Made by a program: the position numbers and the translations under genes | The notes under the pieces: generated by a model | Seen by the model: only the letters and a program-made list of their open reading frames with translations | Told to the model about the DNA's origin: nothing | Databases searched by the model: none | Shown: piece after piece, positions 1 through 22,430 of the stretch | Position numbering within the stretch: the stretch's first letter is position 1 | Layout: every line of letters begins with the position of its first letter | Source: a virus | UHGV virus genome: UHGV-0073206 | Reading direction: 5' to 3' (one strand) | DNA length: 22,430 nt

Positions 1-864
1 ATGAAGAACACAAGTAAGTTCCAGAATGTAGTGATTGTCACTATTGTCGGTTGGCTTGTGTTGTTTGTCTTTCTGCCCAACCTGATGATCATTGGCACCA
101 GCTTTTTGACCCGCGACGACGCCAGTTTCGTCAAAATGGTCTTTACGCTGGATAACTACACGCGTCTGCTCGATCCGCTCTATTTTGAAGTGCTATTGCA
201 CTCGCTGAATATGGCGCTGATCGCCACCCTCGCCTGCCTGGTGCTGGGCTACCCGTTTGCCTGGTTTCTGGCGAAGCTACCACACAAGGTGCGTCCGCTG
301 CTGCTGTTTCTGCTGATTGTTCCCTTCTGGACCAACTCACTGATTCGCATCTACGGGCTGAAAATTTTCCTCAGCACCAAAGGCTATCTCAACGAGTTTT
401 TGCTCTGGCTGGGCGTTATCGACACACCAATTCGTATCATGTTCACGCCCAGTGCGGTGATTATCGGTCTGGTTTACATTCTGCTACCGTTTATGGTGAT
501 GCCGCTGTACTCCAGTATCGAAAAACTGGATAAGCCGTTGCTTGAGGCGGCGCGCGATCTCGGTGCCAGCAAGTTACAGACTTTTATCCGTATCATTATT
601 CCACTGACGATGCCGGGAATTATTGCCGGATGTCTGCTGGTGATGCTGCCAGCGATGGGCCTGTTCTATGTATCCGACCTGATGGGCGGTGCGAAAAACC
701 TGCTGATCGGTAACGTCATCAAGGTCCAGTTCCTCAATATTCGTGACTGGCCGTTTGGTGCAGCCACCAGCATTACGCTGACTATCGTAATGGGCCTGAT
801 GTTGCTGGTTTACTGGCGCGCTTCTCGTCTGCTGAATAAGAAGGTGAGCGAAATAGATGATTAA
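1..864 (+). CDS. potB: Spermidine/putrescine ABC transporter permease PotB (host gene)
   Basis: 287-aa ORF beginning at window position 1 (MKNTSKFQNVVIVTIVGW...), multi-pass hydrophobic protein with ABC-permease EAA-type loop (LLEAARDLGASKLQTFIRIIIPL); recognised as E. coli PotB. No potC follows; sequence downstream is AT-rich non-coding then phage genes, so the last few codons may be insertion-derived. Confidence 0.9.
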   Translation: MKNTSKFQNVVIVTIVGWLVLFVFLPNLMIIGTSFLTRDDASFVKMVFTLDNYTRLLDPLYFEVLLHSLNMALIATLACLVLGYPFAWFLAKLPHKVRPLLLFLLIVPFWTNSLIRIYGLKIFLSTKGYLNEFLLWLGVIDTPIRIMFTPSAVIIGLVYILLPFMVMPLYSSIEKLDKPLLEAARDLGASKLQTFIRIIIPLTMPGIIAGCLLVMLPAMGLFYVSDLMGGAKNLLIGNVIKVQFLNIRDWPFGAATSITLTIVMGLMLLVYWRASRLLNKKVSEIDD

Positions 865-1263
865 TCCTTTATATTCAATGAAATAAGTTAGTTTTTAAAG
901 GGTTTTGTTGTTGAAAGAAACAGTATTGTATATTTCACCAAAATCAATCAGTTGCGTTCTAGTTTTGGAGAATGTTTTTTGAGGCTTTTTGTTAAAGCTT
1001 GTTATGCATTGCCTCAATTAATAACCTTTTTCCCAGCCCTCCCAACCGTTAAAAAGTCGGGAGGGCTTCAGGCACCAGTTGCAATTGATTTATTGGCCAA
1101 TACCAAACGCTCGGATTGAACCCAAATCCCCCAGGTTATTCAGTTCTTCCTTCATCTCCCGCTGACGTTGATAAATCTCGTGATTGCGATCGACCTGCGC
1201 CTGCGCCACCTGTCAGCGCACCTGATATCACTACAGACATAGTTTTTCTCGCGATAAATTAAA

Positions 1264-1794
1264 TCAGGAAGAGGCTTCCGGAGAGACGGGCCATTCAATG
1301 GCGTTATATGAGGTTTTATCAGTGATGGTGCTGAAATCCATCGCCTGCAGCGATTTCGCGTAAATGCGCCAGACTGTCAGCTTTTCTTTTTCTTCATCAC
1401 CGATGATTCCCAAAAGTAAATCCGTCTTCTTATCGGATATTTCCCGTTCGGCAATCGCAGTAAGACGTGCACGCTCCGACTCTGCCTGCTGCCTGTAGTC
1501 AACAGGGACCGGTAGTACTTCACCGTCTTTATAATACCAGCGCGCCTCTATACAAAAGCCATCCGGTAGTTCATCCACTTCCACAATGGTAAAACCAACG
1601 GGATAAAGACGGGATACATCTTCCGCCACGGAATAAATAACGCCGGTTTCAGGATGCGTGCACAGCTTGTATTTCTTCGTGAATTTATCCAGTGATTCAT
1701 AAAAATCCTGCCCGTCTTCACTACGGAAATACTGAATGCCGTCACCATAAGGCATGTCTTCAGGGTAGTAACGCGTAATGTTTGAGAGTTCCAT
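1264..1794 (-). CDS. Phage tail fiber assembly protein (Tfa family)
   Basis: Start at internal Met (MELSNITRYYPE...) preceded by strong SD AAGGAG; C-terminal region (...DLLLGIIGDEEKEKLTVWRIYAKSLQAMD...IEWP) resembles tail fiber assembly chaperones. The listed ORF 1264..1830 is an N-terminal over-extension. Confidence 0.65.
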   Translation of the reverse strand: MELSNITRYYPEDMPYGDGIQYFRSEDGQDFYESLDKFTKKYKLCTHPETGVIYSVAEDVSRLYPVGFTIVEVDELPDGFCIEARWYYKDGEVLPVPVDYRQQAESERARLTAIAEREISDKKTDLLLGIIGDEEKEKLTVWRIYAKSLQAMDFSTITDKTSYNAIEWPVSPEASS

Positions 1795-1808
1795 TATTTT
1801 CTCCTTAA

Positions 1809-2813
1809 TTAACCTGATACAGATCGCCATGCACCATTAATATAAATCTGAGCCTGTTTGTAATACACGCCACCGATATTGTCTGCAGAGTTACGGCCAG
1901 TATCCTGAACATTAATGCCTGACAAAACACAACCAGAAGGTGCTCGAAACGTCCAGCTGTGCTCGTTCTGGTCCTGAGTAAACGTGACTTCCGAAACAAG
2001 CAGTTCGGTATTGTCGAAACCACAGACCGGATCAAAGACAATCACCCGCTGGTTGGGTTGCCACAGCGTACCGTTACCCTGTCGCCAGCCCTGCACCACA
2101 TAGGTGGTTTCATCCGTCCGCGCCGCCCGTTGCCGGGCTTCAAAGTCAGCACGCGCAATACAGCCTGCCCCCGTAGCCTGCCCTGTCTGCCTGATATACA
2201 TCGGACGGTAACGGGCAATAAATGCGTCCTCTGTGCGGGCCCTCAGCGCGGTGGTGGTGGCCTCACCGAAATCATCGTCGTTTCCGGCACGCTGCCCCGC
2301 CACCTGGTAAACAGAAAACCGCTCCCGGATACTCTTCTCCGTATCGCAGGAAAGGATGTTTTCCCCGAGCACCAGCGCAGTATGCGCCCGCGTTGAGCCA
2401 ATACCGCCAATCACCAGCCTGCCGTGCGGGTCGTCGTAAGCCAGTGCCTGCTGCTGACCGAGTATTTTGTTGATTACCTCAATCACCGTTTCACCATGAT
2501 CGGGCTGGACGTCAGGAATAACACCCGACGGCGCACCGCTGTTCACCACCTCAATGCCGAAGGGCGCAGCAAGCGCCTGCGCAATCTGTACCAGCGATCG
2601 TCCGTTAAACTGTGTCGGTTCGGCTGCACAGTCAATCAGGTCAGCAGTCAGACTACGTCCGGCAATACCGGTGCTGACCGAACGGGCATCGTAACGAACG
2701 GGGGTCGCCTCCACCCAGCCGGTGATCACCAGTTCATCACCAATCAGCACCTCCACTTTTGAACCGTTTTTAATGCGCGGCTGAAGCGTGGTGATACCCC
2801 AGCTCGCGGACAT
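1809..2813 (-). CDS. Phage tail/baseplate protein (Mu gpP / late-control-D-like), probably a truncated or fused remnant
   Basis: 334 aa from Met with weak SD (GGGAAAG); soluble beta-rich composition typical of myophage baseplate proteins; lies between the tail tube gene and tfa where tape measure, baseplate and tail fiber genes would be expected. Family assignment is from recall and is weak. Confidence 0.4.
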   Translation of the reverse strand: MSASWGITTLQPRIKNGSKVEVLIGDELVITGWVEATPVRYDARSVSTGIAGRSLTADLIDCAAEPTQFNGRSLVQIAQALAAPFGIEVVNSGAPSGVIPDVQPDHGETVIEVINKILGQQQALAYDDPHGRLVIGGIGSTRAHTALVLGENILSCDTEKSIRERFSVYQVAGQRAGNDDDFGEATTTALRARTEDAFIARYRPMYIRQTGQATGAGCIARADFEARQRAARTDETTYVVQGWRQGNGTLWQPNQRVIVFDPVCGFDNTELLVSEVTFTQDQNEHSWTFRAPSGCVLSGINVQDTGRNSADNIGGVYYKQAQIYINGAWRSVSG

Positions 2814-2898
2814 CTTTCCCGGTGGGCTCATCAAACTCCAGTACGGAGAGTGTCTCGCCATGAGCGGTAATCGGTTTCTTTAACTCAAGCTCTTTCAT
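2770..2898 (-). pseudogene. Tail assembly chaperone fragment (42 codons: MKELELKKPITAHGETLSVLEFDEPTGKDVREL...)
   Basis: ATG overlaps the tube gene stop (TAATG) as in sheath-tube-chaperone modules; the frame terminates after 42 codons and overlaps the next ORF, consistent with a deletion removing the frameshift chaperone extension and the tape measure gene. Confidence 0.3.
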
Positions 2899-3254
2899 TA
2901 CTGGTAATCCCCTTCTTCACCGTGGAACTCAAGATCGACCGTGCCTTCTTCGGCATTATGGTTCGCTTCGCCGTGCAGCCAGGCAGACGACAGTACATAG
3001 ACCTGACCGTTCGCCAGCTCGGCAGTGATGGTCATCTCATCAGACGAGGTGATTTTGCTCACCGGAAAATTCTTCGGCACCTTGAAGGTCCCTTTGACAT
3101 AAGGCGCACGGTGAGTTTCCTTGCGGTCCACTGAACCGTCCAGGCCGATGATGTCATCATTGACCGTCCTGTTCATGGGCACCTCAATGCCGCCGGTCAG
3201 TGATAGCTGCTGACCGTCAATTTTGAAATAACAGGTTCCCCCGATACGGGCCAT
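2898..3254 (-). CDS. Phage tail tube protein (Mu gpM-like size)
   Basis: 118-aa ORF immediately downstream of the sheath fragment with start overlapping its stop; size and position match contractile-tail tube proteins. Confidence 0.5.
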   Translation of the reverse strand: MARIGGTCYFKIDGQQLSLTGGIEVPMNRTVNDDIIGLDGSVDRKETHRAPYVKGTFKVPKNFPVSKITSSDEMTITAELANGQVYVLSSAWLHGEANHNAEEGTVDLEFHGEEGDYQ

Positions 3255-4030
3255 TATGCAGACTCCTCTGAATACTGAAGACGGAACTGGTTAACCACGG
3301 CAAAGACACGCAACTGGTTAACATAGTCAGGCGGGAACAGCGTGTTCAGGCGGTTCGGATCGCTGGCATCACGCTCCACAACCAGGTACTGCTTGAACAG
3401 TTCGTAGTTTTCCACGATCCCCGCACGCTCGAGCTGACGGTAGGTTGCCAGCAGTTCCCCTTTGATCACCGCCGGGGTGACAATCGCCTGACCGGGACCA
3501 AAGCGGGTACCGTCACTGGCAAGCTTGTGACGCCCGTACTTACTGGTAATGACGGATTTCAGTTTGCGCAGTACATACGCGCTGGTATGCAGCGTCTCGC
3601 TGTCGAGGTAGCTGTTATCCGCAACCCCGTAAGCGTTTTTCCTGTACGTGGTGACATCACGCTGAATGCGCAGCACCCCGCTTTCGACATACGCCGTTGC
3701 CACGCCATGAGACAGCAGGGTCTGCTGCTCGGTCATTGTGAACCGTTTCCCCTTCGGCGCAGGCAGCATACCCACCAGCTCACCGGTCTGCGTGGGACGT
3801 GCCGGATCGTTGCGGATAAACACTGCCGCGCGGGCGGTACGGCTGGCTGCCAGCTCGTCGGCAGGCGTCTGGGTGTCTTTTTCGTACCCCGCCAGGGTAA
3901 TGTGCTGCTGGTTAAACTGGTCACCTGCGGTCACCAGTTCTGACAGCGTGCCGGTCTTTGCCGTATACACATGACCATACAGCTGACGCGCATAGCTCCA
4001 GCGACCGCTGGTATCGTTCATCTCGGTCAC
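3254..4030 (-). pseudogene. Tail sheath protein, C-terminal fragment
   Basis: 258-aa ORF directly upstream of the tube gene; sheath proteins are normally larger than 350 aa; the 5' end overlaps the out-of-frame tail of the terminase fragment, indicating a deletion junction near 4030-4090. Confidence 0.5.
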
Positions 4031-4595
4031 CGTCCTCCGGACGGCTCATGCTTTGAGCATGTACTTCAATACCAAATGCTTCACGCAATGGCTCCGTGCG
4101 TTGCGCCATCAGTCTGGCTGGACGAAAAACTTCCCACGCCTGTTTCTCTGTTGTGGCCCCGGAATACACTTCAGCGCCAAATTCATCATCGCAGGCAAAC
4201 ATATACAGACCAACGCCAGCAGACATTGCTGATTTCCCGTTTTTACGGGGTATTTCGTTGTAAGCCTCGCGAAATCGACGCAGACCGCTCTTTTTTCTCA
4301 CCCACCCAAACACAACACAGATACAGAACAACTGCCAGGGTTCAAGCGTAATGGGCATCCGCTTAAATGCCCACTCCCCTTTGGTGTGTGGCAAAAGCTG
4401 GATAAATTTCGCCACCCGCTCAGCTTTATCTTTATCAAATTTAAACGGATAGTTTTTTTTAACTGAATTTTCCAGGTCATCAAGGTGACGCTGGCAGGCT
4501 AGAACGACATAACGGCAAACCTGAATTTTTCCGCGAACCACGTCACGTGCATACTGATTTGCGGCATTAACGTTCACGTAATTTTTTCGTGTCAT
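3921..4595 (-). pseudogene. Terminase large subunit, N-terminal fragment (truncated)
   Basis: N-terminal ~180 aa ([20 protein letters not shown]...PITLEPWQ...[19 protein letters not shown]...) look like TerL and its ATG overlaps the terS stop; thereafter the frame carries low-quality sequence and ends at 3921. Full TerL would be more than 500 aa. Confidence 0.6.
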
Positions 4596-5062
4596 AGGTT
4601 TTTAAATGGATTATCGCTCCCCTGCTTCGGCGTGATAAGCCGCTGCCGACTGGCAGGATCGAGTCCTAATAAACTACCGAATGTCACCATTTGTCTGGCG
4701 GCCTCATTTGCCGCCGTGAGTGCCGGGTTTTTCTTTGGCCCCGCCTCACTCTCTACCGTAATCCCAACGCGCATAACCTCCTGCTGCGACTCATGCCAGT
4801 TGCGAAAAGCAGTGCAGAATGCAACGACGTTGTGCAAATCAGTAACATAAAGAACTCGCTGGGCACAGAGCTCACGAATAATGGTGTCCCACATATGACG
4901 AGCGGTTTCATCAAACCACTCGGGAGGCTCAGCATGGGTGATCGGCGTGAATTTTGGTTCAAACTTATTTAATGCCCGCTTGCCGGGATTGCCTGCCAGT
5001 TCCTTACGGGTAGTCGGCTTCGGCTTTCTCCCTCTTCCGGGCGCAACAGATTTTTCTGACAT
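4592..5062 (-). CDS. Phage terminase small subunit (P27 family-like)
   Basis: 156 aa, basic N-terminus ([21 protein letters not shown]), positioned immediately upstream of and overlapping TerL, downstream of an HNH endonuclease as in HK97-type packaging modules. Confidence 0.7.
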
Positions 5063-5085
5063 GTCAAATCCTGAAATTTTTAATT

Positions 5086-5165
5086 TCGCGGGTGTAAAAA
5101 TTTGACGAGGCGGGCGGTCCCGGACAGCCAGGGCTGCAGGGATTTGCCCCGCCCCTCCCTACAAG
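5086..5165. other. Candidate cos/packaging recognition region upstream of terS
   Basis: Intergenic GC-rich element (GGCGGGCGGTCC...GCCCCGCCCC) with partial dyad symmetry next to an AT-rich stretch, between the HNH and terS genes where cos sites lie in HNH-dependent cos phages. Confidence 0.25.
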
Positions 5166-5177
5166 TGAGAATAATTA

Positions 5178-5528
5178 TCACCTGATTCGTTCGCGCGCTG
5201 TTTTCGCTTTATGGCAGGGCCAGCACAGACTCTGCAGGTTGCTGTCTGCGTCTGTTCCGCCATGCGCTTTCGGGATGATGTGGTCGACGGTTTTCGCCTC
5301 GCTCACCACACCGGCACGCAGACACAACTGACACAGACCTTTATCGCGCTTCAGAATACGGGCACGAATCACCGTCCATTTTGAGCCATAGCCACGCTGG
5401 TGGCGGCTCAGTCCGCGCTGGTGCTGCACCCAGCCTTCACCACGATGTTTACCACAGTAGCCAGAACTGTCTGTTGTTGTGCCTGCGCAGCCTCGCTTAC
5501 GACAGGCGCGGGGGATCCGTGATGGCAT
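5178..5528 (-). CDS. HNH endonuclease (packaging-associated)
   Basis: Start at Met (MPSRIPRACRK...) preceded by SD AAGGAG; HNH motif DHIIPKAHGGTDADSNLQSLCWPCH and cysteine-rich N-terminus; sits upstream of terS. Confidence 0.75.
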   Translation of the reverse strand: MPSRIPRACRKRGCAGTTTDSSGYCGKHRGEGWVQHQRGLSRHQRGYGSKWTVIRARILKRDKGLCQLCLRAGVVSEAKTVDHIIPKAHGGTDADSNLQSLCWPCHKAKTARERIR

Positions 5529-5590
5529 TGGAATCTCCTTAATACCGACATTATCGCAGCCCCTCACTGAAGAGCTGCTGTAATGCCTGT

Positions 5591-5698
5591 TACTCACGAA
5601 TCAATCGAGCATGTTGACCGCTCATTTCAATGCGTAAGTATTGTGGCTTGCCGTCAATCAACGCGGTGATTAACTTATCACCTGTAGGTTTCCACATA
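5591..5698 (-). CDS. Small hypothetical protein (35 aa, MWKPTGDKLITALIDGKPQYLRIEMSGQHARLIRE)
   Basis: Not in the ORF track (below its size cutoff); ATG preceded by SD AGGAGA at good spacing; fills the gap between the lipoprotein gene and the HNH gene. Confidence 0.3.
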
Positions 5699-5870
5699 AT
5701 TTTCTCCTGTTTTAATGCCCCTTGCCGCCGGGCAGTTGATCAAAGTTCATCTTGATTCGGCAAGATTTAGAATGAATAAGATAAAATTGGCACACGCAGC
5801 AGAATTTCATGCTTTCCGGACGCTGACGCACCCTTCATTTTTCAGCAAAATATTCTGCTCTTACAGGCGA

Positions 5871-6053
5871 TCAGTTCTGCAGACACTGCCGAACACCGTC
5901 GACAATTTCACAGACCTGAGACGCGGTATCGAAAAGCTGGCGCGCCTTATCCAGGCTGACGCACCCCACCAATAAAAAAGGCACCAGTATCGCTACCAGT
6001 GCCCGTTTCACCGCCGTTCGCGGCATTCTGTGTGTCCAGTGTTTTCGCGCCAT
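5871..6053 (-). CDS. Small lipoprotein (signal peptide with lipobox LLVGC)
   Basis: 60-aa ORF with basic N-terminus, hydrophobic core and LVGC lipobox (MARKHWTHRMPRTAVKRALVAILVPFLLVGCVS...); ATG lies 1 nt after the stop of the upstream 37-aa ORF. Confidence 0.45.
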   Translation of the reverse strand: MARKHWTHRMPRTAVKRALVAILVPFLLVGCVSLDKARQLFDTASQVCEIVDGVRQCLQN

Positions 6054-6054
6054 A

Positions 6055-6168
6055 TCACCACCAACGCACAGCCCAAATCAGAACAGCGACCGCCACAAGG
6101 CGAATTGCAAAGGCCGCAGCCCTTGTCAAATCAAGGCTCGCGGGAGTTTCCATTTCAATACCTTTCAT
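6055..6168 (-). CDS. Small membrane protein (37 aa, one TM: AAAFAIRLVAVAVLIWAVRWW)
   Basis: Short ORF downstream of the endolysin terminator, translationally coupled to the lipoprotein ORF; below the ORF-track cutoff. Confidence 0.35.
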   Translation of the reverse strand: MKGIEMETPASLDLTRAAAFAIRLVAVAVLIWAVRWW

Positions 6169-6260
6169 AATGGACAACCTCAAAAAGAATCTTTTATACT
6201 TTCCCACGAGGATTTTCTCCGTACTCACTAATCACAATTTCCCCTTTGACGTGAAAACTA

Positions 6261-6298
6261 AAAACCCCGGACTGTTCCCCCAGCCGGGGTTTTGTTTT
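6261..6298. terminator. Bidirectional rho-independent terminator after the endolysin gene
   Basis: Stem CCCCGG(A)CTG / CAGCCGGGG flanked by A4 on one side and TTTTGTTTT on the other, giving a U-tract in either orientation. Confidence 0.6.
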
Positions 6299-6300
6299 AC

Positions 6301-6684
6301 TTATCGCTTCAGCTGAAAGTGAGGTCCGTCTTTCAGCGTTTTCCAGTCCCCGCCCCATTCGATAGCGATCCCCAGCTCTGCGGCAGCCTGCTTAAATGCC
6401 TGTGCGATTTTCTCGTACAGAGGCCACTCCCATGACACCTGACTGCCAATGTAGGCCACAACATCCACCGCATCACCGGTCAGGTGGCGGCTGTTCATGG
6501 TCTGGCTTTTCCCTTCCGCAACCAGCTGTTTCTGGCGATACTTACTGCGCAGGCCTTCCGTAATACCGAAATCAACCTCCGTCAGCTCCAGCGCACGGCG
6601 AACTACAGCAACCAGCTGTGGTTTGACACCCTCCAGATTTTTTTCACTGCGACGGCTGAATCTGAATTTACCCGGCATATTCAC
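6301..6684 (-). CDS. Endolysin, peptidase M15 family (L-alanyl-D-glutamate peptidase-like)
   Basis: 127 aa; motifs SRHLTGDAVDV and WGGDW...H match zinc-binding residues of M15/VanY-type phage endolysins; ATG overlaps the stop of the upstream membrane protein (ATGA). Confidence 0.8.
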   Translation of the reverse strand: MNMPGKFRFSRRSEKNLEGVKPQLVAVVRRALELTEVDFGITEGLRSKYRQKQLVAEGKSQTMNSRHLTGDAVDVVAYIGSQVSWEWPLYEKIAQAFKQAAAELGIAIEWGGDWKTLKDGPHFQLKR

Positions 6685-6956
6685 CTCAACAATGGAAAGA
6701 TTTTTGTGACGTTCCCGCGTGCGCGTATCACCAGCACGCAGAACAGCAGATTAAAAAACACTTCCAACCAGCCCGTTGCTAACGGGCGACCACACAGATA
6801 GCTGAGGGGCGCAAAGGCATACAGCAGCATCAGCAGCCAGGCCAGCCATGACACCAGCGGTTTATGCCTGGAATCACGGCGACGATAAAAAAAGAGCGTC
6901 AGCACGATAACCGCGCATAACGCCACATTCAGCAATCCGGGAAGGTTACTTAACAT
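6681..6956 (-). CDS. Holin/antiholin-like membrane protein
   Basis: 91 aa from Met MLSNLPGLLNVALCAVIVLTLFF..., 2-3 predicted TM segments; ATG overlaps the upstream holin stop and its stop overlaps the endolysin start. Confidence 0.5.
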   Translation of the reverse strand: MLSNLPGLLNVALCAVIVLTLFFYRRRDSRHKPLVSWLAWLLMLLYAFAPLSYLCGRPLATGWLEVFFNLLFCVLVIRARGNVTKIFPLLR

Positions 6957-7338
6957 TGCCGCCTCCTCCACCCCGCAGGCGGGAGAACACACCGGACACC
7001 AGCGATGCAATATCCTGCTGGTGGATGAACGAGAGAATCTTCACCGACACCACCGAGACCAGCACCGCGCAAAGCGCATCTGCTGATGTAGCGTCATACC
7101 CTGTTTTTGATGCAATCCAGGCTGACAGCACACGCGCTCCCAGCACGCCGACAATAAACGACACCAGAAAATGTGCCACCACGCGCCAGACTGAAAGTGA
7201 CTGTGGCATTGTTGCCACAAATAACGCCCCGGCGAACGCGCCAAACACAATCCCGAAATCCATCCCGGTAAACAGCCCGAATACCGTCGCGCCACCCAGC
7301 GCCGCAGCCGTGCCGGAACCGGATAAGGGTTCAGACAT
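6946..7338 (-). CDS. Putative holin
   Basis: 130 aa, Gly/Ala-rich hydrophobic segments (FGLFTGMDFGIVFGAFAGALFVA), strong SD AGGAGGAAGT before ATG; first gene of the lysis cassette. Confidence 0.5.
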   Translation of the reverse strand: MSEPLSGSGTAAALGGATVFGLFTGMDFGIVFGAFAGALFVATMPQSLSVWRVVAHFLVSFIVGVLGARVLSAWIASKTGYDATSADALCAVLVSVVSVKILSFIHQQDIASLVSGVFSRLRGGGGGNVK

Positions 7339-7394
7339 ACTTCCTCCTGAAAATAAAAAAGGGCCACCAGCGACCCGTAAAAAAACACCCCGTC

Positions 7395-7416
7395 AAAGGC
7401 ATCCGCAGATGCCTTT
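7395..7416 (-). terminator. Hairpin (possible weak terminator or processing site) between the cargo cassette and the holin
   Basis: Perfect hairpin AAAGGCATC-CGCA-GATGCCTTT; the U-tract on the minus-strand transcript is displaced by 9 nt, so terminator function is uncertain. Confidence 0.3.
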
Positions 7417-7425
7417 TGTGTGATG

Positions 7426-7578
7426 TTATTCAGATTTACGCAGTAAAGGCCGGAGCACGACCAGCGCCATCGCCACCAGCACACCATCTGCCAGCACCGA
7501 CATCAGTCGTCCGGTGAAATCAACCACCACTACCAGAAACAACAGGATGACAGCCAGCACAAGGCGCGCACTTTTCAC
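7426..7578 (-). CDS. Small two-TM membrane protein (50 aa), GTG start overlapping the upstream stop
   Basis: V/MKSARLVLAVILLFLVVVVDFTGRLMSVLADGVLVAMALVVLRPLLRKSE; GTG overlaps TGA of the TerB-domain gene (GTGA) with GGAG 9 nt upstream; below the ORF-track cutoff. Confidence 0.4.
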   Translation of the reverse strand: MKSARLVLAVILLFLVVVVDFTGRLMSVLADGVLVAMALVVLRPLLRKSE

Positions 7579-8177
7579 AGGTACTGCTCCAGCGGCAACT
7601 GCAGCGCCTGCGCAATTTTCTTCAGTTGCGCTTCTTCTTCCTGAGCGATACCGTCCTGGTCAGCGATATCCAGACACAGGCACAGCACATTAACTGCATC
7701 ATCAGTACCGGCAACATCAGCCAGCTGACGAAGAGCTTCGGCATTGGCAGAACGCGGCGACGCTTCATAACGGGCGCGGATATTTGCACTCATTTGTGCA
7801 ATCTCACCGGAGAACGGCGCAAAGGCAGGAAGTGCTGCAATGGTTTTTTCCAGTACCGCGATTTCTTTCGCGTCACAGGTGCCGTCAGCGTATGCAATGG
7901 AGTACGCGCCCCAGACGGTCGCCTCCACTGCGTCACGGTTCTCCATCTTCTTCACTTCGGTAATGGCCTTGCGGGTTTTCTTTTTGAAAATACTAAACAT
8001 CGTGACTTTTCCTTTTAGTGGGTGAGCCTGCATAACAAGCTGAGTCAGTATTAACTGGCAGCGTTCGCGTGAAAGGTAAGTATTCTGCGCAATTTCCCCG
8101 ACGGTCGCCGGTTCGGTGACGCTTAATTCATTAAACACCACTCTGGCGGTTTCGGTCATATCCTGCTGTTTTAGCAT
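7575..8177 (-). CDS. HTH + TerB-domain protein (N-terminal winged-helix-like segment, C-terminal TerB-like domain)
   Basis: Best start at Met MLKQQDM (8177) with A/G-rich SD; N-terminal ~55 aa contain an HTH-like segment (TVGEIAQNTYLSRERCQLILTQL); the remainder (MFSIFKKK...YADGTCDAKEIAVLEKTI...DIADQDGIAQEEEAQLKKIAQALQL) matches the two DG..E repeat pattern of tellurite-resistance TerB domains. The ORF-track start at 8300 would include the terminator and is less likely. Confidence 0.6.
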   Translation of the reverse strand: MLKQQDMTETARVVFNELSVTEPATVGEIAQNTYLSRERCQLILTQLVMQAHPLKGKVTMFSIFKKKTRKAITEVKKMENRDAVEATVWGAYSIAYADGTCDAKEIAVLEKTIAALPAFAPFSGEIAQMSANIRARYEASPRSANAEALRQLADVAGTDDAVNVLCLCLDIADQDGIAQEEEAQLKKIAQALQLPLEQYL

Positions 8178-8300
8178 GCCTTTTTCCCTTTTCTGGTTAA
8201 CGTGACATACCAATACCTCTTGTCGAAAAAGCCAGCAAGCTGAAAGACCAGTATTCACAACTACCAGCGCGTTTAATGTTCTGTGCCGTTTTTCAGGCAT

Positions 8301-8324
8301 AAAAAAACCCGCATAAAGCGGGTT
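8301..8324 (-). terminator. Rho-independent terminator downstream of the Q-like gene (tR'-like)
   Basis: On the minus-strand transcript: stem ACCCGC-UUUAU-GCGGGU followed by U7; located ~165 nt downstream of the Q-like gene stop, the expected position for a late-operon terminator read through by Q. Confidence 0.6.
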
Positions 8325-8489
8325 CTTTCAGGTGTCCATGTCTGCTATTCGCCTCGCGGTACAGCTTTGCGAAGCGTAGCTGGATTGAAACAGTTTATGG
8401 CTAAAAATACAAGCTTTTTTTCTAAAACTGCACAAACCTTACTACCAGCCAAAAATCCTCTTCGTGCAACAACAAACGCCCTCCAGATT

Positions 8490-9044
8490 CTAAGCGTCAG
8501 TAAAAGAAAATGCATCTCGCATCAGTGGATACAGAATAAACTCAGCTATTCTCAGCCACATATCTATACGATTGCGGCATGTTGCATAGCACCACTCAGG
8601 GTGAACCTCATTCAACAATTCAGCCATTTTGCGTTTACTCATCCCCCGCCCTTCGTACCTTTGCCGCAGGATATCAATCAATCCAGGATAACGTGCAAGC
8701 GCTTTACTTATCACCCCATCAATGCGTAACGCCTCTGCATCAGTACAGTGAGACAACCAGCTCTTCTGTCTGCCAGCGATCATCTCTCGCAAGAATGCTT
8801 CCAGCTCTGGTTTATCAATCCCTGACTCCCTGATTCTACGCAGGGCTTCATTGATTGCGGTTTTTGTCAGTTTTTTGGATGCCAGCAACTGATTGAACAT
8901 ATTTCCTGGTTTGCCACCACCTATATACGACCAACGCCCCCACATCCGTAATTTCCCCTGGATCCAGACGACTTCCAGCGTTTTTAGACGTAAATGCTCG
9001 CCGCTTTTGCCTGTAATTTCCGGATATATCATATTTACGATCAC
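8490..9044 (-). CDS. Late-gene antiterminator Q-like protein (QuuD-type family)
   Basis: 184 aa; N-terminal LRMWGRWS motif resembles the LERWGAW motif recalled for small Q-family antiterminators; position between rusA and the lysis cassette is canonical for Q. Start (GTG 9044 overlapping rusA stop, or ATG 9032) is ambiguous. Confidence 0.5.
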   Translation of the reverse strand: MIVNMIYPEITGKSGEHLRLKTLEVVWIQGKLRMWGRWSYIGGGKPGNMFNQLLASKKLTKTAINEALRRIRESGIDKPELEAFLREMIAGRQKSWLSHCTDAEALRIDGVISKALARYPGLIDILRQRYEGRGMSKRKMAELLNEVHPEWCYATCRNRIDMWLRIAEFILYPLMRDAFSFTDA

Positions 9045-9406
9045 TCACTCTCAATTTTGTAAATCTTCACGCCCAGCCGCCCCCCAGGAACGAGCTGACC
9101 GCGCACAATATTGATTTCATCAAACTGCTCGTCGTCTATGAGAAGTCCGGCATGCGTCAGCGCATCCAGTGGTGCTTTCAGGATATTGTCCAGGTCACGA
9201 CGACGTTTATCCGGTGGCTCTGCAATAATCTTTATCGCCAGCCTTCCGGACAGGTTTAATTTCAGCCGCTGCTGGCGAACAATAAGCGCCACATCACGGC
9301 GATAACGCTCACCGGCTTTTGATACAAAATATGTGCTGCCACGACGTCGCCAGTAAGTGTTCACCGTTGGCGGGTAAGGCAAAACAAATTCTATGCGTTC
9401 AGTCAT
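9041..9406 (-). CDS. rusA: Crossover junction endodeoxyribonuclease RusA (Holliday junction resolvase)
   Basis: 121 aa with RusA hallmarks (LPYPPTVNTYWRRRG, PPDKRRRDLDNILKAPLDAL, IDDEQF); typical nin-region location upstream of Q. Confidence 0.85.
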   Translation of the reverse strand: MTERIEFVLPYPPTVNTYWRRRGSTYFVSKAGERYRRDVALIVRQQRLKLNLSGRLAIKIIAEPPDKRRRDLDNILKAPLDALTHAGLLIDDEQFDEINIVRGQLVPGGRLGVKIYKIESE

Positions 9407-10390
9407 TCATGCTTTCCACTTCAGGACACCCGAATTTCTCGCGTGCATTAAAAAACGAATCAGCAACAACAGCTGGCTGCCGTGTTTTTCTTCAAAATCT
9501 TTTACCCCGGCGTGTAGTTCGCTATGGCATTTACGGCACAGCGGAATAACAAACAAATCATCAGCCTTTGTTCCCATCCCTCCCAGTCCATGACCAATGA
9601 TGTGATGCGGATCATCTGCCTGATTGCCACACGTCATGCATTTCTGCGTTTTTACCCAGCGCGTGTATACAGGCATCTCTTCCCGTTGTGGTTTCTGGCG
9701 CTGGAGATACTGAGCCGGTGACTCCGGATCAACGGCAATGCTGACCACCGTCTTTTCCTGTGGCGGGTTTTGCTGGTGGGCGTGAGGCAGTAGCGCAATA
9801 CTTTTTGTGCGCTGCTTCAGCATGCTGGTGGCGGTCTGCTCTCCCGGCACGATGTCGCTCTCGCGGTATACTGAGCGAATTTTTTCCGCGCGTAATCCCA
9901 GCGAACGACGTAACACCATCTCCGGTAGTGCGTCCGCTACGTTATTTATGGTTGCCCACCAGGATAATTCAGCCAGCGATAATTCCCGCTCCTGCGTGCC
10001 ATTCATTGCGTGGCGGATGACATCAATCATCCATGCTGACAGGTTTTGGTGAGCAAGTTGCTCGAGTGATTCGGAAGTCTGGTTACGCAGCTGGTTGTCG
10101 CAGTGCCAGCACAACACCATCGCGCCGGTACCGTAACGATGTATGACGGTTTCACTGTGATGGTAGTCACCATGAGGCCACTGGCAGGATTTAACGTGGC
10201 GTAACAGCCAGTCAGACAATGCACCAGCACCACCAGCAGCACGAATCACCCGCTCATCGCTGAAAAATGGCAGTAATGATTTATCCTCCGCCAGCGGCTG
10301 GCGAACAGCAGGAACGACTCCGGACGGCAGACCGCGCATGCTTTTCGGTTCCGGCTCCACCAGAACTCGAGGGTTATGAAATACCTGCAT
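9407..10390 (-). CDS. DUF968-family phage protein (YdfU-like) with C-terminal HNH-like zinc-finger motif
   Basis: Start chosen at Met MQVFHNPRVLVEPEP; C-terminus has CMTCGNQADDPHHIIGHGLGGMGTKADD...CRKCH; recalled as the YdfU/DUF968 family common upstream of rusA or Q in lambdoid prophages. The listed ORF to 10534 is an upstream over-extension. Confidence 0.7.
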   Translation of the reverse strand: MQVFHNPRVLVEPEPKSMRGLPSGVVPAVRQPLAEDKSLLPFFSDERVIRAAGGAGALSDWLLRHVKSCQWPHGDYHHSETVIHRYGTGAMVLCWHCDNQLRNQTSESLEQLAHQNLSAWMIDVIRHAMNGTQERELSLAELSWWATINNVADALPEMVLRRSLGLRAEKIRSVYRESDIVPGEQTATSMLKQRTKSIALLPHAHQQNPPQEKTVVSIAVDPESPAQYLQRQKPQREEMPVYTRWVKTQKCMTCGNQADDPHHIIGHGLGGMGTKADDLFVIPLCRKCHSELHAGVKDFEEKHGSQLLLLIRFLMHARNSGVLKWKA

Positions 10391-10463
10391 GGATTCACGG
10401 CCCGGTTTTAGCACCACCAGCCCAAGTTCCGGTACCGGAACAGGTCGAAGTAATACCCGCACG

Positions 10464-10742
10464 TTACCTCCAGATGCGTTGCTGGAATGTGCGGGACGGA
10501 CGCGGTGGGCGTTCGGAATAAGGGAGCCTGACATAGATTATCCAGTGACGATAATCGAGGCTGAGGGCTTTCTTAATCTCGTATCCGTGTCTGCGGTAGC
10601 GCTGAATCAGCCATTCAGCCTGTTCTTCGGTGCAGGGATCGTGCTGATACCAGTCAGATTTGAATGCATGAGAACGCCGCCCGTGCCTGCTGGCAGGGGC
10701 GGCAGAGTTATCCGAATTGTAAAATTTGGTATCGTGCGCCAT
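10464..10742 (-). CDS. Hypothetical phage protein (92 aa)
   Basis: Start at internal Met MAHDTKFYNSDN...; basic Arg/His-rich protein, no recognised family; downstream of the hok terminator. Confidence 0.4.
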   Translation of the reverse strand: MAHDTKFYNSDNSAAPASRHGRRSHAFKSDWYQHDPCTEEQAEWLIQRYRRHGYEIKKALSLDYRHWIIYVRLPYSERPPRPSRTFQQRIWR

Positions 10743-10814
10743 CTGTTTTCTCTGCTGGCGCAGCAGGTGCCAGTTGTTCAGGCTGACGGATGGATTGTAA
10801 ACCAGAACGACCAG

Positions 10815-10840
10815 AAAAAACAAAACCCGCCGAAGCGGGT
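10815..10840 (-). terminator. Rho-independent terminator of the hok transcript
   Basis: On the minus-strand transcript: CCCGC-UUCG-GCGGG followed by UUUUGUUUUUU. Confidence 0.6.
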
Positions 10841-10909
10841 TAAGTGCGGGTGCGTTGAGGATGCCTGACACATCAGCGGTGGCGAGGGATTTCTCCCCCG
10901 CCGGGTCTC

Positions 10910-11065
10910 TTACTCCTCAGGTTCGTAAGCTGTGAAGACAGCGACCTCCGTCTGGCCGGTTCGGATTCGTACCTCGCAGAGGTCTTTCCTCGTTACCAGT
11001 GCCGTCACTATGACGGTTAAACAGATGACGATCAGGGCGATTAACATCGCCTTTTGCTGCTTCAT
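10910..11065 (-). CDS. hok: Hok/Gef-family type I toxin (51 aa)
   Basis: MKQQKAMLIALIVICLTVIVTALVTRKDLCEVRIRTGQTEVAVFTAYEPEE: single TM helix followed by the conserved C...R..GQ/T.EV.A...YE motif of Hok/Gef toxins. Confidence 0.85.
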   Translation of the reverse strand: MKQQKAMLIALIVICLTVIVTALVTRKDLCEVRIRTGQTEVAVFTAYEPEE

Positions 11066-11122
11066 AGCCTGCTTCTCCTTGCCTTTCGGCACGTAAGAGG
11101 CTAACCTACATTTGTGAGACAT
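10910..11122 (-). CDS. mok: Mok-like N-terminally extended frame overlapping hok (translational-coupling ORF)
   Basis: 70-aa in-frame extension (MSHKCRLASYVPKGKEKQA + Hok); the size relationship matches recalled mok/hok pairs. Not independently verifiable here. Confidence 0.35.
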   Translation of the reverse strand: MSHKCRLASYVPKGKEKQAMKQQKAMLIALIVICLTVIVTALVTRKDLCEVRIRTGQTEVAVFTAYEPEE

Positions 11123-11241
11123 AGATTGGGCCTCAGATTAATGTTAAGCGTCTTGCAGGACGCGTAATGTTAACTGGGGCTTTTCTCTATCTGCCTTTTG
11201 GTGTTCATGCCTGAGACAGATAGCCTCAAGCACCCGCAGTT

Positions 11242-11269
11242 ATTCTACTTAACTAAGATTTCCCCGCAA
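11242..11269 (-). promoter_or_regulatory. Candidate hok promoter (-35 TTGCGG, 16-nt spacer, -10 TAGAAT)
   Basis: Hexamers read on the minus strand; the predicted start falls just upstream of a 5' segment (plus 11224-11239) complementary to the 3' segment (plus 10844-10860), like the tac/fbi fold-back pairing of hok mRNAs. Confidence 0.4.
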
Positions 11270-11324
11270 ACCGTTTTTGTCCGGCACAGTAAATATCCAA
11301 CTAAACCAATGGCGTTCGCTGTAT

Positions 11325-11543
11325 TTACCGCCAGCATTCAATGCACATGACCGCCATGAACACCCCTAAAAAAAGGGCATTTATATGTCCAAACATTAAT
11401 ATCAAAACATCAATTTTTTCCATATACCTTGCTGTGAAGATGATGGGCATACATGATGCGAACAACCAGAACGCAACAAACAAAAACTGCAATGCGTTTT
11501 TCATTATTCCCCCTACAATCAATGTGCAATAACATTTAAACAC
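11325..11543 (-). CDS. Small hydrophobic membrane protein (59-72 aa, two TM segments)
   Basis: AT-rich ORF; MKNALQFLFVAFWLFASCMPIIF...INALFLGVFMAVMCIECW; no recognised family; adjacent to the hok locus. Confidence 0.4.
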   Translation of the reverse strand: MFKCYCTLIVGGIMKNALQFLFVAFWLFASCMPIIFTARYMEKIDVLILMFGHINALFLGVFMAVMCIECWR

Positions 11544-11624
11544 ACCTCAATTTGGCCGGACATATAAATATCTAAACCAGAAAAAATCACTTACATAGCG
11601 TTACAAACTCTTTAGTCTAAATAT

Positions 11625-12140
11625 TCATCGTAAAACATCCTCCACGCTTATCAGTCCATTTCGTTTCAGGTAATCCATCGCCTTCTCCGGTAATTTGCAG
11701 TCCGGCTGAGCTTTTTTCAGTTGACTGACCAGTCGTTTAACCCACATTGTTAATTCGCTAACCTGATTGCCGGATGCTGGTGGATTGTCGGCTTTACCCA
11801 GAATGGCAGCGCAGCAGGCCTCTCTGAGCACCCAGTCAACAGCATCCTTCCATGCTCCTGTTTCGACTGGCGGATTCTCACGCTTTACCTGTTCATAAAA
11901 GCGCACGGCTTTAACCAGTCCTTCTGATGTCACCGGGACTGGCGGGCCGATGAATAAGGCCTGAATTTCATAGTTCGGCCTGTCGTTACAATCCTCTTTT
12001 GTCGGTACATATTTCCAGTCACCAGCCCACGGCTTCCCCTGAAAGTCTGTAACGTCTTTTTTCACGTAGCGATATCGCCATGCAACTGGTTTTGCCTGCC
12101 CTGCCGTTTCATGCCCTTCCTGATAATTAATCTCGCTCAT
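11625..12140 (-). CDS. Hypothetical phage protein (171 aa)
   Basis: Soluble, Trp/Pro-rich N-terminal half, start overlapping the upstream gene stop (ATGA); no confident family. Confidence 0.5.
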   Translation of the reverse strand: MSEINYQEGHETAGQAKPVAWRYRYVKKDVTDFQGKPWAGDWKYVPTKEDCNDRPNYEIQALFIGPPVPVTSEGLVKAVRFYEQVKRENPPVETGAWKDAVDWVLREACCAAILGKADNPPASGNQVSELTMWVKRLVSQLKKAQPDCKLPEKAMDYLKRNGLISVEDVLR

Positions 12141-12313
12141 TCATCGCCCCACTCATCACAATATGCTTCGACCGGAGTTTTTCCTGCTTCATAATCATCA
12201 CGCCATGCTTCAGCATCAGCAGCACTGCCACCACGTAACTCTGCATAGTCCATTAACAGTTCATGCCATTCTTCAAAACTGACGTTGTATTTAGTTGAAC
12301 CAAAATCAGCCAT
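12137..12313 (-). CDS. Hypothetical small protein (58 aa)
   Basis: MADFGSTKYNVSFEEWHELLMDYAELRGG...; SD GAGGAAG; start overlaps the end of the acidic ORF upstream and the stop overlaps the next gene start; below the ORF-track cutoff. Confidence 0.4.
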   Translation of the reverse strand: MADFGSTKYNVSFEEWHELLMDYAELRGGSAADAEAWRDDYEAGKTPVEAYCDEWGDE

Positions 12314-12488
12314 TTTGTTCTTCCTCTTCGTCTTTTATTTCGTGATATGAGTAATTGCAGTAGTTAAAGAAAATATCTTTTGCTTCGTCATGTATTTCAT
12401 CAGGCGTCGCATCATCATCCACTTCGAATTCATCCTCGAAATCTCCACCGGCTATTCCCGTTTCAATAATTATTTTAAACTTTCGCAT
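12306..12488 (-). CDS. Small highly acidic protein (60 aa)
   Basis: MRKFKIIIETGIAGGDFEDEFEVDDDATPDEIHDEAKDIFFNYCNYSYHEIKDEEEEQNG; Asp/Glu-rich throughout; a GC hairpin (GCCGCCCGAAAGGGCGG) sits between a distal SD-like AGGAGG and the ATG. Confidence 0.45.
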   Translation of the reverse strand: MRKFKIIIETGIAGGDFEDEFEVDDDATPDEIHDEAKDIFFNYCNYSYHEIKDEEEEQNG

Positions 12489-12581
12489 TTAACTACCGCC
12501 CTTTCGGGCGGCCTCCTGATGTTCTGAGGGTGCAGAAATCCCTCCGGTTAAGGATTAAATTTTTAACAGAGCTAAATTTAA

Positions 12582-12938
12582 TTATTCAGTTCTGGATTTT
12601 GTCGCCCTGCGTATCCGCGCTTTCGCGTTACGCTCAATCTGAATTAGCTTTTCTATATTTTTTCGCCTTTCCCGCTCCTCCTGACGCAAGAGCCTTACAT
12701 CATCTGCCAGTCTGGTTTCTCTTTTCGCCACAGAGAGCATCCAGTCAAATGGCTCCACAACTGCACCGCAGATTTTACAGCGGACCTGACGCTCTTTTTC
12801 GTCAACCCGGACAGAGGCGTGATGACAATATGGTCTTTCCGATGGCTCATAAAGAAAATTAACCTGATTACGAGGGTCATCCTCTTTTACCGGAAATAAA
12901 ACGATATTGCTTAACTCATCCTCTGGTTTTATTTCCAT
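12582..12938 (-). CDS. Hypothetical protein with zinc-ribbon-like C-H...C-x2-C motif and Arg-rich coiled-coil tail
   Basis: 118 aa; PYCHHASVRVDEKERQVRCKICG then RLLRQEERERRKNIEKLIQIERNAKARIRR; no confident family. Confidence 0.5.
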   Translation of the reverse strand: MEIKPEDELSNIVLFPVKEDDPRNQVNFLYEPSERPYCHHASVRVDEKERQVRCKICGAVVEPFDWMLSVAKRETRLADDVRLLRQEERERRKNIEKLIQIERNAKARIRRATKSRTE

Positions 12939-13018
12939 GCTCCTCTCCTTTGATGCGAATGCCAGCGACGCGTAATGCGTGTTCTAGGTCAATCAGGTAA
13001 AGCCAACTGCCATTTTCT

Positions 13019-13213
13019 TTAGGTACCCGAACGATTCAGGATTTTTTCCACCCGCAACTGGCGATTCTGGCGGTTGATCTCCTCGCTACGTTTTCGCCCT
13101 TCTGCCAGTTGCCACTCGCGCCACTCGTCCACTGTCCGGTACGGCGCGATTACATGCTGCGGGGTCAGCTTACGGATACGCTCAAGAACACCACCTGTCG
13201 CGATATTTTTCAT
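13019..13213 (-). CDS. Hypothetical small protein (64 aa)
   Basis: ORF immediately downstream of the replication gene, Arg-rich C-terminus; no recognised family. Confidence 0.4.
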   Translation of the reverse strand: MKNIATGGVLERIRKLTPQHVIAPYRTVDEWREWQLAEGRKRSEEINRQNRQLRVEKILNRSGT

Positions 13214-13219
13214 GGCCCG

Positions 13220-14185
13220 TTACCCCCTGAACCCCGGCGGAATTTCGGTATCCGGCTCAGAAATATGATTCACGCAACGCTGTACAGACGAACGCCCCAG
13301 GCGGATAACCAGTTCATCCCATTTTTCGCGAAGCTTTGACGGACTCATGATATTTTTTACCCAGAATGGATCCCGCTGCGCCCGACCAAACATTTCACAA
13401 ATTTGTCTGTGAGTTCTGCCATCCAGCATCCGCATTGTGCGCACGTCGTTGGCCCATGCGGTCCAGTTGGGTTCTTTCGGTCGCGAAATCTCGCCATCAT
13501 CGCTGGCGGCCTGCTCGTAAAGACTCACGATTCGTCCCCAGATCCACTGCGCACACGCCAAATCTTCCTGGTTGCCCCACTGGCGTTTTTTTGCACTGAA
13601 CACAACCGCGTCAGGGTGTCGGGTTAAAAAATCCTGTTCAACCGTCTGCGGGTCCGGTTGCGAAGCTTCCGGACGAGAAGTGTTTTTATTCTCTGTAGTA
13701 ATCTCTGTTGTATTCTCTGTAAGATCATCAGGCCATTTTGACCCGATGACATTGAGTCGTTTTGAACCAATGGAACGTGCCATTTTGGCCCCTTCCATCG
13801 TGTCATTCTGACCTGATGGAGCAGCGCATTTTGACCTGATGGATTCGCTCACTTTGCCACCATTTAAAAGCTCGCTCTCGTAATTAATCGTGTAAAAATT
13901 AGTCATATCACGCTTTGATTTATTGAGCTTTTCGCAACGCAAAAGCCCCAGCGTTTTCAGACTTGCAAATGCGCGTTTTAACGTTGACTCTGACCAGAAC
14001 GGGAACTGCTCCAGCCATTGTTCTGTTGTGTTATAAATCCAGCGAACACCATCACATTCCATGCCGGAACCGGTATCTCTCAACCAGTAATGCAACTGCT
14101 GCAACACGATGGCTTCGTTCAGACCAATTTTCATCGCCAGCTGCGTGTTTATAACCAGCGGACGTTCAGCAAAAAGGAGCTTCAT
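13220..14185 (-). CDS. Phage replication initiator (lambda O-like replisome organiser) with internal origin repeats
   Basis: 321 aa; N-terminal HTH-like region (LNEAIVLQQLHYWL) typical of phage replication initiators; the central low-complexity stretch (TENTTEITTENKN) is encoded by DNA repeats as in the lambda O gene; lies after cro/cII-like genes. No helicase-loader gene follows. Confidence 0.65.
   Translation of the reverse strand: MKLLFAERPLVINTQLAMKIGLNEAIVLQQLHYWLRDTGSGMECDGVRWIYNTTEQWLEQFPFWSESTLKRAFASLKTLGLLRCEKLNKSKRDMTNFYTINYESELLNGGKVSESIRSKCAAPSGQNDTMEGAKMARSIGSKRLNVIGSKWPDDLTENTTEITTENKNTSRPEASQPDPQTVEQDFLTRHPDAVVFSAKKRQWGNQEDLACAQWIWGRIVSLYEQAASDDGEISRPKEPNWTAWANDVRTMRMLDGRTHRQICEMFGRAQRDPFWVKNIMSPSKLREKWDELVIRLGRSSVQRCVNHISEPDTEIPPGFRG
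13683..13870. repeat. Candidate origin of replication: 3 copies of TTCTCTGTA-like repeat and about 6 iterons (~23-bp period, core CATTTTGACCYGATGG) with adjacent AT-rich segment
   Basis: Seen directly: ATTCTCTGTAG / ATCTCTGTTG / ATTCTCTGTAA at 13686-13722; iterons CCATTTTGACCCGATGAC, CGTTTTGAACCAATGGAAC, CCATTTTGGCCCCTTCCATC, TCATTCTGACCTGATGGAG, GCATTTTGACCTGATGGATTC, TCACTTTGCCACCATTT at 13733-13870; AT-rich 13861-13920. Confidence 0.55.
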
Positions 14186-14206
14186 CCCCCCCCCCAGAAC
14201 ACGTTA

Positions 14207-14632
14207 TCAATGCGCCACCACGGCATTTCCCGCCGGACCACCACGATTCATCTGATCGAACAACACGATCGCTGCCGCAACAAACTCATCGATATCTTTC
14301 ACCAGGCGCTCCCGTCGCTCGACAAGCTCCCGGTGATATTCCGAACTGTGGCTGCGCATTCGGGCCACCAGTGGAGGCGGCATTGCTTTTTCGATCGCCG
14401 GTAACAACGCCTGAATTTTTTTAACCGCATCAGGGGTGTCTTTTTCTACCCAGCGGAAAATTTTCTGGGTATTACGAGACAGGGCTTCCGGATGGCTGTC
14501 GTCATACAGTTCAGGAAACGTCATACCCAACTCAAAATAAGCCTGGGTTATTCCAGCTACTGGAACTTTTTCGCCATCAGGACGCGCCCAGGCATTCATC
14601 GCCATGCGGATGTGTTCATGCTTGATTTTCAT
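14207..14632 (-). CDS. YdaT-like protein (CII-analogous regulator family, Rac-type)
   Basis: 141 aa beginning MKIKHEHI..., matching the recalled YdaT N-terminus and size; follows and overlaps the YdaS-like gene. Confidence 0.6.
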   Translation of the reverse strand: MKIKHEHIRMAMNAWARPDGEKVPVAGITQAYFELGMTFPELYDDSHPEALSRNTQKIFRWVEKDTPDAVKKIQALLPAIEKAMPPPLVARMRSHSSEYHRELVERRERLVKDIDEFVAAAIVLFDQMNRGGPAGNAVVAH

Positions 14633-14888
14633 GAATCAACTCCGGTGCATTTGATGTGTTAACCTTGAATCCAACAGGTAAACCGTCGGTTGGGTTAGGA
14701 TAAATATCAGGGCGAATTTCATGCGGGGTAACTTCCCACTTCATTAGCTGACATAACGGAATTACCTGCTTTGGGGGAACGTCAAAGCTAAACCATTGCC
14801 AAACTGTCTGTTGAGCGACCCCCATATAACGACCTATTTCAGCTTGAGTGTATTTCTGCCTAATTTTTTCGCGAGTGCTATCTAGCAT
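14616..14888 (-). CDS. YdaS-like Cro-type HTH regulator
   Basis: 90 aa, HTH (TQAEIGRYMGVAQQTVWQW) and EV.P.EIRPDIYP segment resembling Rac YdaS; divergently oriented to the repressor gene across an operator-containing intergenic region; SD GAGGAGAG. Confidence 0.65.
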   Translation of the reverse strand: MLDSTREKIRQKYTQAEIGRYMGVAQQTVWQWFSFDVPPKQVIPLCQLMKWEVTPHEIRPDIYPNPTDGLPVGFKVNTSNAPELIHENQA

Positions 14889-14925
14889 TTTGCTCTCCTC
14901 TAAAAAACTATAAGCAAAACCTACA

Positions 14926-14959
14926 ATAAAAAACTGTACACAATCAACAGTTTTTTATT
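14926..14959. promoter_or_regulatory. Operator-like inverted repeat in the divergent repressor/cro-like promoter region
   Basis: AATAAAAAACTGT-ACACAATCA-ACAGTTTTTTATT; same half-site (AAAACTGT / ACAGTTTT) as the repeat at 15962-15992. Confidence 0.5.
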
Positions 14960-14997
14960 GTGATGCTTTTAACAGTATTTACCTGTAAAATTGAATA

Positions 14998-15399
14998 ATG
15001 ATGAACGCCCTAGAAGTATCTATGTACAGAATCAGCAAGCTTCTTCAGGAAACTGGATGGAGCCAGGCTGAGCTTGCCCGTAGAATTGGTGTGACACAAC
15101 AAACTGTTCAACAATGGGTCAGCGGTAAGGCTACACCTAAAGCCTCAAGTTTGGATAAACTGGTTGAGGTTACAGGGCATCCATTGCATTGGTTTTTATT
15201 GCCTCCTGAAGAGGGGGAGCAAATTTTCACCCCTGACACGATGAAAATTGGTCCTCGTCAACGCGAACTGCTCCAGGCTTTTAGTGCGTTTCCAGAGGAA
15301 GACCAAGAAAAAATGCTTCAAGAAATCAAAGACAAGAAAAAATCAATGGAAGAAACCATTGCCCGGTGGTTGGCGGCACAAAAAAGCCGCCGGGCGTGA
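14998..15399 (+). CDS. XRE-family HTH repressor (PaaR2/RacR-like), candidate prophage repressor
   Basis: 133 aa; HTH (GWSQAELARRIGVTQQTVQQWVSGK) then HPLHWFLLPPEE; occupies the cI position divergent from the cro-like gene and directly upstream of the antitoxin/toxin pair. Confidence 0.75.
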   Translation: MMNALEVSMYRISKLLQETGWSQAELARRIGVTQQTVQQWVSGKATPKASSLDKLVEVTGHPLHWFLLPPEEGEQIFTPDTMKIGPRQRELLQAFSAFPEEDQEKMLQEIKDKKKSMEETIARWLAAQKSRRA

Positions 15400-15426
15400 C
15401 CACAGTACAAGAAGAGGAGTTATGCC

Positions 15427-15618
15427 ATGAGTACAGCCCTTTCTCCGATAGTTTCAGAATTCGAAACTACCGAACAAGAAAACAGTTACAACGAATGGTT
15501 ACGCGCTAAAGTGGCGTCAAGCCTTGCAGACCCTCGTCCCTCAATTCCACATGATGAGGTAATGGCTGAAATGGAGAATCTTATTGCTCAAATTGCTGTA
15601 ACTAACAGGAGCGAGTAA
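15427..15618 (+). CDS. paaA2: PaaA2-like antitoxin
   Basis: 63 aa; SPIVSEFETTEQENSYNEWLRAKVASSLADPRPSIPHDEV matches the recalled PaaA2 antitoxin of the PaaR2-PaaA2-ParE2 module; SD AGGAG 9 nt upstream; stop overlaps the toxin start (TAATG). Confidence 0.7.
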   Translation: MSTALSPIVSEFETTEQENSYNEWLRAKVASSLADPRPSIPHDEVMAEMENLIAQIAVTNRSE

Positions 15619-15905
15619 TGTTACCCATTTTGTGGCTACCATCTGCTCGCGATGATTTGCGTCAGATCGTAGCCTATATTGCTAAGGAAAATATTCCTGC
15701 AGCACGCAGACTAAAAATACGGATTGAAACGTCTGTTTTAGCCCTCTCTGAGCATCCATATCTATATCCGCCAAGTGATCGAGTATCCGGTTTGCGGGAA
15801 ATTGTGGTTCACCCTAATTATATCGTTTTGTACCGAGTAGCAGCTTCAAGCATTGAAATTGCAAATATTGTGCATGCCCGCCGACAATTTCCCTTCCCTA
15901 TCTGA
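15618..15905 (+). CDS. parE2: ParE/RelE-superfamily toxin (ParE2-like)
   Basis: 95 aa; ParE-like features (DDLRQIVAYIAKENIPAARRL...LSEHPYLYPPSDRVSGLREIVVHPNYIVLYRV); translationally coupled to the antitoxin. Confidence 0.8.
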   Translation: MLPILWLPSARDDLRQIVAYIAKENIPAARRLKIRIETSVLALSEHPYLYPPSDRVSGLREIVVHPNYIVLYRVAASSIEIANIVHARRQFPFPI

Positions 15906-15922
15906 ACTGAACAATTTTCACA

Positions 15923-15947
15923 CCCCCTCATTCGAGGGGGTTTTTTT
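15923..15947 (+). terminator. Rho-independent terminator after parE2-like gene
   Basis: CCCCCTC-ATTC-GAGGGGG followed by TTTTTTT. Confidence 0.7.
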
Positions 15948-15961
15948 GTCCAACACAACAA

Positions 15962-16001
15962 TTAAAAACTGTTGACACAAAACAGTTTTTAATTGTAGAT
16001 T
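15962..16001 (+). promoter_or_regulatory. Early-left (dicB-operon) promoter overlapped by operator inverted repeat
   Basis: -35 TTGACA (15972-15977), 18-nt spacer, -10 TAGATT (15996-16001); overlapped by TTAAAAACTGTTGACACAAAACAGTTTTTAA sharing the half-site of the 14926-14959 repeat. Confidence 0.55.
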
Positions 16002-16177
16002 ATTTCCACTACCCCACCCCGCCCCACAGAACGCAGGGCAATACTTCGAGTTACCCGGCAGTGGTCAGGGGTTAAGTAGCCAGCCCGAGGCGTAAGAACA
16101 TGACGGCAGGGTTCAACTTTAACTATGCAGCAGGTTTTTGTTCCGCTACCCCGGCGTTAAGGGGAAATGAGGTCAGC

Positions 16178-16333
16178 ATGGATACTATCGATCTTGGCAA
16201 CAACGAATCTCTGGTGTGCGGCGTGTTTCCCAATCAGGACGGCACGTTCACCGCGATGACGTATACCAAAAGCAAAACGCTTAAAACCGAAAATGGTGCC
16301 CGTCGCTGGCTGGAAAGAAACTCAGGTGAGTGA
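16178..16333 (+). CDS. ydfA: YdfA/YdaF-like small protein (51 aa)
   Basis: Start at Met MDTIDLGNNESLV... with SD GAGG; matches recalled YdfA/YdaF of Qin/Rac prophages; first gene of the dicB-type operon. Confidence 0.6.
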   Translation: MDTIDLGNNESLVCGVFPNQDGTFTAMTYTKSKTLKTENGARRWLERNSGE

Positions 16334-16334
16334 T

Positions 16335-16463
16335 ATGGATTTCAACACAATCATGGAAAAGGCTTACGAAGAATACTTCGAAGGCCTTGCCGAAGGCGAA
16401 GAAGCCCTCAGCTTCAGCGAATTTAAACAGGCGCTTTCCAGTTCGGCAAAATCTAACGGCTGA
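16335..16463 (+). CDS. ydfB: YdfB-like small protein (42 aa)
   Basis: MDFNTIMEKAYEEYFEGLAEGEEALSFSEFKQALSSSAKSNG; start 1 nt after the ydfA-like stop; size and position match YdfB. Confidence 0.5.
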   Translation: MDFNTIMEKAYEEYFEGLAEGEEALSFSEFKQALSSSAKSNG

Positions 16464-16492
16464 TAAGCGAAGCAGCACCGCGAGGAATCAGT

Positions 16493-16711
16493 ATGCAGAA
16501 ACGAGAACCCGTCATCATCGCGCCAGACTATACCGATGATGAACTTTATGAGTGGATGCACCAGAAAATTAAGGCTGCGCAGGACCTGAAATGGGCCAAT
16601 GAAGCCAGGGCTAAGCAGGCTGAAAATCTGTCCGCTCTGGAGCAGGATATCACCAATCTGGAAAAAGCAGCGGCATTAAGCATTGCCAGAATGATTACAT
16701 ACCCACGTTAA
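16493..16711 (+). CDS. ydfC: YdfC-like protein (72 aa)
   Basis: 72-aa coiled-coil-like ORF third in the operon; size and order match YdfC of Qin-type dicB operons. Confidence 0.55.
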   Translation: MQKREPVIIAPDYTDDELYEWMHQKIKAAQDLKWANEARAKQAENLSALEQDITNLEKAAALSIARMITYPR

Positions 16712-16733
16712 TGGTTAACCAACGAGGCTAATA

Positions 16734-17339
16734 ATGGAATTTAAAGATTTACCAAAAGAAATCCAGATAATTGCTGCAACGACACTCGGTGATAGTCTGG
16801 TGAAAATTGACCCGGCATACACCAAAAAAGAAACCATCGATAATATGGTTCGTAATGTGCGCAATGCTTTTTCAGGGCTATATGGTTCTGATAATCAAAA
16901 ACAGGAAAACGATATTGATGAACGGGTAATTTCTGTTTGCCTGAATGGTCATGTTATTTCAGCAATCAGAACAGAAACGGCAACTGCTTTTGATTATCTC
17001 TGCATGATTCAGAGTCTTGCCGATGTTCTGTTGAAATCAAAAGATTTAGAAAACGATGCAAATTTACAGGGGCGCACAATAGCACATCCATATGCACATA
17101 TTTTAAGCTCTGTGGATGTTAAAAATAATACCCTGCAAGTTGCTTTCGAACATTCACCGCAAGAGTTAAAAACGAAAAAAGACGATGCGGATAAAAATAA
17201 TAACGATGCACCTGATTTGTTTATTATCAGCTCAAAGCTGCTGGAAATCATGAAGAGCGAGCTTGAAAAACACAACATCAAGCCCACTTCTGTAAATTTA
17301 CGATGGGTAATGAGGATTATTGACGCTTCTCTGTCATAA
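16734..17339 (+). CDS. Hypothetical protein (201 aa), AT-rich cargo gene inserted between ydfC-like and DicF-like
   Basis: Clean 201-aa ORF, visibly more AT-rich than flanking genes, starting 23 nt after ydfC-like; no recognised domain; Lys/Asp/Asn-rich with no TM segment. Confidence 0.6.
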   Translation: MEFKDLPKEIQIIAATTLGDSLVKIDPAYTKKETIDNMVRNVRNAFSGLYGSDNQKQENDIDERVISVCLNGHVISAIRTETATAFDYLCMIQSLADVLLKSKDLENDANLQGRTIAHPYAHILSSVDVKNNTLQVAFEHSPQELKTKKDDADKNNNDAPDLFIISSKLLEIMKSELEKHNIKPTSVNLRWVMRIIDASLS

Positions 17340-17439
17340 GCTTCTTATCCAGGAATGCTTCAAATGTATTGTAAATGGCGTCAATTTCCCCCATTTGCTC
17401 GGTAGCAAGAGAAATGGCGTGAGATAGTGAAAGGGGCAC

Positions 17440-17508
17440 CTAGCAATGGGCGTTAAAGGTTTCCACGGCCAGGCGCATAAGAAACATTACTTTTTCTTCT
17501 TGTGTCAT
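17440..17508 (-). CDS. 22-aa ORF with near-consensus SD (MTQEEKVMFLMRLAVETFNAHC); possible small peptide or chance ORF
   Basis: ATG preceded by AGGAGG at 9-nt spacing on the minus strand; lies within the ORF-poor segment downstream of the 201-aa gene. Confidence 0.2.
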   Translation of the reverse strand: MTQEEKVMFLMRLAVETFNAHC

Positions 17509-17832
17509 AAATTTCACCCTCCTGAGGGTTGGTAATTAAGGAGTTCTCCACGGGTGAGGTGGAGTGTGTGCGCCGGACACGGGTGAGCATCCGGCACTGA
17601 CAGTTTACAGAAAGGATATATCCCTGAAAAGTCAGGGCATAACGCGAAAGCGCACGGCGAGGTAGTTGGTTCATAGATAGCCTGTCGTTAAATTTTCGTC
17701 GACCGTGCGCTTCCGGTTGTGGCACTCCGCGAAATGGCGCGGCGGTAAGTATGGCGGGGTTATTCCTTCCCCGTTGAGGACACCGGGTTGTCAGGTTGAC
17801 CATACGCCTGAGTGACAACTCCGCTACAACAA

Positions 17833-17895
17833 CCCATGTTGATTACCTTTTGGCGGGTATTCGTTTTGTTTTTCCCGTGATACCCGCCCCTTTTA
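17833..17895 (+). ncRNA. dicF: DicF-like small RNA (divergent 5' region, conserved 3' terminator stem)
   Basis: ...UUGAUUACCUUUUGGCGGGUAUUCGUUUUGUUUUUCCCGUGAUACCCGCCCCUUUU has the same architecture as recalled DicF (…UUUGGCGGUAUCAGUUUUACUCCGUGACUGCUCUGCCGCCCUUUUU): GGCGG stem, CCGUGA, CCGCCC+U-tract; lies ~175 nt upstream of dicB as in Qin. 5' boundary is approximate. Confidence 0.4.
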
Positions 17896-17898
17896 AAG

Positions 17899-18054
17899 TG
17901 AATTTTGTGATGCGGTGAATGCGGCTCAGCGCACGCGGAACAGTTAAAACAAGCGGTCTTTTACTTGCGTAACAGACATCAACTAACAATCCGGCGTTAA
18001 TTGTTGACTGGTTAACGTCACCTGGAGGCACCAGGCACCGCATCACAAAATTCA
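17899..18054 (+). other. Perfect 19-bp inverted repeat pair (TGAATTTTGTGATGCGGTG ... CACCGCATCACAAAATTCA) enclosing 118 nt; candidate RNase III processing duplex between DicF-like and dicB
   Basis: Arms at 17899-17917 and 18036-18054 are exact reverse complements; located between the DicF-like terminator and the dicB SD. Confidence 0.45.
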
Positions 18055-18071
18055 TTGTTGAGGACGCGATA

Positions 18072-18260
18072 ATGGAAACGTTATTACCAAACGTTAATAC
18101 GTCTGAAGGTTGTTTTGAAATTGGTGTCACTATCAGTAACCCAGTATTTACTGAAGATGCCATTAACAAGAGAAAACAAGAACGGGAGCTATTAAATAAA
18201 ATATGCATTGTTTCAATGCTGGCCCGTTTACGCCTGATGCAAAAAGGATGCTGGCAATGA
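18072..18260 (+). CDS. dicB: Cell division inhibitor DicB
   Basis: 62 aa METLLPNVNTSEGCFEIGVTISNPVFTEDAINKRKQERELLNKICIVSMLARLRLMQKGCWQ, near-identical to recalled DicB; SD GAGGA at 8-nt spacing. Confidence 0.8.
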   Translation: METLLPNVNTSEGCFEIGVTISNPVFTEDAINKRKQERELLNKICIVSMLARLRLMQKGCWQ

Positions 18261-18460
18261 ATACTACATTTGCACTTGTTCTGACGGTTTTTCTTGTTTC
18301 CAGTGAACCGGTTGACATGGTTACTGGCGTATACGGCTCAATGAAAGAATGCATGGTTGCCGCAGCGGAACAGAAAATTCCCGGTAACTGTTATCCGGTC
18401 GATAAAGTTATTCACATGGATAATAACGAAATCCCGGCAGGACTTAAAACAGCACCGTAA
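18257..18460 (+). CDS. ydfD: YdfD-like small protein with N-terminal hydrophobic segment
   Basis: Start ATG overlaps the dicB stop (ATGA); MNTTFALVLTVFLVSSEPVDM...; position and size match YdfD of Qin-type operons. Confidence 0.5.
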   Translation: MNTTFALVLTVFLVSSEPVDMVTGVYGSMKECMVAAAEQKIPGNCYPVDKVIHMDNNEIPAGLKTAP

Positions 18461-18540
18461 TTAATATCCGGTTTCATTTTTATATGCCAGCAATGGCAGG
18501 GATTTGTTCACCCTTAAATCTGTAATGAGGTTAAAACAAA

Positions 18541-21012
18541 ATGAGTAAAGTCTTTATTTGCGCCGCCATTCCGGACGAACAGGCAATAAAGGAAGAAGGT
18601 GCAGTCGCTGTAGCCACTGCCATTGAAGCCGGCGACGAACGTCGCGCCCGTGCCAAATTTACCTGGCAATTCCTGGAGCAATATCCGGCTGCTCAGGACT
18701 GCGCTTATAAATTTCTTGTCTGCGAGGATAAACCCGGCATGCCCCGCCCTGCCATCGACTCTTGGGATGCTGAATATATGCAGGAAAACCGCTGGGATGA
18801 GGAGTCAGCTTCCTTTGTCCCGGTTGAGACTGAATCAGATCCGATGAACGTCACTTTTGACAAGCTGGCCCCTGAAGTACAGAACGCTGTCATGGTTAAG
18901 TTCGACACATGTGAAAACATCACCGTTGATATGGTGATTAGTGCACAGGAACTGTTGCAGGAAGACATGGCAACATTCGACGGACATATCGTTGAAGCGT
19001 TGATGAAAATGCCAGAAGTTAACGCCATGTATCCGGAGCTTAAGCTGCATGCCATCGGGTGGGTTAAGCATAAATGTAAGCCTGGAGCTAAATGGCCCGA
19101 AATTCAGGCAGAGATGCGCATCTGGAAAAAACGTCGCGAAGGTGAACGCAAGGAAACCGGAAAATACACGTCTGCTGCTGATCTCGTCCGCGCCAGAGCC
19201 AATCAACAGAACACTGAAAATTCAACAGGAAAAATCAGCCCGGTCATTGCTGCCACTCATCGCGAATACAAGCAGACATGGAAAACACTGGATGATGAAC
19301 TGGCCTACGCTCTGTGGCCTGGTGACATTGATGCCGGAAACATTGACGGCAGCATCCATCGCTGGGCAAAAAATGAAGTTATCGACAACGACCGCGAAGA
19401 CTGGAAGCGTATCTCGGCATCAATGCGCAAACAGCCTGATGCCCTTCGCTACGACCGCCAGACTATTTTTGGCCTTGTCCGTGAGCGTCCGATCGACATT
19501 CACAAAGACCCTGTGGCACTGAACAAATACATTACTGAATACCTGACTACAAAGGGCGTGTTTGAAGATGAAGGAACAAATCAGAGCGCAACTGATACTC
19601 TCTCGTCGCCAGTACCAGAAACTGATGCAGTGGAAACGGCAATTCCGGACAACGAAAAAACCGAATGCAAAGTGGAAGTCGAACCATCTGTAGAGCGTGA
19701 GGGGCCGTTCTACTTCCTCTTCACCGACAAGGATGGCGAAAAATACGGTCGCGCAAACAAACTTTCTGGTCTGGATAAGGCGCTGTCTGCTGGGGCTACT
19801 GAAATCACGAAAGAAGAATATTTCGCCCGCAAAAACGGTACATACTCAGGTTCACAACAAAATACTGGTGCATCTGACACGACCGCACAACCAGGGTCAG
19901 TAAAAGTTACCGCTGACGAAGTAAACAAAATTATGCAGGCAGCCAATATCAGCCAGCCTGACGCCGATGAACTGCTTGCAGTATCACGTGGTGAATTTGT
20001 TGCAGGAATTAGCGATCCGAATGATCCGAAATGGGTGAAGGGGATGGAAACCCGCGATTCTGTGAACCAGAACCAGCAAGAAACGGAACAGAACGGCCAG
20101 AAAGCGGAACAAAACAGCCCAAATGCGTTACAAAACGAGCCAGAAACGAAACAGCCTGAACCAGTAGTGCAACAGGAACCGGAAAAGATCTGCACCGCCT
20201 GCGGTCAGACCGGCGGCGGCAACTGCCCTGATTGTGGCGCGGTGATGGGCGACGCAACATACCAGGAAACATTCGATGAAGAGTATCAGGTTGAAGTTCA
20301 GGAAGATGATCCGGAGGAAATGGAAGGCGCTGAACATCCAAACAAGAAGAACACTGGCGGCAATCAGCATCACAATAGCGATAATGAAACTGGCGAGATG
20401 GCAGATCACTCAATTAAGGTGAACGGTCATCACGAAATCACATCCGCCAGTAGGACGTGTGACCATCTAATGATCGACCTTGAAACCATGGGAAAAAATC
20501 CTGATGCCCCGATCATCTCAATAGGTGCAATATTTTTCGATCCGCAAACCGGAGATATGGGACCGGAATTTAGTAAGACTATCGATCTGGAAACTGCTGG
20601 CGGAGTCATTGATCGGGACACCATTAAATGGTGGCTTAAGCAATCACGCGAAGCGCAATCTGCCATTATGACCGATGAAATCCCGTTAGATGATGCACTG
20701 TTACAATTGCGGGAATTTATCGACGAAAACTCCGGTGAATTTTTTGTTCAGGTCTGGGGAAATGGAGCCAACTTCGACAACACGATTTTGCGCCGTTCAT
20801 ACGAACGGCAGGGGATCCCCTGCCCGTGGCGTTACTACAACGATCGCGATGTACGCACAATCGTTGAGCTGGGGAAAGCCATAGACTTCGATGCCAGAAC
20901 GGCTATCCCATTCGAAGGTGAGCGCCATAATGCACTTGATGACGCTCGTTACCAGGCAAAATACGTTTCAGCTATCTGGCAAAAACTGATCCCGAGTCAG
21001 GCTGATTTTTAA
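18541..21012 (+). CDS. RecE-like (YdfE-like) protein with C-terminal DEDDh 3'-5' exonuclease domain
   Basis: 823 aa; central region (SRGEFVAGISDPNDPKWVKG...CTACGQTGGGNCPDCGAVMGDATYQETF) matches recalled Rac RecE including the CxxC-x9-CxxC zinc ribbon; the C-terminus carries DnaQ-like motifs (HLMIDLETMG; VWGNGANFD; HNALDDARYQAKY) instead of RecE's PD-(D/E)XK nuclease domain. No recT follows. Confidence 0.7.
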   Translation: MSKVFICAAIPDEQAIKEEGAVAVATAIEAGDERRARAKFTWQFLEQYPAAQDCAYKFLVCEDKPGMPRPAIDSWDAEYMQENRWDEESASFVPVETESDPMNVTFDKLAPEVQNAVMVKFDTCENITVDMVISAQELLQEDMATFDGHIVEALMKMPEVNAMYPELKLHAIGWVKHKCKPGAKWPEIQAEMRIWKKRREGERKETGKYTSAADLVRARANQQNTENSTGKISPVIAATHREYKQTWKTLDDELAYALWPGDIDAGNIDGSIHRWAKNEVIDNDREDWKRISASMRKQPDALRYDRQTIFGLVRERPIDIHKDPVALNKYITEYLTTKGVFEDEGTNQSATDTLSSPVPETDAVETAIPDNEKTECKVEVEPSVEREGPFYFLFTDKDGEKYGRANKLSGLDKALSAGATEITKEEYFARKNGTYSGSQQNTGASDTTAQPGSVKVTADEVNKIMQAANISQPDADELLAVSRGEFVAGISDPNDPKWVKGMETRDSVNQNQQETEQNGQKAEQNSPNALQNEPETKQPEPVVQQEPEKICTACGQTGGGNCPDCGAVMGDATYQETFDEEYQVEVQEDDPEEMEGAEHPNKKNTGGNQHHNSDNETGEMADHSIKVNGHHEITSASRTCDHLMIDLETMGKNPDAPIISIGAIFFDPQTGDMGPEFSKTIDLETAGGVIDRDTIKWWLKQSREAQSAIMTDEIPLDDALLQLREFIDENSGEFFVQVWGNGANFDNTILRRSYERQGIPCPWRYYNDRDVRTIVELGKAIDFDARTAIPFEGERHNALDDARYQAKYVSAIWQKLIPSQADF

Positions 21013-21073
21013 TGTTCAACCGTCGCCAGTTGTCGTTGGTATTCTGCAACTGGCGTGTTCCGGAGTGATAGCC

Positions 21074-21343
21074 ATGAGCGAACAGTACCTGATAACGCTC
21101 GACGAGTGGAAACCAAAACGGTTCAGTCTCCCAATAACAAACACTACCCTGGTGAAATACGGAAAACTAGGATACATCGTTCCAAGACCACAAAAAATTC
21201 GTGGGCGTTGGCTGATAGATCGCCGGGCAGTATTTGTTGGACCTGGTGAAACGGGAATTGCGCCGGAAATTCATACTGGCGATGATGATGCACTGAAGGA
21301 GATTTTAACTCATGTCACCGAGGCCACGAAAAAACAGCACTGA
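21074..21343 (+). CDS. xis: Excisionase (Xis-like)
   Basis: 89 aa from ATG with SD GGAG; small basic protein (LITLDEWKPKRFSLPITNTTLVKYGKLGYIVPRPQKIRGRWLIDRRA) immediately upstream of and overlapping the integrase gene. Confidence 0.65.
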   Translation: MSEQYLITLDEWKPKRFSLPITNTTLVKYGKLGYIVPRPQKIRGRWLIDRRAVFVGPGETGIAPEIHTGDDDALKEILTHVTEATKKQH

Positions 21344-22430
21344 CGTAACCGGTCTTTACGAAAAGTTTGATCGCAGAACTGGCAGGGTTTACTACCAGTA
21401 TAAAAACCCTGTGACTGGAAAATTTCACGGTCTCGGAACAGACAAAGGCAAAGCAGAAAAAATCGCTTCCACAGCCAATCAGCGAATAGCTGCAGCAGAA
21501 GCTGAATATTTCATGCGCAAAATTGATGAAAGTCCGTCAGCAACAAAACGTCGGGGTATCAGATTAAAGGCATGGGTTGATCGATATCTGAAAATACAGG
21601 ACACGCGACTGAAAAATGGGGATATTGCAACTACAACTCACAAAGAAAAAGCCCGAATGGCTGCATACCTGGTTTCCCGTCTGGGAAACCACCCATTGAA
21701 AGAACTGGAAGTAAGAGACTTTGCATTAATACTGGATGAGTGGCTGGATAAAGACATGGTCAGCACAGCGAGAGTAAATCGTGGATTATGGGTTGATATT
21801 TATAAAGAAGCACAGCATGCAGGGGAAGTTCCTCCTGGATGGAATCCTCCGGAGGCTACCCGTAAACCGATCCCTAAAGTAACCAGAGCCAGGCTCACCC
21901 TGGAAGACTGGCAAAAAATTTACAACGCAACGCCTGAAAAACACTTTATCCGTAACGCAATGCTTCTTGCGATTGTTACTGGTCAGCGCCGTGATGACAT
22001 TTGCCACATGCGTTTTTCAGATGTGTGGAACGAACACCTGCATATCACCCAGGGAAAAACCGGAATGCGTCTGGCGTTACCGCTTACACTACGCTGTGAT
22101 GCCATTGGGATAACGTTAAAAGAAGTTATTGATGGGTGCCGAGACAGAATATTAAGTCCATATCTAATCCATAGTCGGCACCAGAAACAACCGAAGCCGA
22201 TGAGTAAAGACAACCTGAGCGACTACTTTGCCAAAGCACGGGATCTGGCTGGGATAATTCCACCAGCAGGAAAAACTCCGCCAACATTTCATGAACAACG
22301 CTCTCTATCAGAACGGCTGTACCGTGCACAGGGTATCGATACAAAAACATTACTAGGACATAAAGTCCAGGCAACCACCGATCGCTATAACGATACTCGA
22401 GGTCAGGAATGGGTTAAGTTGGTTATTTGA
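21312..22430 (+). CDS. int: Lambda-family tyrosine integrase
   Basis: 372 aa; strong similarity to recalled lambda Int motifs: LAIVTGQRRDDICHMRFSD (Arg), PPTFHEQRSLSERLY (His-x-x-Arg), LLGHKVQATTDRYNDTRGQEW (catalytic Tyr); stop is the last codon of the window. Confidence 0.9.
   Translation: MSPRPRKNSTDVTGLYEKFDRRTGRVYYQYKNPVTGKFHGLGTDKGKAEKIASTANQRIAAAEAEYFMRKIDESPSATKRRGIRLKAWVDRYLKIQDTRLKNGDIATTTHKEKARMAAYLVSRLGNHPLKELEVRDFALILDEWLDKDMVSTARVNRGLWVDIYKEAQHAGEVPPGWNPPEATRKPIPKVTRARLTLEDWQKIYNATPEKHFIRNAMLLAIVTGQRRDDICHMRFSDVWNEHLHITQGKTGMRLALPLTLRCDAIGITLKEVIDGCRDRILSPYLIHSRHQKQPKPMSKDNLSDYFAKARDLAGIIPPAGKTPPTFHEQRSLSERLYRAQGIDTKTLLGHKVQATTDRYNDTRGQEWVKLVI

Follow-up and report, generated by a model that had tools for sequence, protein, structure and literature searches.

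The probable left attachment site of a lambda-Int-type prophage at the potB/potC junction of Escherichia coli, with a tail-fibre-module gene remnant beside it

In Escherichia coli K-12, potC begins at the potB stop codon, the two genes sharing a 4-base ATGA overlap. In the DNA analyzed here, a stretch of 22,430 nucleotides from virus genome UHGV-0073206 (termed the window), potB is followed by AT-rich DNA and phage tail genes, which raises the question of where exactly the host sequence ends, what has become of potC, and what the elements between the junction and the first tail gene represent. Comparative analysis indicated that positions 833–1263 are, with very high probability, the left end (attL) of a Rac/phiP27-like prophage with an integrase of the lambda Int type, integrated site-specifically where potB and potC overlap by 4 bases. 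The potB stop codon, an ATGATT motif, AT-rich DNA, a hairpin and a minus-strand reading frame had all been described in an initial annotation of this sequence, and each was found where it had been placed. The features discussed below are as follows.

1–864, plus strand: potB (287 aa), an ORF with the stop codon TAA at 862–864; host DNA up to 846, phage DNA at 847–864 (the last five codons and the stop)
833–846, no strand: att core, attL copy, TGAATAAGAAGGTG; includes the Shine-Dalgarno-like AAGGTG(G) of potC
847–864, plus strand: phage-supplied 3′ end of potB, AGC GAA ATA GAT GAT TAA (SEIDD and stop), where K-12 has GAA CTC GAA TGA (ELE and stop)
865–1035, no strand: phage arm, AT-rich and non-coding, with a conserved, presumably functional part (865–980) and a more diverged spacer (981–1035)
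942–954, plus strand: match to the IHF consensus, AATCAATCAGTTG (WATCAANNNNTTR), largely conserved across the aligned arms; suggestive only
962–972, plus strand: candidate arm-type integrase-binding site, GTTTTGGAGAA, invariant in eight arms
1036–1066, no strand: stem-loop, rich in G+C, separating the att arm from the last minus-strand gene
1090–1209, minus strand: pseudogene retaining only the 39 3′-terminal codons of a DUF4376 (PF14301) gene of the tail-fibre module, MAQAQVDRNHEIYQRQREMKEELNNLGDLGSIRAFGIGQ followed by a stop
1210–1263, no strand: spacer left by the truncation, common to prophages with the same module of tail fibre assembly gene (tfa) plus relic (three-way alignment)
1264–1794 (ORF to 1830), minus strand: tail fibre assembly gene, 176 aa as called, Pfam Caudo_TAP (1.9e-21)
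1959–1968, 2793–2799 and 4016–4031: deletion joints relative to the prophage of strain TD225-C4, with 7–16 bp overlaps (also 7386–8031 and 10788–13026)
21065–21343 (called as 89 aa, 21074–21343), plus strand: excisionase gene (xis), named after the excisionase annotation at the homologous position in TD225-C4 and in phage records
21312–22430, plus strand: lambda-family tyrosine integrase gene (int), 372 aa, Pfam PF09003 (Arm-DNA-bind_1) and PF00589 (Phage_integrase), transcribed toward attR and potC

The protein encoded by the first ORF was identified as PotB over its full length by the NCBIfam equivalog model NF007044 (552.4 bits, cut-off 348; residues 1–284 aligned with positions 1–283 of 285), the difference being confined to the extreme C-terminus. 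BLAST comparison with K-12 MG1655 revealed homology spanning window positions 1–846 (98.6% identity) and stopping exactly at 846. At the K-12 potB-potC junction, where the potB stop TGA overlaps the potC ATG, CTGAATAAGAAGGTG is directly followed by GAACTCGAATGATCGG, and in the window the same CTGAATAAGAAGGTG runs into AGCGAAATAGATGATTAATCC.

The other end of the prophage was located by a look-up of the exact 823-aa exonuclease protein encoded in the window. The contig carrying this protein, ENA scaffold BAEC15-1_SAMEA2579934_METAG-scaffold_63, is 100% identical to window 8541–22430 (13,890 bases), and past the integrase stop codon it reads CCGCCTTATGAATAAAAAGGTG followed by GAACTCGAATGATCGG. 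The core was then defined by a three-way comparison of attL, attB (K-12) and attR (the window's contig, TD225-C4 and ten further loci). The unoccupied attB, with one copy of the core, is found in K-12 MG1655, whose potB-potC region reads CTGAATAAGAAGGTGGAACTCGAATGATCGG, while the attR copy on the window's contig, TGAATAAAAAGGTG, lies 145–158 bp beyond the window end and matches TGAATAAGAAGGTG at 13 of 14 positions. Since K-12 homology stops at 846 and this block recurs past int, the att core is TGAATAAGAAGGTG at 833–846. The same two results bear out the prophage-host junction that had been placed at the 3′ end of potB, and the second att copy, expected just beyond position 22430, is present at +145 to +158. 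The core itself had been sought at about 855–865, which did not hold: comparison of this segment (AGATGATTAAT) with the sequence beyond int detected no repeat, the longest shared stretch being the 6-mer GATGAT, inside potC.

In the window's strain the direct repeat is thus imperfect (13/14). An attR was present at all ten of the other loci encoding an identical integrase, and since its variable position is G in five of them (A in the other five), the repeat is able to be a perfect 14-mer, as is the case (14/14) in five of these ten related loci. In summary, a short block of identity is directly repeated at the opposite prophage end and lies where host homology stops. Chance does not account for this junction: host homology breaks off at one base, and the 14-mer flanking it is found again at the far end of the prophage.

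The integrase is homologous to lambda Int in comparison with structures of the latter (E value 2.6e-54, 187.8 bits, residues 26–371), and its catalytic-region motifs GQR, KTG, FHExRS, LLGHK and the C-terminal Y could be aligned with those of lambda Int. The excisionase gene is located upstream of int and overlaps its start; the 89-aa protein of the window itself had no family match. Acting with such an excisionase, the integrase would have recombined a phage attP and the chromosomal attB that share the 14-bp TGAATAAGAAGGTG, and excision would leave the attB scar CTGAATAAGAAGGTGGAACTCGAATG. When the phage collection was searched with the arm and the reconstructed attP, no free-phage record having a contiguous attP was found, and attP is therefore reconstructed rather than observed; the matches were prophage-derived records or predictions that still hold host potCD. 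The exact junction sequence had no matches in species-representative genomes, a result uninformative on host range beyond E. coli.

Some further observations were made at the two ends. An imperfect 12-nt inverted repeat, TGAATAAGAAGG / CCTTTATATTCA, flanks the junction (window 833–844 and 866–877), and TGAATAAA is found in the int-side arm (window's contig, 13999–14006); these may be core-type or accessory protein sites. In TD225-C4 (46244–47260), approximately 1 kb separates the int stop from the attR arm and contains an opposite-strand DUF2335 gene and a small hypothetical gene, unlike the window's contig and the 10 other loci, in which potC follows 166 bp after int. Two deposited Escherichia phage records, ON470612.1 and ON470619.1, contain host potC, potD, ymfA and ycfZ after the integrase gene, and are prophage predictions overrunning attR.

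The consequences of the insertion for the host operon can be read from both ends. The crossover falls in the last potB codons, 8 nt 5′ of the potC ATG. At attL, potB loses its last three codons and stop (ELE and stop) and reads into 18 phage bases encoding SEIDD and TAA, the C-terminus changing from ...NKKVELE (K-12) to ...NKKVSEIDD. This phage-supplied stretch (847–864) is nearly invariant among eight aligned phage arms, and RefSeq treats the 864-bp form of potB as a complete PotB gene in occupied genomes. The ATGATT at 857–862 had been interpreted as the first two codons of potC, but it lies 11–16 nt into phage DNA and is invariant in 8/8 aligned arms, one of which adjoins cdtA, not potB. 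A derivation of the phage PotB tail and of ATGAT from the potB-potC junction of another host was also considered; similarity to attB past the core is confined to short matches, ATGAT among them, compatible with chance.

The proposed displacement of potC was confirmed on the window's own contig, where its ATG is found beyond the prophage, at +167 relative to the window end and the int stop; the contig carries intact genes for both PotC (264 aa) and PotD (348 aa). The translation signals of potC are kept at attR because the core contains AAGGTG(G), a purine-rich stretch upstream of the potC ATG; as a result of the duplication of this core, including AAGGTGG, both genes remain intact but 21.7 kb from potB. 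They directly follow xis-int, which are transcribed toward potCD. The potABCD transcription unit is thereby cut, and expression of potCD would need read-through from xis-int or an unrecognised promoter in the arm. Consensus scans of the spacer between the int stop and potC identified no terminator-like or promoter-like site, and we infer that read-through from int would be the simplest source of potCD transcription.

The phage arm adjacent to the junction differs in composition from the host gene, with a G+C content of 29.2% at 865–1035 compared to 50.5% in potB. The region 865–1035 contains no ORF longer than 55 aa and, by consensus scan, no promoter-like or terminator-like site, and an Rfam search of 700–1500 yielded no match. 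The conserved part of the arm (865–980) is present in 985 of 5426 complete E. coli genomes (~18%), mostly at 77–79% identity, including CFT073, H10407 and ST131 strains; the window's own arm type is rarer, with 46 genomes in which at least 80% of 865–1122 is covered. Alignment of eight arms revealed two near-invariant blocks, 839–879 and 938–980.

The motif TTTTGGAGA occurs in three exact copies in the window plus its attR extension (0.19 expected), all within the att arms. One is in the attL arm; the other two belong to a series of three tandem copies that lies past the int stop and ahead of the attR core. Sites of the arm type would be laid out in this way for an integrase that possesses an arm-binding domain. 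The WATCAANNNNTTR match at 942–954 is the sole one in the window, with 0.93 expected by chance, and is thus not above chance. It is proposed that 865–980 may act as a protein-binding arm, with one arm-type repeat and an IHF-like site, opposite an int-side arm with three tandem repeats. An inverted copy of the arm motif with one mismatch (935–943) was rejected as a site for lack of conservation in the other arm types.

In E. coli O84:H7 Trh52 (660–930) and phage cdtI (AB285204, 23895–23934), the same arm is located beside cdtA, not potB; it starts at AGAAGGTG of the core and includes ATGATTAATCC, the arm-type site and the hairpin. The cytolethal-distending-toxin cargo may have been acquired at an old att site.

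The hairpin that borders the arm is formed by pairing of GCCCTCCC (1036–1043) with GGGAGGGC (1059–1066). RNA folding gave -20.3 kcal/mol (z -2.8) for the plus strand and -29.5 kcal/mol (z -4.4) for the minus strand. On neither strand is the hairpin followed by the T-run of an intrinsic terminator, and it was not reported by the terminator consensus scan; it does not qualify as a canonical terminator. Three variants, namely those of the window and CFSAN029787, of OkiPb01676, and of TD225-C4, CFT073, H10407 and Stx1a, keep a strong stem approximately 185–190 bp from the core, with surrounding sequences that are only ~60% alike across the three arm types; the strand preference is inconsistent among the variants. 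RNAalifold analysis of these variants found one compensatory pair only and mis-registered the window-type stem, and separate folds were relied on instead. We regard the hairpin as a conserved element that marks where the late tail-fibre operon meets the att arm; most likely it serves as a 3′-end or insulating stem-loop for the minus-strand late transcript.

Beyond the hairpin lies the decayed minus-strand frame, which had been regarded as a relic of either a tail-fibre gene or an invertase region. Only the former stands, in that it belongs to the tail-fibre module: 36 of its 39 residues are identical to residues 170–208 of a DUF4376 protein that is intact (208 aa) in strain CFSAN029787, where its gene is the last one adjoining the same arm type; no invertase domain was found in the genes called for the window. 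The relic by itself gave no Pfam match, with 39 of 208 codons left it is not a complete gene, and there are in-frame stops just upstream of 1090–1209 on the minus strand.

The origin of this arrangement could be traced by comparison with two other prophages. Window 1–1208 is collinear with CFSAN029787 at 99.5%, and homology to the intact DUF4376 gene stops at 1208, while window 1123–1968 matches the tfa-plus-relic module of TD225-C4 (6273–7118) at 98%. Since collinearity extends to 1208 with the former and from 1123 with the latter, the join falls within an 85-bp stretch of shared DUF4376 3′-end sequence. The relic would be the scar of a recombination or deletion joining this arm to a different tail fibre assembly module. 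Window 1–4267 and window 851–4269 are reproduced at 100% in contigs from two other samples, obtained with other assemblers, and an exact-protein look-up found the fusion gene described below in eight contigs. Given this recurrence, the order arm, relic, tail fibre assembly gene is a real, rare recombinant and no assembly artefact; window 600–1900 is contiguous in none of the 5426 complete E. coli genomes.

Four other explanations of these data have to be weighed against the reading given above. A core and crossover at about 855–865, with ATGATT as the retained start of potC, would account for the Met-Ile that ATGATT would encode, like the ATGATC that starts potC in K-12, and for the 12-nt imperfect inverted repeat centred near 855. 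It is nevertheless extremely improbable, as K-12 homology stops at 846, only a 6-mer within potC is shared beyond int, the true potC ATG sits at attR with its own upstream sequence, and ATGATT is an invariant sequence of the phage arm, even in an arm that does not adjoin potB. There is just as little to recommend an assembly chimera, whether at the junction or in the arm-relic-tfa order. The label of the source contig (metagenome scaffold), the absence of a contiguous 600–1900 from all 5426 complete genomes and the overlap of the two homology types within the 85-bp shared stretch would fit a chimera, but the 100% identical contigs from two other samples and the eight contigs with the fusion gene argue strongly against it, as do the 985 complete genomes in which potB itself meets the arm. 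In Mu-like and P2-like tails, fibre and assembly genes are often carried in invertible segments, and this prophage has a Mu-type baseplate, which could suggest that 1090–1209 is the relic of a Gin/Pin/Cin-type invertible tail-fibre segment. This is very improbable: the relic has the same strand as the tail fibre assembly gene, and is not inverted; it corresponds to the 3′ end of a DUF4376 gene that elsewhere is the intact last gene beside the same arm; and neither the genes called for the whole window nor the intact relative in TD225-C4 yielded a resolvase or invertase domain.

The role of the hairpin leaves more room for a different interpretation. It could be a retroregulator like lambda sib/tI, destabilising or terminating the int transcript in the circular phage, whereas in the prophage state it would be moved to the opposite end, relieving int for excision. 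The geometry is lambda-like: int is directed toward att, 145 bp separate the int stop from the core, and the hairpin follows 190 bp beyond the core on the same strand. Three diverged arm variants retain the structure, which travels with the att arm and not with the last tail gene. On the other hand, the U-run needed for a tI-like terminator is missing, the stems (11–16 bp) are short for RNase III, the stem of the window is more stable on the opposite strand (-29.5 versus -20.3 kcal/mol), and obligatory read-through is made less plausible by TD225-C4, in which int and att are separated by two opposite-strand genes. A sib-like function is therefore considered unlikely. Somewhat less likely still is the broader scheme in which the insertion rewires polyamine uptake, with potCD dependent on xis-int read-through, and the hairpin acts in a sib-like way, controlling int only when the prophage is excised; if true, how much of the spermidine transporter is expressed would be tied to the state of the prophage. 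A boundary element at the end of the late operon remains the preferred reading of the hairpin. Two small testable questions are raised by these data, namely the route of potCD expression in lysogens and the role of the conserved hairpin.

The attL described here is an ordinary feature and its att site is already known, since potB/potC is a well-known insertion site, occupied in approximately one sixth of sequenced E. coli genomes. The 44-kb Phi-potB of CFT073 is a rac-like prophage inserted into potB (PMC4632033, PMC3573123, PMC4045071); this Phi-CFT073-potB, the "potB genomic island" of uropathogenic E. coli, carries a rac-like recE and structural genes (PMC4632033, PMC3573123). It shares with the window the insertion point at the potB end and an arm that is 76.7% identical over 865–980; the arm-type and IHF-like motifs recur there, as does a hairpin in the corresponding place. 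The prophage of the window differs in being a derivative of ~21.7 kb with multiple deletions, unable to make particles, and in having an arm of the rarer type, joined to another tail fibre assembly module via the DUF4376 scar.

Insertions at this locus are also recorded for Stx phages: potC is among the insertion sites listed by Steyert et al., as cited in PMC8065619, and a compound prophage of O157:H7, "prophage 5 (potC)", is located at potC (PMC10925052). The deposited prophage LC744180 (Stx1a_EH2115) shares the arm and has the identical junction sequence, AATAAGAAGGTGAACGAATTAGATGATTAATCC, at its end, whereas no stx genes are present in the gene lists of the window.

The recombination system resembles that of lambda in having a full-length homologous integrase with an arm-binding domain and a xis gene upstream of, and overlapping, int. 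Putative arm-type motifs repeated in both arms (three in tandem on the int side), a match to the IHF consensus and an AT-rich arm of ~150–200 bp would extend this likeness. The core and the arm motif (TTTTGGAGA) differ from those of lambda, and the target is the end of a gene within an operon, not an intergenic site. As with Rac at ttcA, the host gene receives from the prophage a replacement for its terminal coding segment (for TtcA, see PMC4632033), and the early region of the window is related to that of Rac (RecE-like exonuclease, DicB, YdaS/YdaT); the att site, however, is another one, and it is the C-terminus that is replaced in PotB and the N-terminus in TtcA. The practical value of these results is a precise map (core at 833–846, phage-encoded PotB tail, potC ribosome-binding site within the core, arm motifs) for delimiting prophages at this site, with little importance beyond correct annotation.

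TD225-C4 has an intact prophage of ~43 kb at this site, compared to which that of the window has lost stretches of ~5.2, 3.7 and 7.3 kb. One loss extends from the baseplate to the fibre genes, one crosses the genes for circularization and tape measure, and one reaches from tail sheath to large terminase. One of the deletions generated a fusion ORF (1809–2831, minus strand), in which a hub protein similar to Mu GpP/gp44 is joined to a fibre C-terminus. The deletion joints are identical (100%) in three independent assemblies.

Further genes were also noted in the window: a Hok/Gef-family toxin gene (10910–11122, minus strand), a PaaA2/ParE toxin-antitoxin pair (15427–15905, plus strand) and dicB (18072–18260, plus strand), all identified from precomputed Pfam matches on the identical contig.

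Follow-up and report, generated by a model that had tools for sequence, protein, structure and literature searches.

The window, that is, the whole 22,430-nucleotide stretch analysed here (UHGV virus genome UHGV-0073206), very probably represents a decaying, defective Escherichia coli prophage of the SfV/phiP27 type. It is a phage-derived integrated element that lacks genes essential to virion morphogenesis and carries truncated or chimeric ORFs made by the deletion junctions J1, J2, J3, J4 and J5, each mapped to the base. The element is an ordinary defective prophage of a known sort, and its host is an E. coli lineage known from assemblies of gut metagenomes. The prophage is integrated at the 3' end of potB and lies immediately downstream of this gene, next to a potB-potA-pepT-roxA-phoQP-purB flank common to contigs L004 and L016, and measures 21.6 kb versus 41.9 kb in E. 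coli TD225-C4 (a computed 51.5% of the length of this intact relative).

1..864, plus strand: potB, chromosomal flank (99.7% identical to the TD225-C4 PotB annotation)

As the reference, we used the full-length prophage at the same potB...int site of TD225-C4, which provides the complete gene order and, as it carries a YmfQ pseudogene itself, is intact only in a relative sense. All 61 reference proteins were searched against the window with tblastn, and domain completeness was judged by Pfam profile coverage. Between tfa and the HNH gene, 20 of the 26 genes had no tblastn match in the window, four further genes (TerL, sheath, chaperone and GpP) were cut, the fibre gene was left solely as a fused C-terminal remnant, and the tube and TerS genes were the only ones at full length. 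The proteins without a tblastn match in the window were YmfR, portal, protease, capsid, connector, head-closure, terminator and DUF2635 on the head side, in agreement with the earlier note, which had reported the portal, protease, capsid and head-tail genes as missing, and TMP, the DNA-circularization protein, gp45, gp46, J, gp48 and the 349-aa fibre-region protein on the tail side. The features of this region are as follows.

1114..1209, minus strand: remnant of a DUF4376-type (tail-fibre-associated) gene downstream of tfa (match to L001)
1264..1794, minus strand: Tfa, tail fibre assembly protein, 176 aa, intact (176/176 residues, 99.4% identity; Pfam Caudo_TAP)
1809..1968, minus strand: end of the 369-aa tail fibre gene (its last 51 codons and stop), continuing the reading frame of the baseplate fragment
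1964..2799, minus strand: internal piece of the 359-aa Mu GpP-like baseplate assembly/hub protein, residues 46-323 (278/278 residues match the reference)
1809-2861, minus strand: 350-aa double-chimera ORF (21 junk residues, GpP 46-323, last 51 fibre residues)
2770..2898, minus strand: what is left of the tail assembly chaperone gene (36 of its 89 codons, continued out of frame for 6 codons up to a stop)
2898..3254, minus strand: tail tube protein, 118 aa, intact (118/118 identical to the reference; Pfam Tail_tube 1-115 of 117)
3254..4031, minus strand: C-terminal fragment of the 498-aa sheath, residues 241-498 (alignment; Pfam)
3921..4595, minus strand: truncated large terminase ORF, 224 aa (the N-terminal 189 of the 576 TerL residues, continued by 35 residues read out of frame from sheath DNA)
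4592..5062, minus strand: small terminase, P27 family, 156 aa, intact (156/156 identical to the reference; Pfam Terminase_4)
5107..5116, no strand assigned: cos-site homologue of phiP27 (9/10 bases versus the annotated phiP27 cos)
5178..5528, minus strand: HNH endonuclease, packaging accessory, 116 aa, intact (tblastn, Pfam)

The Pfam matches to the four cut proteins span partial profiles only. The TerL remnant matches positions 1-74 of the 178 of TerL_ATPase and has no nuclease domain; the sheath-fragment ORF (3254-4030, minus strand, 258 aa) matches Phage_sheath_1 from position 37 to 168 of 168, followed by sheath_1C; the chaperone matches Phage_TAC_7 at profile positions 2-32 of 79; and GpP is covered only at 41-85 of 85 in GpP-like_1st and at 6-69 of 87 in GpP_4th. 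Residues 300-350 of the 350-aa ORF are the C-terminus of the 369-aa protein of L003. Window 1114-1968 is 99.5% identical to positions 12001-12855 of L001, where a partial DUF4376 pseudogene is annotated. The possibility that the 224-aa and 258-aa ORFs are full-length members of small protein families is thereby ruled out, since they are fragments of 576-aa and 498-aa proteins with partial Pfam profiles. The TerL ORF fits the earlier description of about 180 authentic residues running out of frame into the sheath, the exact figures being 189 of 576 plus 35. NCBI DAY62802.1, a MAG-derived TPA record named 'Large Terminase' of 'Caudoviricetes sp.', is the exact 224-aa chimera sequence; no exact match to the chimera was found among the gene calls searched.

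The SfV/phiP27 type combines a lambdoid early region, an HNH-cos-TerS-TerL packaging region, an HK97-type head and a Mu-type contractile tail. The early region is represented by full-length Int, Xis, CI-like and Cro-like regulators, an O-like protein, RusA and the Q-like DUF1133 protein, and the packaging region by HNH, cos, the P27-family TerS and the TerL N-terminus in phage order. The HK97-type head genes (portal, S78 protease, major capsid and connector), present in the same-site kin, are absent because of deletion J1. The Mu-type contractile tail and baseplate set is reduced to an intact tube and fragments of the sheath, chaperone and GpP, with the other six members absent. These tail-module fragments are 98-100% identical to family members, and by this identity their descent from the SfV/phiP27-like family is clear. 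An R-type tailocin was considered as well and rejected, since tblastn recovers neither the N-terminal half of the sheath nor TMP and shows the fibre and most of the baseplate to be missing. As judged from gene content, virion production has apparently been lost, because no remnant would support head assembly, tail assembly or DNA packaging. The claim that several deletions wrecked the structural module and left no capacity for virions is fully upheld by the three-way alignments, tblastn and Pfam.

Three junctions in the structural module were located by nucleotide three-way alignment of the window with two reference genes each, and their coordinates were rechecked.

4028..4031, minus strand: J1, microhomology GGTG, 7,352 bp deleted (three-way alignment)
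2793..2799, minus strand: J2, microhomology GGGTATC, 3,667 bp deleted (three-way alignment)
1964..1968, minus strand: J3, microhomology GAACG, 5,170 bp deleted (three-way alignment)

J1 joins TerL codon 189 out of frame to sheath codon 241, with loss of the TerL C-terminus, ymfR, portal, protease, capsid, connector, head closure, terminator, DUF2635 and the sheath N-terminus. The TerL-sheath junction previously placed at ~4030-4090 is therefore real, its exact site lying at the edge of that range. J2 joins tail chaperone codon 36 out of frame to codon 46 of the Mu GpP-like baseplate gene, removing the chaperone C-terminus, the tape measure, the DNA-circularization protein and the GpP N-terminus; the size of this deletion is equal whether L003 or L005 is the comparator. 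This matches the earlier account of a 42-codon chaperone ORF abutting a baseplate-like ORF without a tape measure, and J2 falls inside the range given there (~2780-2813). J3, which the earlier note had overlooked while correctly recognizing two junctions in the module, joins GpP codon 323 in frame to the final 51 codons of the tail fibre, at the cost of the GpP C-terminus, gp45, gp46, baseplate J, gp48/YmfQ, the 349-aa protein and the fibre N-terminus. A full fibre gene is indeed absent between the baseplate-like gene and tfa, but the 51-codon in-frame remnant shows that the two do not follow each other directly.

Together, J1, J2 and J3 removed ~16.2 kb (7.35, 3.67 and 5.17 kb) of the minus-strand structural module. 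In a random-junction model, the chance probabilities of microhomologies of at least 4, at least 5 and at least 7 bp are 0.016, 0.0046 and 0.0004, respectively, and the joint probability of the 4-, 5- and 7-bp microhomologies is ~3e-8. Three independent deletions, each between 4-7-bp microhomologies, destroyed the morphogenesis module, probably by illegitimate recombination (replication slippage or microhomology-mediated end joining), a mechanism deduced solely from the microhomology, which J4 (1 bp) and J5 (0 bp) do not have. The signature is not that of IS activity or homologous exchange between prophages. The deletions left TerL(1-189) and chaperone(1-36), each with an out-of-frame end, sheath(241-498), the intact tube gene, a GpP(46-323)::fibre(319-369) in-frame chimera and intact tfa.

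Chimeric joins of this kind might also be produced by a metagenome assembler between repeated prophage sequences, and the closest matches are indeed metagenome assemblies, with the TerL chimera deposited as a MAG-derived TPA record. We regard an assembly artefact as exceedingly improbable. J1-J3 are 100% identical in an ENA scaffold, a megahit k141 contig and Logan contigs, which derive from different samples and assemblers, J1 occurs independently in L005 with a different downstream context, and microhomologies of 4-7 bp are far below the assembler k-mer length and cannot cause mis-joins. Because the junctions are identical in independent assemblies, they are attributable neither to chance nor to artefact. 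The window is 100% identical to L004 across 14 kb, and the same junctions were found, again at 100% identity, in L007/L016 and L010 (other samples, other assemblers). These contigs were recovered with the 255-aa sheath fragment and the 340-aa chimera as queries; the latter is present on 8 contigs, and the carriers of the element amount to only ~8 essentially identical contigs. The 5,426 complete RefSeq E. coli genomes contain none of J1, J2 and J3, no JGI metagenome contig matched J1 or J2, and no GTDB species representative matched J1.

Among the other contigs, L005 carries a J1 identical at the nucleotide level together with an intact chaperone-TMP-baseplate-fibre region, and differs from the window by 1 mismatch in 9,122 aligned bp. 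It also has private deletions and has lost cos, HNH and the TerS 5' end; because of these private deletions, L005 is a sister copy and not the ancestor. Since this near-identical sister has only J1 of the three junctions, the comparison shows a decay that, as read from this one intermediate contig, was stepwise, J1 preceding J2 and J3. J2, J3, J4 and J5 would then have followed J1 while ~1 point substitution arose in 9 kb. No contig came to light that carries J2 without J3 or J3 without J2. Several further contigs were considered as J1 copies or precursors and rejected. L008, L009 and L011-L013, which start ≤3 nt from the sheath-fragment ATG, are 98-99% alleles that end at a GAG/GAA polymorphism just upstream of this ATG, and the downstream tail genes of L008 and L009 are intact. 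The split sheath of L006 (240 + 255 aa) stems from a frameshift near codon 172 that has nothing to do with J1.

Outside the structural module, the window shows two more deletions.

7575..8177, minus strand: in-frame J4 fusion of the initial 49 codons of a 65-aa hypothetical gene with a TerB-family gene (alignment)
13019..13213, minus strand: DnaC-like helicase loader, truncated to 63 of 248 residues (tblastn, junction mapping)

J4, at 8031, marks the loss of 1,695 bp that encoded tRNA-Arg, tRNA-Ile and a DNA methyltransferase, and a tRNA search across the window found none. J5, at 13025/13026, truncates the loader. The earlier view that the rest of the element is intact is contradicted by these two losses, of the loader down to 63 residues and of the tRNA and methylase cargo. 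Int, Xis, the CI/Cro-like regulators, RelBE, hok/sok, DicB, RusA, the Q-like DUF1133 protein, the holins, the endolysin, HNH and TerS are all full length and share 87-100% identity with their counterparts in relatives.

This retention raises the alternative that the element is a domesticated cryptic prophage, which shed its structural genes while regulatory, toxin-antitoxin, lysis and cargo genes were selected for host benefit, as the earlier note had proposed. The full-length int, xis, regulators, RelBE, hok/sok, DicB, RusA, DUF1133, holins, endolysin, HNH and TerS are compatible with it, and cryptic prophages of K-12 have been reported to benefit their host under stress (PMC3105296). However, intact retained genes are also the null expectation after very recent deletions, the cargo was lost too, and the replication loader is truncated. 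The remnants in the deleted module are free of frameshifts and stops and match intact relatives at 98-100% identity, and a single base pair in 9.1 kb separates the sister copy from the window. Moreover, because the junctions are absent from the complete E. coli genomes, JGI metagenome contigs and GTDB representatives, long vertical retention is not indicated; vertical inheritance of the degraded element across diverged strains was not found, and the junction-bearing copies, being 100% identical, offer zero substitutions for dN/dS. With 0 of 5,426 complete genomes carrying the junctions and only a handful of identical contigs known, the designation 'domesticated' is not borne out, and we consider this alternative unlikely. 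We infer instead that the decay is recent, because the remnants are free of secondary decay and the junctions are absent from complete genomes; the evidence points to recent neutral or deletion-biased decay rather than long retention under selection.

The intact packaging genes could alternatively belong to a helper-dependent, satellite-like element, one that has kept int/xis, the immunity region and the lysis genes as well and is excised and packaged when a co-resident or superinfecting SfV/P27-type helper supplies TerL, heads and tails, possibly with packaging as a dimer. The cos homologue, HNH and TerS are kept intact, a dimer of the 21.6-kb element would be ~103% of the headful, and potential helper prophages occur in ~1,100 of the 5,426 complete E. 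coli genomes. Asadulghani et al. are also said to have found, in 2009, that defective O157 prophages can be mobilised via prophage-prophage interaction. Against these points, the loader truncation makes autonomous replication and concatemer formation doubtful, satellite-specific genes are absent, the deletion ends cut genes at random microhomologies and not at module borders, and the architecture is not conserved, with none in the 5,426 complete genomes. The loss of cos, HNH and the TerS 5' end in L005 further argues against selection for packaging functions. Neither a functional replication module of its own nor a conserved compact architecture, as in PICI-like elements, was found, and we rejected the satellite reading on gene content as highly improbable. 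A combined scenario, in which a deletion burst in a natural E. coli lineage (after J1, at least 4 deletions here and at least 1 in the sister against ~1 substitution per 9 kb) was accompanied by possible excision and helper-dependent dimer packaging by common SfV/P27-type prophages, made possible by the surviving int/xis, immunity, lysis and cos-HNH-TerS genes, is in our judgement very unlikely.

The sheath-tube-chaperone DNA of the window is 97.7-98.1% identical to that of SfI, SfV, SfII and SfIV of Shigella flexneri, and the HNH-cos-TerS-TerL DNA is 97.3% identical to that of the Stx2e phage phiP27; SfV and P27 have been grouped as relatives (PMC2771037). SfV, SfI, SfII, SfIV and phiP27 are complete, plaque-forming phages of 37-43 kb, whereas the window lacks ~16 kb of the morphogenesis module, and no phage record spans at least 80% of window 1264-5600. 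The TerS-HNH intergenic region aligns with that of phiP27 at 111 of 115 positions. The ETEC strains TD225-C4, B7A, AST19 and E203449 carry a full-length prophage at the same potB site and in the same orientation, which aligns with 87% of the window (97.6% identity) and shares the integrase, immunity region, lysis and packaging genes. These ETEC copies keep the whole TerL-to-fibre module, the tRNAs and the methyltransferase, which the window does not, and their early-region mosaic is partly different, with ParDE where the window has hok/sok.

When the cryptic prophage e14 was taken from the E. coli K-12 record and scored with these reference proteins, it proved to have a structural module of the same type that has decayed in the same style, together with a lambdoid early region and int/xis. 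It keeps TerL 200-576 (77% identity), YmfR (98%), portal 1-139 (98%), baseplate J 74-351 (69%), YmfQ and the fibre N-terminus, and contains chimeras formed by internal deletions, namely ymfN (replication::terminase) and beeE/jayE (a portal-to-J join). In contrast to the element at potB, e14 is inserted at icd, and the two integrases are only 48% identical. The breakpoints differ and are largely complementary, as e14 has lost the TerL N-terminus, sheath, tube and GpP, precisely the pieces that the present element keeps, and e14 lacks the lysis and TerS genes that are retained here. While e14 is fixed in K-12 and has been studied experimentally, the present element is known from only a few assemblies.

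Annotations should mark the ORFs of 224, 258 and 350 aa as chimeras or pseudogene fragments derived from 576-, 498- and 359/369-aa proteins, and the TerL chimera deposited as the 'Large Terminase' of a Caudoviricetes sp. MAG should not count as a viral genome or a new protein family. The importance beyond annotation is small and lies in the locus as a base-resolved case of stepwise, seemingly microhomology-mediated prophage decay with a natural intermediate, which may be of use for calibrating prophage-completeness tools and for comparing deletion with substitution rates in prophages.

Whole-window megablast against 5,426 complete E. coli genomes identified one genome, that of the ETEC strain TD225-C4, which covers 87% of the window at 97.6% identity, and its match to the 22.4-kb window stretches across 42.7 kb. 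This region (L003) is a full-length prophage in the same potB...int position, a stretch that in the window is filled entirely with phage-derived DNA.

1-864, plus strand: potB; the window begins at its start codon
21312-22430, plus strand: tyrosine integrase; its stop codon is the window end

The late genes of TD225-C4 lie on the minus strand and comprise, each group in order, packaging genes (HNH, P27-family TerS, the 576-aa TerL, YmfR), head genes (portal, HK97-type protease, major capsid, connector, head closure, tail terminator, DUF2635), tail genes (498-aa sheath, 118-aa tube, 89-aa tail assembly chaperone, 611-aa tape measure, DNA-circularization protein) and baseplate/fibre genes (359-aa Mu GpP-like protein (GpP), gp45, gp46, baseplate J, gp48/YmfQ, 349-aa and 369-aa fibre-region proteins, Tfa). 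The same order was found in ATCC 43886 and several metagenome/Logan contigs. Downstream of tfa, the window carries a partial DUF4376 pseudogene (1114-1209), and about 135 bp (988-1122) have no counterpart in TD225-C4, where the position is taken by 1.8 kb that include a SAM methyltransferase and partial copies of tfa.

The tblastn searches with all 61 reference proteins left 20 of the 26 genes in the tfa-HNH interval without a match in the window, including YmfR, portal, protease, capsid, a 66-aa protein, connector, head closure, a 168-aa protein, terminator, DUF2635, tape measure, DNA-circularization protein, gp45, gp46, J, gp48 and the 349-aa protein. Four genes (TerL, sheath, chaperone and GpP) are cut, the fibre gene survives only as a fused remnant, and both tblastn and Pfam show tube, Tfa, TerS and HNH at full length. 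The Pfam matches bear out that the four cut ORFs are fragments: TerL_ATPase is matched over profile positions 1-74 of 178, the nuclease domain being missing, Phage_sheath_1 37-168 of 168, Phage_TAC_7 2-32 of 79, GpP-like_1st 41-85 of 85 and GpP_4th 6-69 of 87. The 224-aa TerL and 258-aa sheath ORFs are not full-length small proteins, as their sequence clusters hold 576-aa terminases and fragments of 498-aa sheaths.

At each suspected breakpoint, the window was aligned with both flanking reference genes, and all coordinates were confirmed by reading the sequence. Three deletion junctions were mapped in the structural module.

4028-4031: J1, cross-over within a 4-bp GGTG (alignment of window, TerL and sheath)
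2793-2799: J2, 7-bp microhomology (alignment of window, chaperone and GpP-like gene)
1964-1968: J3, 5-bp microhomology (alignment of window, GpP-like gene and fibre gene)

At J1 (7,352 bp deleted), the TerL match runs to ...CCGGAGGACGGTG and the sheath match starts from GGTGACCGAGATGAAC, leaving 189 authentic TerL codons followed by 35 out-of-frame codons from sheath DNA with a stop at 3921, while the sheath can still be read in frame from codon 241 through to its own stop codon. At J2 (3,667 bp), the chaperone match ends at ...GAGCTGGGGTATC and the GpP-like gene picks up from GGGTATCACCACGC; the chaperone retains 36 of its 89 codons, joined out of frame. At J3 (5,170 bp), the GpP-like match extends to ...CAGGACCAGAACG, after which the window follows the 369-aa fibre gene from GAACGAGCACAGC. 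The 350-aa baseplate-like ORF thus consists of 21 junk residues, GpP residues 46-323 (278/278 identical to the reference) and, joined in frame, the last 51 fibre residues. The earlier note's view of a structural module broken by deletions is therefore borne out, and its TerL-sheath and chaperone-baseplate joins were correct; it had not seen J3, and the fibre gene that it considered absent before tfa persists as this 51-residue remnant.

If junctions fell at random, the probabilities of microhomologies at least 4, 5 and 7 bp long would be 0.016, 0.0046 and 0.0004, respectively (joint, ~3e-8), values that fit illegitimate recombination mediated by microhomology. The deletions in the window involve no IS element, unlike the decay of the related prophage at the tRNA-Ser/hya site of E. 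coli JNE12-007 (NZ_AP045061.1, 12696-15334), where an ISEc31 insertion truncated the tape measure and removed the baseplate genes.

The junctions are real. A 143.6-kb ENA scaffold (L004) is 100% identical to the window over 14,021 bp and continues into a normal E. coli flank (potB-potA-pepT-roxA-phoQP-purB), and contigs from two other samples and other assemblers (L007/L016 and L010) are 100% identical across J1, J2 and J3. The 340-aa GpP-fibre chimera is present on eight contigs, and the exact 224-aa TerL chimera is NCBI DAY62802.1 ("MAG TPA: Large Terminase [Caudoviricetes sp.]"). An assembly artefact is accordingly very unlikely. The sheath fragment is likewise deposited, as DAY62803.1, a "tail component" of the same MAG-derived "Caudoviricetes sp."; both entries come from a defective chromosomal prophage, so that a catalogue of viral genomes now includes one. 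Five further contigs from different samples (L008, L009, L011, L012 and L013) were rejected as carriers of J1: they start at most 3 nt from the sheath-fragment ATG (4021-4023), apparently because the contigs break at a GAG/GAA polymorphism immediately upstream, which shows that a look-up by exact protein can give the false impression of a shared junction.

A Logan contig (L005, SRR31140281), with one mismatch to the window in 9,122 aligned bases, carries J1 with identical nucleotide sequence, yet keeps complete chaperone, tape measure, circularization protein, GpP, gp45, gp46, J, gp48 and fibre genes, so J1 arose first and J2 and J3 afterwards. L005 is a sister rather than an ancestor, given its private losses: a 660-bp deletion (SRR31140281_164, ~9037-9044; 8-nt overlap in BLAST coordinates) removes window 4986-5645, comprising HNH, cos and the TerS 5' end, and window 11518-12810 is also missing. 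J1, J2 and J3 were found in none of the 5,426 complete E. coli genomes, ~1,100 of which hold relatives of the flanking genes, nor in JGI metagenome contigs (J1 and J2 searched) or GTDB representatives (J1 searched). The module remnants are 98-100% identical to intact relatives, with no secondary frameshifts or stops. Taken together, these results point to recent decay within a single lineage. The sheath gene has also been inactivated by another route: in an otherwise complete relative (L006, Logan ERR11256535_188, 8680-10175), an independent frameshift near codon 172 splits it into calls of 240 and 255 aa.

Most genes outside the structural module are full length: Int, Xis, the 823-aa exonuclease, DicB, YdfABC, RelBE, CI-like and Cro-like regulators, YdaT, the O-like replication protein, hok and sok RNA, DUF968, RusA, the Q-like DUF1133 protein, two holins, the M15 endolysin, HNH and TerS. 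Where the window has hok/sok, TD225-C4 has ParDE.

10910-11235: hok, 70 aa (PF01848), and full-length sok antisense RNA (Rfam RF01794, 120 bits)
15427-15905: RelBE
8031: J4, 1-bp overlap; 1,695 bp lost versus L005 and L002
7575-8177, minus strand: ORF in which J4 has put 49 codons from a 65-aa hypothetical gene in frame with a TerB-family gene
13025/13026 (ORF 13019-13213): J5, no overlap or microhomology

The claim that the regulatory, toxin-antitoxin, lysis and cargo genes are intact thus holds for most of them, but two deletions, whose flanks are 100% identical in L005 or references, qualify it. J4 removed tRNA-Arg, tRNA-Ile and a DNA methyltransferase, and ARAGORN found no tRNA in the window. 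J5 left only 63 of the 248 residues of the DnaC-like helicase loader and took out DUF977/DUF1627, DUF4406 and an Ea22 N-terminal region found in relatives; with the loader cut and neighbouring genes gone, the replication module is probably defective. Domestication, the earlier reading of these intact neighbours, has no support in the sense of long retention under selection, and we consider it unlikely, since such neighbours are simply what recent deletions leave.

The HNH-cos-TerS-TerL segment is 97.3% identical to that of the Stx2e phage phiP27, and the sheath-tube-chaperone DNA is ~98% identical to that of Shigella phages SfI, SfV, SfII and SfIV; a classification of the Myoviridae based on proteomes also lists SfV and P27 as related (PMC2771037). 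Window 5107-5116, GAGGCGGGCG, matches 9 of 10 bases of the annotated 10-bp phiP27 cos site and lies between TerS and HNH in a conserved intergenic stretch (111/115 identical); the packaging signal is thus kept despite the truncation of TerL. A helper-dependent, satellite-like life style could draw on the retained cos site, HNH and TerS, and on an element 51.5% of the intact length, a dimer of which would therefore fill a head; however, the helicase loader is truncated, breakpoints cut through genes, the architecture is not conserved and L005 has lost cos/HNH, making this life style highly improbable.

The element is a defective lambdoid/SfV-type prophage of the well-known e14-like kind, and e14 of E. 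coli K-12 is the closest defective element known. By the same reference proteins, e14 keeps TerL 200-576, YmfR, portal 1-139, baseplate J 74-351, YmfQ and the fibre N-terminus, and its annotation includes the chimeric gene ymfN and the pseudogenes beeE and jayE. The module type and mode of decay are the same, whereas e14 occupies the icd site, its integrase shares 48% identity and its breakpoints are complementary. The best explanation of the sequence is an SfV/P27-like prophage in recent, progressive decay that would be unable to form virions. Its value is modest: it offers a natural series of decay steps resolved to the base, and it calls for caution with catalogues of viral MAGs.

Follow-up and report, generated by a model that had tools for sequence, protein, structure and literature searches.

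How the outer membrane is breached by phages that carry no recognisable spanin is an open question, and 91 of 677 phages have been counted in this group (Kongari 2018). The locus analysed here bears on that question. It lies in a 22,430-nucleotide stretch of the virus genome UHGV-0073206 (hereafter the window), where on the minus strand an M15 endolysin gene ending at 6301 is followed by a terminator hairpin (T1), a gene for a small protein with one transmembrane (TM) segment and a gene for a 60-residue lipoprotein, the last two labelled as hypothetical proteins in RefSeq. An earlier note on this DNA had described these elements, all of which are indeed present on the minus strand where it had placed them, and had considered the two small products as a minimal spanin-like pair, a Bor/Cor-like cargo, or a membrane-peptide toxin with a partner.

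Layout and Distribution of the Lysis Cassette

The cassette opens with a 130-residue Phage_holin_8 holin-like protein (6946..7338, minus strand; Pfam PF16931, E 3.7e-23) and continues with a second holin-like protein of 91 residues and three TM segments from the Phage_holin_3_7 family (6681..6956 in RefSeq coordinates, minus strand; Pfam PF05449, E 1.4e-21) and an M15 metallopeptidase endolysin of the L-Ala-D-Glu peptidase type (6301..6684, minus strand; PHROG 465, E 1.3e-75; Pfam Peptidase_M15_4). The first of these shares its MSEPLS N-terminus with the cloning primer for WP_032083190, a 130-residue "putative holin" encoded downstream of stx2e, the deletion of which is reported to abolish antibiotic-induced Stx2e release (PMC12571312). 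The window's own prophage is defective. Both small open reading frames have a low in-frame pN/pS, as detailed below, against values of about 1 to 4 when read in another frame, which marks both as real genes.

The lipoprotein is the conserved fourth gene of this holin_8/holin_3_7/endolysin cassette, in which the endolysin is of either the M15 or the GH108 type. The four-gene arrangement was found in P27-like, lambda-like and Mu-like phages as well as in a different prophage of Escherichia coli KO11FL, its order being kept even at about 20% holin identity, and in phiP27-type prophages it adjoins stx2e. The lipoprotein gene occurs, mostly intact, in 352 of 5426 E. coli genomes, and many of its carriers are prophages; decayed copies are seen as a pseudogene in the GER2 type, a 5'-truncated gene in L172 and a gene without a start codon in L179. 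In 21 of about 83 distinct contexts it follows the endolysin after 14 nt, with neither the small protein nor T1 in between; in L170 the gap is 7 nt, and in L168 the two genes overlap in an ATGA.

The earlier note had placed the two small genes where spanins would be expected, and this position holds: sister cassettes with the same holin pair carry classical i-/o-spanin pairs at exactly this place, and a reciprocal search with diverged holins found the same slot usually filled by classical two-component spanins. In SerU-LTIIb it is filled by enterotoxin (LT-IIb) genes, and since the occupants are toxin genes and the genome is partial, that case is uninformative as a reciprocal one.

A Portable Module of T1 and a Small Membrane Protein

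The small membrane protein (6055..6207, minus strand; PHROG 4493/1115) had been read as a 37-residue, one-TM peptide whose stop abuts the lipoprotein's ATG. Both the TM segment and the tight junction stand: the annotated form, from ATG 6168 (6168-6055), has a C-terminal TM segment (Kyte-Doolittle 2.05), and in the junction TGATATG a single base separates the small-protein TGA from the lipoprotein ATG. The length is another matter, as translation probably starts at GTG 6207, 13 codons above ATG 6168, to give the 50-residue product MGKYKRFFLRLSIMKGIEMETPASLDLTRAAAFAIRLVAVAVLIWAVRWW with its TM segment at residues 30-47. At position 6207 a start codon (GTG, ATG or TTG) is found without exception, with a GGAG Shine-Dalgarno sequence before it, and the resulting N-terminal extension KYKRFFLRLSIM is under selection (pN/pS 0.25-0.30), the in-frame value for the protein being 0.09 over 11 distinct sequences. 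Its PHROG matches (E 1.8e-16 and 1.1e-5) are to families of unknown function; Pfam and NCBIfam returned no family, and word-indexed searches gave only the name "hypothetical protein".

As previously suggested, the protein is too short for an i-spanin. Depending on topology, its predicted periplasmic part comprises at most 3 residues (50-residue form, N-in) or 16 (37-residue form, N-out), and with so few residues outside the membrane it cannot take the i-spanin's role, which calls for an N-in/C-out protein with a long helical periplasmic domain; here the TM segment sits at the C-terminal end. It is like P2 LysA in being a small inner-membrane protein encoded between endolysin and spanins in a lysis cassette, like lambda S107/S105 in having two possible in-frame starts, of which the longer form adds five basic residues, and like the type I toxins Hok and Ldr in its single hydrophobic helix; sequence similarity to LysA, S107/S105, Hok or Ldr is nil.

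The left boundary of the module is T1 (6261..6298, both strands). The description of a bidirectional terminator after the endolysin is well borne out, with predicted folding energies of -22.6 kcal/mol on the minus and -21.4 kcal/mol on the plus strand, z-scores of -4.1 and -4.7, respectively, and none of 200 shuffles folding as well. T1 is kept with altered stem bases in GER2 and L197, and the module edge is sharp at T1, the genes directly upstream of it differing among phages (at least four kinds). Together, T1 and the small protein form a portable module that usually stands directly before Rz. Of 5426 E. coli genomes 881 carry it, so that a protein with no annotated function is found in about 16% of the complete genomes, the O157:H7 strain inspected among them. 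Most peptide copies, namely those of the 82%-identity type (741 of the 883 matching records), are not accompanied by the lipoprotein. Among the contexts inspected, the small protein directly precedes Rz in the O157:H7 strain, phage GER2 and L163/L164, and another i-spanin family in L197; the gap from its stop to the next start is one base in O157:H7, GER2 and L197. With 21 distinct contexts holding the lipoprotein without the peptide, and most peptide copies elsewhere and before Rz where inspected, the two genes are neither a unit nor an obligate pair. Judged by its position, the small protein is most likely a lysis accessory.

A Lipoprotein with an o-Spanin-Like N-Terminal Half

The lipoprotein precursor (5871..6053, minus strand; 60 residues, PHROG 7528) consists of a signal peptide (6053-5964, minus strand) with an unusually long basic n-region, MARKHWTHRMPRTAVKR, a lipobox LVGC at 5972-5961 that would place the lipidated residue at Cys31, and a helical mature part of 30 residues (5963-5874, minus strand) in which Cys48 and Cys57 are conserved. 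The lipobox is thus confirmed, and so is the absence of Rz1's proline-rich character, the mature part having no proline at all. To judge by its sequence, the start of the gene is the first ATG and not the one that yields a 51-residue product in some RefSeq records; codons 1-9 have a pN/pS of 0.20 and are conserved among distant relatives. Over 54 distinct sequences the whole gene has a pN/pS of 0.24 and its mature part one of 0.19, Cys31 being invariant in the family and Cys48 and Cys57 invariant or nearly so. The family is small, with 24 representatives in 1.84 billion proteins in an exhaustive profile search, and neither Pfam (E <= 1) nor NCBIfam assigned the lipoprotein to a family. AlphaFold2 models the precursor with modest confidence as a single long helix (pLDDT 69, pTM 0.34). 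The mature helix is moderately amphipathic (muH 0.35, shuffle fraction 0.05; weaker in relatives), the net charge is about -1, and the protein ends in ...VRQCLQN, with the signal peptide as its only hydrophobic segment.

In sorting by the Lol pathway, Asp at position +2 is the signal for retention in the inner membrane. Here Asp never occurs at that position; the window's protein has Val and its relatives have Ala, Thr, Ser or Gly, which points to the outer membrane as the destination. The lipoprotein has two of the traits that define an o-spanin, a lipobox signal with no inner-membrane retention signal and periplasmic cysteines (Cys48 and Cys57) that could form disulfides.

A closer tie is seen in the N-terminal half, which on profile evidence is homologous to one of the sister-cassette o-spanins: residues 2-34 align with it at an hhalign probability of 96% (E 1.1e-9), PHROG 7528 matches the same o-spanin family (E 1.2e-4), and the two share the motif RxHW(S/T)HRxPR...GC, of which HW(S/T)HRxPR is a rare n-region motif. 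Of the profile comparison with spanin and Bor/Cor families envisaged in the earlier note, the spanin side is therefore supported by a match to this half, and Pfam yielded nothing. A likeness of the mature domain to the "SLD...C" C-terminus of sister o-spanins was considered and rejected (shuffle-controlled alignments, p = 0.2-0.8; all-frame comparison; blastn), and no similarity of that domain to any o-spanin is detectable.

The sister o-spanins (PHROG 456/3001), whose genes overlap with those of their i-spanins (PHROG 214), thus resemble the lipoprotein in lipobox, slot, conserved periplasmic cysteines and N-terminal homology, but their mature parts are about 65-80 proline-rich residues long, as against 30 helical, proline-free ones. 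Although the lipoprotein gene stands in a lysis cassette, no i-spanin gene adjoins or overlaps it in any architecture examined. Searches for an i-spanin-like ORF in the whole phiP27 genome found none beyond a doubtful 64-residue ORF with a TTG start, and no i-spanin is annotated in the 40-kb KO11FL stretch comprising the prophage and its flank. For the one Rz family tested, that of lambda, no locus has Rz within 3 kb of an intact lipoprotein gene; only three loci hold both, and there the lipoprotein is a pseudogene with three stop codons. The phiP27 copy has been catalogued as an o-spanin, in a pair that is the shortest of that survey with a periplasmic total of 62 residues (Kongari et al. 2018). 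The published i-spanin of that pair is the 64-residue TTG ORF. It runs antisense to a gene of a PHROG family, belongs to no family itself, is not conserved and is missing from the window, and it is probably spurious. With a mature part of 30 residues and no partner, the combined length that would span the periplasm is lacking; such a part cannot bridge the periplasm, and the known spanin mechanism, in which a bridging complex fuses the membranes, cannot hold here unmodified.

The unimolecular spanin of the phage T1 gp11 type likewise combines a single gene, a lipoprotein signal and the spanin slot, but has a C-terminal TM domain and a periplasmic domain of bridging length, neither of which is found in the lipoprotein. 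Colicin lysis proteins and entericidins are small lipoproteins that make the envelope permeable and have mature parts of about 28-30 residues, and a terminator upstream of the colicin lysis genes restricts how far these are expressed. Their size and terminator layout are similar, and the likeness is an analogy only: neither colicin lysis proteins nor entericidins are known to belong to holin-endolysin cassettes or to have the two additional cysteines, and Pfam gave no match to Lysis_col at E <= 1. It was set aside as a candidate, since size and layout come from general background and the sequence lends no support. For phage phiKT, which has no spanin, a single small protein, the disruptin gp28, has been proposed to breach the outer membrane (bioRxiv 10.1101/515445). 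This protein is cationic and resembles antimicrobial peptides, and it is not known to have a lipoprotein signal. The product in the window is predicted to be lipid-anchored by its lipobox, and its net charge of about -1 and its muH differ from the cationic amphipathic character of a disruptin.

Proposed Role and Alternatives

We propose, with a probability of about 0.6 for the reading as a whole, that a spanin-derived, partner-less lipoprotein for outer-membrane disruption and a portable small-protein module are expressed late and in a Q-dependent manner; the locus would form the distal end of the lysis cassette of a P27-type phage and hold two independently inherited late genes. The 60-residue lipoprotein would descend from an o-spanin gene, with the peculiar signal peptide kept and no i-spanin partner, the mature domain now differing from that of an o-spanin as a 30-residue helix with two cysteines. 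Made late and translationally coupled to the preceding lysis gene, the product would be lipidated and bound to the outer membrane, where it may perform or assist the final step of lysis, outer-membrane disruption, instead of a two-component spanin; the two invariant cysteines make disulfide-linked oligomers plausible. The module of T1 and the small protein would insert between the endolysin and whichever outer-membrane-disruption gene comes next (Rz, another i-spanin or the lipoprotein), its stop apparently always placed one base before the next start codon, and the small protein would assist or regulate the last step of lysis and would not be an i-spanin. A bolder claim is that the single lipoprotein with its cysteine helix has replaced the two-component spanin and disrupts the outer membrane alone. 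We offer this only tentatively, as less likely than not. In a variant of that claim, the lipoprotein may act together with its own long, basic, cleaved signal peptide left behind in the inner membrane.

A rival reading takes the lipoprotein for a functionless relic of a spanin locus minus its i-spanin, in a phage that lyses its host without a dedicated outer-membrane factor or only under shear. The missing i-spanin, a mature part far too short for the periplasm, the decayed copies in the GER2 type, L172 and L179, and the existence of phages without recognisable spanins all speak for it, but the mature part is under purifying selection with two invariant cysteines, relatives with much diverged mature domains retain length, motif and position, the tight translational coupling is kept, and most of the copies in E. 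coli genomes are intact; we regard a relic as unlikely. Still less probable is a role as cargo for lysogenic conversion or exclusion, comparable to that of Bor, Cor or Llp, which are likewise small prophage outer-membrane lipoproteins encoded near the junction of lysis and packaging genes. The lipoprotein is small, predicted to reach the outer membrane and encoded between lysis and packaging genes, the position of bor in lambda, and SerU-LTIIb has its enterotoxin genes at the same place. Bor, Cor and Llp have expression signals of their own, which act in the lysogen or at an early stage of infection. In contrast, the lipoprotein gene shares the endolysin's orientation and is translationally coupled to it even in distant relatives, a search turned up no promoter-like site for it alone and its ORF contains a terminator-like hairpin, no Pfam match links it to these families, it alternates with spanins in one slot, and in L071 it coexists with a genuine bor gene. 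The cargo reading of the earlier note is unlikely, and we rate it the least probable of those weighed here.

Two further readings turn on the small protein. As the inner-membrane subunit of a minimal two-component spanin, with the lipoprotein as its outer-membrane subunit, it would account for the gene order and the one-base gap, as in many spanin pairs, and for the other small TM peptides that occupy its slot before the lipoprotein in L033, L063 and L171. Against such a pair, the lipoprotein occurs without any such peptide in the 21 distinct contexts mentioned above and in L168, L170 and KO11FL, the small protein also precedes complete Rz/Rz1 or other i-/o-spanin pairs, and 3 or 16 periplasmic residues added to the lipoprotein's 30 fall far below even the reported minimum of 62, itself from a doubtful gene call. 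What survives of the spanin-like pair is the slot and the o-spanin N-terminus; the pairing itself and an i-spanin role for the small protein do not, and we consider a minimal pair highly improbable. A type I toxin scores barely better. The small hydrophobic protein would be countered by an antisense RNA running from a plus-strand site at 6171-6200 to T1 (about 6207-6298); this site, TGGACA-18-TATACT, agrees with the consensus at 10 of 12 positions, faces T1 and is kept in the GER2 type, T1 folds on both strands and coincides with the module boundary, and the 95-nt RNA that is predicted has a folding z-score of -2.8. However, the site lies within the coding extension KYKRFFLRLSIM, which explains its conservation, and falls to 9 of 12 in the diverged L197; it was on this ground, the promoter-like block being coding sequence of the longer small protein, that the antisense idea was downgraded. 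Rfam gave no family at gathering or permissive thresholds (sub-threshold hits only, e.g., sar RNA at 16.7 bits), no sense promoter for an mRNA was found after T1, and the small-protein gene is always coupled to a lysis gene. A literature search for functional studies of this site gave nothing relevant and no report of an sRNA here, the Pas sRNAs lying upstream of the holin and not at this site. The toxin-and-partner suggestion keeps a low probability.

Should the partner-less lipoprotein be borne out, it would be a fourth phage device for outer-membrane disruption, besides two-component spanins, unimolecular spanins and the disruptin, and the published "shortest spanin" entry for phiP27 would need correcting. 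Being visibly derived from an o-spanin, it would, if sufficient for lysis, constitute a minimal outer-membrane disruptor. The cassettes offer a natural comparison: behind one and the same holin pair and endolysins stands a classical spanin pair in some and the 60-residue lipoprotein alone in others. With stx2e next to the cassette and LT-IIb genes in the slot of SerU-LTIIb, its mode of lysis also bears on toxin release.

Terminators and Proposed Late Expression

The earlier note had considered the two small genes transcriptionally separated from the endolysin. This is doubtful: a search for a sense-strand promoter between T1 and the small protein found none, and upstream of the cassette lies a gene for a Q-like late antiterminator (8490..9044, minus strand; DUF1133, Pfam E 6.7e-101), the product of which scores 27.8 bits against Phage_antitermQ, with a cut-off of 26 bits. 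With such an antiterminator upstream, T1 need not cut both genes off from the endolysin, and they probably still belong to the late operon.

A second terminator-like hairpin, T2, missed earlier, lies inside the lipoprotein ORF. It comprises GGCACUGGUA-GCGA-UACUGGUGCC followed by U6 (5969..6004, minus strand), with the hairpin itself at 6004-5979, and falls within codons 17-28, in the signal peptide. T2 is strand-specific, folding at -20.4 kcal/mol in the sense direction and -9.1 kcal/mol on the opposite strand, and codons 19-26 show zero third-position variation among the 54 distinct sequences. Ordinary transcription, e.g., in the lysogen, would be halted by T1 and T2; the Q-like antiterminator would make readthrough of both possible and let late transcription pass. 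T2 is retained in the diverged L170, where the loop GCGA is replaced by GCAA, both of the GNRA type. In keeping with this model, it is missing from the Mu-like L168, in which Mor and GemA genes suggest late control of the Mu type. Mu is known to control its late genes by activators and not by antitermination. A conserved terminator hairpin within a signal-peptide coding region would be an unusual means of silencing a possibly toxic late gene.

Separable genes downstream of the endolysin

The earlier note had described, behind the endolysin gene, a bidirectional terminator, a 37-aa one-TM peptide and an abutting 60-aa lipoprotein, and all three elements are borne out. The terminator, T1 (6261-6298), folds with -22.6 and -21.4 kcal/mol on its two strands, with an equal or better fold in 0 of 200 shuffles, and on the minus strand the peptide frame (6168-6055) ends in ...VRWW-TGA, one base ahead of the lipoprotein frame (6053-5871), which features the lipobox LVGC and a proline-free mature part of 30 residues. 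Both frames are coding, as in-frame pN/pS (0.09 for the peptide, 0.24 for the lipoprotein) falls far below that of the alternative frames (~1 to 4); Pfam and NCBIfam searches gave zero matches for either protein, and the corresponding PHROG families (4493/1115 and 7528, respectively) are all three of unknown function. The small protein is probably 50 aa long and initiated at GTG 6207, since the codon 13 triplets before ATG 6168 is GTG, ATG or TTG in all variants, a GGAG-type Shine-Dalgarno sequence precedes this upstream start, and the protein sequence of the resulting N-terminal extension, KYKRFFLRLSIM, is maintained even in a diverged relative, where it reads SKYRRILMRLTM (in-frame pN/pS 0.25-0.30); initiation may occur at the internal ATG as well. 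Codons 1-9 of the lipoprotein gene are under constraint (pN/pS 0.20) and retained in distant relatives, so that the real form is the one of 60 aa and not the 51-aa one of some RefSeq records. The leader of the GER2 type (phage GER2, L004 1609-1640) contains an 8-codon mini-ORF, MGREVLSL, whose TGA and the GTG start of the small protein share bases (GTGA), and the leader of the window has one of 13 codons, in a different frame, terminating within GTATAAAAG; these may reflect chance or an extra layer of translational coupling.

The abutting frames of peptide and lipoprotein suggest a pair, but by genomic context the two are not a unit, and a minimal two-component spanin is accordingly unlikely. 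Upon sorting of ~83 non-redundant contexts from IMG/VR and reference loci, the window arrangement (endolysin, 247 nt with T1 and peptide, lipoprotein) was found in 24 distinct contexts, and endolysin, 14 nt and lipoprotein, with neither terminator nor peptide, in another 21; in ~27 the two follow other genes (either the nearest 2.5 kb contain no M15 endolysin or a 93-aa ORF intervenes), and in the remainder the peptide is replaced by a KilA-N gene, a reverse-strand 90-aa gene or different small TM peptides. The peptide also occurs without the lipoprotein. Its module comprises T1, a ~55-nt leader and the ORF. On the left it ends sharply at T1, behind at least four different upstream genes; of 5426 complete E. 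coli genomes, 881 have the module and 352 the lipoprotein. An 82%-identical peptide type makes up 741 of 883 matching records and, where inspected (an O157:H7 strain, phage GER2 and comparison loci L163 and L164), follows the lysozyme gene and precedes Rz, again with a TGATATG junction; in the more distant locus L197, an i-spanin of another family comes after a T1-like hairpin and a diverged copy of the peptide, likewise at a distance of one base. As a portable module of its own, the small protein goes with whichever outer-membrane-disruption gene follows, and it would play an accessory role. The endolysin-lipoprotein slot itself seems to collect small membrane proteins: other C-terminal-TM peptides occupy it in three comparison loci (L033 2709-2862, L063 2661-2995 and L171 187-657), namely a 50-aa PHROG 12997 member, a 48-aa PHROG 1115 variant, a 44-aa PHROG 4906 member and tandem peptide copies.

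A probable o-spanin derivative without a conserved partner

The lipoprotein closes a minus-strand cassette of a Phage_holin_8 protein (7338-6946, the first holin-like gene in transcription order), a Phage_holin_3_7 protein (6956-6681) and an M15 endolysin (6684-6301, assigned by PHROG and Pfam matches). The same row recurs in a Mu-like phage (L168), with a GH108 endolysin and an ATGA overlap to the lipoprotein; in the diverged locus L170, with an M15 endolysin, a 7-nt gap and a holin only ~20% identical to that of the window; and in E. coli KO11FL, within a prophage of quite different structural module, where the inspected 40-kb stretch has no annotated Rz-like gene. In none of ~160 loci does an intact lipoprotein gene accompany an Rz of the lambda family; three loci combine the two genes, and in each the lipoprotein is one and the same pseudogene, interrupted by three stop codons.

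When diverged holin_8 proteins served as seeds of a reciprocal search, 42 loci came up, and in those inspected the endolysin is usually followed by classical two-component spanins: in 15, an o-spanin starting MQ(S/R)TRSHWSHREPR (PHROG 456/3001) overlaps an i-spanin of PHROG 214, and others feature lambda-like Rz/Rz1 or further spanin pairs, the mini-lipoprotein appearing only in L177, L178 and, in degenerate form, L179. Residues 2-34 of its profile match that o-spanin family (probability 96%, E 1.1e-9), and the match is not a composition effect, as it takes in the non-hydrophobic n-region (RKHWTHRMPR vs. RSHWSHREPR); comparison of the mature domains gave no similarity. These data show the lipoprotein to be a conserved, endolysin-coupled cassette member without a conserved inner-membrane partner and, on its N-terminal homology, derived from an o-spanin gene.

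In the survey of Kongari et al. (2018), phiP27 has a 'separated' two-component spanin, the shortest listed, with 32 and 30 periplasmic residues. Its o-spanin coordinates (20706-20861) are those of the mini-lipoprotein, and the i-spanin call (20348-20542) refers to a TTG-start ORF of 64 aa that lies antisense to a 90-aa gene of PHROG 36812, matches no PHROG family and sits in an insert unique to phiP27 among the contexts sorted and missing from the window. Given these weaknesses, and as a hydropathy scan of all phiP27 ORFs returned no better i-spanin candidate, the catalogued pair is most likely a partner-less o-spanin derivative. The true 62-aa lipoprotein ORF of phiP27 is without annotation, and RefSeq gene L32 (NC_003356 20630-20785) runs in the wrong frame across it, resembling a relic of an i-spanin C-terminal frame (LDTQNAA vs. 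LESQRAA); read in its two alternative frames, the lipoprotein gene has pN/pS values of about 1 and 1.8.

Embedded hairpin and possible modes of action

On the sense strand, the interval from T1 to the small protein yielded no promoter-like site. A second hairpin, T2 (GGCACUGGUA-GCGA-UACUGGUGCC followed by U6), was located by folding within codons 17-28 of the lipoprotein; owing to two G-U pairs in its stem it folds well on the mRNA strand only (-20.4 vs. -9.1 kcal/mol). Codons 19-26 show zero third-position changes across 54 distinct sequences, with most other codons varying, and L170 retains an identical stem with a GCAA loop (still GNRA); T2 is absent from the Mu-like relative, whose cassette has no strong terminator. 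T1 and T2 would halt ordinary transcription, e.g., in the lysogen, and Q-modified polymerase would read through, a silencing that would fit a product harmful when made at the wrong time.

A type I toxin with antisense RNA was weighed as well and is unlikely: a promoter-like site (TGGACA-18-TATACT, 10/12) at 6171-6200 on the plus strand, pointing to T1, could give rise to a putative RNA of ~90 nt; its conservation, however, is probably due to overlap with the likely coding extension of the small protein. The earlier note had also considered Bor/Cor-like cargo, which is likewise improbable; in locus L071 a genuine bor gene coexists with the lipoprotein. A functionless relic of a spanin locus, for which the missing partner speaks, is a less likely reading; the family, which is very small (of 1.84 billion proteins, 24 representatives at 50% identity), retains the motif C-x2-[LF]-[DE]-K-A-R-x-[LW]-F-x2-A-x2-V-C-x8-C. 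We favor a lipoprotein that would reside at the outer membrane and take part in its disruption, potentially as oligomers linked through Cys48 and Cys57 of a helix whose hydrophobic stripe is heptad-like. With a tether of only 30 residues classical spanin fusion cannot apply, so that the lipoprotein, if active, must work differently, perhaps alone or jointly with its own conserved basic signal peptide. The finding is real, a spanin-locus derivative, and earlier literature anticipates the lipoprotein in part; new here are its lack of a partner, the portable module of the small protein and the hairpin within the lipoprotein gene, and the question of spanin-independent outer-membrane disruption becomes directly testable in E. 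coli.

Prophage setting

The window is a phiP27-like E. coli prophage with late genes on the minus strand; its nearest relatives are prophages of human ETEC-type strains (99.8% identity across 5500-7400) and its nearest sequenced phages phiP27, phiSTEC1575-Stx2k and 'Actinobacillus phage' pPE4. A Q-like antiterminator (9044-8490, minus strand; DUF1133 and Phage_antitermQ) is encoded upstream, and a TerB-domain protein and a 50-aa DUF3927 membrane protein (7426-8300, minus strand) just upstream of the holin take the position of stx2e in phiP27, the stretch between tRNA genes and lysis cassette being a variable cargo site. Downstream of the lipoprotein follow a 35-aa ORF (5590-5697, minus strand; PHROG 8025, E 1e-22), an HNH endonuclease and the small terminase; the 3' end of the 35-aa ORF overlaps the longest (GTG) reading of the endonuclease, and its position is held in phiP27 by the 115-aa gene L33. 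The large terminase gene (region ~3254-4595) is broken off after ~193 codons, near 4020, and adjoins the C-terminal part of a tail-sheath gene (Phage_sheath_1/Phage_sheath_1C). This truncation, together with a length of 22 kb against ~42 kb in related prophages, marks a deletion derivative unable to package DNA; the lysis cassette is intact. A complete hok/sok type I toxin-antitoxin locus lies at 10910-11235 on the minus strand (Rfam sok match of 120 bits at 11060-11235), its 70-aa ORF (10910-11122) overlapping sok and holding the Hok-like sequence ...MLIALIVICLTVIVTALVTRKDLCEVRIRTGQTEVAVFTAYEPEE. In phage SerU-LTIIb (partial genome, L176 1510-2936), whose endolysin accompanies the same holin pair, eltIIbA/B (type II heat-labile enterotoxin) directly follow the endolysin in the lipoprotein's slot; with stx2e directly upstream of the cassette in phiP27, toxin genes are thus found on either side of the lysis module.

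Follow-up and report, generated by a model that had tools for sequence, protein, structure and literature searches.

The closest described relatives of the locus are the tciA and tciB genes of phage P1. The pair has been named since the annotation of the P1 genome, and its products have their own families in Pfam and in PHROG (phrog_632 and phrog_1470). In P1 the two genes are located 3' of the C1-controlled ban promoters and operators and 5' of ban itself, and they are dispensable for the phage, with tciA, tciB and tciC all non-essential by CRISPRi (PMC10695390). The same domain as in TciA is present in TerB of the terZABCDE cluster (Klebsiella pneumoniae, PDB 2JXU, PF05099), and phage phiP27 (NC_003356) carries stxA2e/stxB2e as its cargo. 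The RexA/RexB pair of lambda is also a two-gene prophage cassette encoding a soluble and a membrane protein; RexB is a 4-TM channel, and the lysogen expresses rexAB together with cI. Dionysus, Shango (SngA) and Bunzi (BnzA) each couple the gene of a TerB-like cytoplasmic protein to that of one or more membrane proteins, and membrane surveillance has been proposed. Dionysus, an anti-jumbo-phage system, is composed of the TM protein DinA, the TerB-like DinB and the pore-forming toxin DinC (bioRxiv 10.1101/2025.09.30.679545), and the membrane-surveillance idea for TerB comes from the same work.

The window, which is the whole stretch of 22,430 nucleotides analysed here (viral genome UHGV-0073206), was shown to belong to a defective phiP27-like prophage of E. 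coli integrated between potC and potB. With a probability of roughly 85%, the cargo slot between Q and the holin gene is occupied here by tciA-tciB, a phage accessory pair, and a 200-aa open reading frame (ORF) that includes tciA is a deletion chimera. All features given below lie on the minus strand. The potC/potB prophage of strain ATCC 43886 (NZ_CP024256) served as the reference; it has the same Q, holins, endolysin, HNH and small terminase genes and an identical TciB, but it retains the small ORF L23, a methyltransferase gene, both tRNAs, a terminator and the full tciA leader, together with complete head and tail genes. In the window most tail genes are gone, and GGTG microhomology marks a second internal deletion, which extends from TerL to the sheath gene.

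The TerB-family protein and its membrane partner

An intact tciA gene (7575..8000) was identified, which starts at ATG 8000 with its own Shine-Dalgarno (SD) sequence AAAAGGAAAAG ahead and encodes a 141-aa protein of the TerB family. A TerB domain had been proposed in the preliminary description, and it was recovered by profile searches. The C-terminal 141 aa of the chimera scored 32.3 bits with Pfam TerB (PF05099), above the cut-off of 24.4 (E=1.3e-7), TciA matched phrog_632 'tellurite resistance' over profile positions 1-143 of 143 (E=5.2e-63), and a family profile of 8 sequences matched TerB of PDB 2JXU over 124 of 143 positions (E=7.8e-16). When the PDB was searched with a single sequence, TerB was missed and only spurious PNPase matches were returned, and NCBIfam gave nothing for TciA, TciB or Q. 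The paired acidic repeats that had been taken as TerB signatures correspond to two ADG...E motifs, both of which are shared with TerB of the ter cluster; in an alignment of 8 diverged phage homologues they form the invariant columns D39, G40, E46, G117 and E122.

In the AF2 model, residues 81-200 of the chimera were all-helical with pLDDT 83-93. The top PDB matches of this model were chains of PG1108 (2H5N; probability 0.97-1.0, E=0.03-0.24, TMt 0.52-0.57), which we take to be a member of the TerB-like superfamily, and the NMR structure 2JXU was not among the 50 structure matches listed. TciA differs at one residue from WP_000466939.1 (141 aa, ATCC 43886) and is 85% identical to P1 TciA over 141 aa, and an identical 141-aa protein has been annotated by NCBI as TerB family.

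The second gene, tciB (7426..7578), encodes a 50-aa DUF3927 membrane protein, which matched PF13064 (E=1.4e-14) and phrog_1470 (E=3.3e-23). Hydropathy analysis gave two hydrophobic segments, and the alignment revealed a conserved motif, VDF[TS]..R..S.L.DG.LV...WP.LK. The protein is identical to WP_000833653.1 of the ATCC 43886 prophage, and the RefSeq coordinates are the same in relatives. The GTG start of tciB overlaps the tciA stop (GTGA, with the start inside CTGTGA), and both the two-TM gene and the overlap stand as first described. The junction is also GTGA in locus L002 and in JLK-2012, TGATG in P1 and TAAATG in SP-076. The pair had been thought undescribed, but it proved to be tciA/tciB of P1, with the same gene order, a similarly tight start/stop junction and the same two PHROG families, and it is annotated in RefSeq.

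By sequence comparison, tciA and tciB are co-conserved and under purifying selection, with dN/dS values of 0.05-0.08 for tciA and 0.2-0.4 for tciB. TciA was found directly upstream in 9/11 genomic loci seeded with TciB, the other two being remnants, which agrees with the coupled membrane partner suggested at first. These loci were found with a narrow TciB alignment; diverged alignments were without a conserved stretch of 7-10 columns. The identities of TciA and TciB are discordant (85% and 48% between the window and P1, 41% and 60% between the window and JLK-2012), which is not as expected for tight allele-specific co-evolution.

About 6% of complete E. coli genomes contain tciAB. Further carriers are P1-like plasmids, prophages of the 186 type, and N4-like, jumbo and Pseudomonas phages, with strictly virulent phages included, and the pair was also found in early operons distant from lysis genes. 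A TciB-like ORF is located directly 3' of TerB in P1, JLK-2012, the Salmonella N4-like phage FSL SP-076, the Erwinia jumbo phage Caitlin, Pseudomonas phiK7B1 and a 186-like prophage of Klebsiella. P1 differs in that tciC was absent from the window, where 87 nt of hairpins lie between tciB and the holin SD, and from the other annotated non-P1 loci examined, so tciC does not define the module.

The slot between Q and the holin

The gene upstream of the slot encodes a Q-like late antiterminator of the DUF1133 family (8490..9044), which matched PF06576 (E=6.7e-101), phrog_753 'anti-termination protein Q-like' (E=2.6e-78) and the Pfam profile Phage_antitermQ (27.8 bits, cut-off 26). A tR'-like intrinsic terminator noted earlier 3' of Q (8301..8324) was confirmed by folding, with a 13-bp stem, -18.2 kcal/mol, z=-5.6 and U7 after it; pairing of the U-run into the stem is possible, which is why a simple scanner did not catch it. 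The hairpin noted 3' of tciB (7395..7416) was also stable (-17.6 kcal/mol, z=-4.3), without an adjoining U-run. In addition, a terminator scan gave a terminator-like hairpin with U6 directly ahead of the holin SD (7361..7376), which is found in the ATCC 43886 prophage too. The lysis cassette (6301..7338) is composed of a holin (6946-7338), a second holin (6681-7010) and an M15 endolysin (6301-6684), matching Phage_holin_8, Phage_holin_3_7 and Peptidase_M15_4 in Pfam and phrog_198, 217 and 465 in PHROG.

The preliminary description had equated this position with the one occupied by stx, and the same left boundary as that of stx2e in phiP27 was indeed observed. The ATCC 43886 prophage shares with phiP27 the L23 ORF (93% nt). 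Collinearity between the two (87%) extends over the 3' end of the methyltransferase gene, tRNA-Ile and tRNA-Arg and the terminator that follows them, up to positions 2905 and 4882, respectively. After this common boundary the cargo differs: phiP27 carries stx2e, and the E. coli prophage carries the leader and tciAB, so that in the intact relative tciAB begins exactly where phiP27 has stx2e. The Q of phiP27 is of another type, and the left flank of the slot, shared by the intact relative and phiP27, has been deleted in the window. tRNA genes flank the pair both in P1 and in the intact relative, whereas the promoter context is different, the P1 pair lying at ban and the pair of the window behind Q. 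Terminator-like hairpins flank tciAB on both sides in the intact relative and on the 3' side in the window. A crude scan of the window and the intact relative detected no sigma-70 consensus promoter for the cassette, and neither the cassette nor the relative's conserved tciA leader matched a known RNA in Rfam.

The pair could be a lysis accessory of the holin-endolysin cassette, either antiholin-like or a lysis-timing regulator, as in lambdoid prophages it directly precedes the holin gene, shares its late transcript and includes a membrane protein. This is unlikely, since hairpins and the terminator-like site lie between tciB and the holin, other genes intervene in JLK-2012, and the pair is away from lysis genes in P1, the 186-like Klebsiella prophage, and the N4-like Salmonella, Erwinia jumbo and Pseudomonas phages.

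Deletion origin of the 200-aa ORF

The 200-aa ORF (8177-7575) was present in the ORF list, and it had been read as one gene joining an HTH to TerB. Its make-up is different. Residues 1-49 are the 5' fragment of the L23-type small ORF (8031..8177, 49 of 65 codons), residues 50-59 come from translation of what used to be 5'UTR, and then TciA begins, complete with its 141 aa. The N-terminus is thus what remains of a separate 65-aa gene plus former UTR. The stump is identical at 49/49 residues to the start of P27p23 and of the ATCC 43886 homologue. L23 is 65 aa in phiP27 and ATCC 43886, and its last 16 codons are missing in the window. The 3'-terminal 30 nt of the tciA leader (8001..8030), with the SD among them, are read in the chimera as QAHPLKGKVT.

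Positions 9336-8031 of the window correspond to positions 1-1306 of the ATCC 43886 prophage locus (99.3%) and positions 8031-6201 to 3001-4831 (99.8%), with 1,694 bp skipped at the scar (8030..8032), where the microhomology is 1 nt. The lost stretch contained the L23 3' end, a DNA methyltransferase gene, the tRNA-Ile and tRNA-Arg genes and a terminator, as well as the greater part of the tciA leader, which is about 150 nt long and conserved in the ATCC 43886 prophage, locus L002 and JLK-2012; about 30 nt of it is retained in the window. An in-frame stop lies 19 codons 5' of the tciA ATG in the intact relative and was removed in the window by the deletion. The break happens to be in frame, and for this reason one 200-aa ORF is seen by gene callers. 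The 1,694-bp loss could be shown, by this comparison, to be an illegitimate deletion. The reverse scenario, an insertion in ATCC 43886, was rejected because several other phages have, in full, the elements of which the window keeps only truncated copies on either side of the scar.

A metagenome assembly error at 8031, with the full L23-methyltransferase-tRNA segment present in the real genome, is highly improbable. The exact 200-aa protein is known from 6 contigs with one common neighbourhood (one of them is 100% identical to the window); these could be re-assemblies of the same data, and the best match to the window is a metagenome scaffold. However, a microhomology of only 1 nt provides no repeat that could have been collapsed, the contigs come from several sources (JGI/IMG, Logan, ENA, GEM), the identical S3 allele of TciA exists in NCBI records, and a second clean deletion is present within the same element.

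The other reading of the ORF is that of a genuine, selected HTH-TerB fusion, with a DNA-binding or sensor head and a TerB domain controlling the TciB effector. The frame stays open between ATG 8177 and the stop codon of tciA, a purine-rich stretch precedes the ATG, the full L23 protein is weakly winged-helix-like, and the exact protein recurs on the 6 contigs, all of which, however, share one neighbourhood and may be one strain. As for the HTH expected on residues 1-55, the full 65-aa L23 gave only weak, sub-threshold wHTH matches (e.g. TrmB, E=0.0026, and MarR_2). The stump matched phrog_331 at positions 35-84 of 111, and residues 1-73 of the AF2 model were without alignment depth and had pLDDT <50 for most, hence this part was uninformative. 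In the chimera the winged-helix-like ORF is 16 residues short and its linker is translated UTR. A 34-nt junction sequence had 0 matches in genome, viral and metagenome contig collections, and no junction-spanning match was found among 5,426 complete E. coli genomes. Nor does the architecture recur in relatives, as about 110 of the best 120 of 746 homologue clusters are 136-145 aa, close to the length of TciA. An in-frame join is expected by chance in 1 of 3 cases, and this one arose in a visibly decaying prophage. A selected HTH-TerB fusion is thus very unlikely and largely refuted, and the supposed sensor architecture is a lineage-private chimera of a degraded prophage.

For the deletion chimera, the normal 141-aa TciA is expected to be made still from its own SD and ATG, and a 200-aa by-product from the L23 start may be made as well. 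An apparent new domain fusion in a prophage should be compared with close relatives first, for in-frame deletion scars in decaying prophages mimic new architectures.

Candidate functions of the pair

No functional study of TciA or TciB was found in the searchable literature, which gave only genome descriptions and a CRISPRi essentiality table, so a mechanism for tciAB can only be inferred. The Pfam, PHROG and RefSeq names, and the true homology to TerB of the ter operon, would suggest that tciAB confers tellurite resistance on the lysogen through lysogenic conversion. This is scarcely credible: tciAB is stand-alone, phage-borne and has a 50-aa partner, no TerZ, TerA, TerC, TerD or TerE was found among the larger window ORFs scanned with PHROGs and Pfam, and expression appears linked to lytic growth. 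According to phage genome papers, a lone terB is not expected to confer resistance (PMC8421299; PMC3728262).

An anti-phage module, acting by abortive infection (Abi) or superinfection exclusion, is rather doubtful. TerB would sense membrane perturbation and TciB would exclude or depolarise, by a logic like that of Dionysus/Shango/Bunzi and Rex. Defence systems that have been validated do contain TerB domains, among them Dionysus, in which membrane and pore-forming proteins accompany a TerB-like one, and the plasmid ter cluster has historically been tied to phage inhibition and colicin resistance, from which the 'tci' name was derived according to the P1 GenBank notes. The pair also sits in a moron/cargo slot and is non-essential for P1, and virulent phages would gain from exclusion too. 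Against this, no family of the PADLOC v2 library (2023, which predates Dionysus and is without it) matched the chimera, TciA or TciB even at E<=1, and a search of the pair for known defence homology by these models was thus negative. The partner genes of Shango and Dionysus are not present in the window; tciAB is phage-encoded, is without DinA, helicase or ATPase, and its partner is a 50-aa hairpin, a putative effector, instead of a 4-TM pore former. RexAB and tciAB were not linked by Pfam, PHROG or PADLOC, and tciAB is placed in lytic transcription units, which are late ones in lambdoids and early ones in P1 and 186-like phages, with no lysogenic promoter detected. Its occurrence in strictly virulent phages, where a host-protective Abi would be senseless, and in early operons far from lysis genes argues against both a lysogen-protecting Abi and a dedicated lysis accessory.

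A membrane-surface guard complex of TciA and TciB can be put forward tentatively as the mechanism. TerB proteins are amphitropic and membrane-associated by description. TciA would be a soluble, acidic, TerB-fold protein and TciB would form a hairpin from two hydrophobic helices whose ends are basic, the two being made stoichiometrically through translational coupling. TciA might then dock onto TciB on the cytoplasmic side of the inner membrane. Here the late transcript antiterminated by Q would include both genes, immediately before that of the holin, and the complex could guard or monitor the energised inner membrane of the infected cell, so that lysis would be kept to the holin's schedule in the face of pore-forming colicins, superinfecting phage or membrane-targeting effectors. 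Such a complex would be dispensable for laboratory plaque formation.

As for its role, it is conceivable, with low confidence, that tciAB is a two-part membrane guard of the lytic phase, which would exclude superinfecting phages or colicins or blunt membrane-targeting host defences. The TerB-fold part would act as a sensor tethered by the 50-aa hairpin, and both temperate and virulent phages of Gammaproteobacteria would use the module. If this is true, tciAB would be the phage-side counterpart of TerB-based bacterial systems such as Dionysus and Shango, and the chimera an accidental variant. The pair keeps its value apart from the chimera, being widespread, under purifying selection and located in the Shiga-toxin slot, with exclusion, anti-defence or membrane homeostasis as candidate functions.

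Single-chain TerB-DUF3927 proteins (P0080, P0090) were considered as Rosetta-stone evidence and set aside as probable frameshifts or sequencing errors. In a Vibrio phage, TerB was paired with TerC in place of TciB.

Layout and domain content of the cassette

All genes of the cassette region were on the minus strand, as were the hairpins described here. The Q-like antiterminator (8490-9044) was recognised by DUF1133 (E=6.7e-101) and phrog_753, with Phage_antitermQ just over threshold, and was followed by a strong hairpin and U7 (8301-8324; -18.2 kcal/mol, z=-5.6). Next came a 200-aa ORF (ATG 8177 to 7575) and a 50-aa ORF (7578-7426), whose GTG start lay within the CTGTGA closing the 200-aa ORF. 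A further hairpin (7395-7416; -17.6 kcal/mol, z=-4.3) and a terminator-like hairpin with U6 (7376-7361) preceded two holins and an M15 endolysin. The ORFs, GTGA overlap and hairpins of the preliminary description were thus all found in the window.

The TerB domain that it had assigned to the 200-aa ORF was also borne out. Pfam TerB scored 32.3 bits against a curated cut-off of 24.4 (E=1.3e-7), and the PHROG search divided the ORF into two unrelated families: residues 60-200 matched the whole of phrog_632 'tellurite resistance' (1-143/143, E=5e-63), and residues 1-50 matched the mid-part of phrog_331 (positions 35-84/111). A profile built on eight divergent homologues from phages matched the Klebsiella TerB structure 2JXU (E=7.8e-16, 124 positions), and both ADG...E motifs quoted earlier were invariant columns in that alignment. 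In the AF2 model residues 81-200 were confident and all-helical, with top PDB matches to PG1108 (2H5N; probability up to 1.0, TMt about 0.55), which we take to be a TerB-like superfamily member. The 50-aa ORF belonged to Pfam DUF3927 (E=1.4e-14) and phrog_1470 'TciB-like'.

The 200-aa ORF as a deletion scar in a decaying prophage

What reads as an 'HTH+TerB' fusion is the scar of a deletion. Among complete E. coli genomes, no megablast record spanned 80% of window 7300-8500, and the left and right parts matched such genomes separately. In the intact potC/potB prophage of E. coli ATCC 43886 (NZ_CP024256, L001), window 9336-8031 corresponded to L001 1-1306 (99.3% identity) and window 8031-6201 to L001 3001-4831 (99.8%). 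Since window 8031 joins L001 1306 to 3001, 1,694 bp are missing from the window; the junction had a microhomology of 1 nt. L001 has in this stretch the 3' end of a 65-aa ORF, a DNA methyltransferase, tRNA-Ile, tRNA-Arg and a terminator-like hairpin, along with most of the leader that precedes the 141-aa TerB gene (tciA). The 65-aa ORF was identical to L23 of the Stx2e phage phiP27; its RefSeq name is 'TrmB family', and its winged-helix matches were sub-threshold only. The supposed HTH is therefore an L23 stump: the 200-aa ORF is composed of L23 residues 1-49, QAHPLKGKVT and the complete 141-aa TerB protein, which opens with MFSIFKKK at ATG 8000. The linker QAHPLKGKVT is an in-frame translation of the final 30 nt of the tciA leader, SD AAAAGGAAAAG included, and the in-frame stop located 19 codons 5' of the ATG in the intact leader was lost with the deletion. 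L23 was complete in phiP27 and many Stx phages, and the leader of about 150 nt was complete in L001, in a second relative prophage (L002) and in phage JLK-2012. Because both flanks of the scar are cut-down copies of elements that are whole in several other phages, the window is the derived state.

The host element was a decaying E. coli prophage located between potC and potB, one end adjoining potB (window 1-987). A second deletion relative to ATCC 43886, of 7.3 kb, ran from inside the large terminase to inside the tail sheath gene (junction near 4024-4031, in window 3990-4060, with GGTG microhomology), and the N-terminal part of the terminase (ORF 3921-4595) now abutted the C-terminal half of the sheath (ORF 3254-4030). 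Portal, protease, capsid, connectors and the sheath N-terminus were lost, and the element cannot make virions. Most tail genes of ATCC 43886 were also missing; the tail region (window 990-2860) was down to about 1.8 kb and had no match to the ATCC 43886 tail module. It held a hybrid ORF (1809-2861) of a baseplate-hub middle part and a tail-fibre C-terminus, followed by a tail-fibre assembly gene (1264-1830). Elsewhere in the window, a hok/sok type I toxin-antitoxin locus was observed (10910-11235), with Rfam sok at 120 bits (11060-11235, minus strand) and an adjacent HOK_GEF ORF.

The 34-nt junction had no exact match in genome, viral or metagenome contig collections, and in a 15-billion-protein collection the exact 200-aa protein occurred on only six contigs of one common neighbourhood; the one displayed, an ENA metagenome scaffold, matched the window at 100% identity across 12.6 kb. 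The same allele was annotated by NCBI as a 141-aa protein. Among the best 120 of 746 homologue clusters, about 110 were 136-145 aa long, and the ten or so longer ones were upstream-start calls or frameshift read-throughs. Given the absent junction, the six contigs, homologues of about 141 aa and the decaying host prophage, the fusion is a lineage-private accident, not an architecture.

Distribution, partners and possible role of tciAB

The two genes are the tciA-tciB of the phage P1 annotation, with the same gene order and tight junction (TciA 85% identical, TciB 48%). The third small gene of P1, tciC, is lacking in the window. The claimed novelty of the pair does not hold, since it already bears a name in the P1 annotation and both proteins belong to known Pfam and PHROG families. 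The nucleotide sequence of the pair was detected in 346 of 5,426 complete E. coli genomes (at least 80% covered in 159), on chromosomal prophages and P1-like plasmids. TciA homologues were present in 90 phage records, including Salmonella FSL SP-076/058 and Pseudomonas PMBT3, which are described as virulent, Erwinia jumbo phages, Pseudomonas Nickievirus and a Vibrio phage.

Directly 3' of TerB, a TciB-like ORF bearing VDF[TS]..R..S.L.DG.LV...WP.LK was present in SP-076, JLK-2012, Caitlin, phiK7B1, P1 and a Klebsiella 186-like prophage, and in a TciB-seeded genome scan TciA was immediately upstream in nine of 11 loci, the other two being deletion remnants. The two ORFs are therefore co-conserved, as opposed to the refuting outcome named in the preliminary description, and the proposed coupling to a membrane partner is upheld. 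The dN/dS was 0.05-0.08 for tciA and 0.2-0.4 for tciB. In Pseudomonas phage AF, an unannotated small ORF (L009 about 1930-2150) showed the tciB-type coupling, its GTG overlapping the terB stop (GTGA); it encoded a single hydrophobic segment/TM and was not DUF3927-like. In Vibrio phage vB_VpaP-MS02 (L010 381-1929) TciB was absent and a TerC/Alx-family membrane gene stood immediately upstream of terB, apparently as another kind of membrane partner for a phage TerB. Identities of the two proteins were discordant, as the window and JLK-2012 shared 41% in TciA and 60% in TciB, the reverse of the order seen with P1; this implies recombination between the genes and interchangeable partners.

No functional study of TciA/TciB was found in the searchable literature. 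P1 tciA, tciB and tciC were non-essential by CRISPRi (PMC10695390), and phage genome papers have remarked on a lone terB and doubted tellurite resistance (PMC8421299, PMC3728262). No ter-operon partners were present among the window ORFs scanned (Pfam, PHROG), and the PADLOC check suggested for the pair returned no match for either protein. TerB-like proteins are parts of validated defence systems, among them Dionysus, which couples a TerB-like protein to membrane and pore-forming partners; the Dionysus authors discuss an amphitropic TerB as part of membrane surveillance (bioRxiv 10.1101/2025.09.30.679545). Wherever it was seen, tciAB belonged to a transcription unit of the lytic phase, which in lambdoids is the late one behind Q and in P1, 186-like and AF-like phages has the look of an early operon. 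This placement, together with carriage by virulent phages, argues against host-protective abortive infection and equally against a dedicated lysis accessory. Tentatively, with a probability of roughly 0.3, TciA and TciB would be made during lytic growth and form a membrane-associated complex that guards or monitors the energised inner membrane, either by excluding superinfecting phage or colicins or as counter-defence.

The cargo slot and its neighbours

Collinearity between phiP27 and the ATCC 43886 prophage extended across the 3' end of the methyltransferase, the genes for tRNA-Ile and tRNA-Arg and the terminator behind them; the two parted about 48 nt past the tRNA, with stxA2e beyond this point in phiP27 and the tciA leader and tciAB in the E. 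coli prophage. With the same boundary for both cargoes, the designation 'stx-equivalent cargo slot' is therefore well supported. Other lambdoid relatives had different genes between Q and tciAB. The tciA leader (L001 2857-3031 and its equivalents in L002 and JLK-2012) was roughly 85-90% identical, as judged by eye from the alignment, and the prophages sharing it encoded TciA proteins only 41% identical; just 8001-8031 of it is retained in the window. It had no Rfam family and no consensus promoter; it may mark a conserved boundary between mosaic segments or have a regulatory role so far unrecognised. In E. albertii NBRC 107761 (L024, about 2400-2600) a tRNA-like region stood against a 5'-truncated tciB with tciA gone, and another locus (L016, about 2490-2640) kept a solitary tciB without tciA. 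These are independent decays of the slot, and the Q-to-holin cargo region appears deletion-prone.

tRNA genes were also the immediate neighbours of tciAB or terB in phages of unrelated types (P1, JLK-2012, Erwinia Caitlin, Pseudomonas phiK7B1 and the ATCC 43886 prophage), which may reflect shared accessory regions. Upstream of RusA and Q, window 9407-10534 encoded a 375-aa DUF968/HNH protein (phrog_96), frequent in prophages of this type.

What the first reader, a model, noticed from the sequence alone, without database searches (positions are those of the whole stretch)
10815..11270. Apparently complete hok/mok locus with long-range 5'-3' complementarity and its own promoter and terminator
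Besides the 51-aa Hok toxin and the in-frame mok extension, the transcript region shows the features needed for regulated hok expression: a candidate promoter (-35 TTGCGG, -10 TAGAAT at 11242-11269), a 5' segment (plus 11224-11239, CCTCAAGCACCCGCAG) complementary to a 3' segment (plus 10844-10860, GTGCGGGTGCGTTGAGG) as in tac/fbi fold-back pairing, and a terminator (10815-10840). Many chromosomal hok copies are decayed, so an intact one in a degraded prophage suggests active post-segregational killing. The Sok antisense gene should lie on the plus strand around 11060-11180 but I could not place its promoter confidently.
Basis: partly seen in the sequence, partly recalled or inferred. Interest (0 to 1): 0.4.

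Follow-up and report, generated by a model that had tools for sequence, protein, structure and literature searches.

The report
Complete prophage hok/mok/sok toxin-antitoxin locus
This is an intact copy of a well-known small RNA-controlled toxin-antitoxin module (hok/sok, of the hokD/hokW type) that sits in most E. coli prophages, so it is real and correctly recognised but ordinary.

Summary
On the minus strand of 10815-11270 there is a 51-aa Hok ORF that is 100% identical to K-12 HokD, an in-frame 70-aa mok ORF, a hok mRNA leader scoring 120 bits against Rfam RF01794, a 12-bp 5'-3' (tac/fbi) pairing and a GC hairpin plus T-run terminator. The pairing has probability at least 0.91 in the fold of the 420-nt transcript. 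It is kept in all 35 aligned homologues, with compensatory U:A to C:G changes.

The missing Sok gene can now be placed on the plus strand: -35 TTGCCT at 11079-11084, -10 TAACCT at 11102-11107, and the RNA at about 11114-11184. This promoter is identical to that of sokW of phage 933W/Sp5. Mutating the sokW -10 hexamer abolished its antitoxin activity (PMC8621323).

The locus is 92% identical to the annotated hokW/mokW/sokW. Copies covering at least 80% of it occur in 3831 of 5426 complete E. coli genomes, where they are annotated hokD. K-12 hokD is the 5'-truncated form.

The prophage is indeed degraded, with about 16 kb of morphogenesis genes deleted. An intact copy is the rule rather than the exception, and post-segregational killing is not shown. 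The only demonstrated role of the closest relative is to aid lysis on prophage induction. Verdict: already known, low interest.

The parts
11264..11269 (-). hok promoter, candidate -35 (TTGCGG)
   Evidence: Read from the sequence. Conserved in 933W but not in Rac442. Matches 3 of 6 consensus bases and was not reported by the generic scan.
11242..11247 (-). hok promoter, candidate -10 (TAGAAT), 6 nt upstream of the inferred start G11235
   Evidence: invariant in the window, 933W and Rac442. The R1-type locus L007 has the same geometry: TATGAT, 6 nt, then GGCGCUUGAGG.
10816..11235 (-). Predicted full-length hok mRNA (about 420 nt)
   Evidence: The 5' end is set by the start of the Rfam RF01794 match and the 3' end by the terminator. 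MFE is -167.3 kcal/mol, z = -6.1. The projected structure is 84.5% paired across 35 homologues, against about 42% for slid controls.
11224..11235 (-). tac element (GGGUGCUUGAGG), the 5' partner of the fold-back helix
11207..11217 (-). Segment that pairs with tac in the nascent or 3'-truncated RNA (5' metastable hairpin)
   Evidence: Folds of the first 35-175 nt and of the truncated RNA. A metastable tac hairpin is described for R1 (PMC9841398).
11176..11182 (-). ucb / anti-SD (AAGCCCC). It pairs with the mok SD region in the closed form and with tac in the Rfam 'open' structure.
   Evidence: Rfam consensus structure. All seven tac-ucb pairs are standard base pairs. In the closed fold the SD G bases have unpaired probability 0.
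11131..11134 (-). mok Shine-Dalgarno GAGG, 8 nt upstream of the mok AUG; part of dcb and of the Sok target
   Evidence: GAGG is present upstream of the mok start in all 35 homologues. GAGG is the mok SD in R1 (PMC9841398).
10910..11122 (-). mok ORF (70 aa), in frame with hok and sharing its stop
   Evidence: The mokW annotation in 933W has the same geometry.
11075..11080 (-). hok Shine-Dalgarno AAGGAG; overlaps the Sok -35 on the other strand
   Evidence: Sequence. CAAGGAG is conserved in 34 of the 35 homologues; the Pantoea locus has a 3-base gap inside it.
10910..11065 (-). hok ORF (51 aa): 100% identical to K-12 HokD/RelF, 92% to HokW, 40% to R1 Hok
   Evidence: PF01848, 81.6 bits.
10924..10927 (-). 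TACG at Tyr47, the TadA A-to-I editing motif (Tyr to Cys)
   Evidence: Sequence. Invariant in all 35 homologues. Editing of hokD at this residue is reported in PMC5630033.
10881..10902 (-). 3'-UTR GC hairpin (GGCGGGGGAGAAAUCCCUCGCC); inferred 3' end of the processed, active mRNA
   Evidence: It is helix 16: 88.5% paired, with 4 pairs changed on both sides. In R1, mutations in the last stem-loop of the truncated mRNA destabilise it (PMC9841398).
10848..10860 (-). fbi element (CCUCAACGCACCC), the 3' partner of tac
10815..10841 (-). Intrinsic terminator (AACCCGCTTCGGCGGGTT followed by TTGTTTTTT)
   Evidence: Shared with K-12 hokD, whose homology to the window runs to 10816.
11079..11084 (+). Sok promoter -35 (TTGCCT)
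   Evidence: A TTGNCN hexamer lies here in all 35 homologues. The sequence is identical to 933W.
11102..11107 (+). Sok promoter -10 (TAACCT), with a 17-nt spacer
   Evidence: This is the same hexamer that was mutated in the sokW promoter-less construct; primer YO-421 changes TAGGTTA to CCGGCTC on the hok strand (PMC8621323).
11114..11184 (+). Sok antisense RNA (about 71 nt): a 14-nt single-stranded 5' tail, a long hairpin, then GGGGCUUUU
   Evidence: Coordinates transferred from the sokW feature of AF125520. Fold is -31.1 kcal/mol, z = -4.6. The hairpin corresponds to helix 4: 89% paired, with 6 pairs changed on both sides.

Best explanation
The region is a complete type I toxin-antitoxin module of the hok/sok family. 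Its subtype is the one NCBI's PGAP pipeline calls hokD and phage 933W calls hokW/mokW/sokW. It sits in the early-gene region of a degraded lambdoid prophage integrated next to potB.

The mechanism below is inferred by homology to R1 hok/sok and to hokW-sokW; I mark which steps are shown here.

1. A weak promoter (11269-11242) makes a roughly 420-nt hok mRNA. The sequence elements are shown here; transcription is inferred.
2. The full-length RNA is locked closed by the 12-bp tac/fbi helix. In that state the mok Shine-Dalgarno GAGG is paired with the upstream ucb box, so neither ribosomes nor Sok can act. Folding and covariation are shown here.
3. Slow 3' trimming back to the GC hairpin at 10881-10902 removes fbi. 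tac can then pair with ucb, which exposes the mok SD and the Sok target. The pairing potential is shown here. The switch itself is inferred from R1 and was not reproduced as the MFE.
4. mok translation runs into the hok start and drives hok translation. The ORF geometry is shown here; the coupling is inferred.
5. The short-lived 71-nt Sok, made from its own promoter on the plus strand, pairs with the mok initiation region. This blocks translation and triggers RNase III cleavage. The promoter and RNA are placed by homology; the activity was shown for sokW.
6. When Sok synthesis stops, through loss of the DNA or through prophage induction, the stable processed hok mRNA is translated and Hok depolarises the inner membrane.

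Which trigger matters in this host is not known.
For: - Family matches: Rfam RF01794 scores 120.1 bits against a gathering score of 59, over the full model. Pfam HOK_GEF scores 81.6 bits.
- Close relatives: the locus is 92% identical over 90% of its length to 933W, where hokW, mokW and sokW are annotated. Copies at 98-99% identity are annotated hokD in E. coli genomes. The Hok protein is identical to K-12 HokD.
- tac/fbi helix: present in the MFE with pair probabilities of 0.91-1.0. It is kept in all 35 homologues from Escherichia, Shigella, Kluyvera, Pseudocitrobacter, Photorhabdus, Pantoea and an R1-type plasmid, with compensatory changes.
- Whole structure: 53 pairs are changed on both sides, against 18-31 in the slid controls.
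- Closed versus open fold: closed is favoured by 10.6 kcal/mol in the full-length RNA, but by only 2.8 kcal/mol after 3' truncation.
- mok: an ORF starting 8-9 nt after GAGG and reaching at least the hok AUG is present in all 35 homologues.
- Sok promoter: the -35, spacer and -10 are identical to sokW, whose -10 mutation abolished antitoxin activity. The promoter geometry is conserved in all 35.
- Literature: the tac/fbi/ucb/dcb model is summarised in PMC9841398. HokW toxicity, SokW antitoxicity and partial RNase III/Hfq dependence are shown in PMC8621323. HokD is toxic when expressed.
Against: - Nothing was measured in this strain.
- Neither promoter reaches the threshold of the consensus scan. 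hok matches 8 of 12 positions and Sok 7 of 12.
- The Sok terminator was not picked up by the simple terminator scan.
- Nearest-neighbour folding of the 3'-truncated RNA gives the 5' metastable hairpin as the MFE, not the open tac-ucb fold. The mok SD stays paired in that ensemble.
- The tac sequence itself is almost invariant. Direct covariation in the tac/fbi helix therefore rests on a few positions and on a few lineages (Photorhabdus, Pantoea, R1).
- Native chromosomal hokA, hokB and hokC loci were reported not to mediate post-segregational killing.
Confidence: 0.93

Rival explanations
1. The module is structurally intact but its role here is the one shown for hokW-sokW, not maintenance. On SOS induction of the prophage, Sok disappears and Hok is made. 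This damages the membrane before holin and endolysin act and so accelerates lysis. In this defective prophage that would only contribute to cell death, not to phage release.
For: PMC8621323 reports that sokW RNA vanishes after mitomycin C. It also reports RecA-dependent HokW production about 1 h before endolysin, and a two-fold drop in phage release in the deletion mutant. The window keeps the immunity region (a cI-like HTH ORF at 14998-15399), the Q-like antiterminator and the lysis genes. The module and its Sok promoter are near-identical to hokW-sokW.
Against: About 16 kb of head and tail genes are deleted, so there is no progeny to release and no selective benefit for a phage. The Hok C-terminus (TAYEPEE against VDYESEK) and the 3' end (own terminator against none in 933W) differ from HokW. 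Inducibility of this remnant is unknown.
Confidence: 0.35
2. The locus acts as an addiction (post-segregational or post-deletion killing) module. It penalises loss of this prophage segment.
For: Every regulatory element required for the R1-type mechanism is present and under structural constraint. R1 hok/sok and pnd mediate post-segregational killing. The three deletions in this prophage spared the early region that carries the module.
Against: [quoted passage not shown] Decayed and truncated copies of this very locus exist: L012, and K-12 hokD, which lacks the whole leader. The same slot holds unrelated toxin-antitoxin modules in related prophages. Loss or replacement is therefore tolerated. 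No stabilisation test has been done for hokD/hokW-type loci in the papers read.
Confidence: 0.3
3. The module serves the host as an abortive-infection defence against other phages. Shut-off of host transcription on infection depletes Sok and releases Hok.
For: R1 hok/sok on a high-copy plasmid reduced T4 plating efficiency by 42% and plaque size by about 85% (cited in PMC8621323). [quoted passage not shown]
Against: No enrichment of hok next to defence systems was found. The effect was reported only for a high-copy R1 construct. Nothing has been tested for the hokD/hokW type.
Confidence: 0.15
4. The features are chance matches or a dead relic, with no functional RNA structure or antisense gene.
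For: The promoter hexamers are weak and were not found by the consensus scan. A 14-mer can find duplexes of similar energy in shuffled 260-nt GC-rich sequence (minima of the shuffles).
Against: The full-length Rfam match has E = 3e-27. The ORFs are intact. The pairing partner sits at the same position in all homologues with intact hok, and shows compensatory changes. The structure is 84.5% paired against 42% for slid controls. The Sok promoter is identical to an experimentally validated one.
Confidence: 0.02

Closest known systems
hokW/mokW/sokW of Stx2 phage 933W and Sakai prophage Sp5 (GenBank AF125520; Takada et al. 2021, PMC8621323)
   Same: Same architecture and the same kind of genomic host, a lambdoid (pro)phage. 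Nucleotide identity is 92% over 90% of the locus. tac, ucb, fbi, the hok SD and the whole Sok promoter are identical. mok is in frame in both, 70 aa. Hok is 92% identical.
   Different: - The last seven Hok residues differ (TAYEPEE against VDYESEK).
- The Sok 5' tail and the first mok codons differ at about 8 positions.
- The window has a GC hairpin terminator right after fbi. In 933W the homology ends there and no such hairpin follows.
- The host prophage here is defective.
hokD (relF) of E. coli K-12, cryptic prophage Qin
   Same: The Hok protein is identical. DNA identity is 98.9% over window 10816-11079, which covers the hok SD, ORF, 3' UTR hairpin, fbi and terminator.
   Different: K-12 homology stops 14 nt upstream of the hok AUG. 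relBE sits there instead, so K-12 lacks the promoter, tac, ucb, the mok start, the Sok target and the Sok gene. There is no Rfam leader hit in K-12. The window holds the complete form of which K-12 hokD is the truncated remnant.
hok/sok (parB) of plasmid R1, the prototype
   Same: The order of elements is the same: promoter, tac, ucb, Sok target and mok SD, mok, hok, 3' hairpin, fbi, terminator. tac is GGCGCUUGAGG against GGGUGCUUGAGG here. The Sok promoter is at the same place with a 17-nt spacer (TTGCGC/TATCCT against TTGCCT/TAACCT). The mechanism is taken from this system (PMC9841398).
   Different: Hok is only 40% identical. R1 mok is in the +1 frame relative to hok, whereas here it is in frame. 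The R1 tac/fbi helix has an internal mismatch instead of a bulge. R1 is plasmid-borne with proven post-segregational killing.
hokC (gef)/mokC/sokC-type chromosomal loci
   Same: Hok is 82% identical (sequence recalled from memory and used only as a query). tac is the same, fbi is similar (UCUUCAACGCACCC), and mok is in frame in most copies.
   Different: The leader is shorter, about 150 nt against 170 nt, because of a shorter Sok-hairpin region. The Sok -35 is TTGACC. The locus is at a fixed chromosomal position rather than in a prophage.

Membership tests
[quoted passage not shown] | Small (about 50 aa) Hok/Gef-family membrane toxin ORF | tested here: met
   51-aa ORF at 10910-11065. Pfam PF01848 scores 81.6 bits against a cut-off of 22. 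Identical to K-12 HokD.
[quoted passage not shown] | hok mRNA leader with the conserved sequence and structure (Rfam RF01794, which models the hok-sense leader) | tested here: met
   120.1 bits against a gathering score of 59, model positions 1-157 of 157, at 11235-11060 on the minus strand.
[quoted passage not shown] | Overlapping mok reading frame that starts in the Sok target region behind its own SD and reaches the hok start | tested here: met
   mok is 10910-11122, with GAGG 8 nt upstream. The same arrangement is found in 35 of 35 homologues, although the frame varies.
[quoted passage not shown] | Long-range tac/fbi pairing between the 5' end and the 3' UTR of the full-length mRNA | tested here: met
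   12 bp with one bulge. Present in the MFE with probability 0.91-1.0. Conserved with compensatory changes in 35 homologues.
[quoted passage not shown] | Alternative tac/ucb pairing that opens the mok SD after 3' processing | tested here: inconclusive
   Seven standard tac-ucb pairs are possible and form the Rfam consensus. The open fold is 10.6 kcal/mol worse than the closed one in the full-length RNA. It is still 2.8 kcal/mol worse than the MFE after truncation. The processing itself cannot be tested with these tools.
[quoted passage not shown] | cis-encoded antisense Sok RNA with its own promoter, complementary to the mok translation initiation region | tested here: met
   On sequence criteria only. 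TTGCCT, 17 nt, TAACCT at 11079-11107, identical to the sokW promoter. The predicted 71-nt RNA has a 5' tail, a hairpin and a U-run. Coordinates were transferred from the sokW annotation. Expression was not tested.
[quoted passage not shown] | Hok toxicity neutralised by Sok | not testable with these tools
   Shown for the 92%-identical hokW-sokW (PMC8621323). HokD toxicity on expression is reported.
[quoted passage not shown] | Post-segregational killing or stabilisation phenotype | not testable with these tools
   Shown for R1 and pnd. Reported absent for native chromosomal hokA, hokB and hokC. Not reported for the hokD/hokW type in the papers read.
hokW-sokW (933W/Sp5) subtype | High nucleotide identity across leader, ORFs and fbi, inside a lambdoid prophage | tested here: met
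   91.9% identity over query positions 10-453. Alignment A1. The neighbours are a DUF968 protein and a Q-like antiterminator, and the prophage layout is shown.
K-12 relBE-hokD (relBEF) operon arrangement | hokD lies directly downstream of relE, without its own leader or sok | tested here: not met
   The window has the full 170-nt leader and no relBE upstream of hok. A RelE/ParE-family ORF exists elsewhere in the window, at 15618-15905.

The most novel reading that the evidence does not exclude
The part of the locus that sets Sok-target recognition is the Sok 5' tail, which overlaps the mok start (hok nt 101-130, window about 11106-11135). It is the most variable stretch of an otherwise near-invariant leader. 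Co-resident copies in one genome carry different tails: three different tails in the three intact copies of S. flexneri SFBU1023. This could reflect diversifying selection that keeps the several hok/sok copies of one cell insulated from each other. Loss of one prophage would then not be rescued by the Sok of another. The window's tail variant, shared with E. coli L011, would be one such specificity allele.
Probability: 0.25. Interest if true: 0.35.

Novelty: already known. Interest (0 to 1): 0.1.

Why it matters
It matters little beyond correct annotation.

- The window shows the complete form of the locus of which the textbook K-12 hokD/relF is a 5'-truncated remnant.
- It lets mok and Sok be annotated; automatic pipelines label only the hok CDS.
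- It shows the strand of the Rfam 'sok' match. RF01794 matches the hok-sense leader, so a hit to it should not be read as the antisense gene.

If someone wanted to test whether prophage hok/sok modules stabilise defective prophages, an intact module in a clearly defective prophage would be a convenient natural case. The module itself is common and its closest relative has already been characterised.

Tried and rejected
- The generic sigma-70 scan of 10600-11500 found no promoter on either strand. Both promoters are below its 9-of-12 threshold, so they rest on homology.
It was repeated with three close sequences. That is why the homologue set is biased to hokD/hokC-like loci and contains only one R1-type sequence.
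- The first R1-type plasmid locus fetched (L005) turned out to have IS150 inserted in the leader. It was replaced by L007.
- RNAduplex on 120-nt against 210-nt flanks gave meaningless long interactions. It was replaced by a 14-mer tac query. With that query, energies alone were not clearly better than mononucleotide shuffles, so the argument rests on position and covariation.
- MAFFT put the 3' half of the fbi helix one column out of register in the sequences without the bulge. This inflates the 'not paired' cells for columns 7-12 of helix 1. Per-sequence duplexes show that all 35 pair.
- My first tac-ucb constraint was off by one; it was corrected.
- Folding the 3'-truncated RNA did not reproduce the published open conformation as the MFE.
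- I considered and rejected the idea that the locus is the K-12-type relBEF arrangement.
- I also rejected the idea that the extra complementarity claimed at 11236-11239 is part of the RNA helix. It lies upstream of the inferred start and is not conserved in hokC-type loci.
Full report
**What is there**

Read on the minus strand, window 10815-11270 contains the following, in order.
- A weak promoter-like pair: TTGCGG at 11269-11264, a 16-nt spacer, and TAGAAT at 11247-11242.
- A G-rich start at 11235.
- A 170-nt leader.
- A 70-codon ORF (mok, 11122-10910).
- In the same frame and with the same stop, a 51-codon ORF (hok, 11065-10910).
- A 95-nt 3' UTR, ending in a GC hairpin plus T-run.

The mok/hok product matches Pfam HOK_GEF at 81.6 bits. 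The Hok part is 100% identical to K-12 HokD, 92% to HokW of phage 933W and 40% to Hok of R1. The leader matches Rfam RF01794 over the whole model, at 120.1 bits against a gathering score of 59, from 11235 to 11060. That model lies on the hok-sense strand and ends at the hok AUG. It describes the hok mRNA leader, not the antisense RNA. The same holds in 933W, where the Rfam match is on the strand of hokW and opposite to the annotated sokW. The terminator scan finds the stem-loop at 10841-10824 followed by TTGTTTTTT. The generic promoter scan finds nothing, because both promoters of the locus fall below its threshold.

**The 5'-3' complementarity**

- The 420-nt RNA from 11235 to 10816 folds to -167.3 kcal/mol (z = -6.1 against dinucleotide shuffles). 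Its first 12 nt, GGGUGCUUGAGG, pair with CCUCAA(C)GCACCC at 10860-10848.
- The twelve pairs have probabilities of 0.91-1.0 in the ensemble. In that fold the G residues of the mok Shine-Dalgarno GAGG are fully paired with the upstream AAGCCCC box.

To test whether the pairing is more than chance I collected homologues. These were 933W, an E. coli Rac-like phage, an IncY phage-plasmid, an R1-type IncF plasmid, and 54 loci from a scan of one genome per species.
- In nearly every locus with an intact hok, the best partner of the 5' 14-mer lies 45-56 nt after the stop codon.
- In an alignment of 35 distinct full-length transcripts (A4) all 35 form an 11-12 bp duplex.
- Position 4 is U:A in 26 sequences and C:G in 9 (Photorhabdus, Pantoea, R1-type), and never unpaired.
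- Photorhabdus also changes G12:C to A12:U and lacks the bulge.
- Projecting the window's MFE onto A4 gives 84.5% of cells paired, against 38-43% when partners are slid by 1-3 columns. There are 53 pairs with changes on both sides against 18-31, and the covariation score is 0.170 against about 0.065.

The structure was derived from one member of the alignment, which favours it somewhat, but the margin is large.

**Placing Sok**

On the plus strand there is TTGCCT (11079-11084), a 17-nt spacer and TAACCT (11102-11107).
- In the 933W record, sokW is annotated as a 71-nt RNA. Transferred through the alignment, its ends correspond to window 11114-11184.
- The -35, spacer and -10 are identical between the window and 933W.
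- Takada et al. made a promoter-less sokW with primers that change TAGGTTA to CCGGCTC on the hok strand. On the Sok strand this changes TAACCT to GAGCCG. It unmasked HokW toxicity, which sokW supplied in trans partly relieved (PMC8621323).
- The same promoter geometry (TTGNCN, about 17 nt, TAnnCT-like) occurs at this place in all 35 homologues, including R1 (TTGCGC/TATCCT). The -35 overlaps the hok Shine-Dalgarno on the other strand.
- The predicted Sok folds into a 14-nt single-stranded 5' tail, a long hairpin and GGGGCUUUU (-31.1 kcal/mol, z = -4.6). The corresponding helix on the hok strand shows six pairs changed on both sides (helix 4).

**How it most likely works**

The model comes from R1, as summarised in PMC9841398.
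- The full-length mRNA is inert because tac/fbi holds a fold in which ucb sequesters the mok SD.
- Slow 3' trimming removes fbi. tac then pairs with ucb, and the mok SD and the Sok target open.
- Mok translation drives Hok translation, unless Sok binds and the duplex is cut by RNase III.
- A metastable 5' hairpin prevents premature activation during transcription.

Every element has its counterpart here.
- The tac/fbi helix (above).
- The seven standard tac-ucb pairs that form the Rfam consensus structure.
- The metastable hairpin, nt 3-13 with nt 19-29.
- A conserved GC hairpin at 10881-10902, where trimming would stop (helix 16).
- A mok ORF that begins 8 nt after GAGG and reaches hok.

Across the 35 homologues mok is in frame with hok in 22. 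It is in the +1 frame in 10, including R1. In 3 it is a 19-codon ORF ending at the hok AUG.

The energetics agree only partly. The closed fold beats the open one by 10.6 kcal/mol in the full-length RNA. After removal of the 3' end it beats it by only 2.8 kcal/mol, but the open fold is still not the MFE. The switch itself is therefore inferred, not shown.

**Comparison with what is known**

- The locus is 92% identical to hokW/mokW/sokW of 933W, VT2-Sakai and other Stx phages. It is 95-97% identical to copies in other E. coli phages.
- In complete E. coli genomes, 4951 of 5426 have a match and 3831 have a copy covering at least 80% of the 491-nt query. The median is two places per genome, and the CDS is annotated hokD.
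- K-12 hokD aligns only with window 10816-11079 (98.9%). Upstream of that, K-12 has relE, and no Rfam leader is found. The window therefore carries the complete form of a locus whose K-12 copy is a truncated remnant.
- A recent survey reports that Hok genes are four-fold enriched in prophages and that HokD is toxic when expressed (bioRxiv 10.1101/2025.08.07.668861).
- hokW-sokW has been shown to be a functional type I toxin-antitoxin system. Its Sok disappears on prophage induction, and it accelerates lysis and doubles phage yield.

The finding is thus a correct recognition of an already known and very common element.

**Context and the functional inference**

The window starts in potB and then runs through a lambdoid prophage up to its integrase.
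- Compared with the intact prophage at the same site in E. coli TD225-C4, three blocks are missing: L006 4618-9779, 10618-14279 and 15517-22862, about 16 kb of baseplate, tail, head, portal and terminase genes. 'Degraded prophage' is therefore confirmed.
- The step from 'intact module in a degraded prophage' to 'active post-segregational killing' is not supported. Intact copies are the norm.
- Decayed copies also exist: L012, with deletions in tac, and K-12.
- The same slot holds ParDE in TD225-C4 and relBE plus a hok stump in K-12. The module can therefore be lost or replaced.
- Native chromosomal hok loci tested earlier did not give post-segregational killing.

I rate the identity of the element at 0.93. 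The biological roles are overlapping, non-exclusive hypotheses: lysis helper 0.35, addiction 0.3, phage defence 0.15.

**Verdict**

Novelty: already known. Interest: 0.1.

The least ordinary thing seen is that the Sok recognition tail is the most variable part of the leader. Identity there is 0.80-0.85, against 0.94-1.0 in the flanks, among 13 hokD-type loci. It also differs between co-resident copies. This hints at insulation between paralogous modules, but it was not tested further.

Noticed in passing
window 11060-11235 (minus); L001 2887-3061: Rfam RF01794, named 'sok antitoxin', matches the hok-sense strand and ends at the hok AUG. In 933W it lies on the strand of hokW, opposite to the annotated sokW. 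A hit to this family therefore marks the hok mRNA leader (about 176 nt). It gives neither the strand nor the extent of the 71-nt Sok RNA.
   Followed up: yes
window 10785-13026; L006 30676-34348; L004: The slot between the small ORF upstream of the DUF968 gene and the ead/replication genes is a swap site for toxin-antitoxin modules. The window has hok/sok here, the otherwise 96-98% identical prophage of E. coli TD225-C4 has ParD/ParE, and K-12 Qin has relBE plus a truncated hokD.
   Followed up: partly
window 15618-15905 (+), with a relB-like ORF just upstream: The same prophage carries a second toxin-antitoxin module next to the cI-like repressor gene. It has a RelE/ParE-family toxin (Pfam PF05016, E = 6.6e-16), and the region is homologous to the annotated relB/relE pair of TD225-C4.
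   Followed up: partly
window 1123-7383 compared with L006 3773-26232: Three internal deletions, of about 5.2, 3.7 and 7.3 kb, remove the baseplate, tape-measure, tail, head, portal and part of the terminase genes. The lysis genes, the Q-like antiterminator, the replication and immunity regions and the integrase are kept. ARAGORN finds no tRNA genes in the window, whereas the intact relative has three between the lysis genes and the methyltransferase gene.
   Followed up: partly
window 10924-10927 (minus): Tyr47 of Hok is encoded by TAC followed by G. This is the TadA A-to-I editing motif reported to recode the equivalent Tyr of hokC, hokD and hokE to Cys (PMC5630033). TACGAA is invariant in all 35 aligned homologues, at the DNA level as well.
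   Followed up: partly
window about 11106-11135 (hok nt 101-130); loci L014, L016, L024: The Sok 5' tail, which overlaps the mok start, is the most variable stretch of the leader among hokD-type loci. The three intact copies in one S. flexneri genome each have a different tail, while the Sok hairpin is nearly identical. This may insulate co-resident copies from each other.
   Followed up: partly
alignment A4 (35 loci): The mok reading frame is not conserved relative to hok. It is in frame in 22 loci, in the +1 frame in 10, and a 19-codon ORF ending at the hok AUG in 3. The SD-AUG geometry and the reach to the hok start are conserved throughout.
   Followed up: yes
L019, L029, L035; phage record PP818812.1: Hok loci 96-100% identical to the E. 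coli type occur in assemblies labelled as a Veillonella parvula MAG, Acinetobacter idrijaensis and Xanthomonas pisi (short contigs). One also occurs in an 'Actinobacillus phage'. These are most likely contamination or mislabelled hosts rather than true distribution.
   Followed up: no
L012 (E. coli ECMA0423, 1947710-1949062): This is a decayed copy of the same locus. The hok ORF is intact and the 3' flank is the same as in the window, but several small deletions inside tac and the leader mean no tac motif is found. It shows how these modules erode from the regulatory 5' end.
   Followed up: no
L001 3283-3330 compared with window 10815-10847: In 933W the homology ends right after fbi, and the GC hairpin terminator present in the window, K-12 and the Rac-like phage is absent. 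The next gene (L0136) starts about 70 nt later, so hokW transcripts may read through or end differently.
   Followed up: no
window 11325-11543 (minus) and 11625-12140 (minus): The two ORFs directly upstream of the hok promoter have no Pfam match. One is 72 aa and hydrophobic; the other is 171 aa. This segment (10785-13026) has no counterpart in the TD225-C4 prophage.
   Followed up: no

Follow-up and report, generated by a model that had tools for sequence, protein, structure and literature searches.

The window, a 22,430-nucleotide stretch of DNA, is a decayed E. coli-type prophage that has lost most of its virion genes; compared with a 42-kb relative at the same potB/potC site, it is without the capsid, portal, large terminase, tape-measure and other genes. 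The features around the initiator gene are as follows, with the basis of each assignment in brackets.

14998-15399, plus strand: divergent repressor gene (Pfam HTH_3)
14616-14888, minus strand: cro-like gene of the YdaS family (Pfam YdaS_toxin)
14207-14632, minus strand: cII-like gene of the YdaT family (Pfam YdaT_toxin; PHROG 163 'CII-like')
13220-14185, minus strand: initiator gene of the O-like or replisome-organiser type, 321 codons plus stop, intact (ORF listing)
13862-14185, minus strand: predicted N-terminal winged-helix DNA-binding domain, aa 1-108, folded part aa ~10-108 (AlphaFold2 and Foldseek)
13861-13920, no strand: AT-rich stretch on the N-domain side of the iterons, encoding the end of the N-domain (32% G+C, low stability)
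13725-13865, no strand: iteron array of six 25-nt dyad-symmetric elements at 23-nt spacing (repeat search and dyad re-registering)
13841-13865 (degenerate), 13818-13842, 13795-13819, 13772-13796, 13749-13773 and 13725-13749: the individual iterons
13685-13722, no strand: three 12-nt units, ACAGAGAATACA / ACAGAGATTACT / ACAGAGAATAAA on the gene strand, then an A-run (repeat searches)
13301-13648, minus strand: helical C-terminal domain, aa ~180-295 (tblastn to lambda O; AlphaFold2)
13223-13285, minus strand: C-terminal tail VQRCVNHISEPDTEIPPGFRG, a near copy of the C terminus of the host primosomal protein DnaT (phmmer, BLASTP, hhalign)
13019-13213, minus strand: YdaV/DnaC-type loader stump of 63 native codons, one junction-derived codon and a stop (NCBIfam PRK12377)
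13025/13026, no strand: deletion junction (clean break of homology; microhomology no more than 1-2 bp)

The initiator and the truncated loader gene

The cro-like and cII-like genes lie upstream of the initiator gene in the same rightward-type operon. The initiator matched PHROG 391, 'replication initiation O-like', over the full length of the profile (E 9.8e-96; aa 18-321 against profile positions 13-298 of 298), and its gene was identical at 966/966 nucleotides to that of the E. coli prophage SHP24. A Pfam scan returned no family at E <= 0.01, Phage_rep_O and RepA_N included, and an NCBIfam scan returned no domain family and only a weak match to the DnaT tail.

The domain structure of the protein was explored with an AlphaFold2 model whose input alignment was shallow (18 sequences at >=70% identity). 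In that model the N-domain (pLDDT 70-84) displays a winged-helix-like pattern of helices and strands, and it is taken to be a winged helix with a predicted role in DNA binding. The top Foldseek matches were the N-domains of RepA-type plasmid initiators 4pql, 5kbj and 4pt7, all weak at E 0.03-0.08, followed by winged-helix regulators. At the sequence level, the N-domain was 46-51% identical to those of Staphylococcus phage StauST398-3 gp16 and Pantoea phage AH07 gp45, while similarity to the N-domain of lambda O was undetectable, the tblastn alignment with lambda spanning aa 183-294 only. Over those residues the C-domain was 40% identical to lambda O (residues ~183-294; E 3e-18), and it was modelled as all-helical except for one short hairpin (pLDDT 60-79). 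The repeat-coding part, aa 109-173, was modelled at a pLDDT of ~30, against 60-84 in both domains, and is predicted to be a disordered linker.

The initiator ends in a tail resembling DnaT. A phmmer search of this segment against PDB chains identified DnaT (2ru8, 6aep and 9zbt_D; E 1.5e-4 to 3.9e-4), and 17/32 residues were identical to E. coli K-12 DnaT (BLASTP E 2e-8; hhalign E 4e-6). The tail peptide of the initiator is VNHISEPDTEIPPGFRG, with equivalent tails in DnaT and in YdaU of the Rac prophage, which also ends in PDSAIPPGFRG. The idea that the whole C-domain is DnaT-like was rejected, as the last ~30 residues alone align with DnaT.

An earlier note on this DNA had reported no recognisable helicase-loader gene downstream, but a remnant of one is present, in an ORF that starts 6 nt past the initiator stop codon. 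It corresponds to residues 1-63 of the 248-residue NCBIfam model PRK12377, a DnaC-like ATP-binding protein (E 5e-32). Its identity was 82.5% to residues 1-63 of Rac YdaV and 33% to residues 3-60 of E. coli DnaC (E 1e-13). The stump therefore matches the DnaC N-terminal region, the ATPase domain having been deleted. The relatives TD225-C4 and SHP24 carry a full loader gene next to the initiator, of 248 codons in SHP24, where the initiator gene is the identical one. Alignment with SHP24 placed ~2.4 kb in the missing segment, namely the remainder of the loader gene, the genes for DUF1627, DUF977 and DUF4406, and a portion of an ead/Ea22-like gene. On this comparison the loader has been lost by deletion, leaving the stump, and because the deletion truncated the loader gene and not the initiator, the initiator and the origin proposed below are intact.

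Repeats in the linker-coding part

The repeats map to aa 107-167, between the folded domains at aa ~10-108 and ~180-295. The earlier note had described about six iterons of ~23 bp at 13733-13870, and six were indeed located, at 13725-13865, five of them good (6-9 of 11 half-site matches) and the sixth, 13841-13865, degenerate. The repeat search itself returned five copies at 13732-13849 with start-to-start spacings of 24, 23, 23 and 23 nt. Each iteron is a dyad with the half-site sCATCrGGTCA and a 3-nt A-rich centre, and the internal dyad matches were 9, 7, 9, 9, 6 and 4 of 11, where ~2.75 would be expected by chance. The core CATTTTGACCYGATGG, with <=3 mismatches allowed, had four matches in the 22.4-kb window, all of them within 13734-13842, against 0.52 expected window-wide. 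The iterons are spread over all three reading frames and differ in the peptides they encode, and are therefore not peptide repeats.

The three short repeats that had been noted at 13686-13722 were also found, at 13685-13722. Tandem Repeats Finder reported 13690-13721 (period 12, 2.7 copies, 85% matches), and the repeat search gave three 12-nt units at 13687-13722 with 100/83/92% identity. These units are in frame here and encode TENT/TEIT/TENK.

Non-conservation of the repeats in homologous initiator genes had been named beforehand as grounds for abandoning the origin reading; the repeats proved to be conserved in such genes, and the reading survived. Close relatives keep iterons at the same place in the initiator gene, and across related genes the iteron sequence changes where the N-domain changes. 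The iterons of Pantoea phage AH07 are GGGCAAATTGCCC and those of a Staphylococcus phage GGACAAAATGGCC, both at 23-nt spacing; in phages 720R4 and P7641, where another N-domain is joined to the same C-domain, the units are TCTGACNCRTCAAAA, 15 nt long.

The 12-mer behaved differently from the iterons, the unit ACAGAGAWTAC being retained as a DNA sequence in related initiator genes over a range that runs from Enterobacterales to Bacillaceae and Staphylococcus. The diversity of homologues was sampled here from a genome collection and not from viral contigs. The unit was present just after the iterons in 59/80 protein-ascertained homologues from different species, a raw count that includes shared ancestry and horizontal transfer, and its density there was 3.1 per kb versus 0.016 per kb in the remainder of those loci, with shared ancestry and horizontal transfer again included. 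Among T-E-x-T peptides in the homologue linkers, the first Thr was encoded by ACA in 103/105 cases (background 25%) and the Glu by GAG in 102/105 (background 43%), as raw counts that include shared ancestry. Some homologue units lie 11 nt apart and are read in another frame. By these codon patterns, the synonymous positions of the 12-mers are frozen.

DNA stability was calculated across the gene. The least stable 36-bp window, 13683-13718 (dG -39.8), and the next, 13875-13910 (dG -40.1), flank the iteron array, one on each side; the window mean was -49.5 (sd 4.0). An AT-rich stretch had been noted at 13861-13920, and it is present with 32% G+C, but the 12-mer block is more AT-rich still (28% G+C). 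A scan of 12400-15100 for sigma-70-like consensus sites found no promoter-like site, with 3.0 expected by chance; it thus neither places the operon promoter nor backs one within the origin, and it gives no sign of transcription close to the origin. An Rfam search of the segment and its surroundings yielded no RNA family. The terminator scan of 12400-15100 picked up a single weak terminator-like site, which lies in the cII-like gene. Two short ORFs overlap the repeats, 13572-13811 (plus strand) and 13624-13806 (minus strand); both lie inside the conserved initiator gene and were treated as incidental.

Comparison with known replication modules

Origins embedded in phage initiator genes are textbook knowledge. 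The lambda origin, like that of the window, lies inside the initiator gene between two domain-coding parts and comprises several dyad-symmetric iterons followed, in the gene direction, by an AT-rich segment that is A-rich on the coding strand. The two layouts are colinear. In lambda the iterons span aa 116-146 and the AT-rich DNA aa 147-162; in the window the iterons span aa 107-154 and the 12-mers aa 156-167; and in both the C-domain runs from ~183. The lambda O/ori-type organisation that the earlier note had proposed thus stands as regards layout and C-domain homology. Its choice of AT-rich counterpart does not, since 13861-13920 lies on the N-domain side, whereas the AT-rich part of lambda follows the iterons in the gene direction, a place that is taken here by the 12-mers. 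The lambda-type features found were the origin position, at least four dyad iterons, the AT-rich segment after them and the C-domain homology; a Phage_rep_O N-domain and a P-type loader immediately downstream were not found. The systems differ further in that lambda has four iterons of another sequence, where the window has 25-nt dyads at 23-nt spacing, and in that the AT-rich part of the window, unlike that of lambda, is made of sequence-conserved 11/12-nt units. The loader in relatives of the window is a DnaC/YdaV-type AAA+ protein where lambda has P, and the window initiator ends in a DnaT-like tail that lambda O does not have. Lambda P-like genes followed the initiator in two distant homologues only.

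The RepA_N-type initiators of Gram-positive plasmids gave the best structural matches to the N-domain, and their winged-helix domain has been solved with DNA (4pql, 5kbj, 4pt7). The likeness is weak, with Foldseek E values of 0.03-0.08, 16-17% identity and no sequence-profile match. Plasmids of this type carry iterons in the middle of the rep gene.

The Rac prophage of E. coli K-12 (ydaS-ydaT-ydaU-ydaV) has the gene order and the YdaS, YdaT and YdaV families in common with the window, and Rac YdaV was 80.6% identical to the full SHP24 loader. Rac YdaU (DUF1376) was rejected as an initiator homologue, the last ~22 residues alone being shared, and the same repeat scan applied to ydaU found no comparable iteron array.

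For autonomous replication in Staphylococcus phage 80alpha, an organiser gene that has the origin embedded in it and a DnaC-like loader are together necessary and sufficient (PMC5499656). As in the relatives of the window, 80alpha ORF20/ORF21 pairs an initiator that contains its origin with a DnaC-like loader after it, and ORF21 was 31% identical to the SHP24 loader. The annotated origin of ORF20 has the order N-domain, short iterons, AT-rich stretch and C-domain, but there the AT-rich part is an ordinary A/T-rich run that has no ACAGAGAWTAC units. ORF20 was rejected as an initiator homologue, as it has no BLASTP similarity to the window protein. Set against the module of initiator plus DnaC-type loader (80alpha ORF20/21, Rac ydaU/ydaV), the window was found to have no complete adjacent loader.

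A proposed origin and the competing explanations

Taken together, the sequence data point to a phage theta-type replication origin inside the linker-coding part of the initiator gene, with initiator and origin intact and the prophage's own full-length loader gone (probability roughly 0.85). Under this proposal, derepression would lead to transcription of the operon of cro-like, cII-like and initiator genes, and winged-helix dimers of the N-domain would bind the five or six dyad 25-nt iterons to form a nucleoprotein complex, which would destabilise adjacent DNA of low stability. The most probable opening site would be the three ACAGAGAWTAC units, at the position of the AT-rich unwinding region of lambda, and one strand of these units may be specifically recognised; the 12-mers are accordingly only a proposed unwinding or helicase-entry element. 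The lambda-O-like C-domain and the DnaT-like tail would then recruit a complex of DnaB and its loader. The ancestral loader would have been the phage YdaV/DnaC-type protein still present in SHP24, and firing now would require host DnaC; alternatively, the 63-residue stump, as a DnaC N-terminal region, might still contribute.

It could be, however, that the module is a dead remnant in which the initiator, without a full-length loader, cannot load DnaB and has no present function. The loader gene is down to 63 codons, the virion genes named at the outset are lost versus the 42-kb relative, and the initiators closest to the window copy (98-100% identical N-domain) normally carry a loader. This explanation is judged a little less probable than its opposite. 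Against it, no decay is visible, the initiator and origin being identical to those of the loader-bearing prophage SHP24. Moreover, the loader gene was absent beside the initiator in 63/80 viral contigs with 96-100% identical N-domains, counted in a search by N-domain alignment that covered near-identical E. coli-type copies only and was used for such downstream-gene counts. It was likewise absent in four deposited complete phage genomes with related initiators; the complete phage genomes without it include carriers of a 93.5%-identical initiator. We infer that PhiR42_1, a related intact phage, is a propagated one from its GenBank record (complete genome, host ECOR13) and a cited temperate-phage panel. 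Initiators with a DnaT-like tail are usually without an adjacent loader gene (raw counts, kinship included), and the tail is a possible route to host DnaC-DnaB. Dependence on the host gains indirect support, in that related initiators occur without an adjacent loader and the window initiator ends in the DnaT-like tail; the replicon may use host DnaC.

A second alternative accepts the origin and places unwinding at 13861-13920, with the 12-mers serving as a host-factor site or purely as a peptide-level linker. In stability, the segment 13875-13910 hardly differs from the 12-mer block (dG -40.1 vs -39.8). Nevertheless, in the direction of the gene it precedes the iterons, where the AT-rich region of lambda follows them; it encodes the conserved N-domain end ..DMTNFYTINY.., whose K/N/Y/I/F codons are AT-rich regardless of any origin function; and the conservation at the DNA level sits in the 12-mers and not there. 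Unwinding at this site is consequently considered unlikely.

That there is no origin at all, the repeats being a by-product of a low-complexity peptide linker or operator sites for autoregulation of the initiator, fits the in-frame 12-nt units (TENT/TEIT/TENK) and the predicted disordered linker, but is very improbable given iterons in three frames that encode different peptides, are dyad-symmetric and co-vary with the DNA-binding domain, 12-mers with frozen synonymous positions and some units in another frame, and an architecture that matches the experimentally defined embedded origins of lambda and 80alpha.

The proposed origin is itself ordinary, being of a known kind and carried in a decayed prophage. 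A wider reading is offered tentatively, and we consider it more apt to fail than to hold: ACAGAGAWTAC would be more than generic AT-rich DNA and act in cis as a sequence-specific element in a large family of phage origins that spans phyla, and the DnaT-like tail a host-mimicking, loader-recruiting peptide. Neither the 12-mer unit nor a DnaT-like tail on phage initiators was found described in the open-access literature searched. The 12-mer is unchanged in prophages ranging from those of E. coli to those of Bacillus and Staphylococcus, even as the initiator binding sites change, and it would thus mark the part of the origin that is read by something common to all these origins. It could, for example, be a site of strand-specific single-strand recognition or of helicase entry, comparable to the binding of one strand of plasmid unwinding repeats by Rep, or to DnaA-trios. 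In practice, the unit offers a simple sequence tag for finding such origins.

As for the tail, the last ~20 residues of DnaT appear to have been copied onto unrelated phage initiators, Rac YdaU included, and are anti-correlated with phage loaders. The tail (..IPPGFRG) may let enterobacterial phage initiators recruit DnaC-type loaders, whether host DnaC or phage YdaV; if so, this would be why tail-bearing initiators are usually without a loader of their own. The connection of DnaT to DnaB/DnaC was still described as unknown in a 2026 preprimosome structure paper (PMC13377028), and the tail could provide a concrete handle on it. If both the 12-mer element and the tail mimicry hold true, the truncated module could still fire via host DnaC. 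An intact origin and initiator in a defective prophage can cause local over-replication once the repressor is lost.

Repeats and AT-rich DNA within the initiator gene

The earlier note had described two repeat families and an AT-rich segment inside the replication initiator ORF, and repeat searches, G+C content and duplex stability all showed them to be present. The features of the module are as follows.

Features of the replication module
13220-14185, minus strand: initiator ORF, 321 codons
13725-13865: iteron array, six 25-nt dyads tiled at 23-nt spacing
13223-13285: DnaT-like tail, the last 21 residues of the initiator (VQRCVNHISEPDTEIPPGFRG), a near match to the C terminus of host DnaT
13019-13213: helicase-loader stump, starting 6 nt past the initiator stop codon; NCBIfam PRK12377

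Tandem Repeats Finder recovered the 12-nt repeat at 13690-13721 (2.7 copies), and a repeat search resolved the 12-nt family into three units at 13687-13722 and also found five longer repeats at 13732-13849, with spacings of 24, 23, 23 and 23 nt. On the gene strand, a 25-nt dyad describes these longer repeats best: a half-site of 11 nt (sCATCrGGTCA) and its inverted copy, separated by an A-rich centre of 3 nt. The internal dyad matches, in gene order, were 4, 6, 9, 9, 7 and 9 of 11 against a chance value of ~2.75, so that five iterons are convincing and the first is degenerate. The 16-nt core previously proposed, allowing up to three mismatches, was found four times in the 22.4-kb window (0.52 expected), each time within 13734-13842, while the 12-mer gave three tandem matches and one elsewhere (0.78 expected). 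The G+C content was 32% for 13861-13920 and 28% for the 12-mer block, and the least stable 36-bp windows of the gene, 13683-13718 (dG -39.8) and 13875-13910 (dG -40.1), flank the iterons, one on each side; the mean across the window was -49.5 (sd 4.0).

The iterons behave as DNA elements rather than as a peptide repeat. Given the 23-nt spacing, successive iterons fall in different reading frames and encode different peptides. The repeats are conserved in homologous initiator genes: in the close relatives E. coli TD225-C4, E. coli SHP24 and phage PhiR42_1 (initiator identity 93.5% for the last) the iterons lie at the same site with the consensus kept and single bases differing. Where the N-domain has diverged the iterons are changed and the architecture is not, the repeats being of the GGGCAAATTGCCC type at 23-nt spacing in Pantoea phage AH07 and GGACAAAATGGCC, again at 23 nt, in Staphylococcus phage StauST398-3. 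Phages 720R4 and P7641, which keep the lambda-O-like C-domain with another N-domain, carry 15-nt TCTGACNCRTCAAAA repeats. Iteron sequence thus tracks the DNA-binding domain, as expected of candidate initiator sites.

The most conserved part is the 12-mer block. An exact search of viral contigs with two adjacent units (ACAGAGAWTACWACAGAGAWTAC) found at least 120 contigs, and among those listed the motif lay mostly in the middle of an ORF of ~300 codons, right after repeats of varied sequence; many of these ORFs have N-domains too diverged for phmmer to link them to the window initiator. To avoid DNA-based ascertainment, 80 homologues were gathered through protein patterns, one genome per species, with members of genera such as Escherichia, Citrobacter, Pantoea, Xenorhabdus, Pseudomonas, Acinetobacter, Bacillus, Neobacillus, Anoxybacillus, Staphylococcus and Limosilactobacillus. 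At least one unit (up to one mismatch) stood just 3' of the iterons in 59 of the 80; unit density was 3.1 per kb at this place and 0.016 per kb over the remainder of the same loci, both strands. Some units are spaced at 11 nt and encode R-D-Y instead of T-E-x-T. A protein-level search of the homologue linkers gave 105 T-E-x-T peptides; the first Thr codon was ACA in 103 (background 25%), the Glu codon GAG in 102 (background 43%) and the last Thr codon ACA or ACT in 103. All of these counts ignore common descent. Such frozen synonymous positions argue for selection on the DNA, and the 12-mers would be an unwinding or helicase-entry element, possibly recognized in single-stranded form. No description of the unit was found in the open-access literature searched; its cross-phylum conservation at the DNA level merits follow-up, as does the DnaT-tail pattern described below.

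N-domains with 96-97% identity to that of the E. coli-type initiator occur in three metagenome bins (L211, L212 and L263), whose labels are Veillonella parvula, Bacillota and Collinsella. Mis-binning of enterobacterial contigs seems a likelier explanation than real hosts.

A predicted lambda-type origin in a mosaic initiator

In lambda O, four iterons (codons 116-146) are followed by an AT-rich stretch (147-162) and a conserved C-domain from ~183. The window gene has the same order, with N-domain, iterons (107-154), 12-mers (156-167) and C-domain from ~183, which makes the 12-mer block the positional counterpart of the lambda unwinding region; like that region it is A-rich on the coding strand (69% purine). 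The lambda-type layout proposed earlier therefore holds for the order of the origin within the gene, but the AT-rich segment assigned to it, 13861-13920, is not the lambda equivalent. That segment lies on the opposite side of the iterons, where the coding part for the N-domain ends (..KSKRDMTNFYTINYESELL..); the protein sequence accounts for its AT-rich codons, and it may contribute to opening. Within an intact initiator gene, the predicted origin occupies the stretch that codes for the linker. It is of the lambda, or replisome-organizer, kind and, as an origin, an ordinary variant of that known kind in a decaying prophage.

The initiator matched no Pfam family and was assigned to phrog_391, 'replication initiation O-like' (PHROGs, E 9.8e-96). 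The protein database held 4,259 relatives at E <= 1e-5, and the best 120 of these were unnamed or carried labels such as 'hypothetical protein', with no Pfam domain over the initiator part. Sequence comparison showed a mosaic protein. In a tblastn search of phage genomes, residues 183-294 shared 40% identity with lambda O in its C-terminal part (E 3e-18), residues 1-134 were 44-46% identical to the N-terminal part of Staphylococcus phage 'replication initiation / DnaD-like' proteins, and residues 1-141 were 51% identical to AH07 gp45. An AlphaFold2 model (18-sequence alignment, mean pLDDT 59.6) contained folded domains at residues ~10-108 (pLDDT 70-84) and ~180-295 (60-79) joined by a low-confidence segment, 109-173 (~30), which approximates the residues encoded by the iterons and 12-mers. 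The best Foldseek matches of the N-domain were plasmid RepA-type initiator N-domains (4pql, 5kbj and 4pt7; E 0.03-0.08) and the remainder were winged-helix regulators. A winged-helix fold is a reasonable reading of the model, while kinship to RepA specifically is weak. Three parts make up the initiator: an N-domain of winged-helix type that is not lambda's, a C-domain like that of lambda O, and the DnaT-like tail.

A run of ten G (gene strand, 14186-14195) adjoins the initiator ATG; it is G11 in TD225-C4, G9 in SHP24 and absent from PhiR42_1, a variation in length that falls at the ribosome-binding site. Three database proteins of 448 residues (P0004, P0005 and P0008) combine in one chain a YdaT-family part and an initiator of 93-94% identity; gene fusion could account for them, as could a frameshift or annotation variant near this run.

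A helicase-loader stump in a decayed prophage

The module had been thought to lack any recognizable helicase-loader gene downstream, but the 5' end of one is recognizable at 13019-13213. It matches a DnaC-like ATP-binding protein model of 248 residues over positions 1-63 (PRK12377, E 5e-32) as well as the DnaC equivalog model (E 8e-10), and is 82.5% identical to residues 1-63 of YdaV, the Rac prophage loader, and 33% identical to residues 3-60 of E. coli DnaC. This is the N-terminal part, which we take to be DnaB-binding, and the ATPase domain is therefore absent. TD225-C4 and SHP24 have a complete 248-codon loader gene after the initiator; homology to both stops between 13025 and 13026, with no microhomology beyond 1-2 bp, and gives way to an ead/Ea22-like gene that lies ~2.4 kb further along in SHP24. 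The clean break indicates that the loader was deleted. Since the initiator gene is identical to that of SHP24 (966/966 nt), the deletion looks recent or the initiator gene has been maintained. The stump retains its start codon and an upstream GGGGG stretch, and so may be expressed; its product could then either assist DnaB loading or poison it.

The prophage lies between potB and potC, and several tail, capsid, portal and terminase blocks of the 42-kb TD225-C4 element at the same site are absent; it is defective. The deletions take in most of the tail, capsid, portal and large-terminase genes, with junctions near 987/1123, 1968, 2799 and 4031, and against locus L003 positions 1-7400 form a patchwork of short blocks from the 42-kb relative.

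The DnaT-like tail and possible residual capacity

The tail aligned with K-12 DnaT at 17/32 identical residues (BLASTP E 2e-8; hhalign E 4e-6), and the remainder of the initiator gave no alignment with DnaT. The same type of tail ends AH07 gp45, whose C-domain differs, and the 720R4 initiator; a more diverged form (..ENSGFRT) ends that of P7641, and the otherwise unrelated Rac initiator YdaU ends in the same tail (3415-3477 of locus L292, the ydaU 3' end). Several unrelated phage initiators, YdaU included, thus end in a close match (..SEPDxxIPPGFRG) to the final ~20 residues of host DnaT.

Four deposited complete phage genomes with related initiators (PhiR42_1, 720R4, P7641 and AH07) have no DnaC-, P- or DnaB-like gene beside the initiator. 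Among 80 viral contigs with N-domains 96-100% identical, 14 had a DnaC-like gene directly downstream, 63 had no loader gene within 400 to ~885 nt, and none had the stump. Downstream sequence was long enough for comparison in 75 species-level homologues (including loci L210-L249). Over 600 nt or more beyond the initiator, a gene for a loader or helicase was seen with 24 of the 52 initiators that lack the tail and with none of the 23 that bear it (Fisher p 2.4e-5, kinship ignored); the tail-bearing loci all came from Enterobacterales, or from metagenome bins whose sequence is nearly identical to enterobacterial DNA.

A 2026 preprimosome structure paper (PMC13377028) states that the means by which DnaT recruits DnaB/DnaC are unknown. 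We infer that the tail is a peptide recruiting DnaC-type loaders: host DnaC in the case of 'solo' phages, YdaV in that of Rac-type modules. On this reading the truncated module could still draw on host DnaC; if it is wrong, the origin is inert. We put the probability of an inert origin at about 0.4, and the remainder on a residual capacity of some kind.

In Staphylococcus phage 80alpha, ORF20, an organizer with an embedded origin, and the DnaC-like ORF21 are necessary and sufficient for autonomous replication, and ORF20 could not be complemented in trans (PMC5499656); the origin inside ORF20 is annotated in the sequence record. ORF20 has no sequence similarity to the window initiator, and ORF21 is 31% identical to the SHP24 loader. 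The 80alpha case supports the general mechanism by analogy only.

Two toxin-antitoxin loci were also observed. A hok/sok-type locus at 10910-11235 comprises a Hok-like ORF of 70 codons (10910-11122) and an overlapping sok RNA (Rfam, 11060-11235, minus strand, 120 bits). A RelB/RelE-family pair (15427-15905) directly follows the prophage repressor gene, an arrangement shared with relatives.

Follow-up and report, generated by a model that had tools for sequence, protein, structure and literature searches.

The region between positions 14,916 and 16,001 of the 22,430-nucleotide virus genome analyzed here (UHGV-0073206, hereafter the window) is very probably the lysis/lysogeny switch, or immunity region, of a decayed lambdoid prophage sitting between potB and potC. 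A CI-like repressor would act on divergent promoters through five 15-bp operator sites, and the paaA-parE toxin-antitoxin pair encoded behind it would be cargo; this explanation as a whole, with the switch, the five-site operator model and the cargo status of the pair taken jointly, is held with high confidence. The operators and promoters assigned to this allele are predictions, and their coordinates are collected with those of the genes in Table 1.

The biology of such regions was already published in 2010 and 2021 (Hallez 2010; Jurenas 2021), and E. coli O157:H7 prophages are known to carry a ParE-type toxin-antitoxin pair within the repressor operon. On CP-933P, PaaR2 is the CI analogue working at OR and OL, YdaS corresponds to Cro and YdaT to CII, and an addictive toxin-antitoxin pair is present; for this paralogous module, experiments demonstrated that a single CI-like protein governs immunity as well as expression of the toxin-antitoxin pair, which stabilizes the prophage (PMC8630535). 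The authors of the CP-933P work detected ParE2 activity in neither state of the switch, so the biological role of the pair is still a proposal. The gain offered by this analysis is modest, and consists of a concrete operator model for a CP-933M-type allele, with five 15-bp ACA-N9-TGT sites and conservation across genera, and of evidence in favor of treating paaA-parE as movable cargo, as opposed to an integral partner of the repressor.

Table 1. Features of the immunity region, in window coordinates; operators, promoters and terminator are predicted
Feature	Position	Strand	Details
ydaT-like gene (CII analogue)	14207..14632	-	141 aa; Pfam YdaT_toxin E 3.2e-10; PHROG 163 'CII-like transcriptional activator' E 3.5e-47
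ydaS-like gene (Cro analogue)	14616..14888	-	90 aa; Pfam YdaS_toxin E 1.6e-9; PHROG 35 'transcriptional repressor' E 8.5e-28
YdaT box	14622..14639		TTGATTTTCATGAATCAA at the ydaS/ydaT junction; exact TTGATT-N6-AATCAA
Putative PR	14918..14946	-	-10 TAGGTT (14923-14918), -35 TTGATT (14946-14941), towards ydaS
OR1	14923..14937		ACAATAAAAAACTGT; exact ACA-N9-TGT; left arm of 39-bp palindrome
OR2	14947..14961		ACAGTTTTTTATTGT; exact ACA-N9-TGT; right arm of 39-bp palindrome
OR3	14972..14986		ACAGTATTTACCTGT; exact ACA-N9-TGT outside palindrome; abuts repressor promoter -10
PRM-like -10 and 6 nt	14986..14997	+	TAAAAT (14986-14991), no Shine-Dalgarno before ATG
CI-like repressor	14998..15399	+	133 aa; Pfam HTH_3 E 1.7e-13
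PaaA-family antitoxin	15427..15618	+	63 aa; Pfam PaaA2 E 1.1e-21; PDB 3zbe E 1.5e-22
ParE-family toxin	15618..15905	+	95 aa; Pfam ParE_toxin E 6.6e-16; PDB 5cw7 ParE2 E 1.2e-37
Intrinsic terminator closing predicted repressor-antitoxin-toxin operon	15922..15948	+	8-bp GC-rich stem, then T7
OL2	15958..15972		ACAATTAAAAACTGT; final T is first base of PL -35
PL-like early-left promoter	15972..16001	+	TTGACA (15972-15977), 18-nt spacer, TAGATT (15996-16001)
OL1	15982..15996		ACAGTTTTTAATTGT; inside PL spacer; final T starts -10
First early-left gene (ydfA-like, DUF1391)	16178..16333	+	Pfam DUF1391 E 2.6e-27

Predicted operator sites and the two palindromes

An earlier, sequence-only reading of this region placed two inverted repeats at 14926-14959 and 15962-15992. 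Both are real and match one another, though each extends slightly further than was given, to 14923-14961 (39 bp, perfect 15-nt arms, 9-nt spacer) and to 15958-15996 (39 bp, 16-nt arms, 7-nt spacer). They are the sole perfect inverted repeats in the 22.4-kb window with arms of at least 11 nt and a loop of at most 12 nt, while 100 dinucleotide shuffles produced a mean of 0.07 such repeats and a longest arm of 12 nt. The 44-nt units in which they lie (14918-14961 and 15958-16001) are 80% inverted copies of one another. The OR/OL-like arrangement put forward in that reading is likewise borne out, with the same operator sequence flanking the operon at PR/PRM and at the early-left promoter.

What probably does not stand is the proposed unit of recognition, the AAAACTGT/ACAGTTTT half-site pair. 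A 15-bp ACA-N9-TGT site is favored in its place and is most likely what the repressor would recognize, with three such sites at OR and two at OL. Seven exact matches to ACA-N9-TGT occur in the 22.4 kb, five of them within the two control regions and one of these (at 14972) outside the palindromes. Because the count across the whole window is near expectation (7 found, 6.2 expected), with no over-representation, the weight of the motif comes only from its clustering and its conserved positions. The OR sites lie upstream of the repressor ATG by 75, 51 and 26 nt (OR1 and OR2 being 24 nt apart) in the window, in an O157:H7 locus (L002), in Salmonella (L010/L011) and in Raoultella (L012/L013), and OR3 is also conserved in L014. 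In each of these loci the DUF1391 gene is preceded by a pair of OL sites spaced 23-25 nt apart, and the joining of OL2 to the -35 element is repeated in L002, L010 and L012. Among 46 half-sites, positions A1 and C2 never vary and A3 is present in 96%, giving a predicted site form of ACA(A/G)(T/G)-N5-...TGT; the site centers vary freely among relatives, and OR1 and OR2 of Serratia are each one base off ACA-N9-TGT. The comparison covers four or five lineages, and because these share ancestry the conservation of operator positions is partly inheritance. Among toxin-antitoxin-carrying E. coli loci there are six repressor/cro allele types, each with a motif of its own that is common to its OR and OL.

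The perfection of the arms over 15-16 nt at both loci, and the retention of the arrangement in the window, L001, L002 and L008, could instead suggest that each 39-bp palindrome is one unit, in which the inner AAAACTGT/ACAGTTTT half-sites are bound by a symmetric oligomer or the DNA is extruded as a cruciform. That account is improbable. The site pairs of Salmonella and Raoultella are not mutual mirror images, and no 39-bp palindrome is formed by the Salmonella sites, yet each site retains its ACA...TGT ends; the palindrome does not include the third site, which has the same ends; and the OL spacer of L002 is one base longer, so the spacing of the inner half-sites is not fixed. The inner half-sites are also about 15 bp apart, which places them on opposite faces of the DNA, an unusual geometry for a helix-turn-helix dimer as such proteins are understood. 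With the 15-bp site as the unit, OR1 with OR2 and OL2 with OL1 would be mirror images by chance in the E. coli allele, producing the two palindromes.

RNA hairpins or terminators, or SOS (LexA) boxes, were also considered in place of repressor operators, and this is a highly improbable interpretation. The palindromes do give stable folds (-16.3 and -17.6 kcal/mol, z about -6), 15958-15996 was flagged as terminator-like by the scan, and the inner CTGT...ACAG looks like a LexA box. Both palindromes, however, lie between the -35 and -10 elements of PR and PL and would thus be untranscribed from those promoters; a strong GC-rich terminator already stands ahead of the OL copy, while the palindrome stems are almost pure A/T. 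The RNA candidates were rejected on the position of the folds inside promoters and on the Salmonella homologues, which lack the hairpin yet have the 15-bp sites. The LexA candidate was rejected on spacing, since a LexA box is CTGT-N8-ACAG and the spacer here is N9 (N10 at OL in L002), with no exact LexA box in the window.

Predicted promoters and the divergent early genes

The early-left promoter, whose -35 TTGACA had been described as overlapped by one of the repeats, was recovered as the only consensus match in 14550-16250 (10/12), and relatives share its flanks, TGACA and AGATT. PR was placed through the homology of its 44-nt unit with the PL unit and through a position conserved in relatives; its hexamers are weak matches to consensus (4/6 and 3/6), below the cutoff applied in the consensus scan. 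The intergenic region between the repressor and ydaS, 109 bp in length, holds the three OR sites, and the Shine-Dalgarno sequence AGAGGAGAG lies upstream of ydaS. On the repressor side, the -10 hexamer and the 6-nt gap to the ATG are conserved in relatives and the six nucleotides themselves vary (TGAATA, CGAGAA, TCTCTC, TTACGC). The paaR2 mRNA is experimentally leaderless, with the order GATAAT, 6 nt, ATG (PMC8630535), and on the same geometry the repressor mRNA of the window is predicted to be leaderless as well.

The published YdaT site, TTGATT-N6-AATCAA, is matched in the window with fewer than two mismatches at this YdaT box alone, and the position of the box corresponds to that of the published OM site at the end of ydaS (PMC9986795). 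A search by consensus for a PRE promoter beside the box gave no convincing hexamers. From the DUF1391 gene onward, the gene order is that found after dicA in Qin and in all related loci.

The repressor

The reading frame at 14998-15399 does occupy the cI position that the sequence-only reading gave it, divergent from ydaS and ydaT. Its product consists of an XRE/434-like N-domain, a linker and PaaR/DicA-type C-terminal helices. The AF2 model has a mean pLDDT of 80 and contains only two helices in the C-terminus (86-96 and 100-131), and fold-search matches were limited to the N-domain. No S24 (LexA-type) peptidase domain, the part that permits RecA-stimulated self-cleavage in the repressors of lambda, 434 and P22, was matched in the 133 residues in Pfam or NCBIfam.

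The earlier designation of this protein as a PaaR2-type regulator holds in part. The C-terminal half is of the PaaR type, but the protein is not PaaR2 itself and its 434-like DNA-binding domain is unrelated to that of PaaR2. Overall identity to PaaR2 is 34%. The likeness falls in the C-terminal half and reaches ~64%, counted by hand, across the final 47 residues; BLASTP against the PaaR2 of L005 returned E 7e-21 with 98 aa aligned at 42% identity, and those 47 residues were again the best-matching part. Among PDB sequences, the N-domain is closest to the 434 repressor (2r63, E 2e-5), and alignment of the recognition helices (TQQTVQQ in the window, TQQSIEQ in 434) places the Gln residues in agreement. 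Judged from these alignments, the repressor is a heteroimmune allele relative to PaaR2. No solved PaaR2 structure was present in the PDB copy searched; PaaR2 is octameric in solution. Among sequenced phages, no repressor was found at 60% identity or above, and the phage matches include Gifsy-1/2 (33%), mEp237 (33%) and the N-domains of Stx-phage CI proteins (44-49%).

The paaA-parE pair and its relatives

The family assignments made for the two downstream proteins were confirmed. The 63-aa protein, described as PaaA2-like, scores 76.9 bits against Pfam PaaA2 (cutoff 27) and agrees with the PaaA2 fragment in the PDB at 40 of 54 residues; the 95-aa protein, described as ParE-family, scores 59 bits (cutoff 23) and aligns with the ParE2 of 5cw7 over residues 1-93 at 65% identity. 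The coupling of the two genes is a one-base overlap of stop and start codons (TAATG), and the strong terminator noted after the toxin consists of a stem at 15922-15941 and a T7 run (-15.9 kcal/mol, z -4.8). Gaps of 27 nt (repressor-antitoxin) and -1 nt (antitoxin-toxin), a single terminator after parE, and a consensus promoter scan that returned no promoter-like site inside the gene set are consistent with paaA and parE being co-transcribed behind the repressor up to the terminator. Both genes are under purifying selection, with dN/dS of 0.08-0.31 for the antitoxin and of 0.05-0.08 for the toxin where computable (L002, L003, L006).

The paaR2-paaA2-parE2 genes of CP-933P and the paaR1-paaA1-parE1 genes of CP-933M were reportedly named by Hallez in 2010. 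O157:H7 genomes carry two copies, one of the PaaR2 type and the other being L002, which is taken by elimination to be the homologue of the CP-933M paaR1-paaA1-parE1 module mentioned in PMC8630535, PMC4803016 and PMC3141249. The window and L002 share 98% of repressor, 90% of PaaA and 86% of ParE residues and the same five predicted operator sites, by which they are the same allele. Between the two, parE has diverged far more than the repressor (dS 1.35 and 0.08), which points to a recombination breakpoint within the toxin-antitoxin pair.

Could the three genes simply be an autonomous three-component toxin-antitoxin module, with an XRE protein regulating itself and palindromes that are module operators and not OR/OL? 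The paaR-paaA-parE systems were originally described as three-component operons under PaaR, and in each of the seven other E. coli loci examined that carry the toxin-antitoxin pair, a PaaR-type C-terminal domain is retained beside paaA. Set against this, repressors at 69-82% identity, with the same layout and similarly placed sites, occur in Salmonella, Raoultella and Serratia prophages that carry no paaA-parE; a second operator set lies past the operon terminator, on a promoter for the early-left genes; ydaS, ydaT and the YdaT box are all present; and the full-length architecture is shared with the prophage repressor DicA, which has no toxin-antitoxin pair. An autonomous module is quite improbable as the whole account of the region. 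Because its close homologues in the three other genera keep the layout and the similarly placed sites without the pair, the protein is regarded here as primarily a prophage repressor and not a toxin-antitoxin regulator.

As the Salmonella and Raoultella relatives carry the same repressor without the pair, paaA-parE would be exchangeable cargo, outside the switch proper, in the slot that rexAB holds in lambda. Between the repressor and OL, the slot contains paaA-parE in E. coli, uncharacterized ORFs of 112-133 aa in Salmonella and Raoultella, and 0.7 kb that is apparently gene-free in Serratia. It is possible, though rather doubtful, that the slot is exchangeable and expressed only in lysogeny, that its cargos provide new prophage-stabilizing or anti-phage functions, and that the operator mirroring in E. 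coli is selected. Should this be so, the Salmonella and Raoultella cargos would be analogues of RexAB, and the mirror-image pairing of operators would serve, for example, a symmetric tetramer or OR-OL pairing and would not be an accident of orientation.

Prophage decay

The description of the element as heavily degraded is correct. Compared with TD225-C4, an intact-looking relative in which potB and potC are 42.7 kb apart, the window is missing some 20 kb of genes for tail, head and terminase through several deletions, and 13026-22430 of the window is still collinear at 98.2% identity. The virion genes are lost and two toxin-antitoxin systems are retained, paaA-parE and hok/sok, which fits the published idea that such modules aid the persistence of prophage remnants. 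The sole Rfam match was sok, with neither dicF nor any other Rfam family found near the immunity region. By analogy with CP-933P, paaA-parE may be an addiction module that penalizes loss or replacement of the immunity region, a role that would fit an intact pair in a prophage missing about 20 kb of structural genes.

A proposed model of the switch

Combined, the predicted sites suggest how the switch may operate. OR1 (14923) and OR2 (14947) would cover PR, and the OL sites at 15958 and 15982 would bracket the -35 and fill the spacer of PL, such that repressor dimers filling OR1/OR2 and OL1/OL2 cooperatively would shut both promoters. The OR and OL sets, 1,035 bp apart, may perhaps be bridged through the C-terminal oligomerization domain that the repressor has in common with PaaR2. 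With more repressor, OR3 (14972), abutting the -10 of the repressor promoter, would be filled and the repressor's own promoter limited. YdaT bound at 14622-14639 would give an alternative rightward-to-repressor transcript.

Comparison with known systems

The closest described system is CP-933P/Sp12 (Jurenas 2021, PMC8630535; Prolic-Kalinsek 2023, PMC9986795), with which the window shares the order ydaT-ydaS / repressor-paaA-parE / terminator / PL-early-left genes, a ParE toxin at 65% identity, YdaT at 86% (to the CP-933P-type locus L005), an exact YdaT box and the 6-nt spacing between -10 and ATG. The DNA-binding N-terminal domain of the repressor and YdaS are, in contrast, unrelated (34% and 17% overall), and the four 18-bp palindromic operators of CP-933P (consensus GTTTAGTAA) differ from the predicted 15-bp ACA-N9-TGT sites of the window, three at OR and two at OL. 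By these comparisons, the window carries a different immunity type from CP-933P, with predicted 434-like operators.

As in the cI-rexA-rexB region of lambda, the repressor would be expressed from a weak leaderless promoter (in the window, a prediction) beside a tripartite OR, with accessory genes behind it, followed by a terminator and OL/PL, and Cro and CII analogues are divergent. The proteins of the window do not resemble CI, Cro or CII in sequence, an S24 autocleavage domain is absent, OL has two predicted sites and not three, and the cargo is a ParE toxin-antitoxin pair and not RexAB. The distance between OR and OL is 2.4 kb in lambda and 1.0 kb in the window.

The 434 operators have an outer consensus of ACAA. 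The window resembles 434 in the T-Q-Q-x-x-x-Q pattern of helix 3 and in predicted operators with conserved outer bases around a free, A/T-rich center, and differs in an unrelated C-terminal domain and in sites of 15 bp. Because 434 operators are 14 bp and not 15 bp, with the outer 4+4 bases conserved (PMC1636474), the analogy of contacts is imperfect.

DicA of the cryptic prophage Qin (E. coli K-12) aligns with the repressor over its full length (28% over 111 aa, E 2e-12), although the repressor scores 52.6 bits against the NCBIfam DicA model NF007257, below the cutoff of 101. In Qin, paaA-parE is absent between dicA and ydfA, while the genes downstream, ydfA-ydfB-ydfC-dicB, are the same as those in the window.

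Immunity region of a degraded prophage

The window, which extends from potB to the prophage integrase, can be compared with a 42.7-kb intact-looking relative that lies between potB and potC in strain TD225-C4. Relative to TD225-C4, the window has several deletions and lacks ~20 kb of tail, head, and terminase genes, while positions 13026-22430 remain collinear at 98.2%; this bears out the claim of the sequence-only reading that the element is degraded, and its early region is intact. The deletion junctions fall at 987-1123, 1959-1968, 2793-2799, and 4024-4031, and the ~20 kb lost in all comprises most of the genes for tail, baseplate, head, portal, and large terminase. At three junctions the adjoining blocks overlap by 7-10 nt, which may represent short repeats. 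Two segments (7384-8030 and 10786-13025) are without a megablast match in TD225-C4. An ORF at 7575-8300 (-) has a weak TerB-domain match (E 2.5e-7), and the ORFs at 11625-12140 (-) and 12582-12938 (-) had no Pfam match that exceeded the curated cutoff. A second toxin-antitoxin system, a type I hok/sok, is located at 10910-11235 (-), with the sok RNA at 11060-11235 (Rfam RF01794, 120 bits) and a Hok-like peptide ORF, containing ...MKQQKAMLIALIVICLTVIVTALVTRKDLCEV..., within 10910-11122. At the junction holding hok/sok in the window (~10785-11300), the otherwise collinear TD225-C4 has a ParD/ParE pair (L008 32176-32831), and this junction seems to be a second prophage slot that exchanges toxin-antitoxin modules.

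The sequence-only reading had further proposed that a repressor and a PaaA2/ParE2-type pair lie between two matching operators. The three co-oriented ORFs have the positions and sizes it described, the 63-aa and 95-aa proteins resemble PaaA2 and ParE2 in Pfam and PDB matches, and both inverted repeats exist, slightly larger than it had stated. The observation of three genes with flanking repeats is confirmed and its interpretation supported. The toxin ORF start overlaps the antitoxin ORF stop, and DUF1391/ydfA-like genes, an exonuclease, and the integrase follow 3' of the three genes.

Features of the immunity region (window positions)
Feature	Position	Strand	Remarks
Repressor, 133 aa	14998-15399	+	XRE helix-turn-helix; Pfam HTH_3, E 1.7e-13
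PaaA2-family antitoxin, 63 aa	15427-15618	+	Pfam, E 1.1e-21; PDB 3zbe, E 1.5e-22
ParE toxin, 95 aa	15618-15905	+	PDB 5cw7 (ParE2), E 1.2e-37
GC-rich hairpin with T7 tail	15922-15948		3' of toxin ORF
YdaS-family gene	14616-14888		divergent from repressor
YdaT-family gene	14207-14632		divergent from repressor
YdaT box	14622-14639		exact match, unique in window
Inverted repeat	14923-14961		15-nt perfect arms
Inverted repeat	15958-15996		16-nt arms
PL	15972-16001		promoter-like, TTGACA-18-TAGATT
PR (inferred)	14946-14941, 14923-14918		-35 TTGATT, -10 TAGGTT

Putative operator sites and promoters

No other perfect inverted repeats of such size occur in the window, and 100 dinucleotide shuffles gave a mean count of 0.07 with arms of at most 12 nt. 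Interpretation of the palindromes as RNA hairpins or LexA boxes fails on position, spacing, and conservation. The unit recognised by the repressor is proposed to be a 15-bp ACA-N9-TGT site. The window has seven exact matches, about as many as chance would give (6.2), and five of these fall within the two control regions: OR, between the repressor and ydaS (14923, 14947, and 14972), and OL, after parE (15958 and 15982). The site at 14972 (OR3) is outside the palindrome and adjoins a TAAAAT hexamer; the OL sites at 15958 and 15982 are OL2 and OL1.

This operator model was checked against repressor homologues from Salmonella, Raoultella, and Serratia (82%, 69%, and 76% identity, respectively), the first two with an unaltered recognition helix. 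Both Salmonella and Raoultella have three exact sites whose distances upstream of the repressor start codon (75, 51, and 26 nt) equal those in the window, and two more, 23-24 nt apart, upstream of the DUF1391 gene. Site centres vary freely between these loci and the window, and in Salmonella no 39-bp palindrome results. Serratia has the same frame of sites with one-base deviations. Among the 46 half-sites as a whole, positions A1 and C2 never vary, and A3 is present in 96%. A single 39-bp palindrome is unlikely to be the binding unit, in view of OR3, the additional site, and of the arrangement in Salmonella and Raoultella. Because the 15-bp sites are conserved across genera and Salmonella is without the palindrome, the E. 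coli palindromes are probably pairs of these sites mirror-imaged by chance. A degenerate half-site-like extra copy, TAAAAAACTATAAGCAA, at 14901-14917 (82% identical to 14927-14943) sits in the predicted ydaS 5' leader.

Among the compared E. coli loci with the toxin-antitoxin pair there are six repressor/cro allele types, each with its own motif common to the ydaS-repressor spacer and the region 3' of parE, the pattern that would be expected of heteroimmune operator sets. The putative operator set of this allele is not described in the literature consulted and is defined here from sequence comparison only.

PL is the sole promoter-like match in the region; the last T of OL2 is the first base of its -35, the last T of OL1 is the first base of its -10, and the flanks TGACA and AGATT are kept across genera. 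The placement of PR relies on inverted homology, as the 44-nt units surrounding the two repeats are 80% inverted copies of each other; it is weak by consensus and was not picked up by the promoter scan. A TAAAAT/TAGAAT hexamer is conserved 6 nt before the repressor ATG, and the intervening nucleotides vary (TGAATA, CGAGAA, TCTCTC, TTACGC), never forming a Shine-Dalgarno sequence in the compared loci. The same geometry (GATAAT-6 nt-ATG) occurs in paaR2, whose mRNA is leaderless by experiment (PMC8630535).

paaA-parE as probable cargo

Loci from Salmonella, Raoultella, and Serratia share the ydaT-ydaS-repressor layout but not paaA-parE, and thus the repressor is first of all a prophage repressor. 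The three genes are unlikely to form an autonomous three-component toxin-antitoxin module, since this repressor, with sites in similar places, also exists without the pair, which in this prophage lies in the slot that rexAB fills in lambda. In the three other genera, the slot between repressor and OL has unrelated small ORFs or no called gene. In Salmonella it holds a 112-aa ORF (L010 3077-3415, phrog_12509) and in Raoultella a 133-aa ORF (L012 3030-3431, phrog_34525), both without a Pfam match; in Serratia it consists of ~0.7 kb (L014 2900-3630) with no called gene. Where present, paaA-parE is under purifying selection (dN/dS 0.05-0.31). Of 5,426 complete E. coli genomes, 509 contain the 1.5-kb module (≥80% coverage); in IHE3034, for example, it sits in an apparently complete prophage.

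Comparison with known repressors

An AlphaFold2 model of the repressor, built on 30 homologues (mean pLDDT 80), consists of an XRE domain of five helices (residues 4-67), a linker modelled with low confidence (68-85), and two C-terminal helices (86-96 and 100-131), with PDB fold matches restricted to the N-domain. By sequence, the best solved relative of the N-domain is 434 repressor, with which it has in common the helix-3 pattern T-Q-Q-x-x-x-Q. The 434 operator has an ACAA consensus and Gln contacts. Like the sites described here, 434 operators conserve the outer bases and leave the centre free, though they are 14 bp rather than 15 bp. Qin DicA is related along its full length, though distantly (28% identity, below the NCBIfam cutoff). 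Because the repressor has no S24 peptidase domain, RecA-stimulated self-cleavage is not expected, and PaaR2 is likewise reported without it (PMC8630535). PaaR2 is octameric in solution (PMC8630535), and as the C-terminal domain is shared, bridging of OR and OL over 1,035 bp is plausible.

The interpretation agrees with the published paralogous module of cryptic prophage CP-933P, in which PaaR2 is a functional CI analogue that binds one operator set between its gene and ydaS and another at a PL-like promoter past the toxin-antitoxin genes (PMC8630535). YdaS and YdaT act there in Cro-like and CII-like fashion, the locus is bistable, and the addictive toxin-antitoxin pair is a proposed stabiliser of the immunity region (PMC8630535); the YdaT site, TTGATT-N6-AATCAA, lies at the end of ydaS (PMC9986795). 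Of the E. coli loci compared for their PaaA/ParE homologues, one (L005) encodes authentic PaaR2 (MQKKE...), a PaaA2 matching the PDB fragment at 54/54 residues, and ParE2 (99%). The window's repressor, PaaA, and ParE are 34%, 65%, and 65% identical to these, and the repressors resemble each other in the C-terminal half only (E 7e-21, 42% over 98 aa); a hand count from this alignment gives ~64% for the last 47 residues.

The O157:H7 genomes hold two copies, the PaaR2 type and one (L002) whose repressor, PaaA, and ParE are 98%, 90%, and 86% identical to those of the window. Identity to the latter copy is 95-99% from ydaS through the first half of paaA, operators included, and 74-85% in parE (dS 1.35 in parE vs 0.08 in the repressor), a difference that points to a recombination breakpoint inside the toxin-antitoxin pair. 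The mosaic boundary is seen in window 15498-15905 against L002 4072-4479. A homologue on CP-933M has been mentioned (PMC8630535, PMC9986795) and is elsewhere named paaR1-paaA1-parE1. As L002 is the non-PaaR2 copy of O157:H7, it and hence the window are, by elimination, of the CP-933M type, a second allele of an arrangement that, together with its proposed meaning, has already been published for the paralogues in O157:H7.

Follow-up and report, generated by a model that had tools for sequence, protein, structure and literature searches.

The stretch of DNA that was analysed (the window; 22,430 nt of the virus genome UHGV-0073206) carries an early operon of the type found in the Qin prophage of E. 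coli K-12. The genes ydfA-ydfB-ydfC lie upstream and dicB-ydfD downstream, all in one orientation, and the operon promoter (TTGACA-18-TAGATT) sits within an operator-like inverted repeat with a 16-bp stem at 15958-16001. As the earlier note had read it, the ydfC-like gene ends at 16711. Between ydfC and dicB lie a 201-aa gene in the sense of the operon, a 63-aa gene on the opposite strand (sm63), a long leader and a small RNA at the DicF position (Table 1). The description of the operon as constitutively expressed was not supported, as its Qin counterpart, the dicBF operon, is repressed by DicA in the lysogen.

Table 1. Features at and around the extra segment (positions in the window)
Feature	Position	Strand	Basis
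ydfC homologue, 72 aa, final conserved gene before the slot	16493-16711	+	ORF list, Qin identity, annotation in closest genomes
Two-gene cassette, 795 bp, extra relative to K-12 Qin	16732-17526		BLASTN breakpoints
201-aa gene, three-module fusion	16734-17339	+	Intact in compared loci, dN/dS, PHROG matches
Module A of the 201-aa protein	aa 1-55; 16734-16898	+	
Module B of the 201-aa protein	aa ~62-132; 16917-17129	+	
Module C of the 201-aa protein	aa ~147-201; 17172-17336	+	
sm63 (phrog_2605), 63 aa, pseudogene in the window	17317-17508	-	Locus translations, homologues, dN/dS
Ribosome-binding region of sm63 (AGGAGGG, 17517-17523), directly inside the right junction	17509-17526	-	Sequence
Remainder of the predicted 5' leader of sm63; its + strand is the ydfC-dicF untranslated region	17527-17597	-	Fold, conservation; start predicted
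Candidate sigma-70 promoter of sm63: -35 TTTTCA (17630-17625), 17-nt spacer, -10 TAAACT (17607-17602)	17602-17630	-	Sequence check; predicted
Long untranslated region of dicBF-type operon, outside the insertion	17527-17832	+	88% identity to MG1655 over 17527-18562; PMC5069750
DicF-position sRNA variant, intrinsic-terminator hairpin (17852-17888) and U-run	17838-17897	+	Fold
dicB homologue, 62 aa, division-inhibitor gene 3' of the leader	18072-18260	+	ORF list, dicB annotation in matching genomes

The accessory cassette inside this operon is genuine, compositionally distinct and polymorphic between prophages. In BLASTN comparisons with the Qin locus of MG1655, window 16140-16731 corresponded to K-12 locus positions 1971-2562 (96% identity) and window 17527-18562 to positions 2563-3600 (88%). 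Since positions 2562 and 2563 are adjacent, nothing is present at the cassette site in MG1655 Qin, and the breakpoints (16731/16732 and 17526/17527) enclose the extra DNA. An insertion of about 1.1 kb had been proposed; extra DNA is indeed present, but it is smaller and ends at 17526, and the portion thought to reach 17832 is the canonical ydfC-dicF untranslated region, which K-12 also has. The premise behind that estimate, that DicF follows ydfC within a few tens of nucleotides, was mistaken, since 340 nt separate the end of ydfC (1649041) from the start of dicF (1649382) in MG1655. The presence/absence polymorphism suggested by the earlier note was found: the whole arrangement occurs in 8 of 5,426 complete E. 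coli genomes, while the 4,316 of these genomes that match the query 16712-17832 do so due to the stretch 17527-17832, to which K-12-derived strains are ~95% identical (over 17527-17830). The '490-bp GC-rich' tail has a GC content of 0.50-0.545, rich only relative to the AT-rich ORF beside it, and, contrary to the statement that it has no sense-strand ORF over 25 codons, contains mechanical ORFs of 29-36 codons, which show no sign of being genes.

The 201-aa ORF was unbroken in all six full-arrangement loci compared, with a dN/dS of 0.30 overall and 0.10 in the linker between modules B and C. Its reported AT-richness was confirmed (GC 0.36-0.39, against ~0.49 in the flanks), as was its lack of a recognisable domain: Pfam, NCBIfam and PADLOC searches gave no match for this protein, for sm63 or for the 135/77-aa pair. 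It is not an orphan, as had been thought, but a mosaic member of phrog_1363 (aa 1-130, 1.4e-40 in a PHROG profile search) that combines three modules and has many relatives. Each of the modules matches proteins independently among 1.84 billion representatives and is also known as a separate small protein, with a length of 57 aa in the case of stand-alone module C. The usual phrog_1363 protein has 135 aa, whereas the 201-aa form adds module C (phrog_15476/2982-like). The RefSeq label 'pseudogene' on the intact gene stems from comparison with the 135-aa relatives and is a mislabel. Both phrog_1363 and phrog_2605 are annotated 'unknown function'. A full-length AlphaFold2 model of the 201-aa protein (21 homologues) had a pLDDT of 39.5 and was unusable for fold search.

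The second gene of the cassette, sm63, matches the phrog_2605 profile at 3.2e-18 (about 1e-18) and has homologues at 35-100% identity, its length being kept from E. coli through Serratia and Edwardsiella. The start codon (ATG, 17508-17506) is 9 nt from AGGAGG (17518-17523), and the 3' end overlaps that of the convergent 201-aa ORF by 23 nt. The window copy is broken by an in-frame TAG at 17440-17442, where intact copies have CAG (Gln23). Across six loci, sm63 was intact in four (L001, L005, L006 and L007), interrupted by the nonsense codon in the window and frameshifted in one (L008); it is thus dispensable in at least some lysogens. The window can still encode just one half of the pair, the one in the early operon. 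The 22-aa minus-strand ORF described earlier, with its 22 codons and AGGAGG 9 nt from the ATG, was read correctly but is the N-terminal stump of sm63 and not a separate ORF. The 'decayed second gene' suspected in the tail likewise exists, although at the position of sm63 and not within 17527-17832.

Across Enterobacterales phages, module C and sm63 are obligately paired in a conserved convergent arrangement. A convergent module C ORF was present beside sm63 in 49 of 50 loci (IMG/VR and GTDB), with 3' ends overlapping by 23-39 nt. The pairing spans Escherichia, Shigella SfII (where the partner is an unannotated ORF), Edwardsiella (EPP-1) and Serratia, besides metagenome contexts, and a scan of GTDB representative genomes added only Serratia and Buttiauxella. 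Between diverged copies, dN/dS was 0.07-0.30 for module C and 0.05-0.11 for sm63, with synonymous divergence near saturation; judging by these ratios, strong purifying selection acts on both genes.

The predicted leader of sm63 (17509-17597, minus strand) folds at -35.1 kcal/mol (z = -4.5) into a 5'-terminal 11-bp hairpin, a 6-bp hairpin and a weak stem that contains the Shine-Dalgarno (SD) sequence. Over 103 distinct spacers, column conservation across 17527-17597 is at least 90-97%, and the hexamers of the candidate minus-strand promoter are conserved as well. A consensus scan found no minus-strand promoter; the candidate, TTTTCA-17-TAAACT, agrees with the consensus at 8 of 12 positions. By eye, its -35 region, GCC(C)TGnCTTTTCA, looks like the core that precedes sm63, rac10 and ymfI in other phages. 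Among diverged sm63 loci whose leader is unlike that of the window ('group 2'), this upstream core has a median identity of 0.81, compared with 0.67 for the coding sequence and 0.49 farther upstream, and includes an invariant TGnTATnnT. The inverted repeat in the 'group 2' core is preserved through compensatory changes (none of 500 shuffles reached the observed score) and could be a protein operator instead of an RNA hairpin. A pseudoknot in the upstream core (GCCTG/CAGGC with CCAC/GTGG) was dropped, as compensatory changes were absent and several pairs were broken. Rfam 15 gave no match on 17340-17832 at gathering thresholds and nothing meaningful at E ≤ 10. Conservation of the leader is equal in prophages in which the cassette site is empty; it may therefore serve the plus-strand RNA or an internal promoter of the DicF/KilS type and not the minus-strand gene. 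The stretch at window 17701-17725 is similar to the 5' end of KilS, an sRNA which, as Bar et al. report, is able to use a promoter of its own.

Downstream of the leader, the element called 'DicF-like' in the earlier note proved to be a diverged sRNA variant with a terminator hairpin at the DicF position (-16.8 kcal/mol, z = -3.2), but not a recognisable DicF: the Rfam DicF model (RF00039) had no match in 16600-18200 even at E ≤ 10, while the K-12 DicF control scored 76.7 bits. The 103 distinct spacers include 65 with canonical DicF and about 10 with the variant of the window.

The junction between ydfC and the leader is a cargo slot, empty in K-12 Qin and elsewhere holding at least five unrelated small minus-strand genes, which have their ribosome-binding site and upstream DNA in common. 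Among 124 loci sharing the window's leader, 79 were empty as in K-12 and 45 carried sm77, sm92, sm63, sm73/74 or sm91 after an identical CTCAGGAGGGTGA, so that one and the same sequence precedes at least five unrelated minus-strand ORFs. The distance between an SD sequence of consensus strength and the start codon is constant in all cargo ORFs, and each cargo gene is convergent with an operon-sense ORF, which it overlaps by 11-41 nt. Pairwise BLASTP related only sm73 to sm74 (1.7e-12) and, weakly, rac10 to sm74 (0.012), and a single superfamily of cargo proteins was accordingly not supported. Pfam gave no match for the five other cargo proteins or ten modular relatives, and PADLOC-DB 2.0 contained no defence component family (0) for the five proteins tested. 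In the literature searched, nothing relevant was found on an antisense start site near ydfC or on such a slot.

Several known loci resemble this one. The Qin dicBF operon of K-12 has the gene order ydfA-ydfB-ydfC, DicF untranslated region, dicB-ydfD and the same long leader, but lacks the cassette, and its DicF differs from the DicF-position sRNA of the window, which escapes the Rfam model. In lambda, P22 and Rac, sieB is a lysogen-expressed superinfection-exclusion gene, anti-oriented in the early-left operon. The sieB gene of K-12 Rac occupies the position of sm63 in the same anti-orientation, is convergent with ydaF, the last of the small early genes, with overlapping ends and, as in the layout of the window, is set apart from the division-inhibitor gene kilR by a leader free of ORFs in which an operon-sense sRNA (KilS) is encoded; its upstream region contains, by eye in the alignment, a diverged form of the window's hairpin and core motifs. 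The two proteins differ: SieB has 162 aa and a known exclusion phenotype, whereas sm63 has 63 aa and no Pfam or NCBIfam family, and no such phenotype is known for it or for the other cargo proteins. The family searches likewise showed no homology of these proteins to SieB. The moron-like look that the earlier note saw in the insertion is thus matched by the sieB position in K-12 Rac, while its suggestion of a defence or anti-defence gene was not borne out by PADLOC. The uncharacterised ymfJ/ymfI genes of e14 (K-12) also form a convergent, 3'-overlapping pair, directly after the repressor gene. YmfJ has an N-terminal module in common with the operon-sense mosaic ORFs (75% identity to a P0040-like protein across 40 aa; 41% to a 118-aa protein of locus L009 across 65 aa), and ymfI is preceded by the same conserved core of ~65 nt, including the inverted repeat with compensatory changes. 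YmfI (113 aa) has no relationship to sm63, however, and module C is missing from YmfJ. Genes that lie antisense to lytic operons are typical prophage accessory loci (PMC7067206). Antisense transcription, 3'-overlapping or internal, couples a lysogeny-phase to a lytic-phase function in temperate phages, as in lambda OOP/cII and P22 sas/sieB. Unlike in those cases, both partners in the cassette are protein-coding, and the regulation proposed below is deduced from geometry alone.

We consider it somewhat probable (roughly 0.55) that the slot holds a lysogen-expressed small accessory gene that is convergent with a partner in the early operon and coupled to it in antisense. Transcription of the small gene would start at a sigma-70 promoter located on the leader's minus strand (TTTTCA-17-TAAACT) and pass through a structured leader of 87 nt. 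With the main operon promoter repressed in the lysogen, expression of the small gene would be that of a moron, like sieB. Upon induction, strong transcription of the operon would collide head-on with that of the small gene and would yield both the 201-aa partner and an RNA fully complementary to the leader and 3' end of the small gene, which would then be shut off through transcriptional interference, duplex formation or both. Probably, the small protein either interacts with module C or shares a target with it.

More tentatively, and with the odds against it, the junction in Qin-, Rac-, e14- and SfII-type prophages may be an undescribed hot-spot for anti-oriented small genes behind conserved promoter and leader DNA with a covarying inverted repeat. 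Module C-sm63 might then be a new two-protein system, acting in exclusion or immunity or as a toggle between lysogeny and lysis, and the complementary operon leader RNA, kept even in 'empty' phages, might be an off-switch like P22 sas. Such a hot-spot would count sm63, sm73/74, sm77, sm91 and sm92 and, by position, SieB, YmfI and rac10 as well.

The cassette could instead be ancestral and have been lost from K-12 Qin by deletion, the variety of cargo reflecting ordinary lambdoid mosaicism between conserved flanks; we regard this as rather unlikely. Occupancy of the slot in Rac (sieB), e14 (ymfI), SfII and EPP-1 makes it look older than the Qin state, the breakpoints coincide exactly with the edges of genes and ribosome-binding sites, where homologous exchange in conserved flanks would be expected to place them, and no target-site duplication, short repeats or mobile-element signature was seen by eye at the junctions. 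The question is however one of polarity only and is compatible with the accessory-gene reading, and ancestry leaves unexplained why the upstream core is better conserved than the coding sequence and why a single ribosome-binding site and a single orientation are common to at least five genes that are unrelated.

Still less probable is a toxin-antitoxin-like addiction pair of module C and sm63, in which one would be toxic and be neutralised by the other, the overlap would provide antisense control and the broken sm63 alleles would be inactivated toxins. Such a pair would fit the obligate linkage of two small genes in a prophage, the two independent disruptions of sm63 beside a still intact partner, and the relBE and hok/sok modules that the window already carries. 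The pair does not resemble a type II system, as toxin and antitoxin domains were absent (Pfam, NCBIfam, PADLOC) and the genes were convergent in every locus examined, nor a type I (hok/sok-like) system, as sm63 is mostly polar and has, by eye, no hydrophobic stretch of transmembrane length. Rfam detected no antitoxin RNA in the cassette region; sok was found elsewhere, at 11060-11235.

We give very little credence to the idea that the minus-strand ORFs are incidental and that the leader acts only in the plus-strand RNA, in DicF processing or as an internal DicF/dicB promoter, leaving the plus-strand ORF as the only one that matters: the leader is kept in empty loci, the KilS-like stretch recalls an sRNA with its own promoter (Bar et al.) and DicF is processed out of a long transcript (PMC5069750), but the low dN/dS of sm63 (0.05-0.11), its constant length in E. 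coli, Serratia and Edwardsiella and the fixed SD spacing of the cargo starts argue against it. Equally improbable is the original 1.1-kb reading, an orphan protein with a dedicated structured non-coding RNA or decayed gene in 17340-17832, because, for all the unusually good fold of the minus-strand leader and the one decayed gene present (at 17317-17508), it is refuted over 17527-17832, an ordinary leader that adjoins ydfC at 88-95% identity in K-12 and most cassette-less E. coli, and because no Rfam family was found and the 201-aa protein is not an orphan.

For the window itself, the outcome is largely a set of corrections: the insertion is smaller by a third than proposed, its supposed tail is the dicBF leader, and the 22-aa ORF is a pseudogene stump. 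More broadly, E. coli prophages of a very common class prove to have a cargo slot that recurs among them, and the comparison also brings out a tightly conserved convergent pair as well as an upstream core whose conservation exceeds that of the genes behind it. If the small anti-oriented genes are expressed in the lysogen and act like sieB in exclusion or immunity, the slot would be useful for mining small phage-resistance proteins, and would also be relevant to the buffering of toxic dicF/dicB expression.

A BLASTN comparison of the window with the Qin prophage of E. coli MG1655 matched positions 16140–16731 to K-12 locus positions 1971–2562 (96%) and 17527–18562 to 2563–3600 (88%). Because K-12 positions 2562 and 2563 are adjacent, the window holds exactly 795 extra bases (16732–17526). 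The earlier note was therefore right that the dicB operon contains extra DNA, but its estimate of ~1.1 kb was too large, and DicF, which it placed within tens of nucleotides of ydfC, is separated from it by 340 nt in MG1655 (ydfC end, 1649041; dicF start, 1649382). The 201-aa ORF is AT-rich as described (GC, 0.36–0.39), whereas the supposedly GC-rich tail (0.50–0.545 over 17400–17900) barely exceeds the local background (~0.49 upstream). Nor is the tail (17527–17832) part of the insertion, as the same stretch is found in most complete E. coli genomes: with 16712–17832 as the query, 4,316 of 5,426 genomes gave matches, nearly all limited to query positions ~816–1119 (window 17527–17830), over which K-12 derivatives matched at ~95%. 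The complete arrangement was present in only 8 genomes, in line with the suspected presence/absence polymorphism; thus, the tail is canonical leader DNA (the long untranslated ydfC–dicF region) and the cassette a rare allele. Overall, the original observation was confirmed in part, and its interpretation was supported in part.

Features of the region between ydfC and dicB in the window
Feature	Position	Strand	Remarks
ydfC-like ORF	16493–16711		ORF list and sequence
201-aa ORF	16734–17339	plus	ORF list and sequence
Module A	aa 1–55 (MEFKDLP...)	plus	N-terminus of many proteins with unrelated tails
Module B	aa ~62–132	plus	also stand-alone proteins of ~80 aa
Module C	aa ~147–201	plus	also stand-alone 57-aa proteins and C-terminus of YdfC-like and other proteins
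Short minus-strand ORF	ATG 17508–17506; AGGAGG 17518–17523	minus	9 nt apart; ORF list and sequence
Candidate promoter	TTTTCA 17630–17625; TAAACT 17607–17602	minus	17-nt spacer; read from window sequence
Diverged sRNA variant at DicF position	17838–17897	plus	GGCGGGTAT...ATACCCGCC terminator; missed entirely by Rfam DicF model
dicB	18072–18260		ORF list and sequence

The 201-aa ORF had been regarded as an orphan; however, modules A, B, and C each recur in other proteins according to PHROG profiles, a 5.8-billion-protein search, and HMMER run exhaustively against 1.84 billion representatives, and the ORF is a three-part mosaic. Among copies ~10% apart in DNA, dN/dS was 0.30 for the whole ORF and fell to 0.10 in the low-complexity linker preceding the last module, and therefore the entire 201-codon frame is coding. 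Module C itself gave values of 0.07–0.30, indicating purifying selection. The frame was uninterrupted in all six loci compared; wherever a genome matches, RefSeq labels it an 'incomplete' pseudogene because the reference for comparison is a commoner 135-aa relative. All carrier genomes (6335–6733 in L001 and 1835–2233 in L005–L008, RefSeq loci with the full arrangement) have the intact gene tagged by PGAP as 'incomplete; missing C-terminus', a systematic mis-annotation that stems from using the 135-aa form as reference family. The window cassette differs from the common 135-aa/77-aa version over 17118–17512, which corresponds exactly to the linker, module C, and the minus-strand gene sm63; in effect, the pair has been joined in frame to a gene made of A and B.

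The 22-aa minus-strand ORF reported previously does exist, together with its near-perfect Shine–Dalgarno sequence, but it is not a self-contained gene: its frame continues for 40 codons past the TAG at 17440–17442. Of the other five loci with the full arrangement, four have CAG instead, extending the ORF to 63 aa (MTQEEKVMFLMRLAV...), and one carries a frameshift. sm63 belongs to phrog_2605 (PHROG profile), and its homologues, the most divergent of them 35% identical, occur in E. coli, E. albertii, Shigella phage SfII, Edwardsiella phage EPP-1, Serratia, Buttiauxella, and metagenomes. Between diverged copies, dN/dS was 0.05–0.11, with synonymous sites close to saturation. sm63 is a real gene, reduced to a pseudogene in the window.

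In every neighbourhood inspected, covering diverged sm63 homologues and stand-alone module C proteins, the two ORFs were convergent, with a 3' overlap of 23–39 nt. This layout was seen in metagenome and genome contexts, in EPP-1, and in SfII, whose 68-aa module C ORF is unannotated. The SfII ORF (NC_021857, 3654–3860, minus strand), missed by the reference annotation, overlaps the sm63 homologue SfII_36 by 39 nt. When IMG/VR and GTDB were swept with protein anchors, a module C partner accompanied sm63 in 49 of the 50 loci where sm63 was recognisable; the two form an obligate convergent pair. The sole locus with a seemingly degraded partner, Buttiauxella sp. B2, may be a natural 'unpaired' case.

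We surveyed 120 IMG/VR loci containing a leader hairpin, or 124 with reference loci added, for the contents of the slot at the ydfC|leader junction. The slot was empty as in K-12 in 79 of the 124 (...CCTTAATTACCAACC|TTAGCTT..., directly into ydfC) and filled in 45 (...CCAACC|CTCAGGAGGGTGA(n)ATG) by a small ORF on the minus strand, drawn from a set of at least five that are unrelated to one another (sm77, sm92, sm63, sm73/74, and sm91), each convergent with the operon-sense ORF (overlap, 11–41 nt). Like layouts occur in Rac-SA53 (rac11/rac10, upstream of kilR), K-12 e14 (ymfJ/ymfI, where YmfJ has a module in common with the window-type mosaic ORFs), and K-12 Rac, whose anti-oriented gene, sieB (superinfection exclusion), is convergent with ydaF and has a leader encoding the sRNA KilS between it and kilR. 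Since slots are occupied in Rac, e14, SfII, and EPP-1, the slot may have been emptied by a deletion in Qin rather than filled by an insertion in the window; this polarity leaves the identity of the cassette unchanged.

Conservation across 103 distinct spacers peaked at 17530–17660, immediately upstream of the cargo ribosome-binding site; the DicF region was variable. A stricter promoter scan returned none on the minus strand; from the candidate read in the window, a ~87-nt leader would extend to the ATG (−35.1 kcal/mol, z = −4.5). CACGGGTGAG occurs twice, 29 nt apart (17549–17558 and 17578–17587), each copy overlapping one of the two leader hairpins, and a perfect 10-bp palindrome, GGATATATCC, lies in the candidate promoter spacer (17612–17621); these are possible protein-binding sites. 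In the more diverged sm63 loci, as well as upstream of rac10 and ymfI, this DNA takes a different yet related form, with a ~65-nt core of median identity 0.81, against 0.67 for the sm63 coding sequence and 0.49 further upstream. Its invariant TGnTATnnT has the form of an extended −10 element. An inverted repeat in the core, TCTTGG-N14-CCAAGA, is maintained by compensatory changes in three lineages (99% paired, with 5 double-change cells; the observed score was reached in 0 of 500 shuffles, and slid controls had no double changes) and may be an RNA hairpin or a protein operator. A pseudoknot tried in the same core found no support. The core shared by sm63 and rac10 also precedes ymfI (e14, ~4925–4997), where the inverted repeat has its own compensatory variant, TGCTGG/CCAGCA.

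Canonical DicF was found in 65 of the 103 spacers, the window-type variant in ~10, and further variants in others; prophages seem to exchange the regulatory 'seed' of this sRNA family. A 19-nt long-range inverted repeat (17899–17917 and 18036–18054) flanks the interval that separates the sRNA terminator from dicB, overlapping a sub-threshold Rfam match to the Salmonella sRNA STnc100 (17901–18049; 34.6 bits, gathering score 47). DicF precursors are processed by RNase III, for which the repeat is plausibly a site. The leader may have a plus-strand role as well: window 17701–17725 is similar to the 5' end of KilS, an sRNA that Bar et al. report can be transcribed from its own promoter. The stretch 17666–17725 (plus strand; GTTAAATTT...GTGCGCTTCCGGTTGT) is similar to K-12 Rac DNA covering the promoter-proximal region of KilS and its 5' end, suggesting a candidate internal operon-sense promoter that could drive the DicF variant and dicB apart from the main promoter.

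Elsewhere in the prophage, a full-length sok antitoxin RNA (11060–11235, minus strand; Rfam RF01794, 120 bits) identifies a hok/sok type I toxin–antitoxin module. A relB/relE-type pair (15427–15905, plus strand) is inserted so that it separates the repressor gene from the dicB-operon promoter; next come a strong intrinsic terminator (15922–15941) and then the promoter, TTGACA-18-TAGATT in a 16-bp-stem inverted repeat (15958–16001), likely an operator. A toxin–antitoxin reading of module C/sm63 is possible but unlikely.

From the observed geometry and conservation of the pair and leader, we infer that the small gene would be transcribed from the leader toward ydfC mainly in the lysogen, while the operon promoter (15972–16001, inside the long inverted repeat) is repressed. 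As a general rule, a gene running antisense to a lytic operon is an accessory locus (PMC7067206), and this scheme agrees both with that rule and with the precedent of sieB. Upon induction, operon transcription would collide with that of the small gene and would yield RNA complementary to its leader and 3' end, along with the module C-bearing partner protein; the lysogenic and induced states would then form a two-state switch. Prophage accessory slots of this kind are common and, though unsurprising, have not been described before; the cassette is a rare member of the class.

Follow-up and report, generated by a model that had tools for sequence, protein, structure and literature searches.

DicF is a textbook prophage sRNA, and the locus described here raises the question of what kind of RNA would be made, and to what end, when the position of dicF in a dicBF operon is occupied by a different sequence. 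The locus lies in a 22,430-nt stretch of viral DNA (the window) that has been the subject of an earlier note, made without database searches. Based on the evidence brought together below, positions 17836-17894 of the window are read, with a probability of about 0.6, as an allele of an sRNA slot that belongs to the early-left operons of lambdoid prophages and holds DicF in Qin and KilS in Rac; this allele (the window allele) would act in trans without repression of ftsZ, xylR, pykA or manX.

Genomic context of the slot

The window represents the early-left arm of a lambdoid prophage, in which the gene order is an HTH repressor (14998-15399, +), a PaaA2 antitoxin (PF21217)/ParE toxin (PF05016) pair (15427-15905, +), a DUF1391 (ydfA-like) gene, the sRNA slot, dicB, a DUF1482 gene, a large Rv2179c-type exonuclease gene, excisionase and integrase. 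The slot lies between ydfC-type genes and dicB, which is the dicF position of a dicBF operon. In the ORF listing, dicB (62 aa, 18072-18260, +; translation METLLPNVNTSEGCFEIG...) has the Shine-Dalgarno sequence GAGGA at 18060-18064 (+), and its product is annotated by RefSeq as 'cell division inhibition protein DicB' in a 98.7% identical record; the best E. coli matches carry, by annotation, dicB followed by a DUF1482 (ydfD-like) gene.

Alignment to K-12 Qin revealed an identity of ~97% over the 230 nt 5' of the slot and again from the U tract onwards, while the ~55 nt that constitute DicF in K-12 Qin are replaced in the window by a different sequence, 9-10 nt shorter. A second, smaller mosaic patch relative to Qin was detected in the centre of the domain downstream (~17952-17990).

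Other elements of the same prophage were recorded in passing. The HTH regulator, PaaA2 and ParE follow one another at 14998-15905 (+) as a PaaR2-PaaA2-ParE2-like three-gene module heading the slot/dicB operon, and a full-length sok antisense RNA (Rfam RF01794, 120.1 bits) at 11060-11235 (-) indicates a hok/sok-type toxin-antitoxin locus.

Structure of the window allele and its relation to DicF

The window allele has a single-stranded 5' tail at 17836-17851 (+; AUGUUGAUUACCUUUU, also written AUGUUGAUUACCUUUUGG), which is unpaired in the minimum free energy (MFE) fold and is a candidate seed; the stretch GTTGATTACCTTTTGG at 17837-17852 agrees with the sequence quoted in the earlier note. Its GUUG may pair with CAAC at 17827-17831 to give a small 5-bp hairpin. 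Based on the MFE fold and on the comparison of alleles, the tail is followed by a terminator-type hairpin with CC and a 4-U tract (17852-17894, +), in which GGCGGGTATTCG (17852-17863) pairs with CG.GATACCCGCC (17876-17888) to form a 12-bp, G+C-based stem closed by a U-rich loop of 12 nt that ends in CCC; CC and TTTT (17891-17894) come next. The hairpin folds with an MFE of -16.8 kcal/mol (z = -4.2), and none of 200 dinucleotide shuffles folded equally well. It has the make-up of a Rho-independent terminator hairpin with a U tail of the DicF type, with 4 U in the tract, and went uncalled in a simple terminator scan whose rule asks for a loop of <=8 nt and >=5 T, against the 12-nt loop and 4 T found here.

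At 17889-17894 the window allele reads CCUUUU, one U fewer than the CUUUUU of K-12 and most sister alleles. This shorter tract may increase read-through into dicB and, set against the 5 U of sister alleles, may mean both weak termination and weak Hfq binding. According to a MAFFT alignment to K-12, an RNase E cut at the K-12 position would leave only ~6 unpaired nucleotides in the window allele.

The Rfam DicF model (RF00039) had no match in the window at its gathering score (48 bits), nor at E<=10 on the 551 nt of 17600-18150, whereas K-12 DicF scored 76.7 bits in the same test. The scan with this model, which the earlier note had itself named as a check, thus went against the sRNA being DicF-like in sequence, while the DicF-like position in the dicBF slot and the DicF architecture were borne out. 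Likewise, the 3' stem mirrors DicF, as had been claimed, in its 5-bp base (GGCGG/CCGCC), but the inner stem and the loop differ. The K-12 5' end had been given correctly as UUUCUGGUGACGUUUGG, and this tail, on which pairing with xylR and regulation of pykA depend in DicF, is indeed replaced in the window allele. Homology of the hairpin to DicF rests on its position and on a shared tail, not on sequence.

A modular family of slot alleles

Slots were collected through loci with DicB relatives, through two exact flanking anchors and through the window tail. From IMG/VR 195 slots were recovered that comprise 51 distinct sequences, canonical DicF making up ~80% of them. The slot showed at least six tail types and at least six hairpin types that reassort, in the combinations t1+h1, t1+h2, t2+h3 (window), t2+h4, t3+h1, t4+h4, t5+h5 and t6+h6. 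Among the named alleles, A2 joins the DicF tail to a second hairpin, B and B' have the window tail and window hairpin, C has a third tail with the DicF hairpin, and D, E and F represent other combinations; the window tail is joined to a third hairpin in E. coli STEC346, M9 and Br_190. All slot alleles fold into a single-stranded tail of 12-17 nt, a hairpin of -10.7 to -21 kcal/mol and a U tract, and the order UUUGG-hairpin-U tract is kept in all of them. In this family, defined here by position, the tail, hairpin and U tract are followed by AAAG and a long-range duplex, 5' of a gene for a division inhibitor (dicB/kil); strain M9 and one complete phage genome have kil instead of dicB 3' of the slot. 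Scores with the Rfam DicF model fell from 76.7 bits for DicF to 61.1 for C, 43.5 for A2, 39.4 and 34.1 for alleles with the window tail and a KilS-type hairpin, 39.1 for KilS, 38.8 for D and 37.8 for E, the window type and F having no match.

The tail of the window allele is identical wherever it was read, in loci selected through DicB as well as in genomes selected by similarity, and it occurs with two different hairpin classes. Part of the data on tail conservation was gathered with the tail as query, and the set selected by the exact tail is informative on hairpin variation only: its 12 window-type sequences have a nearly invariant stem and a variable loop. Constraint is seen as an invariant tail next to a varying loop and upstream flank. 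As the hairpin stem hardly varies, it offers no covariation, and RNAalifold across the slot alleles recovered only the 5-bp stem base since the inner stems do not align; no hairpin covariation is claimed. A search for complementarity to the tail across the window returned only the locus itself.

The 3' end of KilS (b4833, 98 nt, K-12 Rac) lies at a hairpin with a U tract, behind which AAAG and the long-range duplex element recur, 5' of kilR. It was located at NC_000913.3 1418405-1418502 (L329, 1906-2003, -) and reached 39.1 bits with the DicF model, whose gathering score is 48. Its detection on a Northern blot and its association with Hfq in RIL-seq are documented in the study that gave KilS its name, which makes no reference to DicF (Bar et al., 2021; PMC8175672). 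In position as well as in structure, KilS is a homolog of DicF. The window allele has no sequence similarity to the 98-nt KilS beyond the GGCGG/CCGCCC base and the flanks shared in the alignment; as judged from its position and shared tail, it is a member of the slot family with the most divergent hairpin, best described as a putative, as yet unnamed sRNA of the DicF/KilS family.

Canonical DicF tails are themselves polymorphic within the segment that pairs with xylR, where GGUGACGUUU is also found as GGUGGCG, GGUGACA, GGUGACU and GGUAACG (e.g., L050, L094, L127 and L095), and this polymorphism may tune or abolish the pairing with xylR. The modular allelic series and the link between DicF and KilS are the most interesting by-products of the analysis, and some of the alleles may have been described earlier.

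A long-range duplex and probable RNase III processing

Downstream of the slot, inverted arms at 17899-17917 and 18036-18054 are, as the earlier note had stated, 100% complementary over 19 nt, and they lie 118 nt apart; by our own arithmetic, a perfect 19-nt inverted repeat in ~700 nt has a chance expectation of ~1e-6. In the MFE fold of 17890-18075 (-67.9 kcal/mol, z = -5.5) they are part of a 21-bp helix (19 perfect pairs, a G-U and an A-U) that closes a structured domain, with the 5' arm at 17897-17917 (+), in which an RNase III cut is predicted near 17908, and the 3' arm at 18036-18056 (+), which ends 3 nt 5' of the dicB Shine-Dalgarno sequence. With its 21 bp the helix reaches the ~20 bp or more of almost continuous duplex RNA expected of an RNase III substrate. 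In most of 126 unique sequences, which had been selected through an internal motif, it retained all 21 pairs, and one pair showed a double change; the variants were frequently G-U on the + strand (34, 15, 10 and 9 sequences) and rarely A-C.

A fit between this duplex and DicF processing by RNase III had also been suggested, and it was supported by published data as far as these are reported in PMC5069750 and PMC9438474, which describe, citing Faubladier et al. (1990), a 72-nt DicF species with an RNase III-dependent 3' end. Counted from the 5' end of K-12 DicF (L001, 3883+71 = 3954), this reported end falls on the tenth nucleotide of arm 1 (3945-3963), and an error of several nucleotides would stay within the arm; its equivalent in the window is ~17908. 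In RNA-seq of wild type vs an rnc mutant, a site at 1649470 in the dicF-dicB spacer had 26 reads in the mutant and 0 in the wild type (Gordon 2017, Table S1); it lies 8 nt 3' of K-12 arm 1 and supports the assignment weakly.

Upstream of the slot, a long hairpin (17638-17722, +; arms 17645-17657 and 17703-17715) was found in the fold with ~97% identity to K-12 Qin. The 5' end of the 190-nt DicF precursor of K-12 is made by a separate RNase III cut (PMC10448788) and, by ungapped alignment, K-12 position 3746 (L001) is window position 17710, within this conserved hairpin. By analogy with K-12, the hairpin is probably the RNase III site for the 5' end of a long precursor.

The domain enclosed by the duplex (17918-18035, +) has conserved hairpins at 17993-18019 and 18021-18035 and a variable, mosaic centre (~17952-17990). 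Rfam STnc100 (RF02076) matched 17901-18049 with 34.6 bits (E 6.5e-6 in the 551-nt search), short of its gathering score of 47, and the K-12 sequence with 34.4; this similarity points to a remote relative of STnc100 rather than a member. The Pas sRNAs (PasA-D) were considered as an identity for the locus and rejected, as they are found in the Q/late region.

Among 64 spacer variants, at least five unrelated centre sequences were observed at 17952-17990 between conserved arms and hairpins, and this mosaic centre could be a second variable pairing module. In some IMG/VR prophages (L146, 894-1359; L123, 4732-5215) isrK (63.6 and 59.6 bits) and C4 antisense RNA (80.3 and 76.7 bits) come 3' of the slot and its STnc100-like element, so that four RNA elements lie within ~470 nt.

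Predicted targets

The earlier note took the 5' end of DicF for the ftsZ seed; published mutational analysis assigns pairing with xylR to the 5' end and pairing with ftsZ to the 3' part (PMC5069750). Tail and loop were hybridized segment by segment with the translation-initiation regions of ftsZ, manX, pykA and xylR, using 500 dinucleotide shuffles per target, as RNAduplex on full-length RNAs with ftsZ over-extended the pairing and was non-discriminating even for canonical DicF (P=0.13). The positive controls were recovered: the DicF tail with xylR (-19.7 kcal/mol, P=0.004) and the DicF 3' part with ftsZ (-19.4 kcal/mol, P=0.04) and with pykA (-22.3 kcal/mol, P=0.01). Tail and loop of the window allele did not exceed the shuffled controls with any of ftsZ, xylR, pykA and manX (P=0.12-0.89); for xylR, the window tail gave P=0.75 vs 0.004 for DicF, and the window loop gave -11.6 kcal/mol with the ribosome-binding region of ftsZ (P=0.75), to which the 3' part of DicF is complementary. 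When accessibility was taken into account, the total energy changed from -13.3 for DicF to -0.5 for the window allele with xylR and from -11.8 to -4.5 kcal/mol with pykA, and with ftsZ only a short duplex of the window loop with the Shine-Dalgarno sequence was left in this crude model, with a total of -7.7 kcal/mol.

Since the two segments through which DicF pairs, its 5' tail and its loop with the 3' arm, are both replaced, the window allele is predicted not to repress ftsZ, xylR, pykA or manX, and loss of the known DicF regulon is the best reading of the hybridization models. The loop/Shine-Dalgarno duplex was no better than shuffles, but some residual repression of ftsZ may occur. The pairing models, run where target prediction had been proposed as a check, turned up no pairing above the shuffled controls, and the change in target specificity that had been suspected is very probable, but both modules differ, so that the reason given for it, a divergent ftsZ seed at the 5' end, does not hold.

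Alternative interpretations

It is unlikely, although not negligibly so, that the hairpin is only a cis element, either a leaky intrinsic terminator or an attenuator by which the output of the upstream genes is balanced against that of dicB, or a decayed DicF remnant devoid of a role in trans. Such a role would agree with the missing complementarity to any validated DicF target, with the missing Rfam DicF match, with the short 4-U tract and with the very short tail that RNase E would leave by cutting at the aligned K-12 position; however, a spacer that merely precedes a terminator would not be expected to stay invariant, as the tail does in loci that were not selected by it, nor to be joined to two unrelated hairpin classes. 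Hfq binding has been proven for the sister sRNAs DicF and KilS (PMC5069750, PMC8175672), and the conserved UUUGG-hairpin-U-tract layout likewise argues for more than a terminator. Quite improbable is the opposite case of a functional DicF ortholog whose U-rich/CCC loop, paired with the ftsZ Shine-Dalgarno region, would still repress ftsZ and block division. The slot is the same and adjoins the division inhibitor dicB, and the loop UGUUUUUCCCGU can pair with ftsZ -13 to -1 (hybrid -11.3, total -7.7 vs -7.2 kcal/mol for canonical DicF in the same crude model), yet the hybrid energy is no better than that obtained with shuffled ftsZ leaders (P=0.75, as compared to 0.04 for canonical DicF), the pairing is largely generic anti-Shine-Dalgarno, sister allele B' does worse (-3.5) and nothing is left of the extended pairing that the DicF 3' arm forms (hybrid -22.9).

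The 19-bp inverted repeat might also be thought to act as DNA, either in recombination or inversion or by delimiting a small mobile cassette, and the mosaic centre (~17952-17990) between conserved arms would fit; this is very improbable, as variants in the arms are mostly G-U on the + strand, which at the DNA level, or on the opposite strand, would amount to A-C mismatches, and the conserved hairpins between the arms point the same way in 126 of 126 unique sequences. The helix is, in addition, part of the Rfam STnc100 consensus structure, and the RNase III-dependent RNA end, as reported for K-12, maps into it. Finally, that a small protein is encoded is scarcely credible: a 40-aa TTG ORF (17796-17918, +) and a 121-aa ORF (17843-18208, -) do exist mechanically, but slot lengths of 78, 83, 87, 90 and 97 nt between the anchors differ by numbers that are not multiples of three, so that no reading frame is maintained, the 121-aa ORF runs antisense to dicB, and a scan of 17300-18300 found no promoter-like site.

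Distribution and annotation

The tail of the window type was detected in 187 of 5426 complete E. coli genomes (211 places), with ETEC, STEC and O55:H7 strains among the carriers; FDAARGOS_1077, ETEC B7A and O55:H7 RM12579 are examples. Canonical DicF was present in 3975 of these genomes (6701 places) and KilS in 1534. The 701-nt region matched 11576 places in E. coli, to be set beside the 6701 places of canonical DicF, and about a quarter of the dicB/kil-type loci in E. coli are estimated to be occupied by a sequence different from canonical DicF. An 18-mer of the duplex arm was confined, chance matches aside, to Escherichia and Shigella among GTDB species representatives. The dicB region was found in 57 records of sequenced phages, one of them annotated with DicF, and the window allele in only one phage record, PP818812.1 (4576-7666; L330).

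This record is labelled 'Actinobacillus phage vB_Apl-pPE4', and its genes (DicA, YdaT, Kil and exonuclease VIII) resemble those of Rac-type phages of E. coli, so that the host given in the label may be incorrect.

Most E. coli genomes annotated by PGAP lack an annotation of canonical dicF and kilS (RefSeq records H71-H80, no features under the match), and for this reason annotation-based counts would be far too low. As canonical dicF is unannotated there too, the absence of a RefSeq annotation is uninformative for the window allele. Published surveys of DicF counted only copies >99% identical (PMC5069750).

Proposed mode of action and implications

For the trans-acting allele favored here, the following course can be proposed by analogy with K-12 DicF. 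The operon transcript would start at a repressor-controlled promoter 5' of ydfA; RNase III would first cleave it in the upstream hairpin (~17710), and RNase E would follow at a point within 17836-17850. A 3' end might arise by termination at the weak 4-U terminator (~17892) or, in read-through transcripts, by RNase III cleavage in the 21-bp duplex (~17908); the latter cut would also part the sRNA from the dicB mRNA, leaving dicB a short leader. The hairpin at 17852-17894 would serve both as a 3' end resembling an Hfq module and as a leaky terminator 5' of dicB. The product would be an RNA of ~45-75 nt, with the single-stranded tail, hairpin and U tail of a typical Hfq-binding layout, acting in trans by base pairing.

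A broader proposal is offered tentatively, at somewhat less than even odds: the dicF/kilS slot may be a natural 'seed-swap' cassette, in which near-identical flanks provide the processing signals, with an RNase III hairpin 5' and an RNase III duplex 3' of the slot, while tail and hairpin loop are exchanged as independent pairing modules, so that the sRNAs of different lysogens are aimed at different host mRNAs, and the window allele (t2+h3) may be a functional Hfq-dependent regulator with new host targets that do not include ftsZ. If the slot is an allelic series that reassorts, maps of the presence or absence of 'dicF' miss functional diversity; if true, this would also unite DicF and KilS in one family, and the natural slot variants would provide material for work on how an exchange of modules redirects sRNAs to other targets. 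The location of the 72-nt end, as reported for K-12, inside a conserved 21-bp duplex suggests a concrete model for how the message for the toxic DicB is uncoupled from the sRNA.

Comparison with known systems

The domain enclosed by the duplex aligns with STnc100, including the closing long-range helix and a CCNGG-AGGCA-CCNGG hairpin with compensatory differences, and like STnc100/PasD it is prophage-borne; unlike them, it scores 34.6 bits against a gathering score of 47, has no terminator of its own and forms an operon spacer 5' of dicB instead of lying in the typical Q/late region (Zhu, Shabalina and Storz, 2026, bioRxiv 10.64898/2026.05.13.724894). KilS occupies the homologous slot next to the gene of another FtsZ inhibitor (kilR), and natural alleles join the window tail to a KilS-type hairpin (H63, H64 and H70), one of them 5' of kil. 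In contrast to the window allele, KilS is 98 nt long, is transcribed from a start site of its own and is preceded by a different sequence; its tail (UGUGUGUAGUCCUGG) and hairpin are dissimilar, and it reaches 39.1 bits with the DicF model.

With DicF itself (K-12 Qin, b1574) the window allele shares the operon position after ydfABC-type genes and 180 nt before dicB, the layout of single-stranded tail, UUUGG, G+C-based hairpin with the GGCGG/CCGCC base and U tract, the upstream RNase III hairpin together with the downstream long-range duplex, and the short loop motifs GUUUU and CCGUGA. It differs in the tail (GUUGAUUACCUUUU as against UUUCUGGUGACGU in DicF), in an unrelated inner stem and loop, in a U tract of 4 instead of 5 U, in having no Rfam match and in lacking complementarity to ftsZ, xylR, pykA and manX.

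RNase III sites that are created by long-range pairing within polycistronic transcripts are known from the stems flanking 16S and 23S rRNA and from the sib retroregulation of phage lambda. The duplex described here resembles them in being long and near-perfect, of about two helical turns, in joining sequences more than 100 nt apart and in placing a cleavage site between functional RNAs; the difference is that the cleavage, documented in the published accounts for the K-12 allele only, would here part an sRNA from the mRNA of a toxic small protein.
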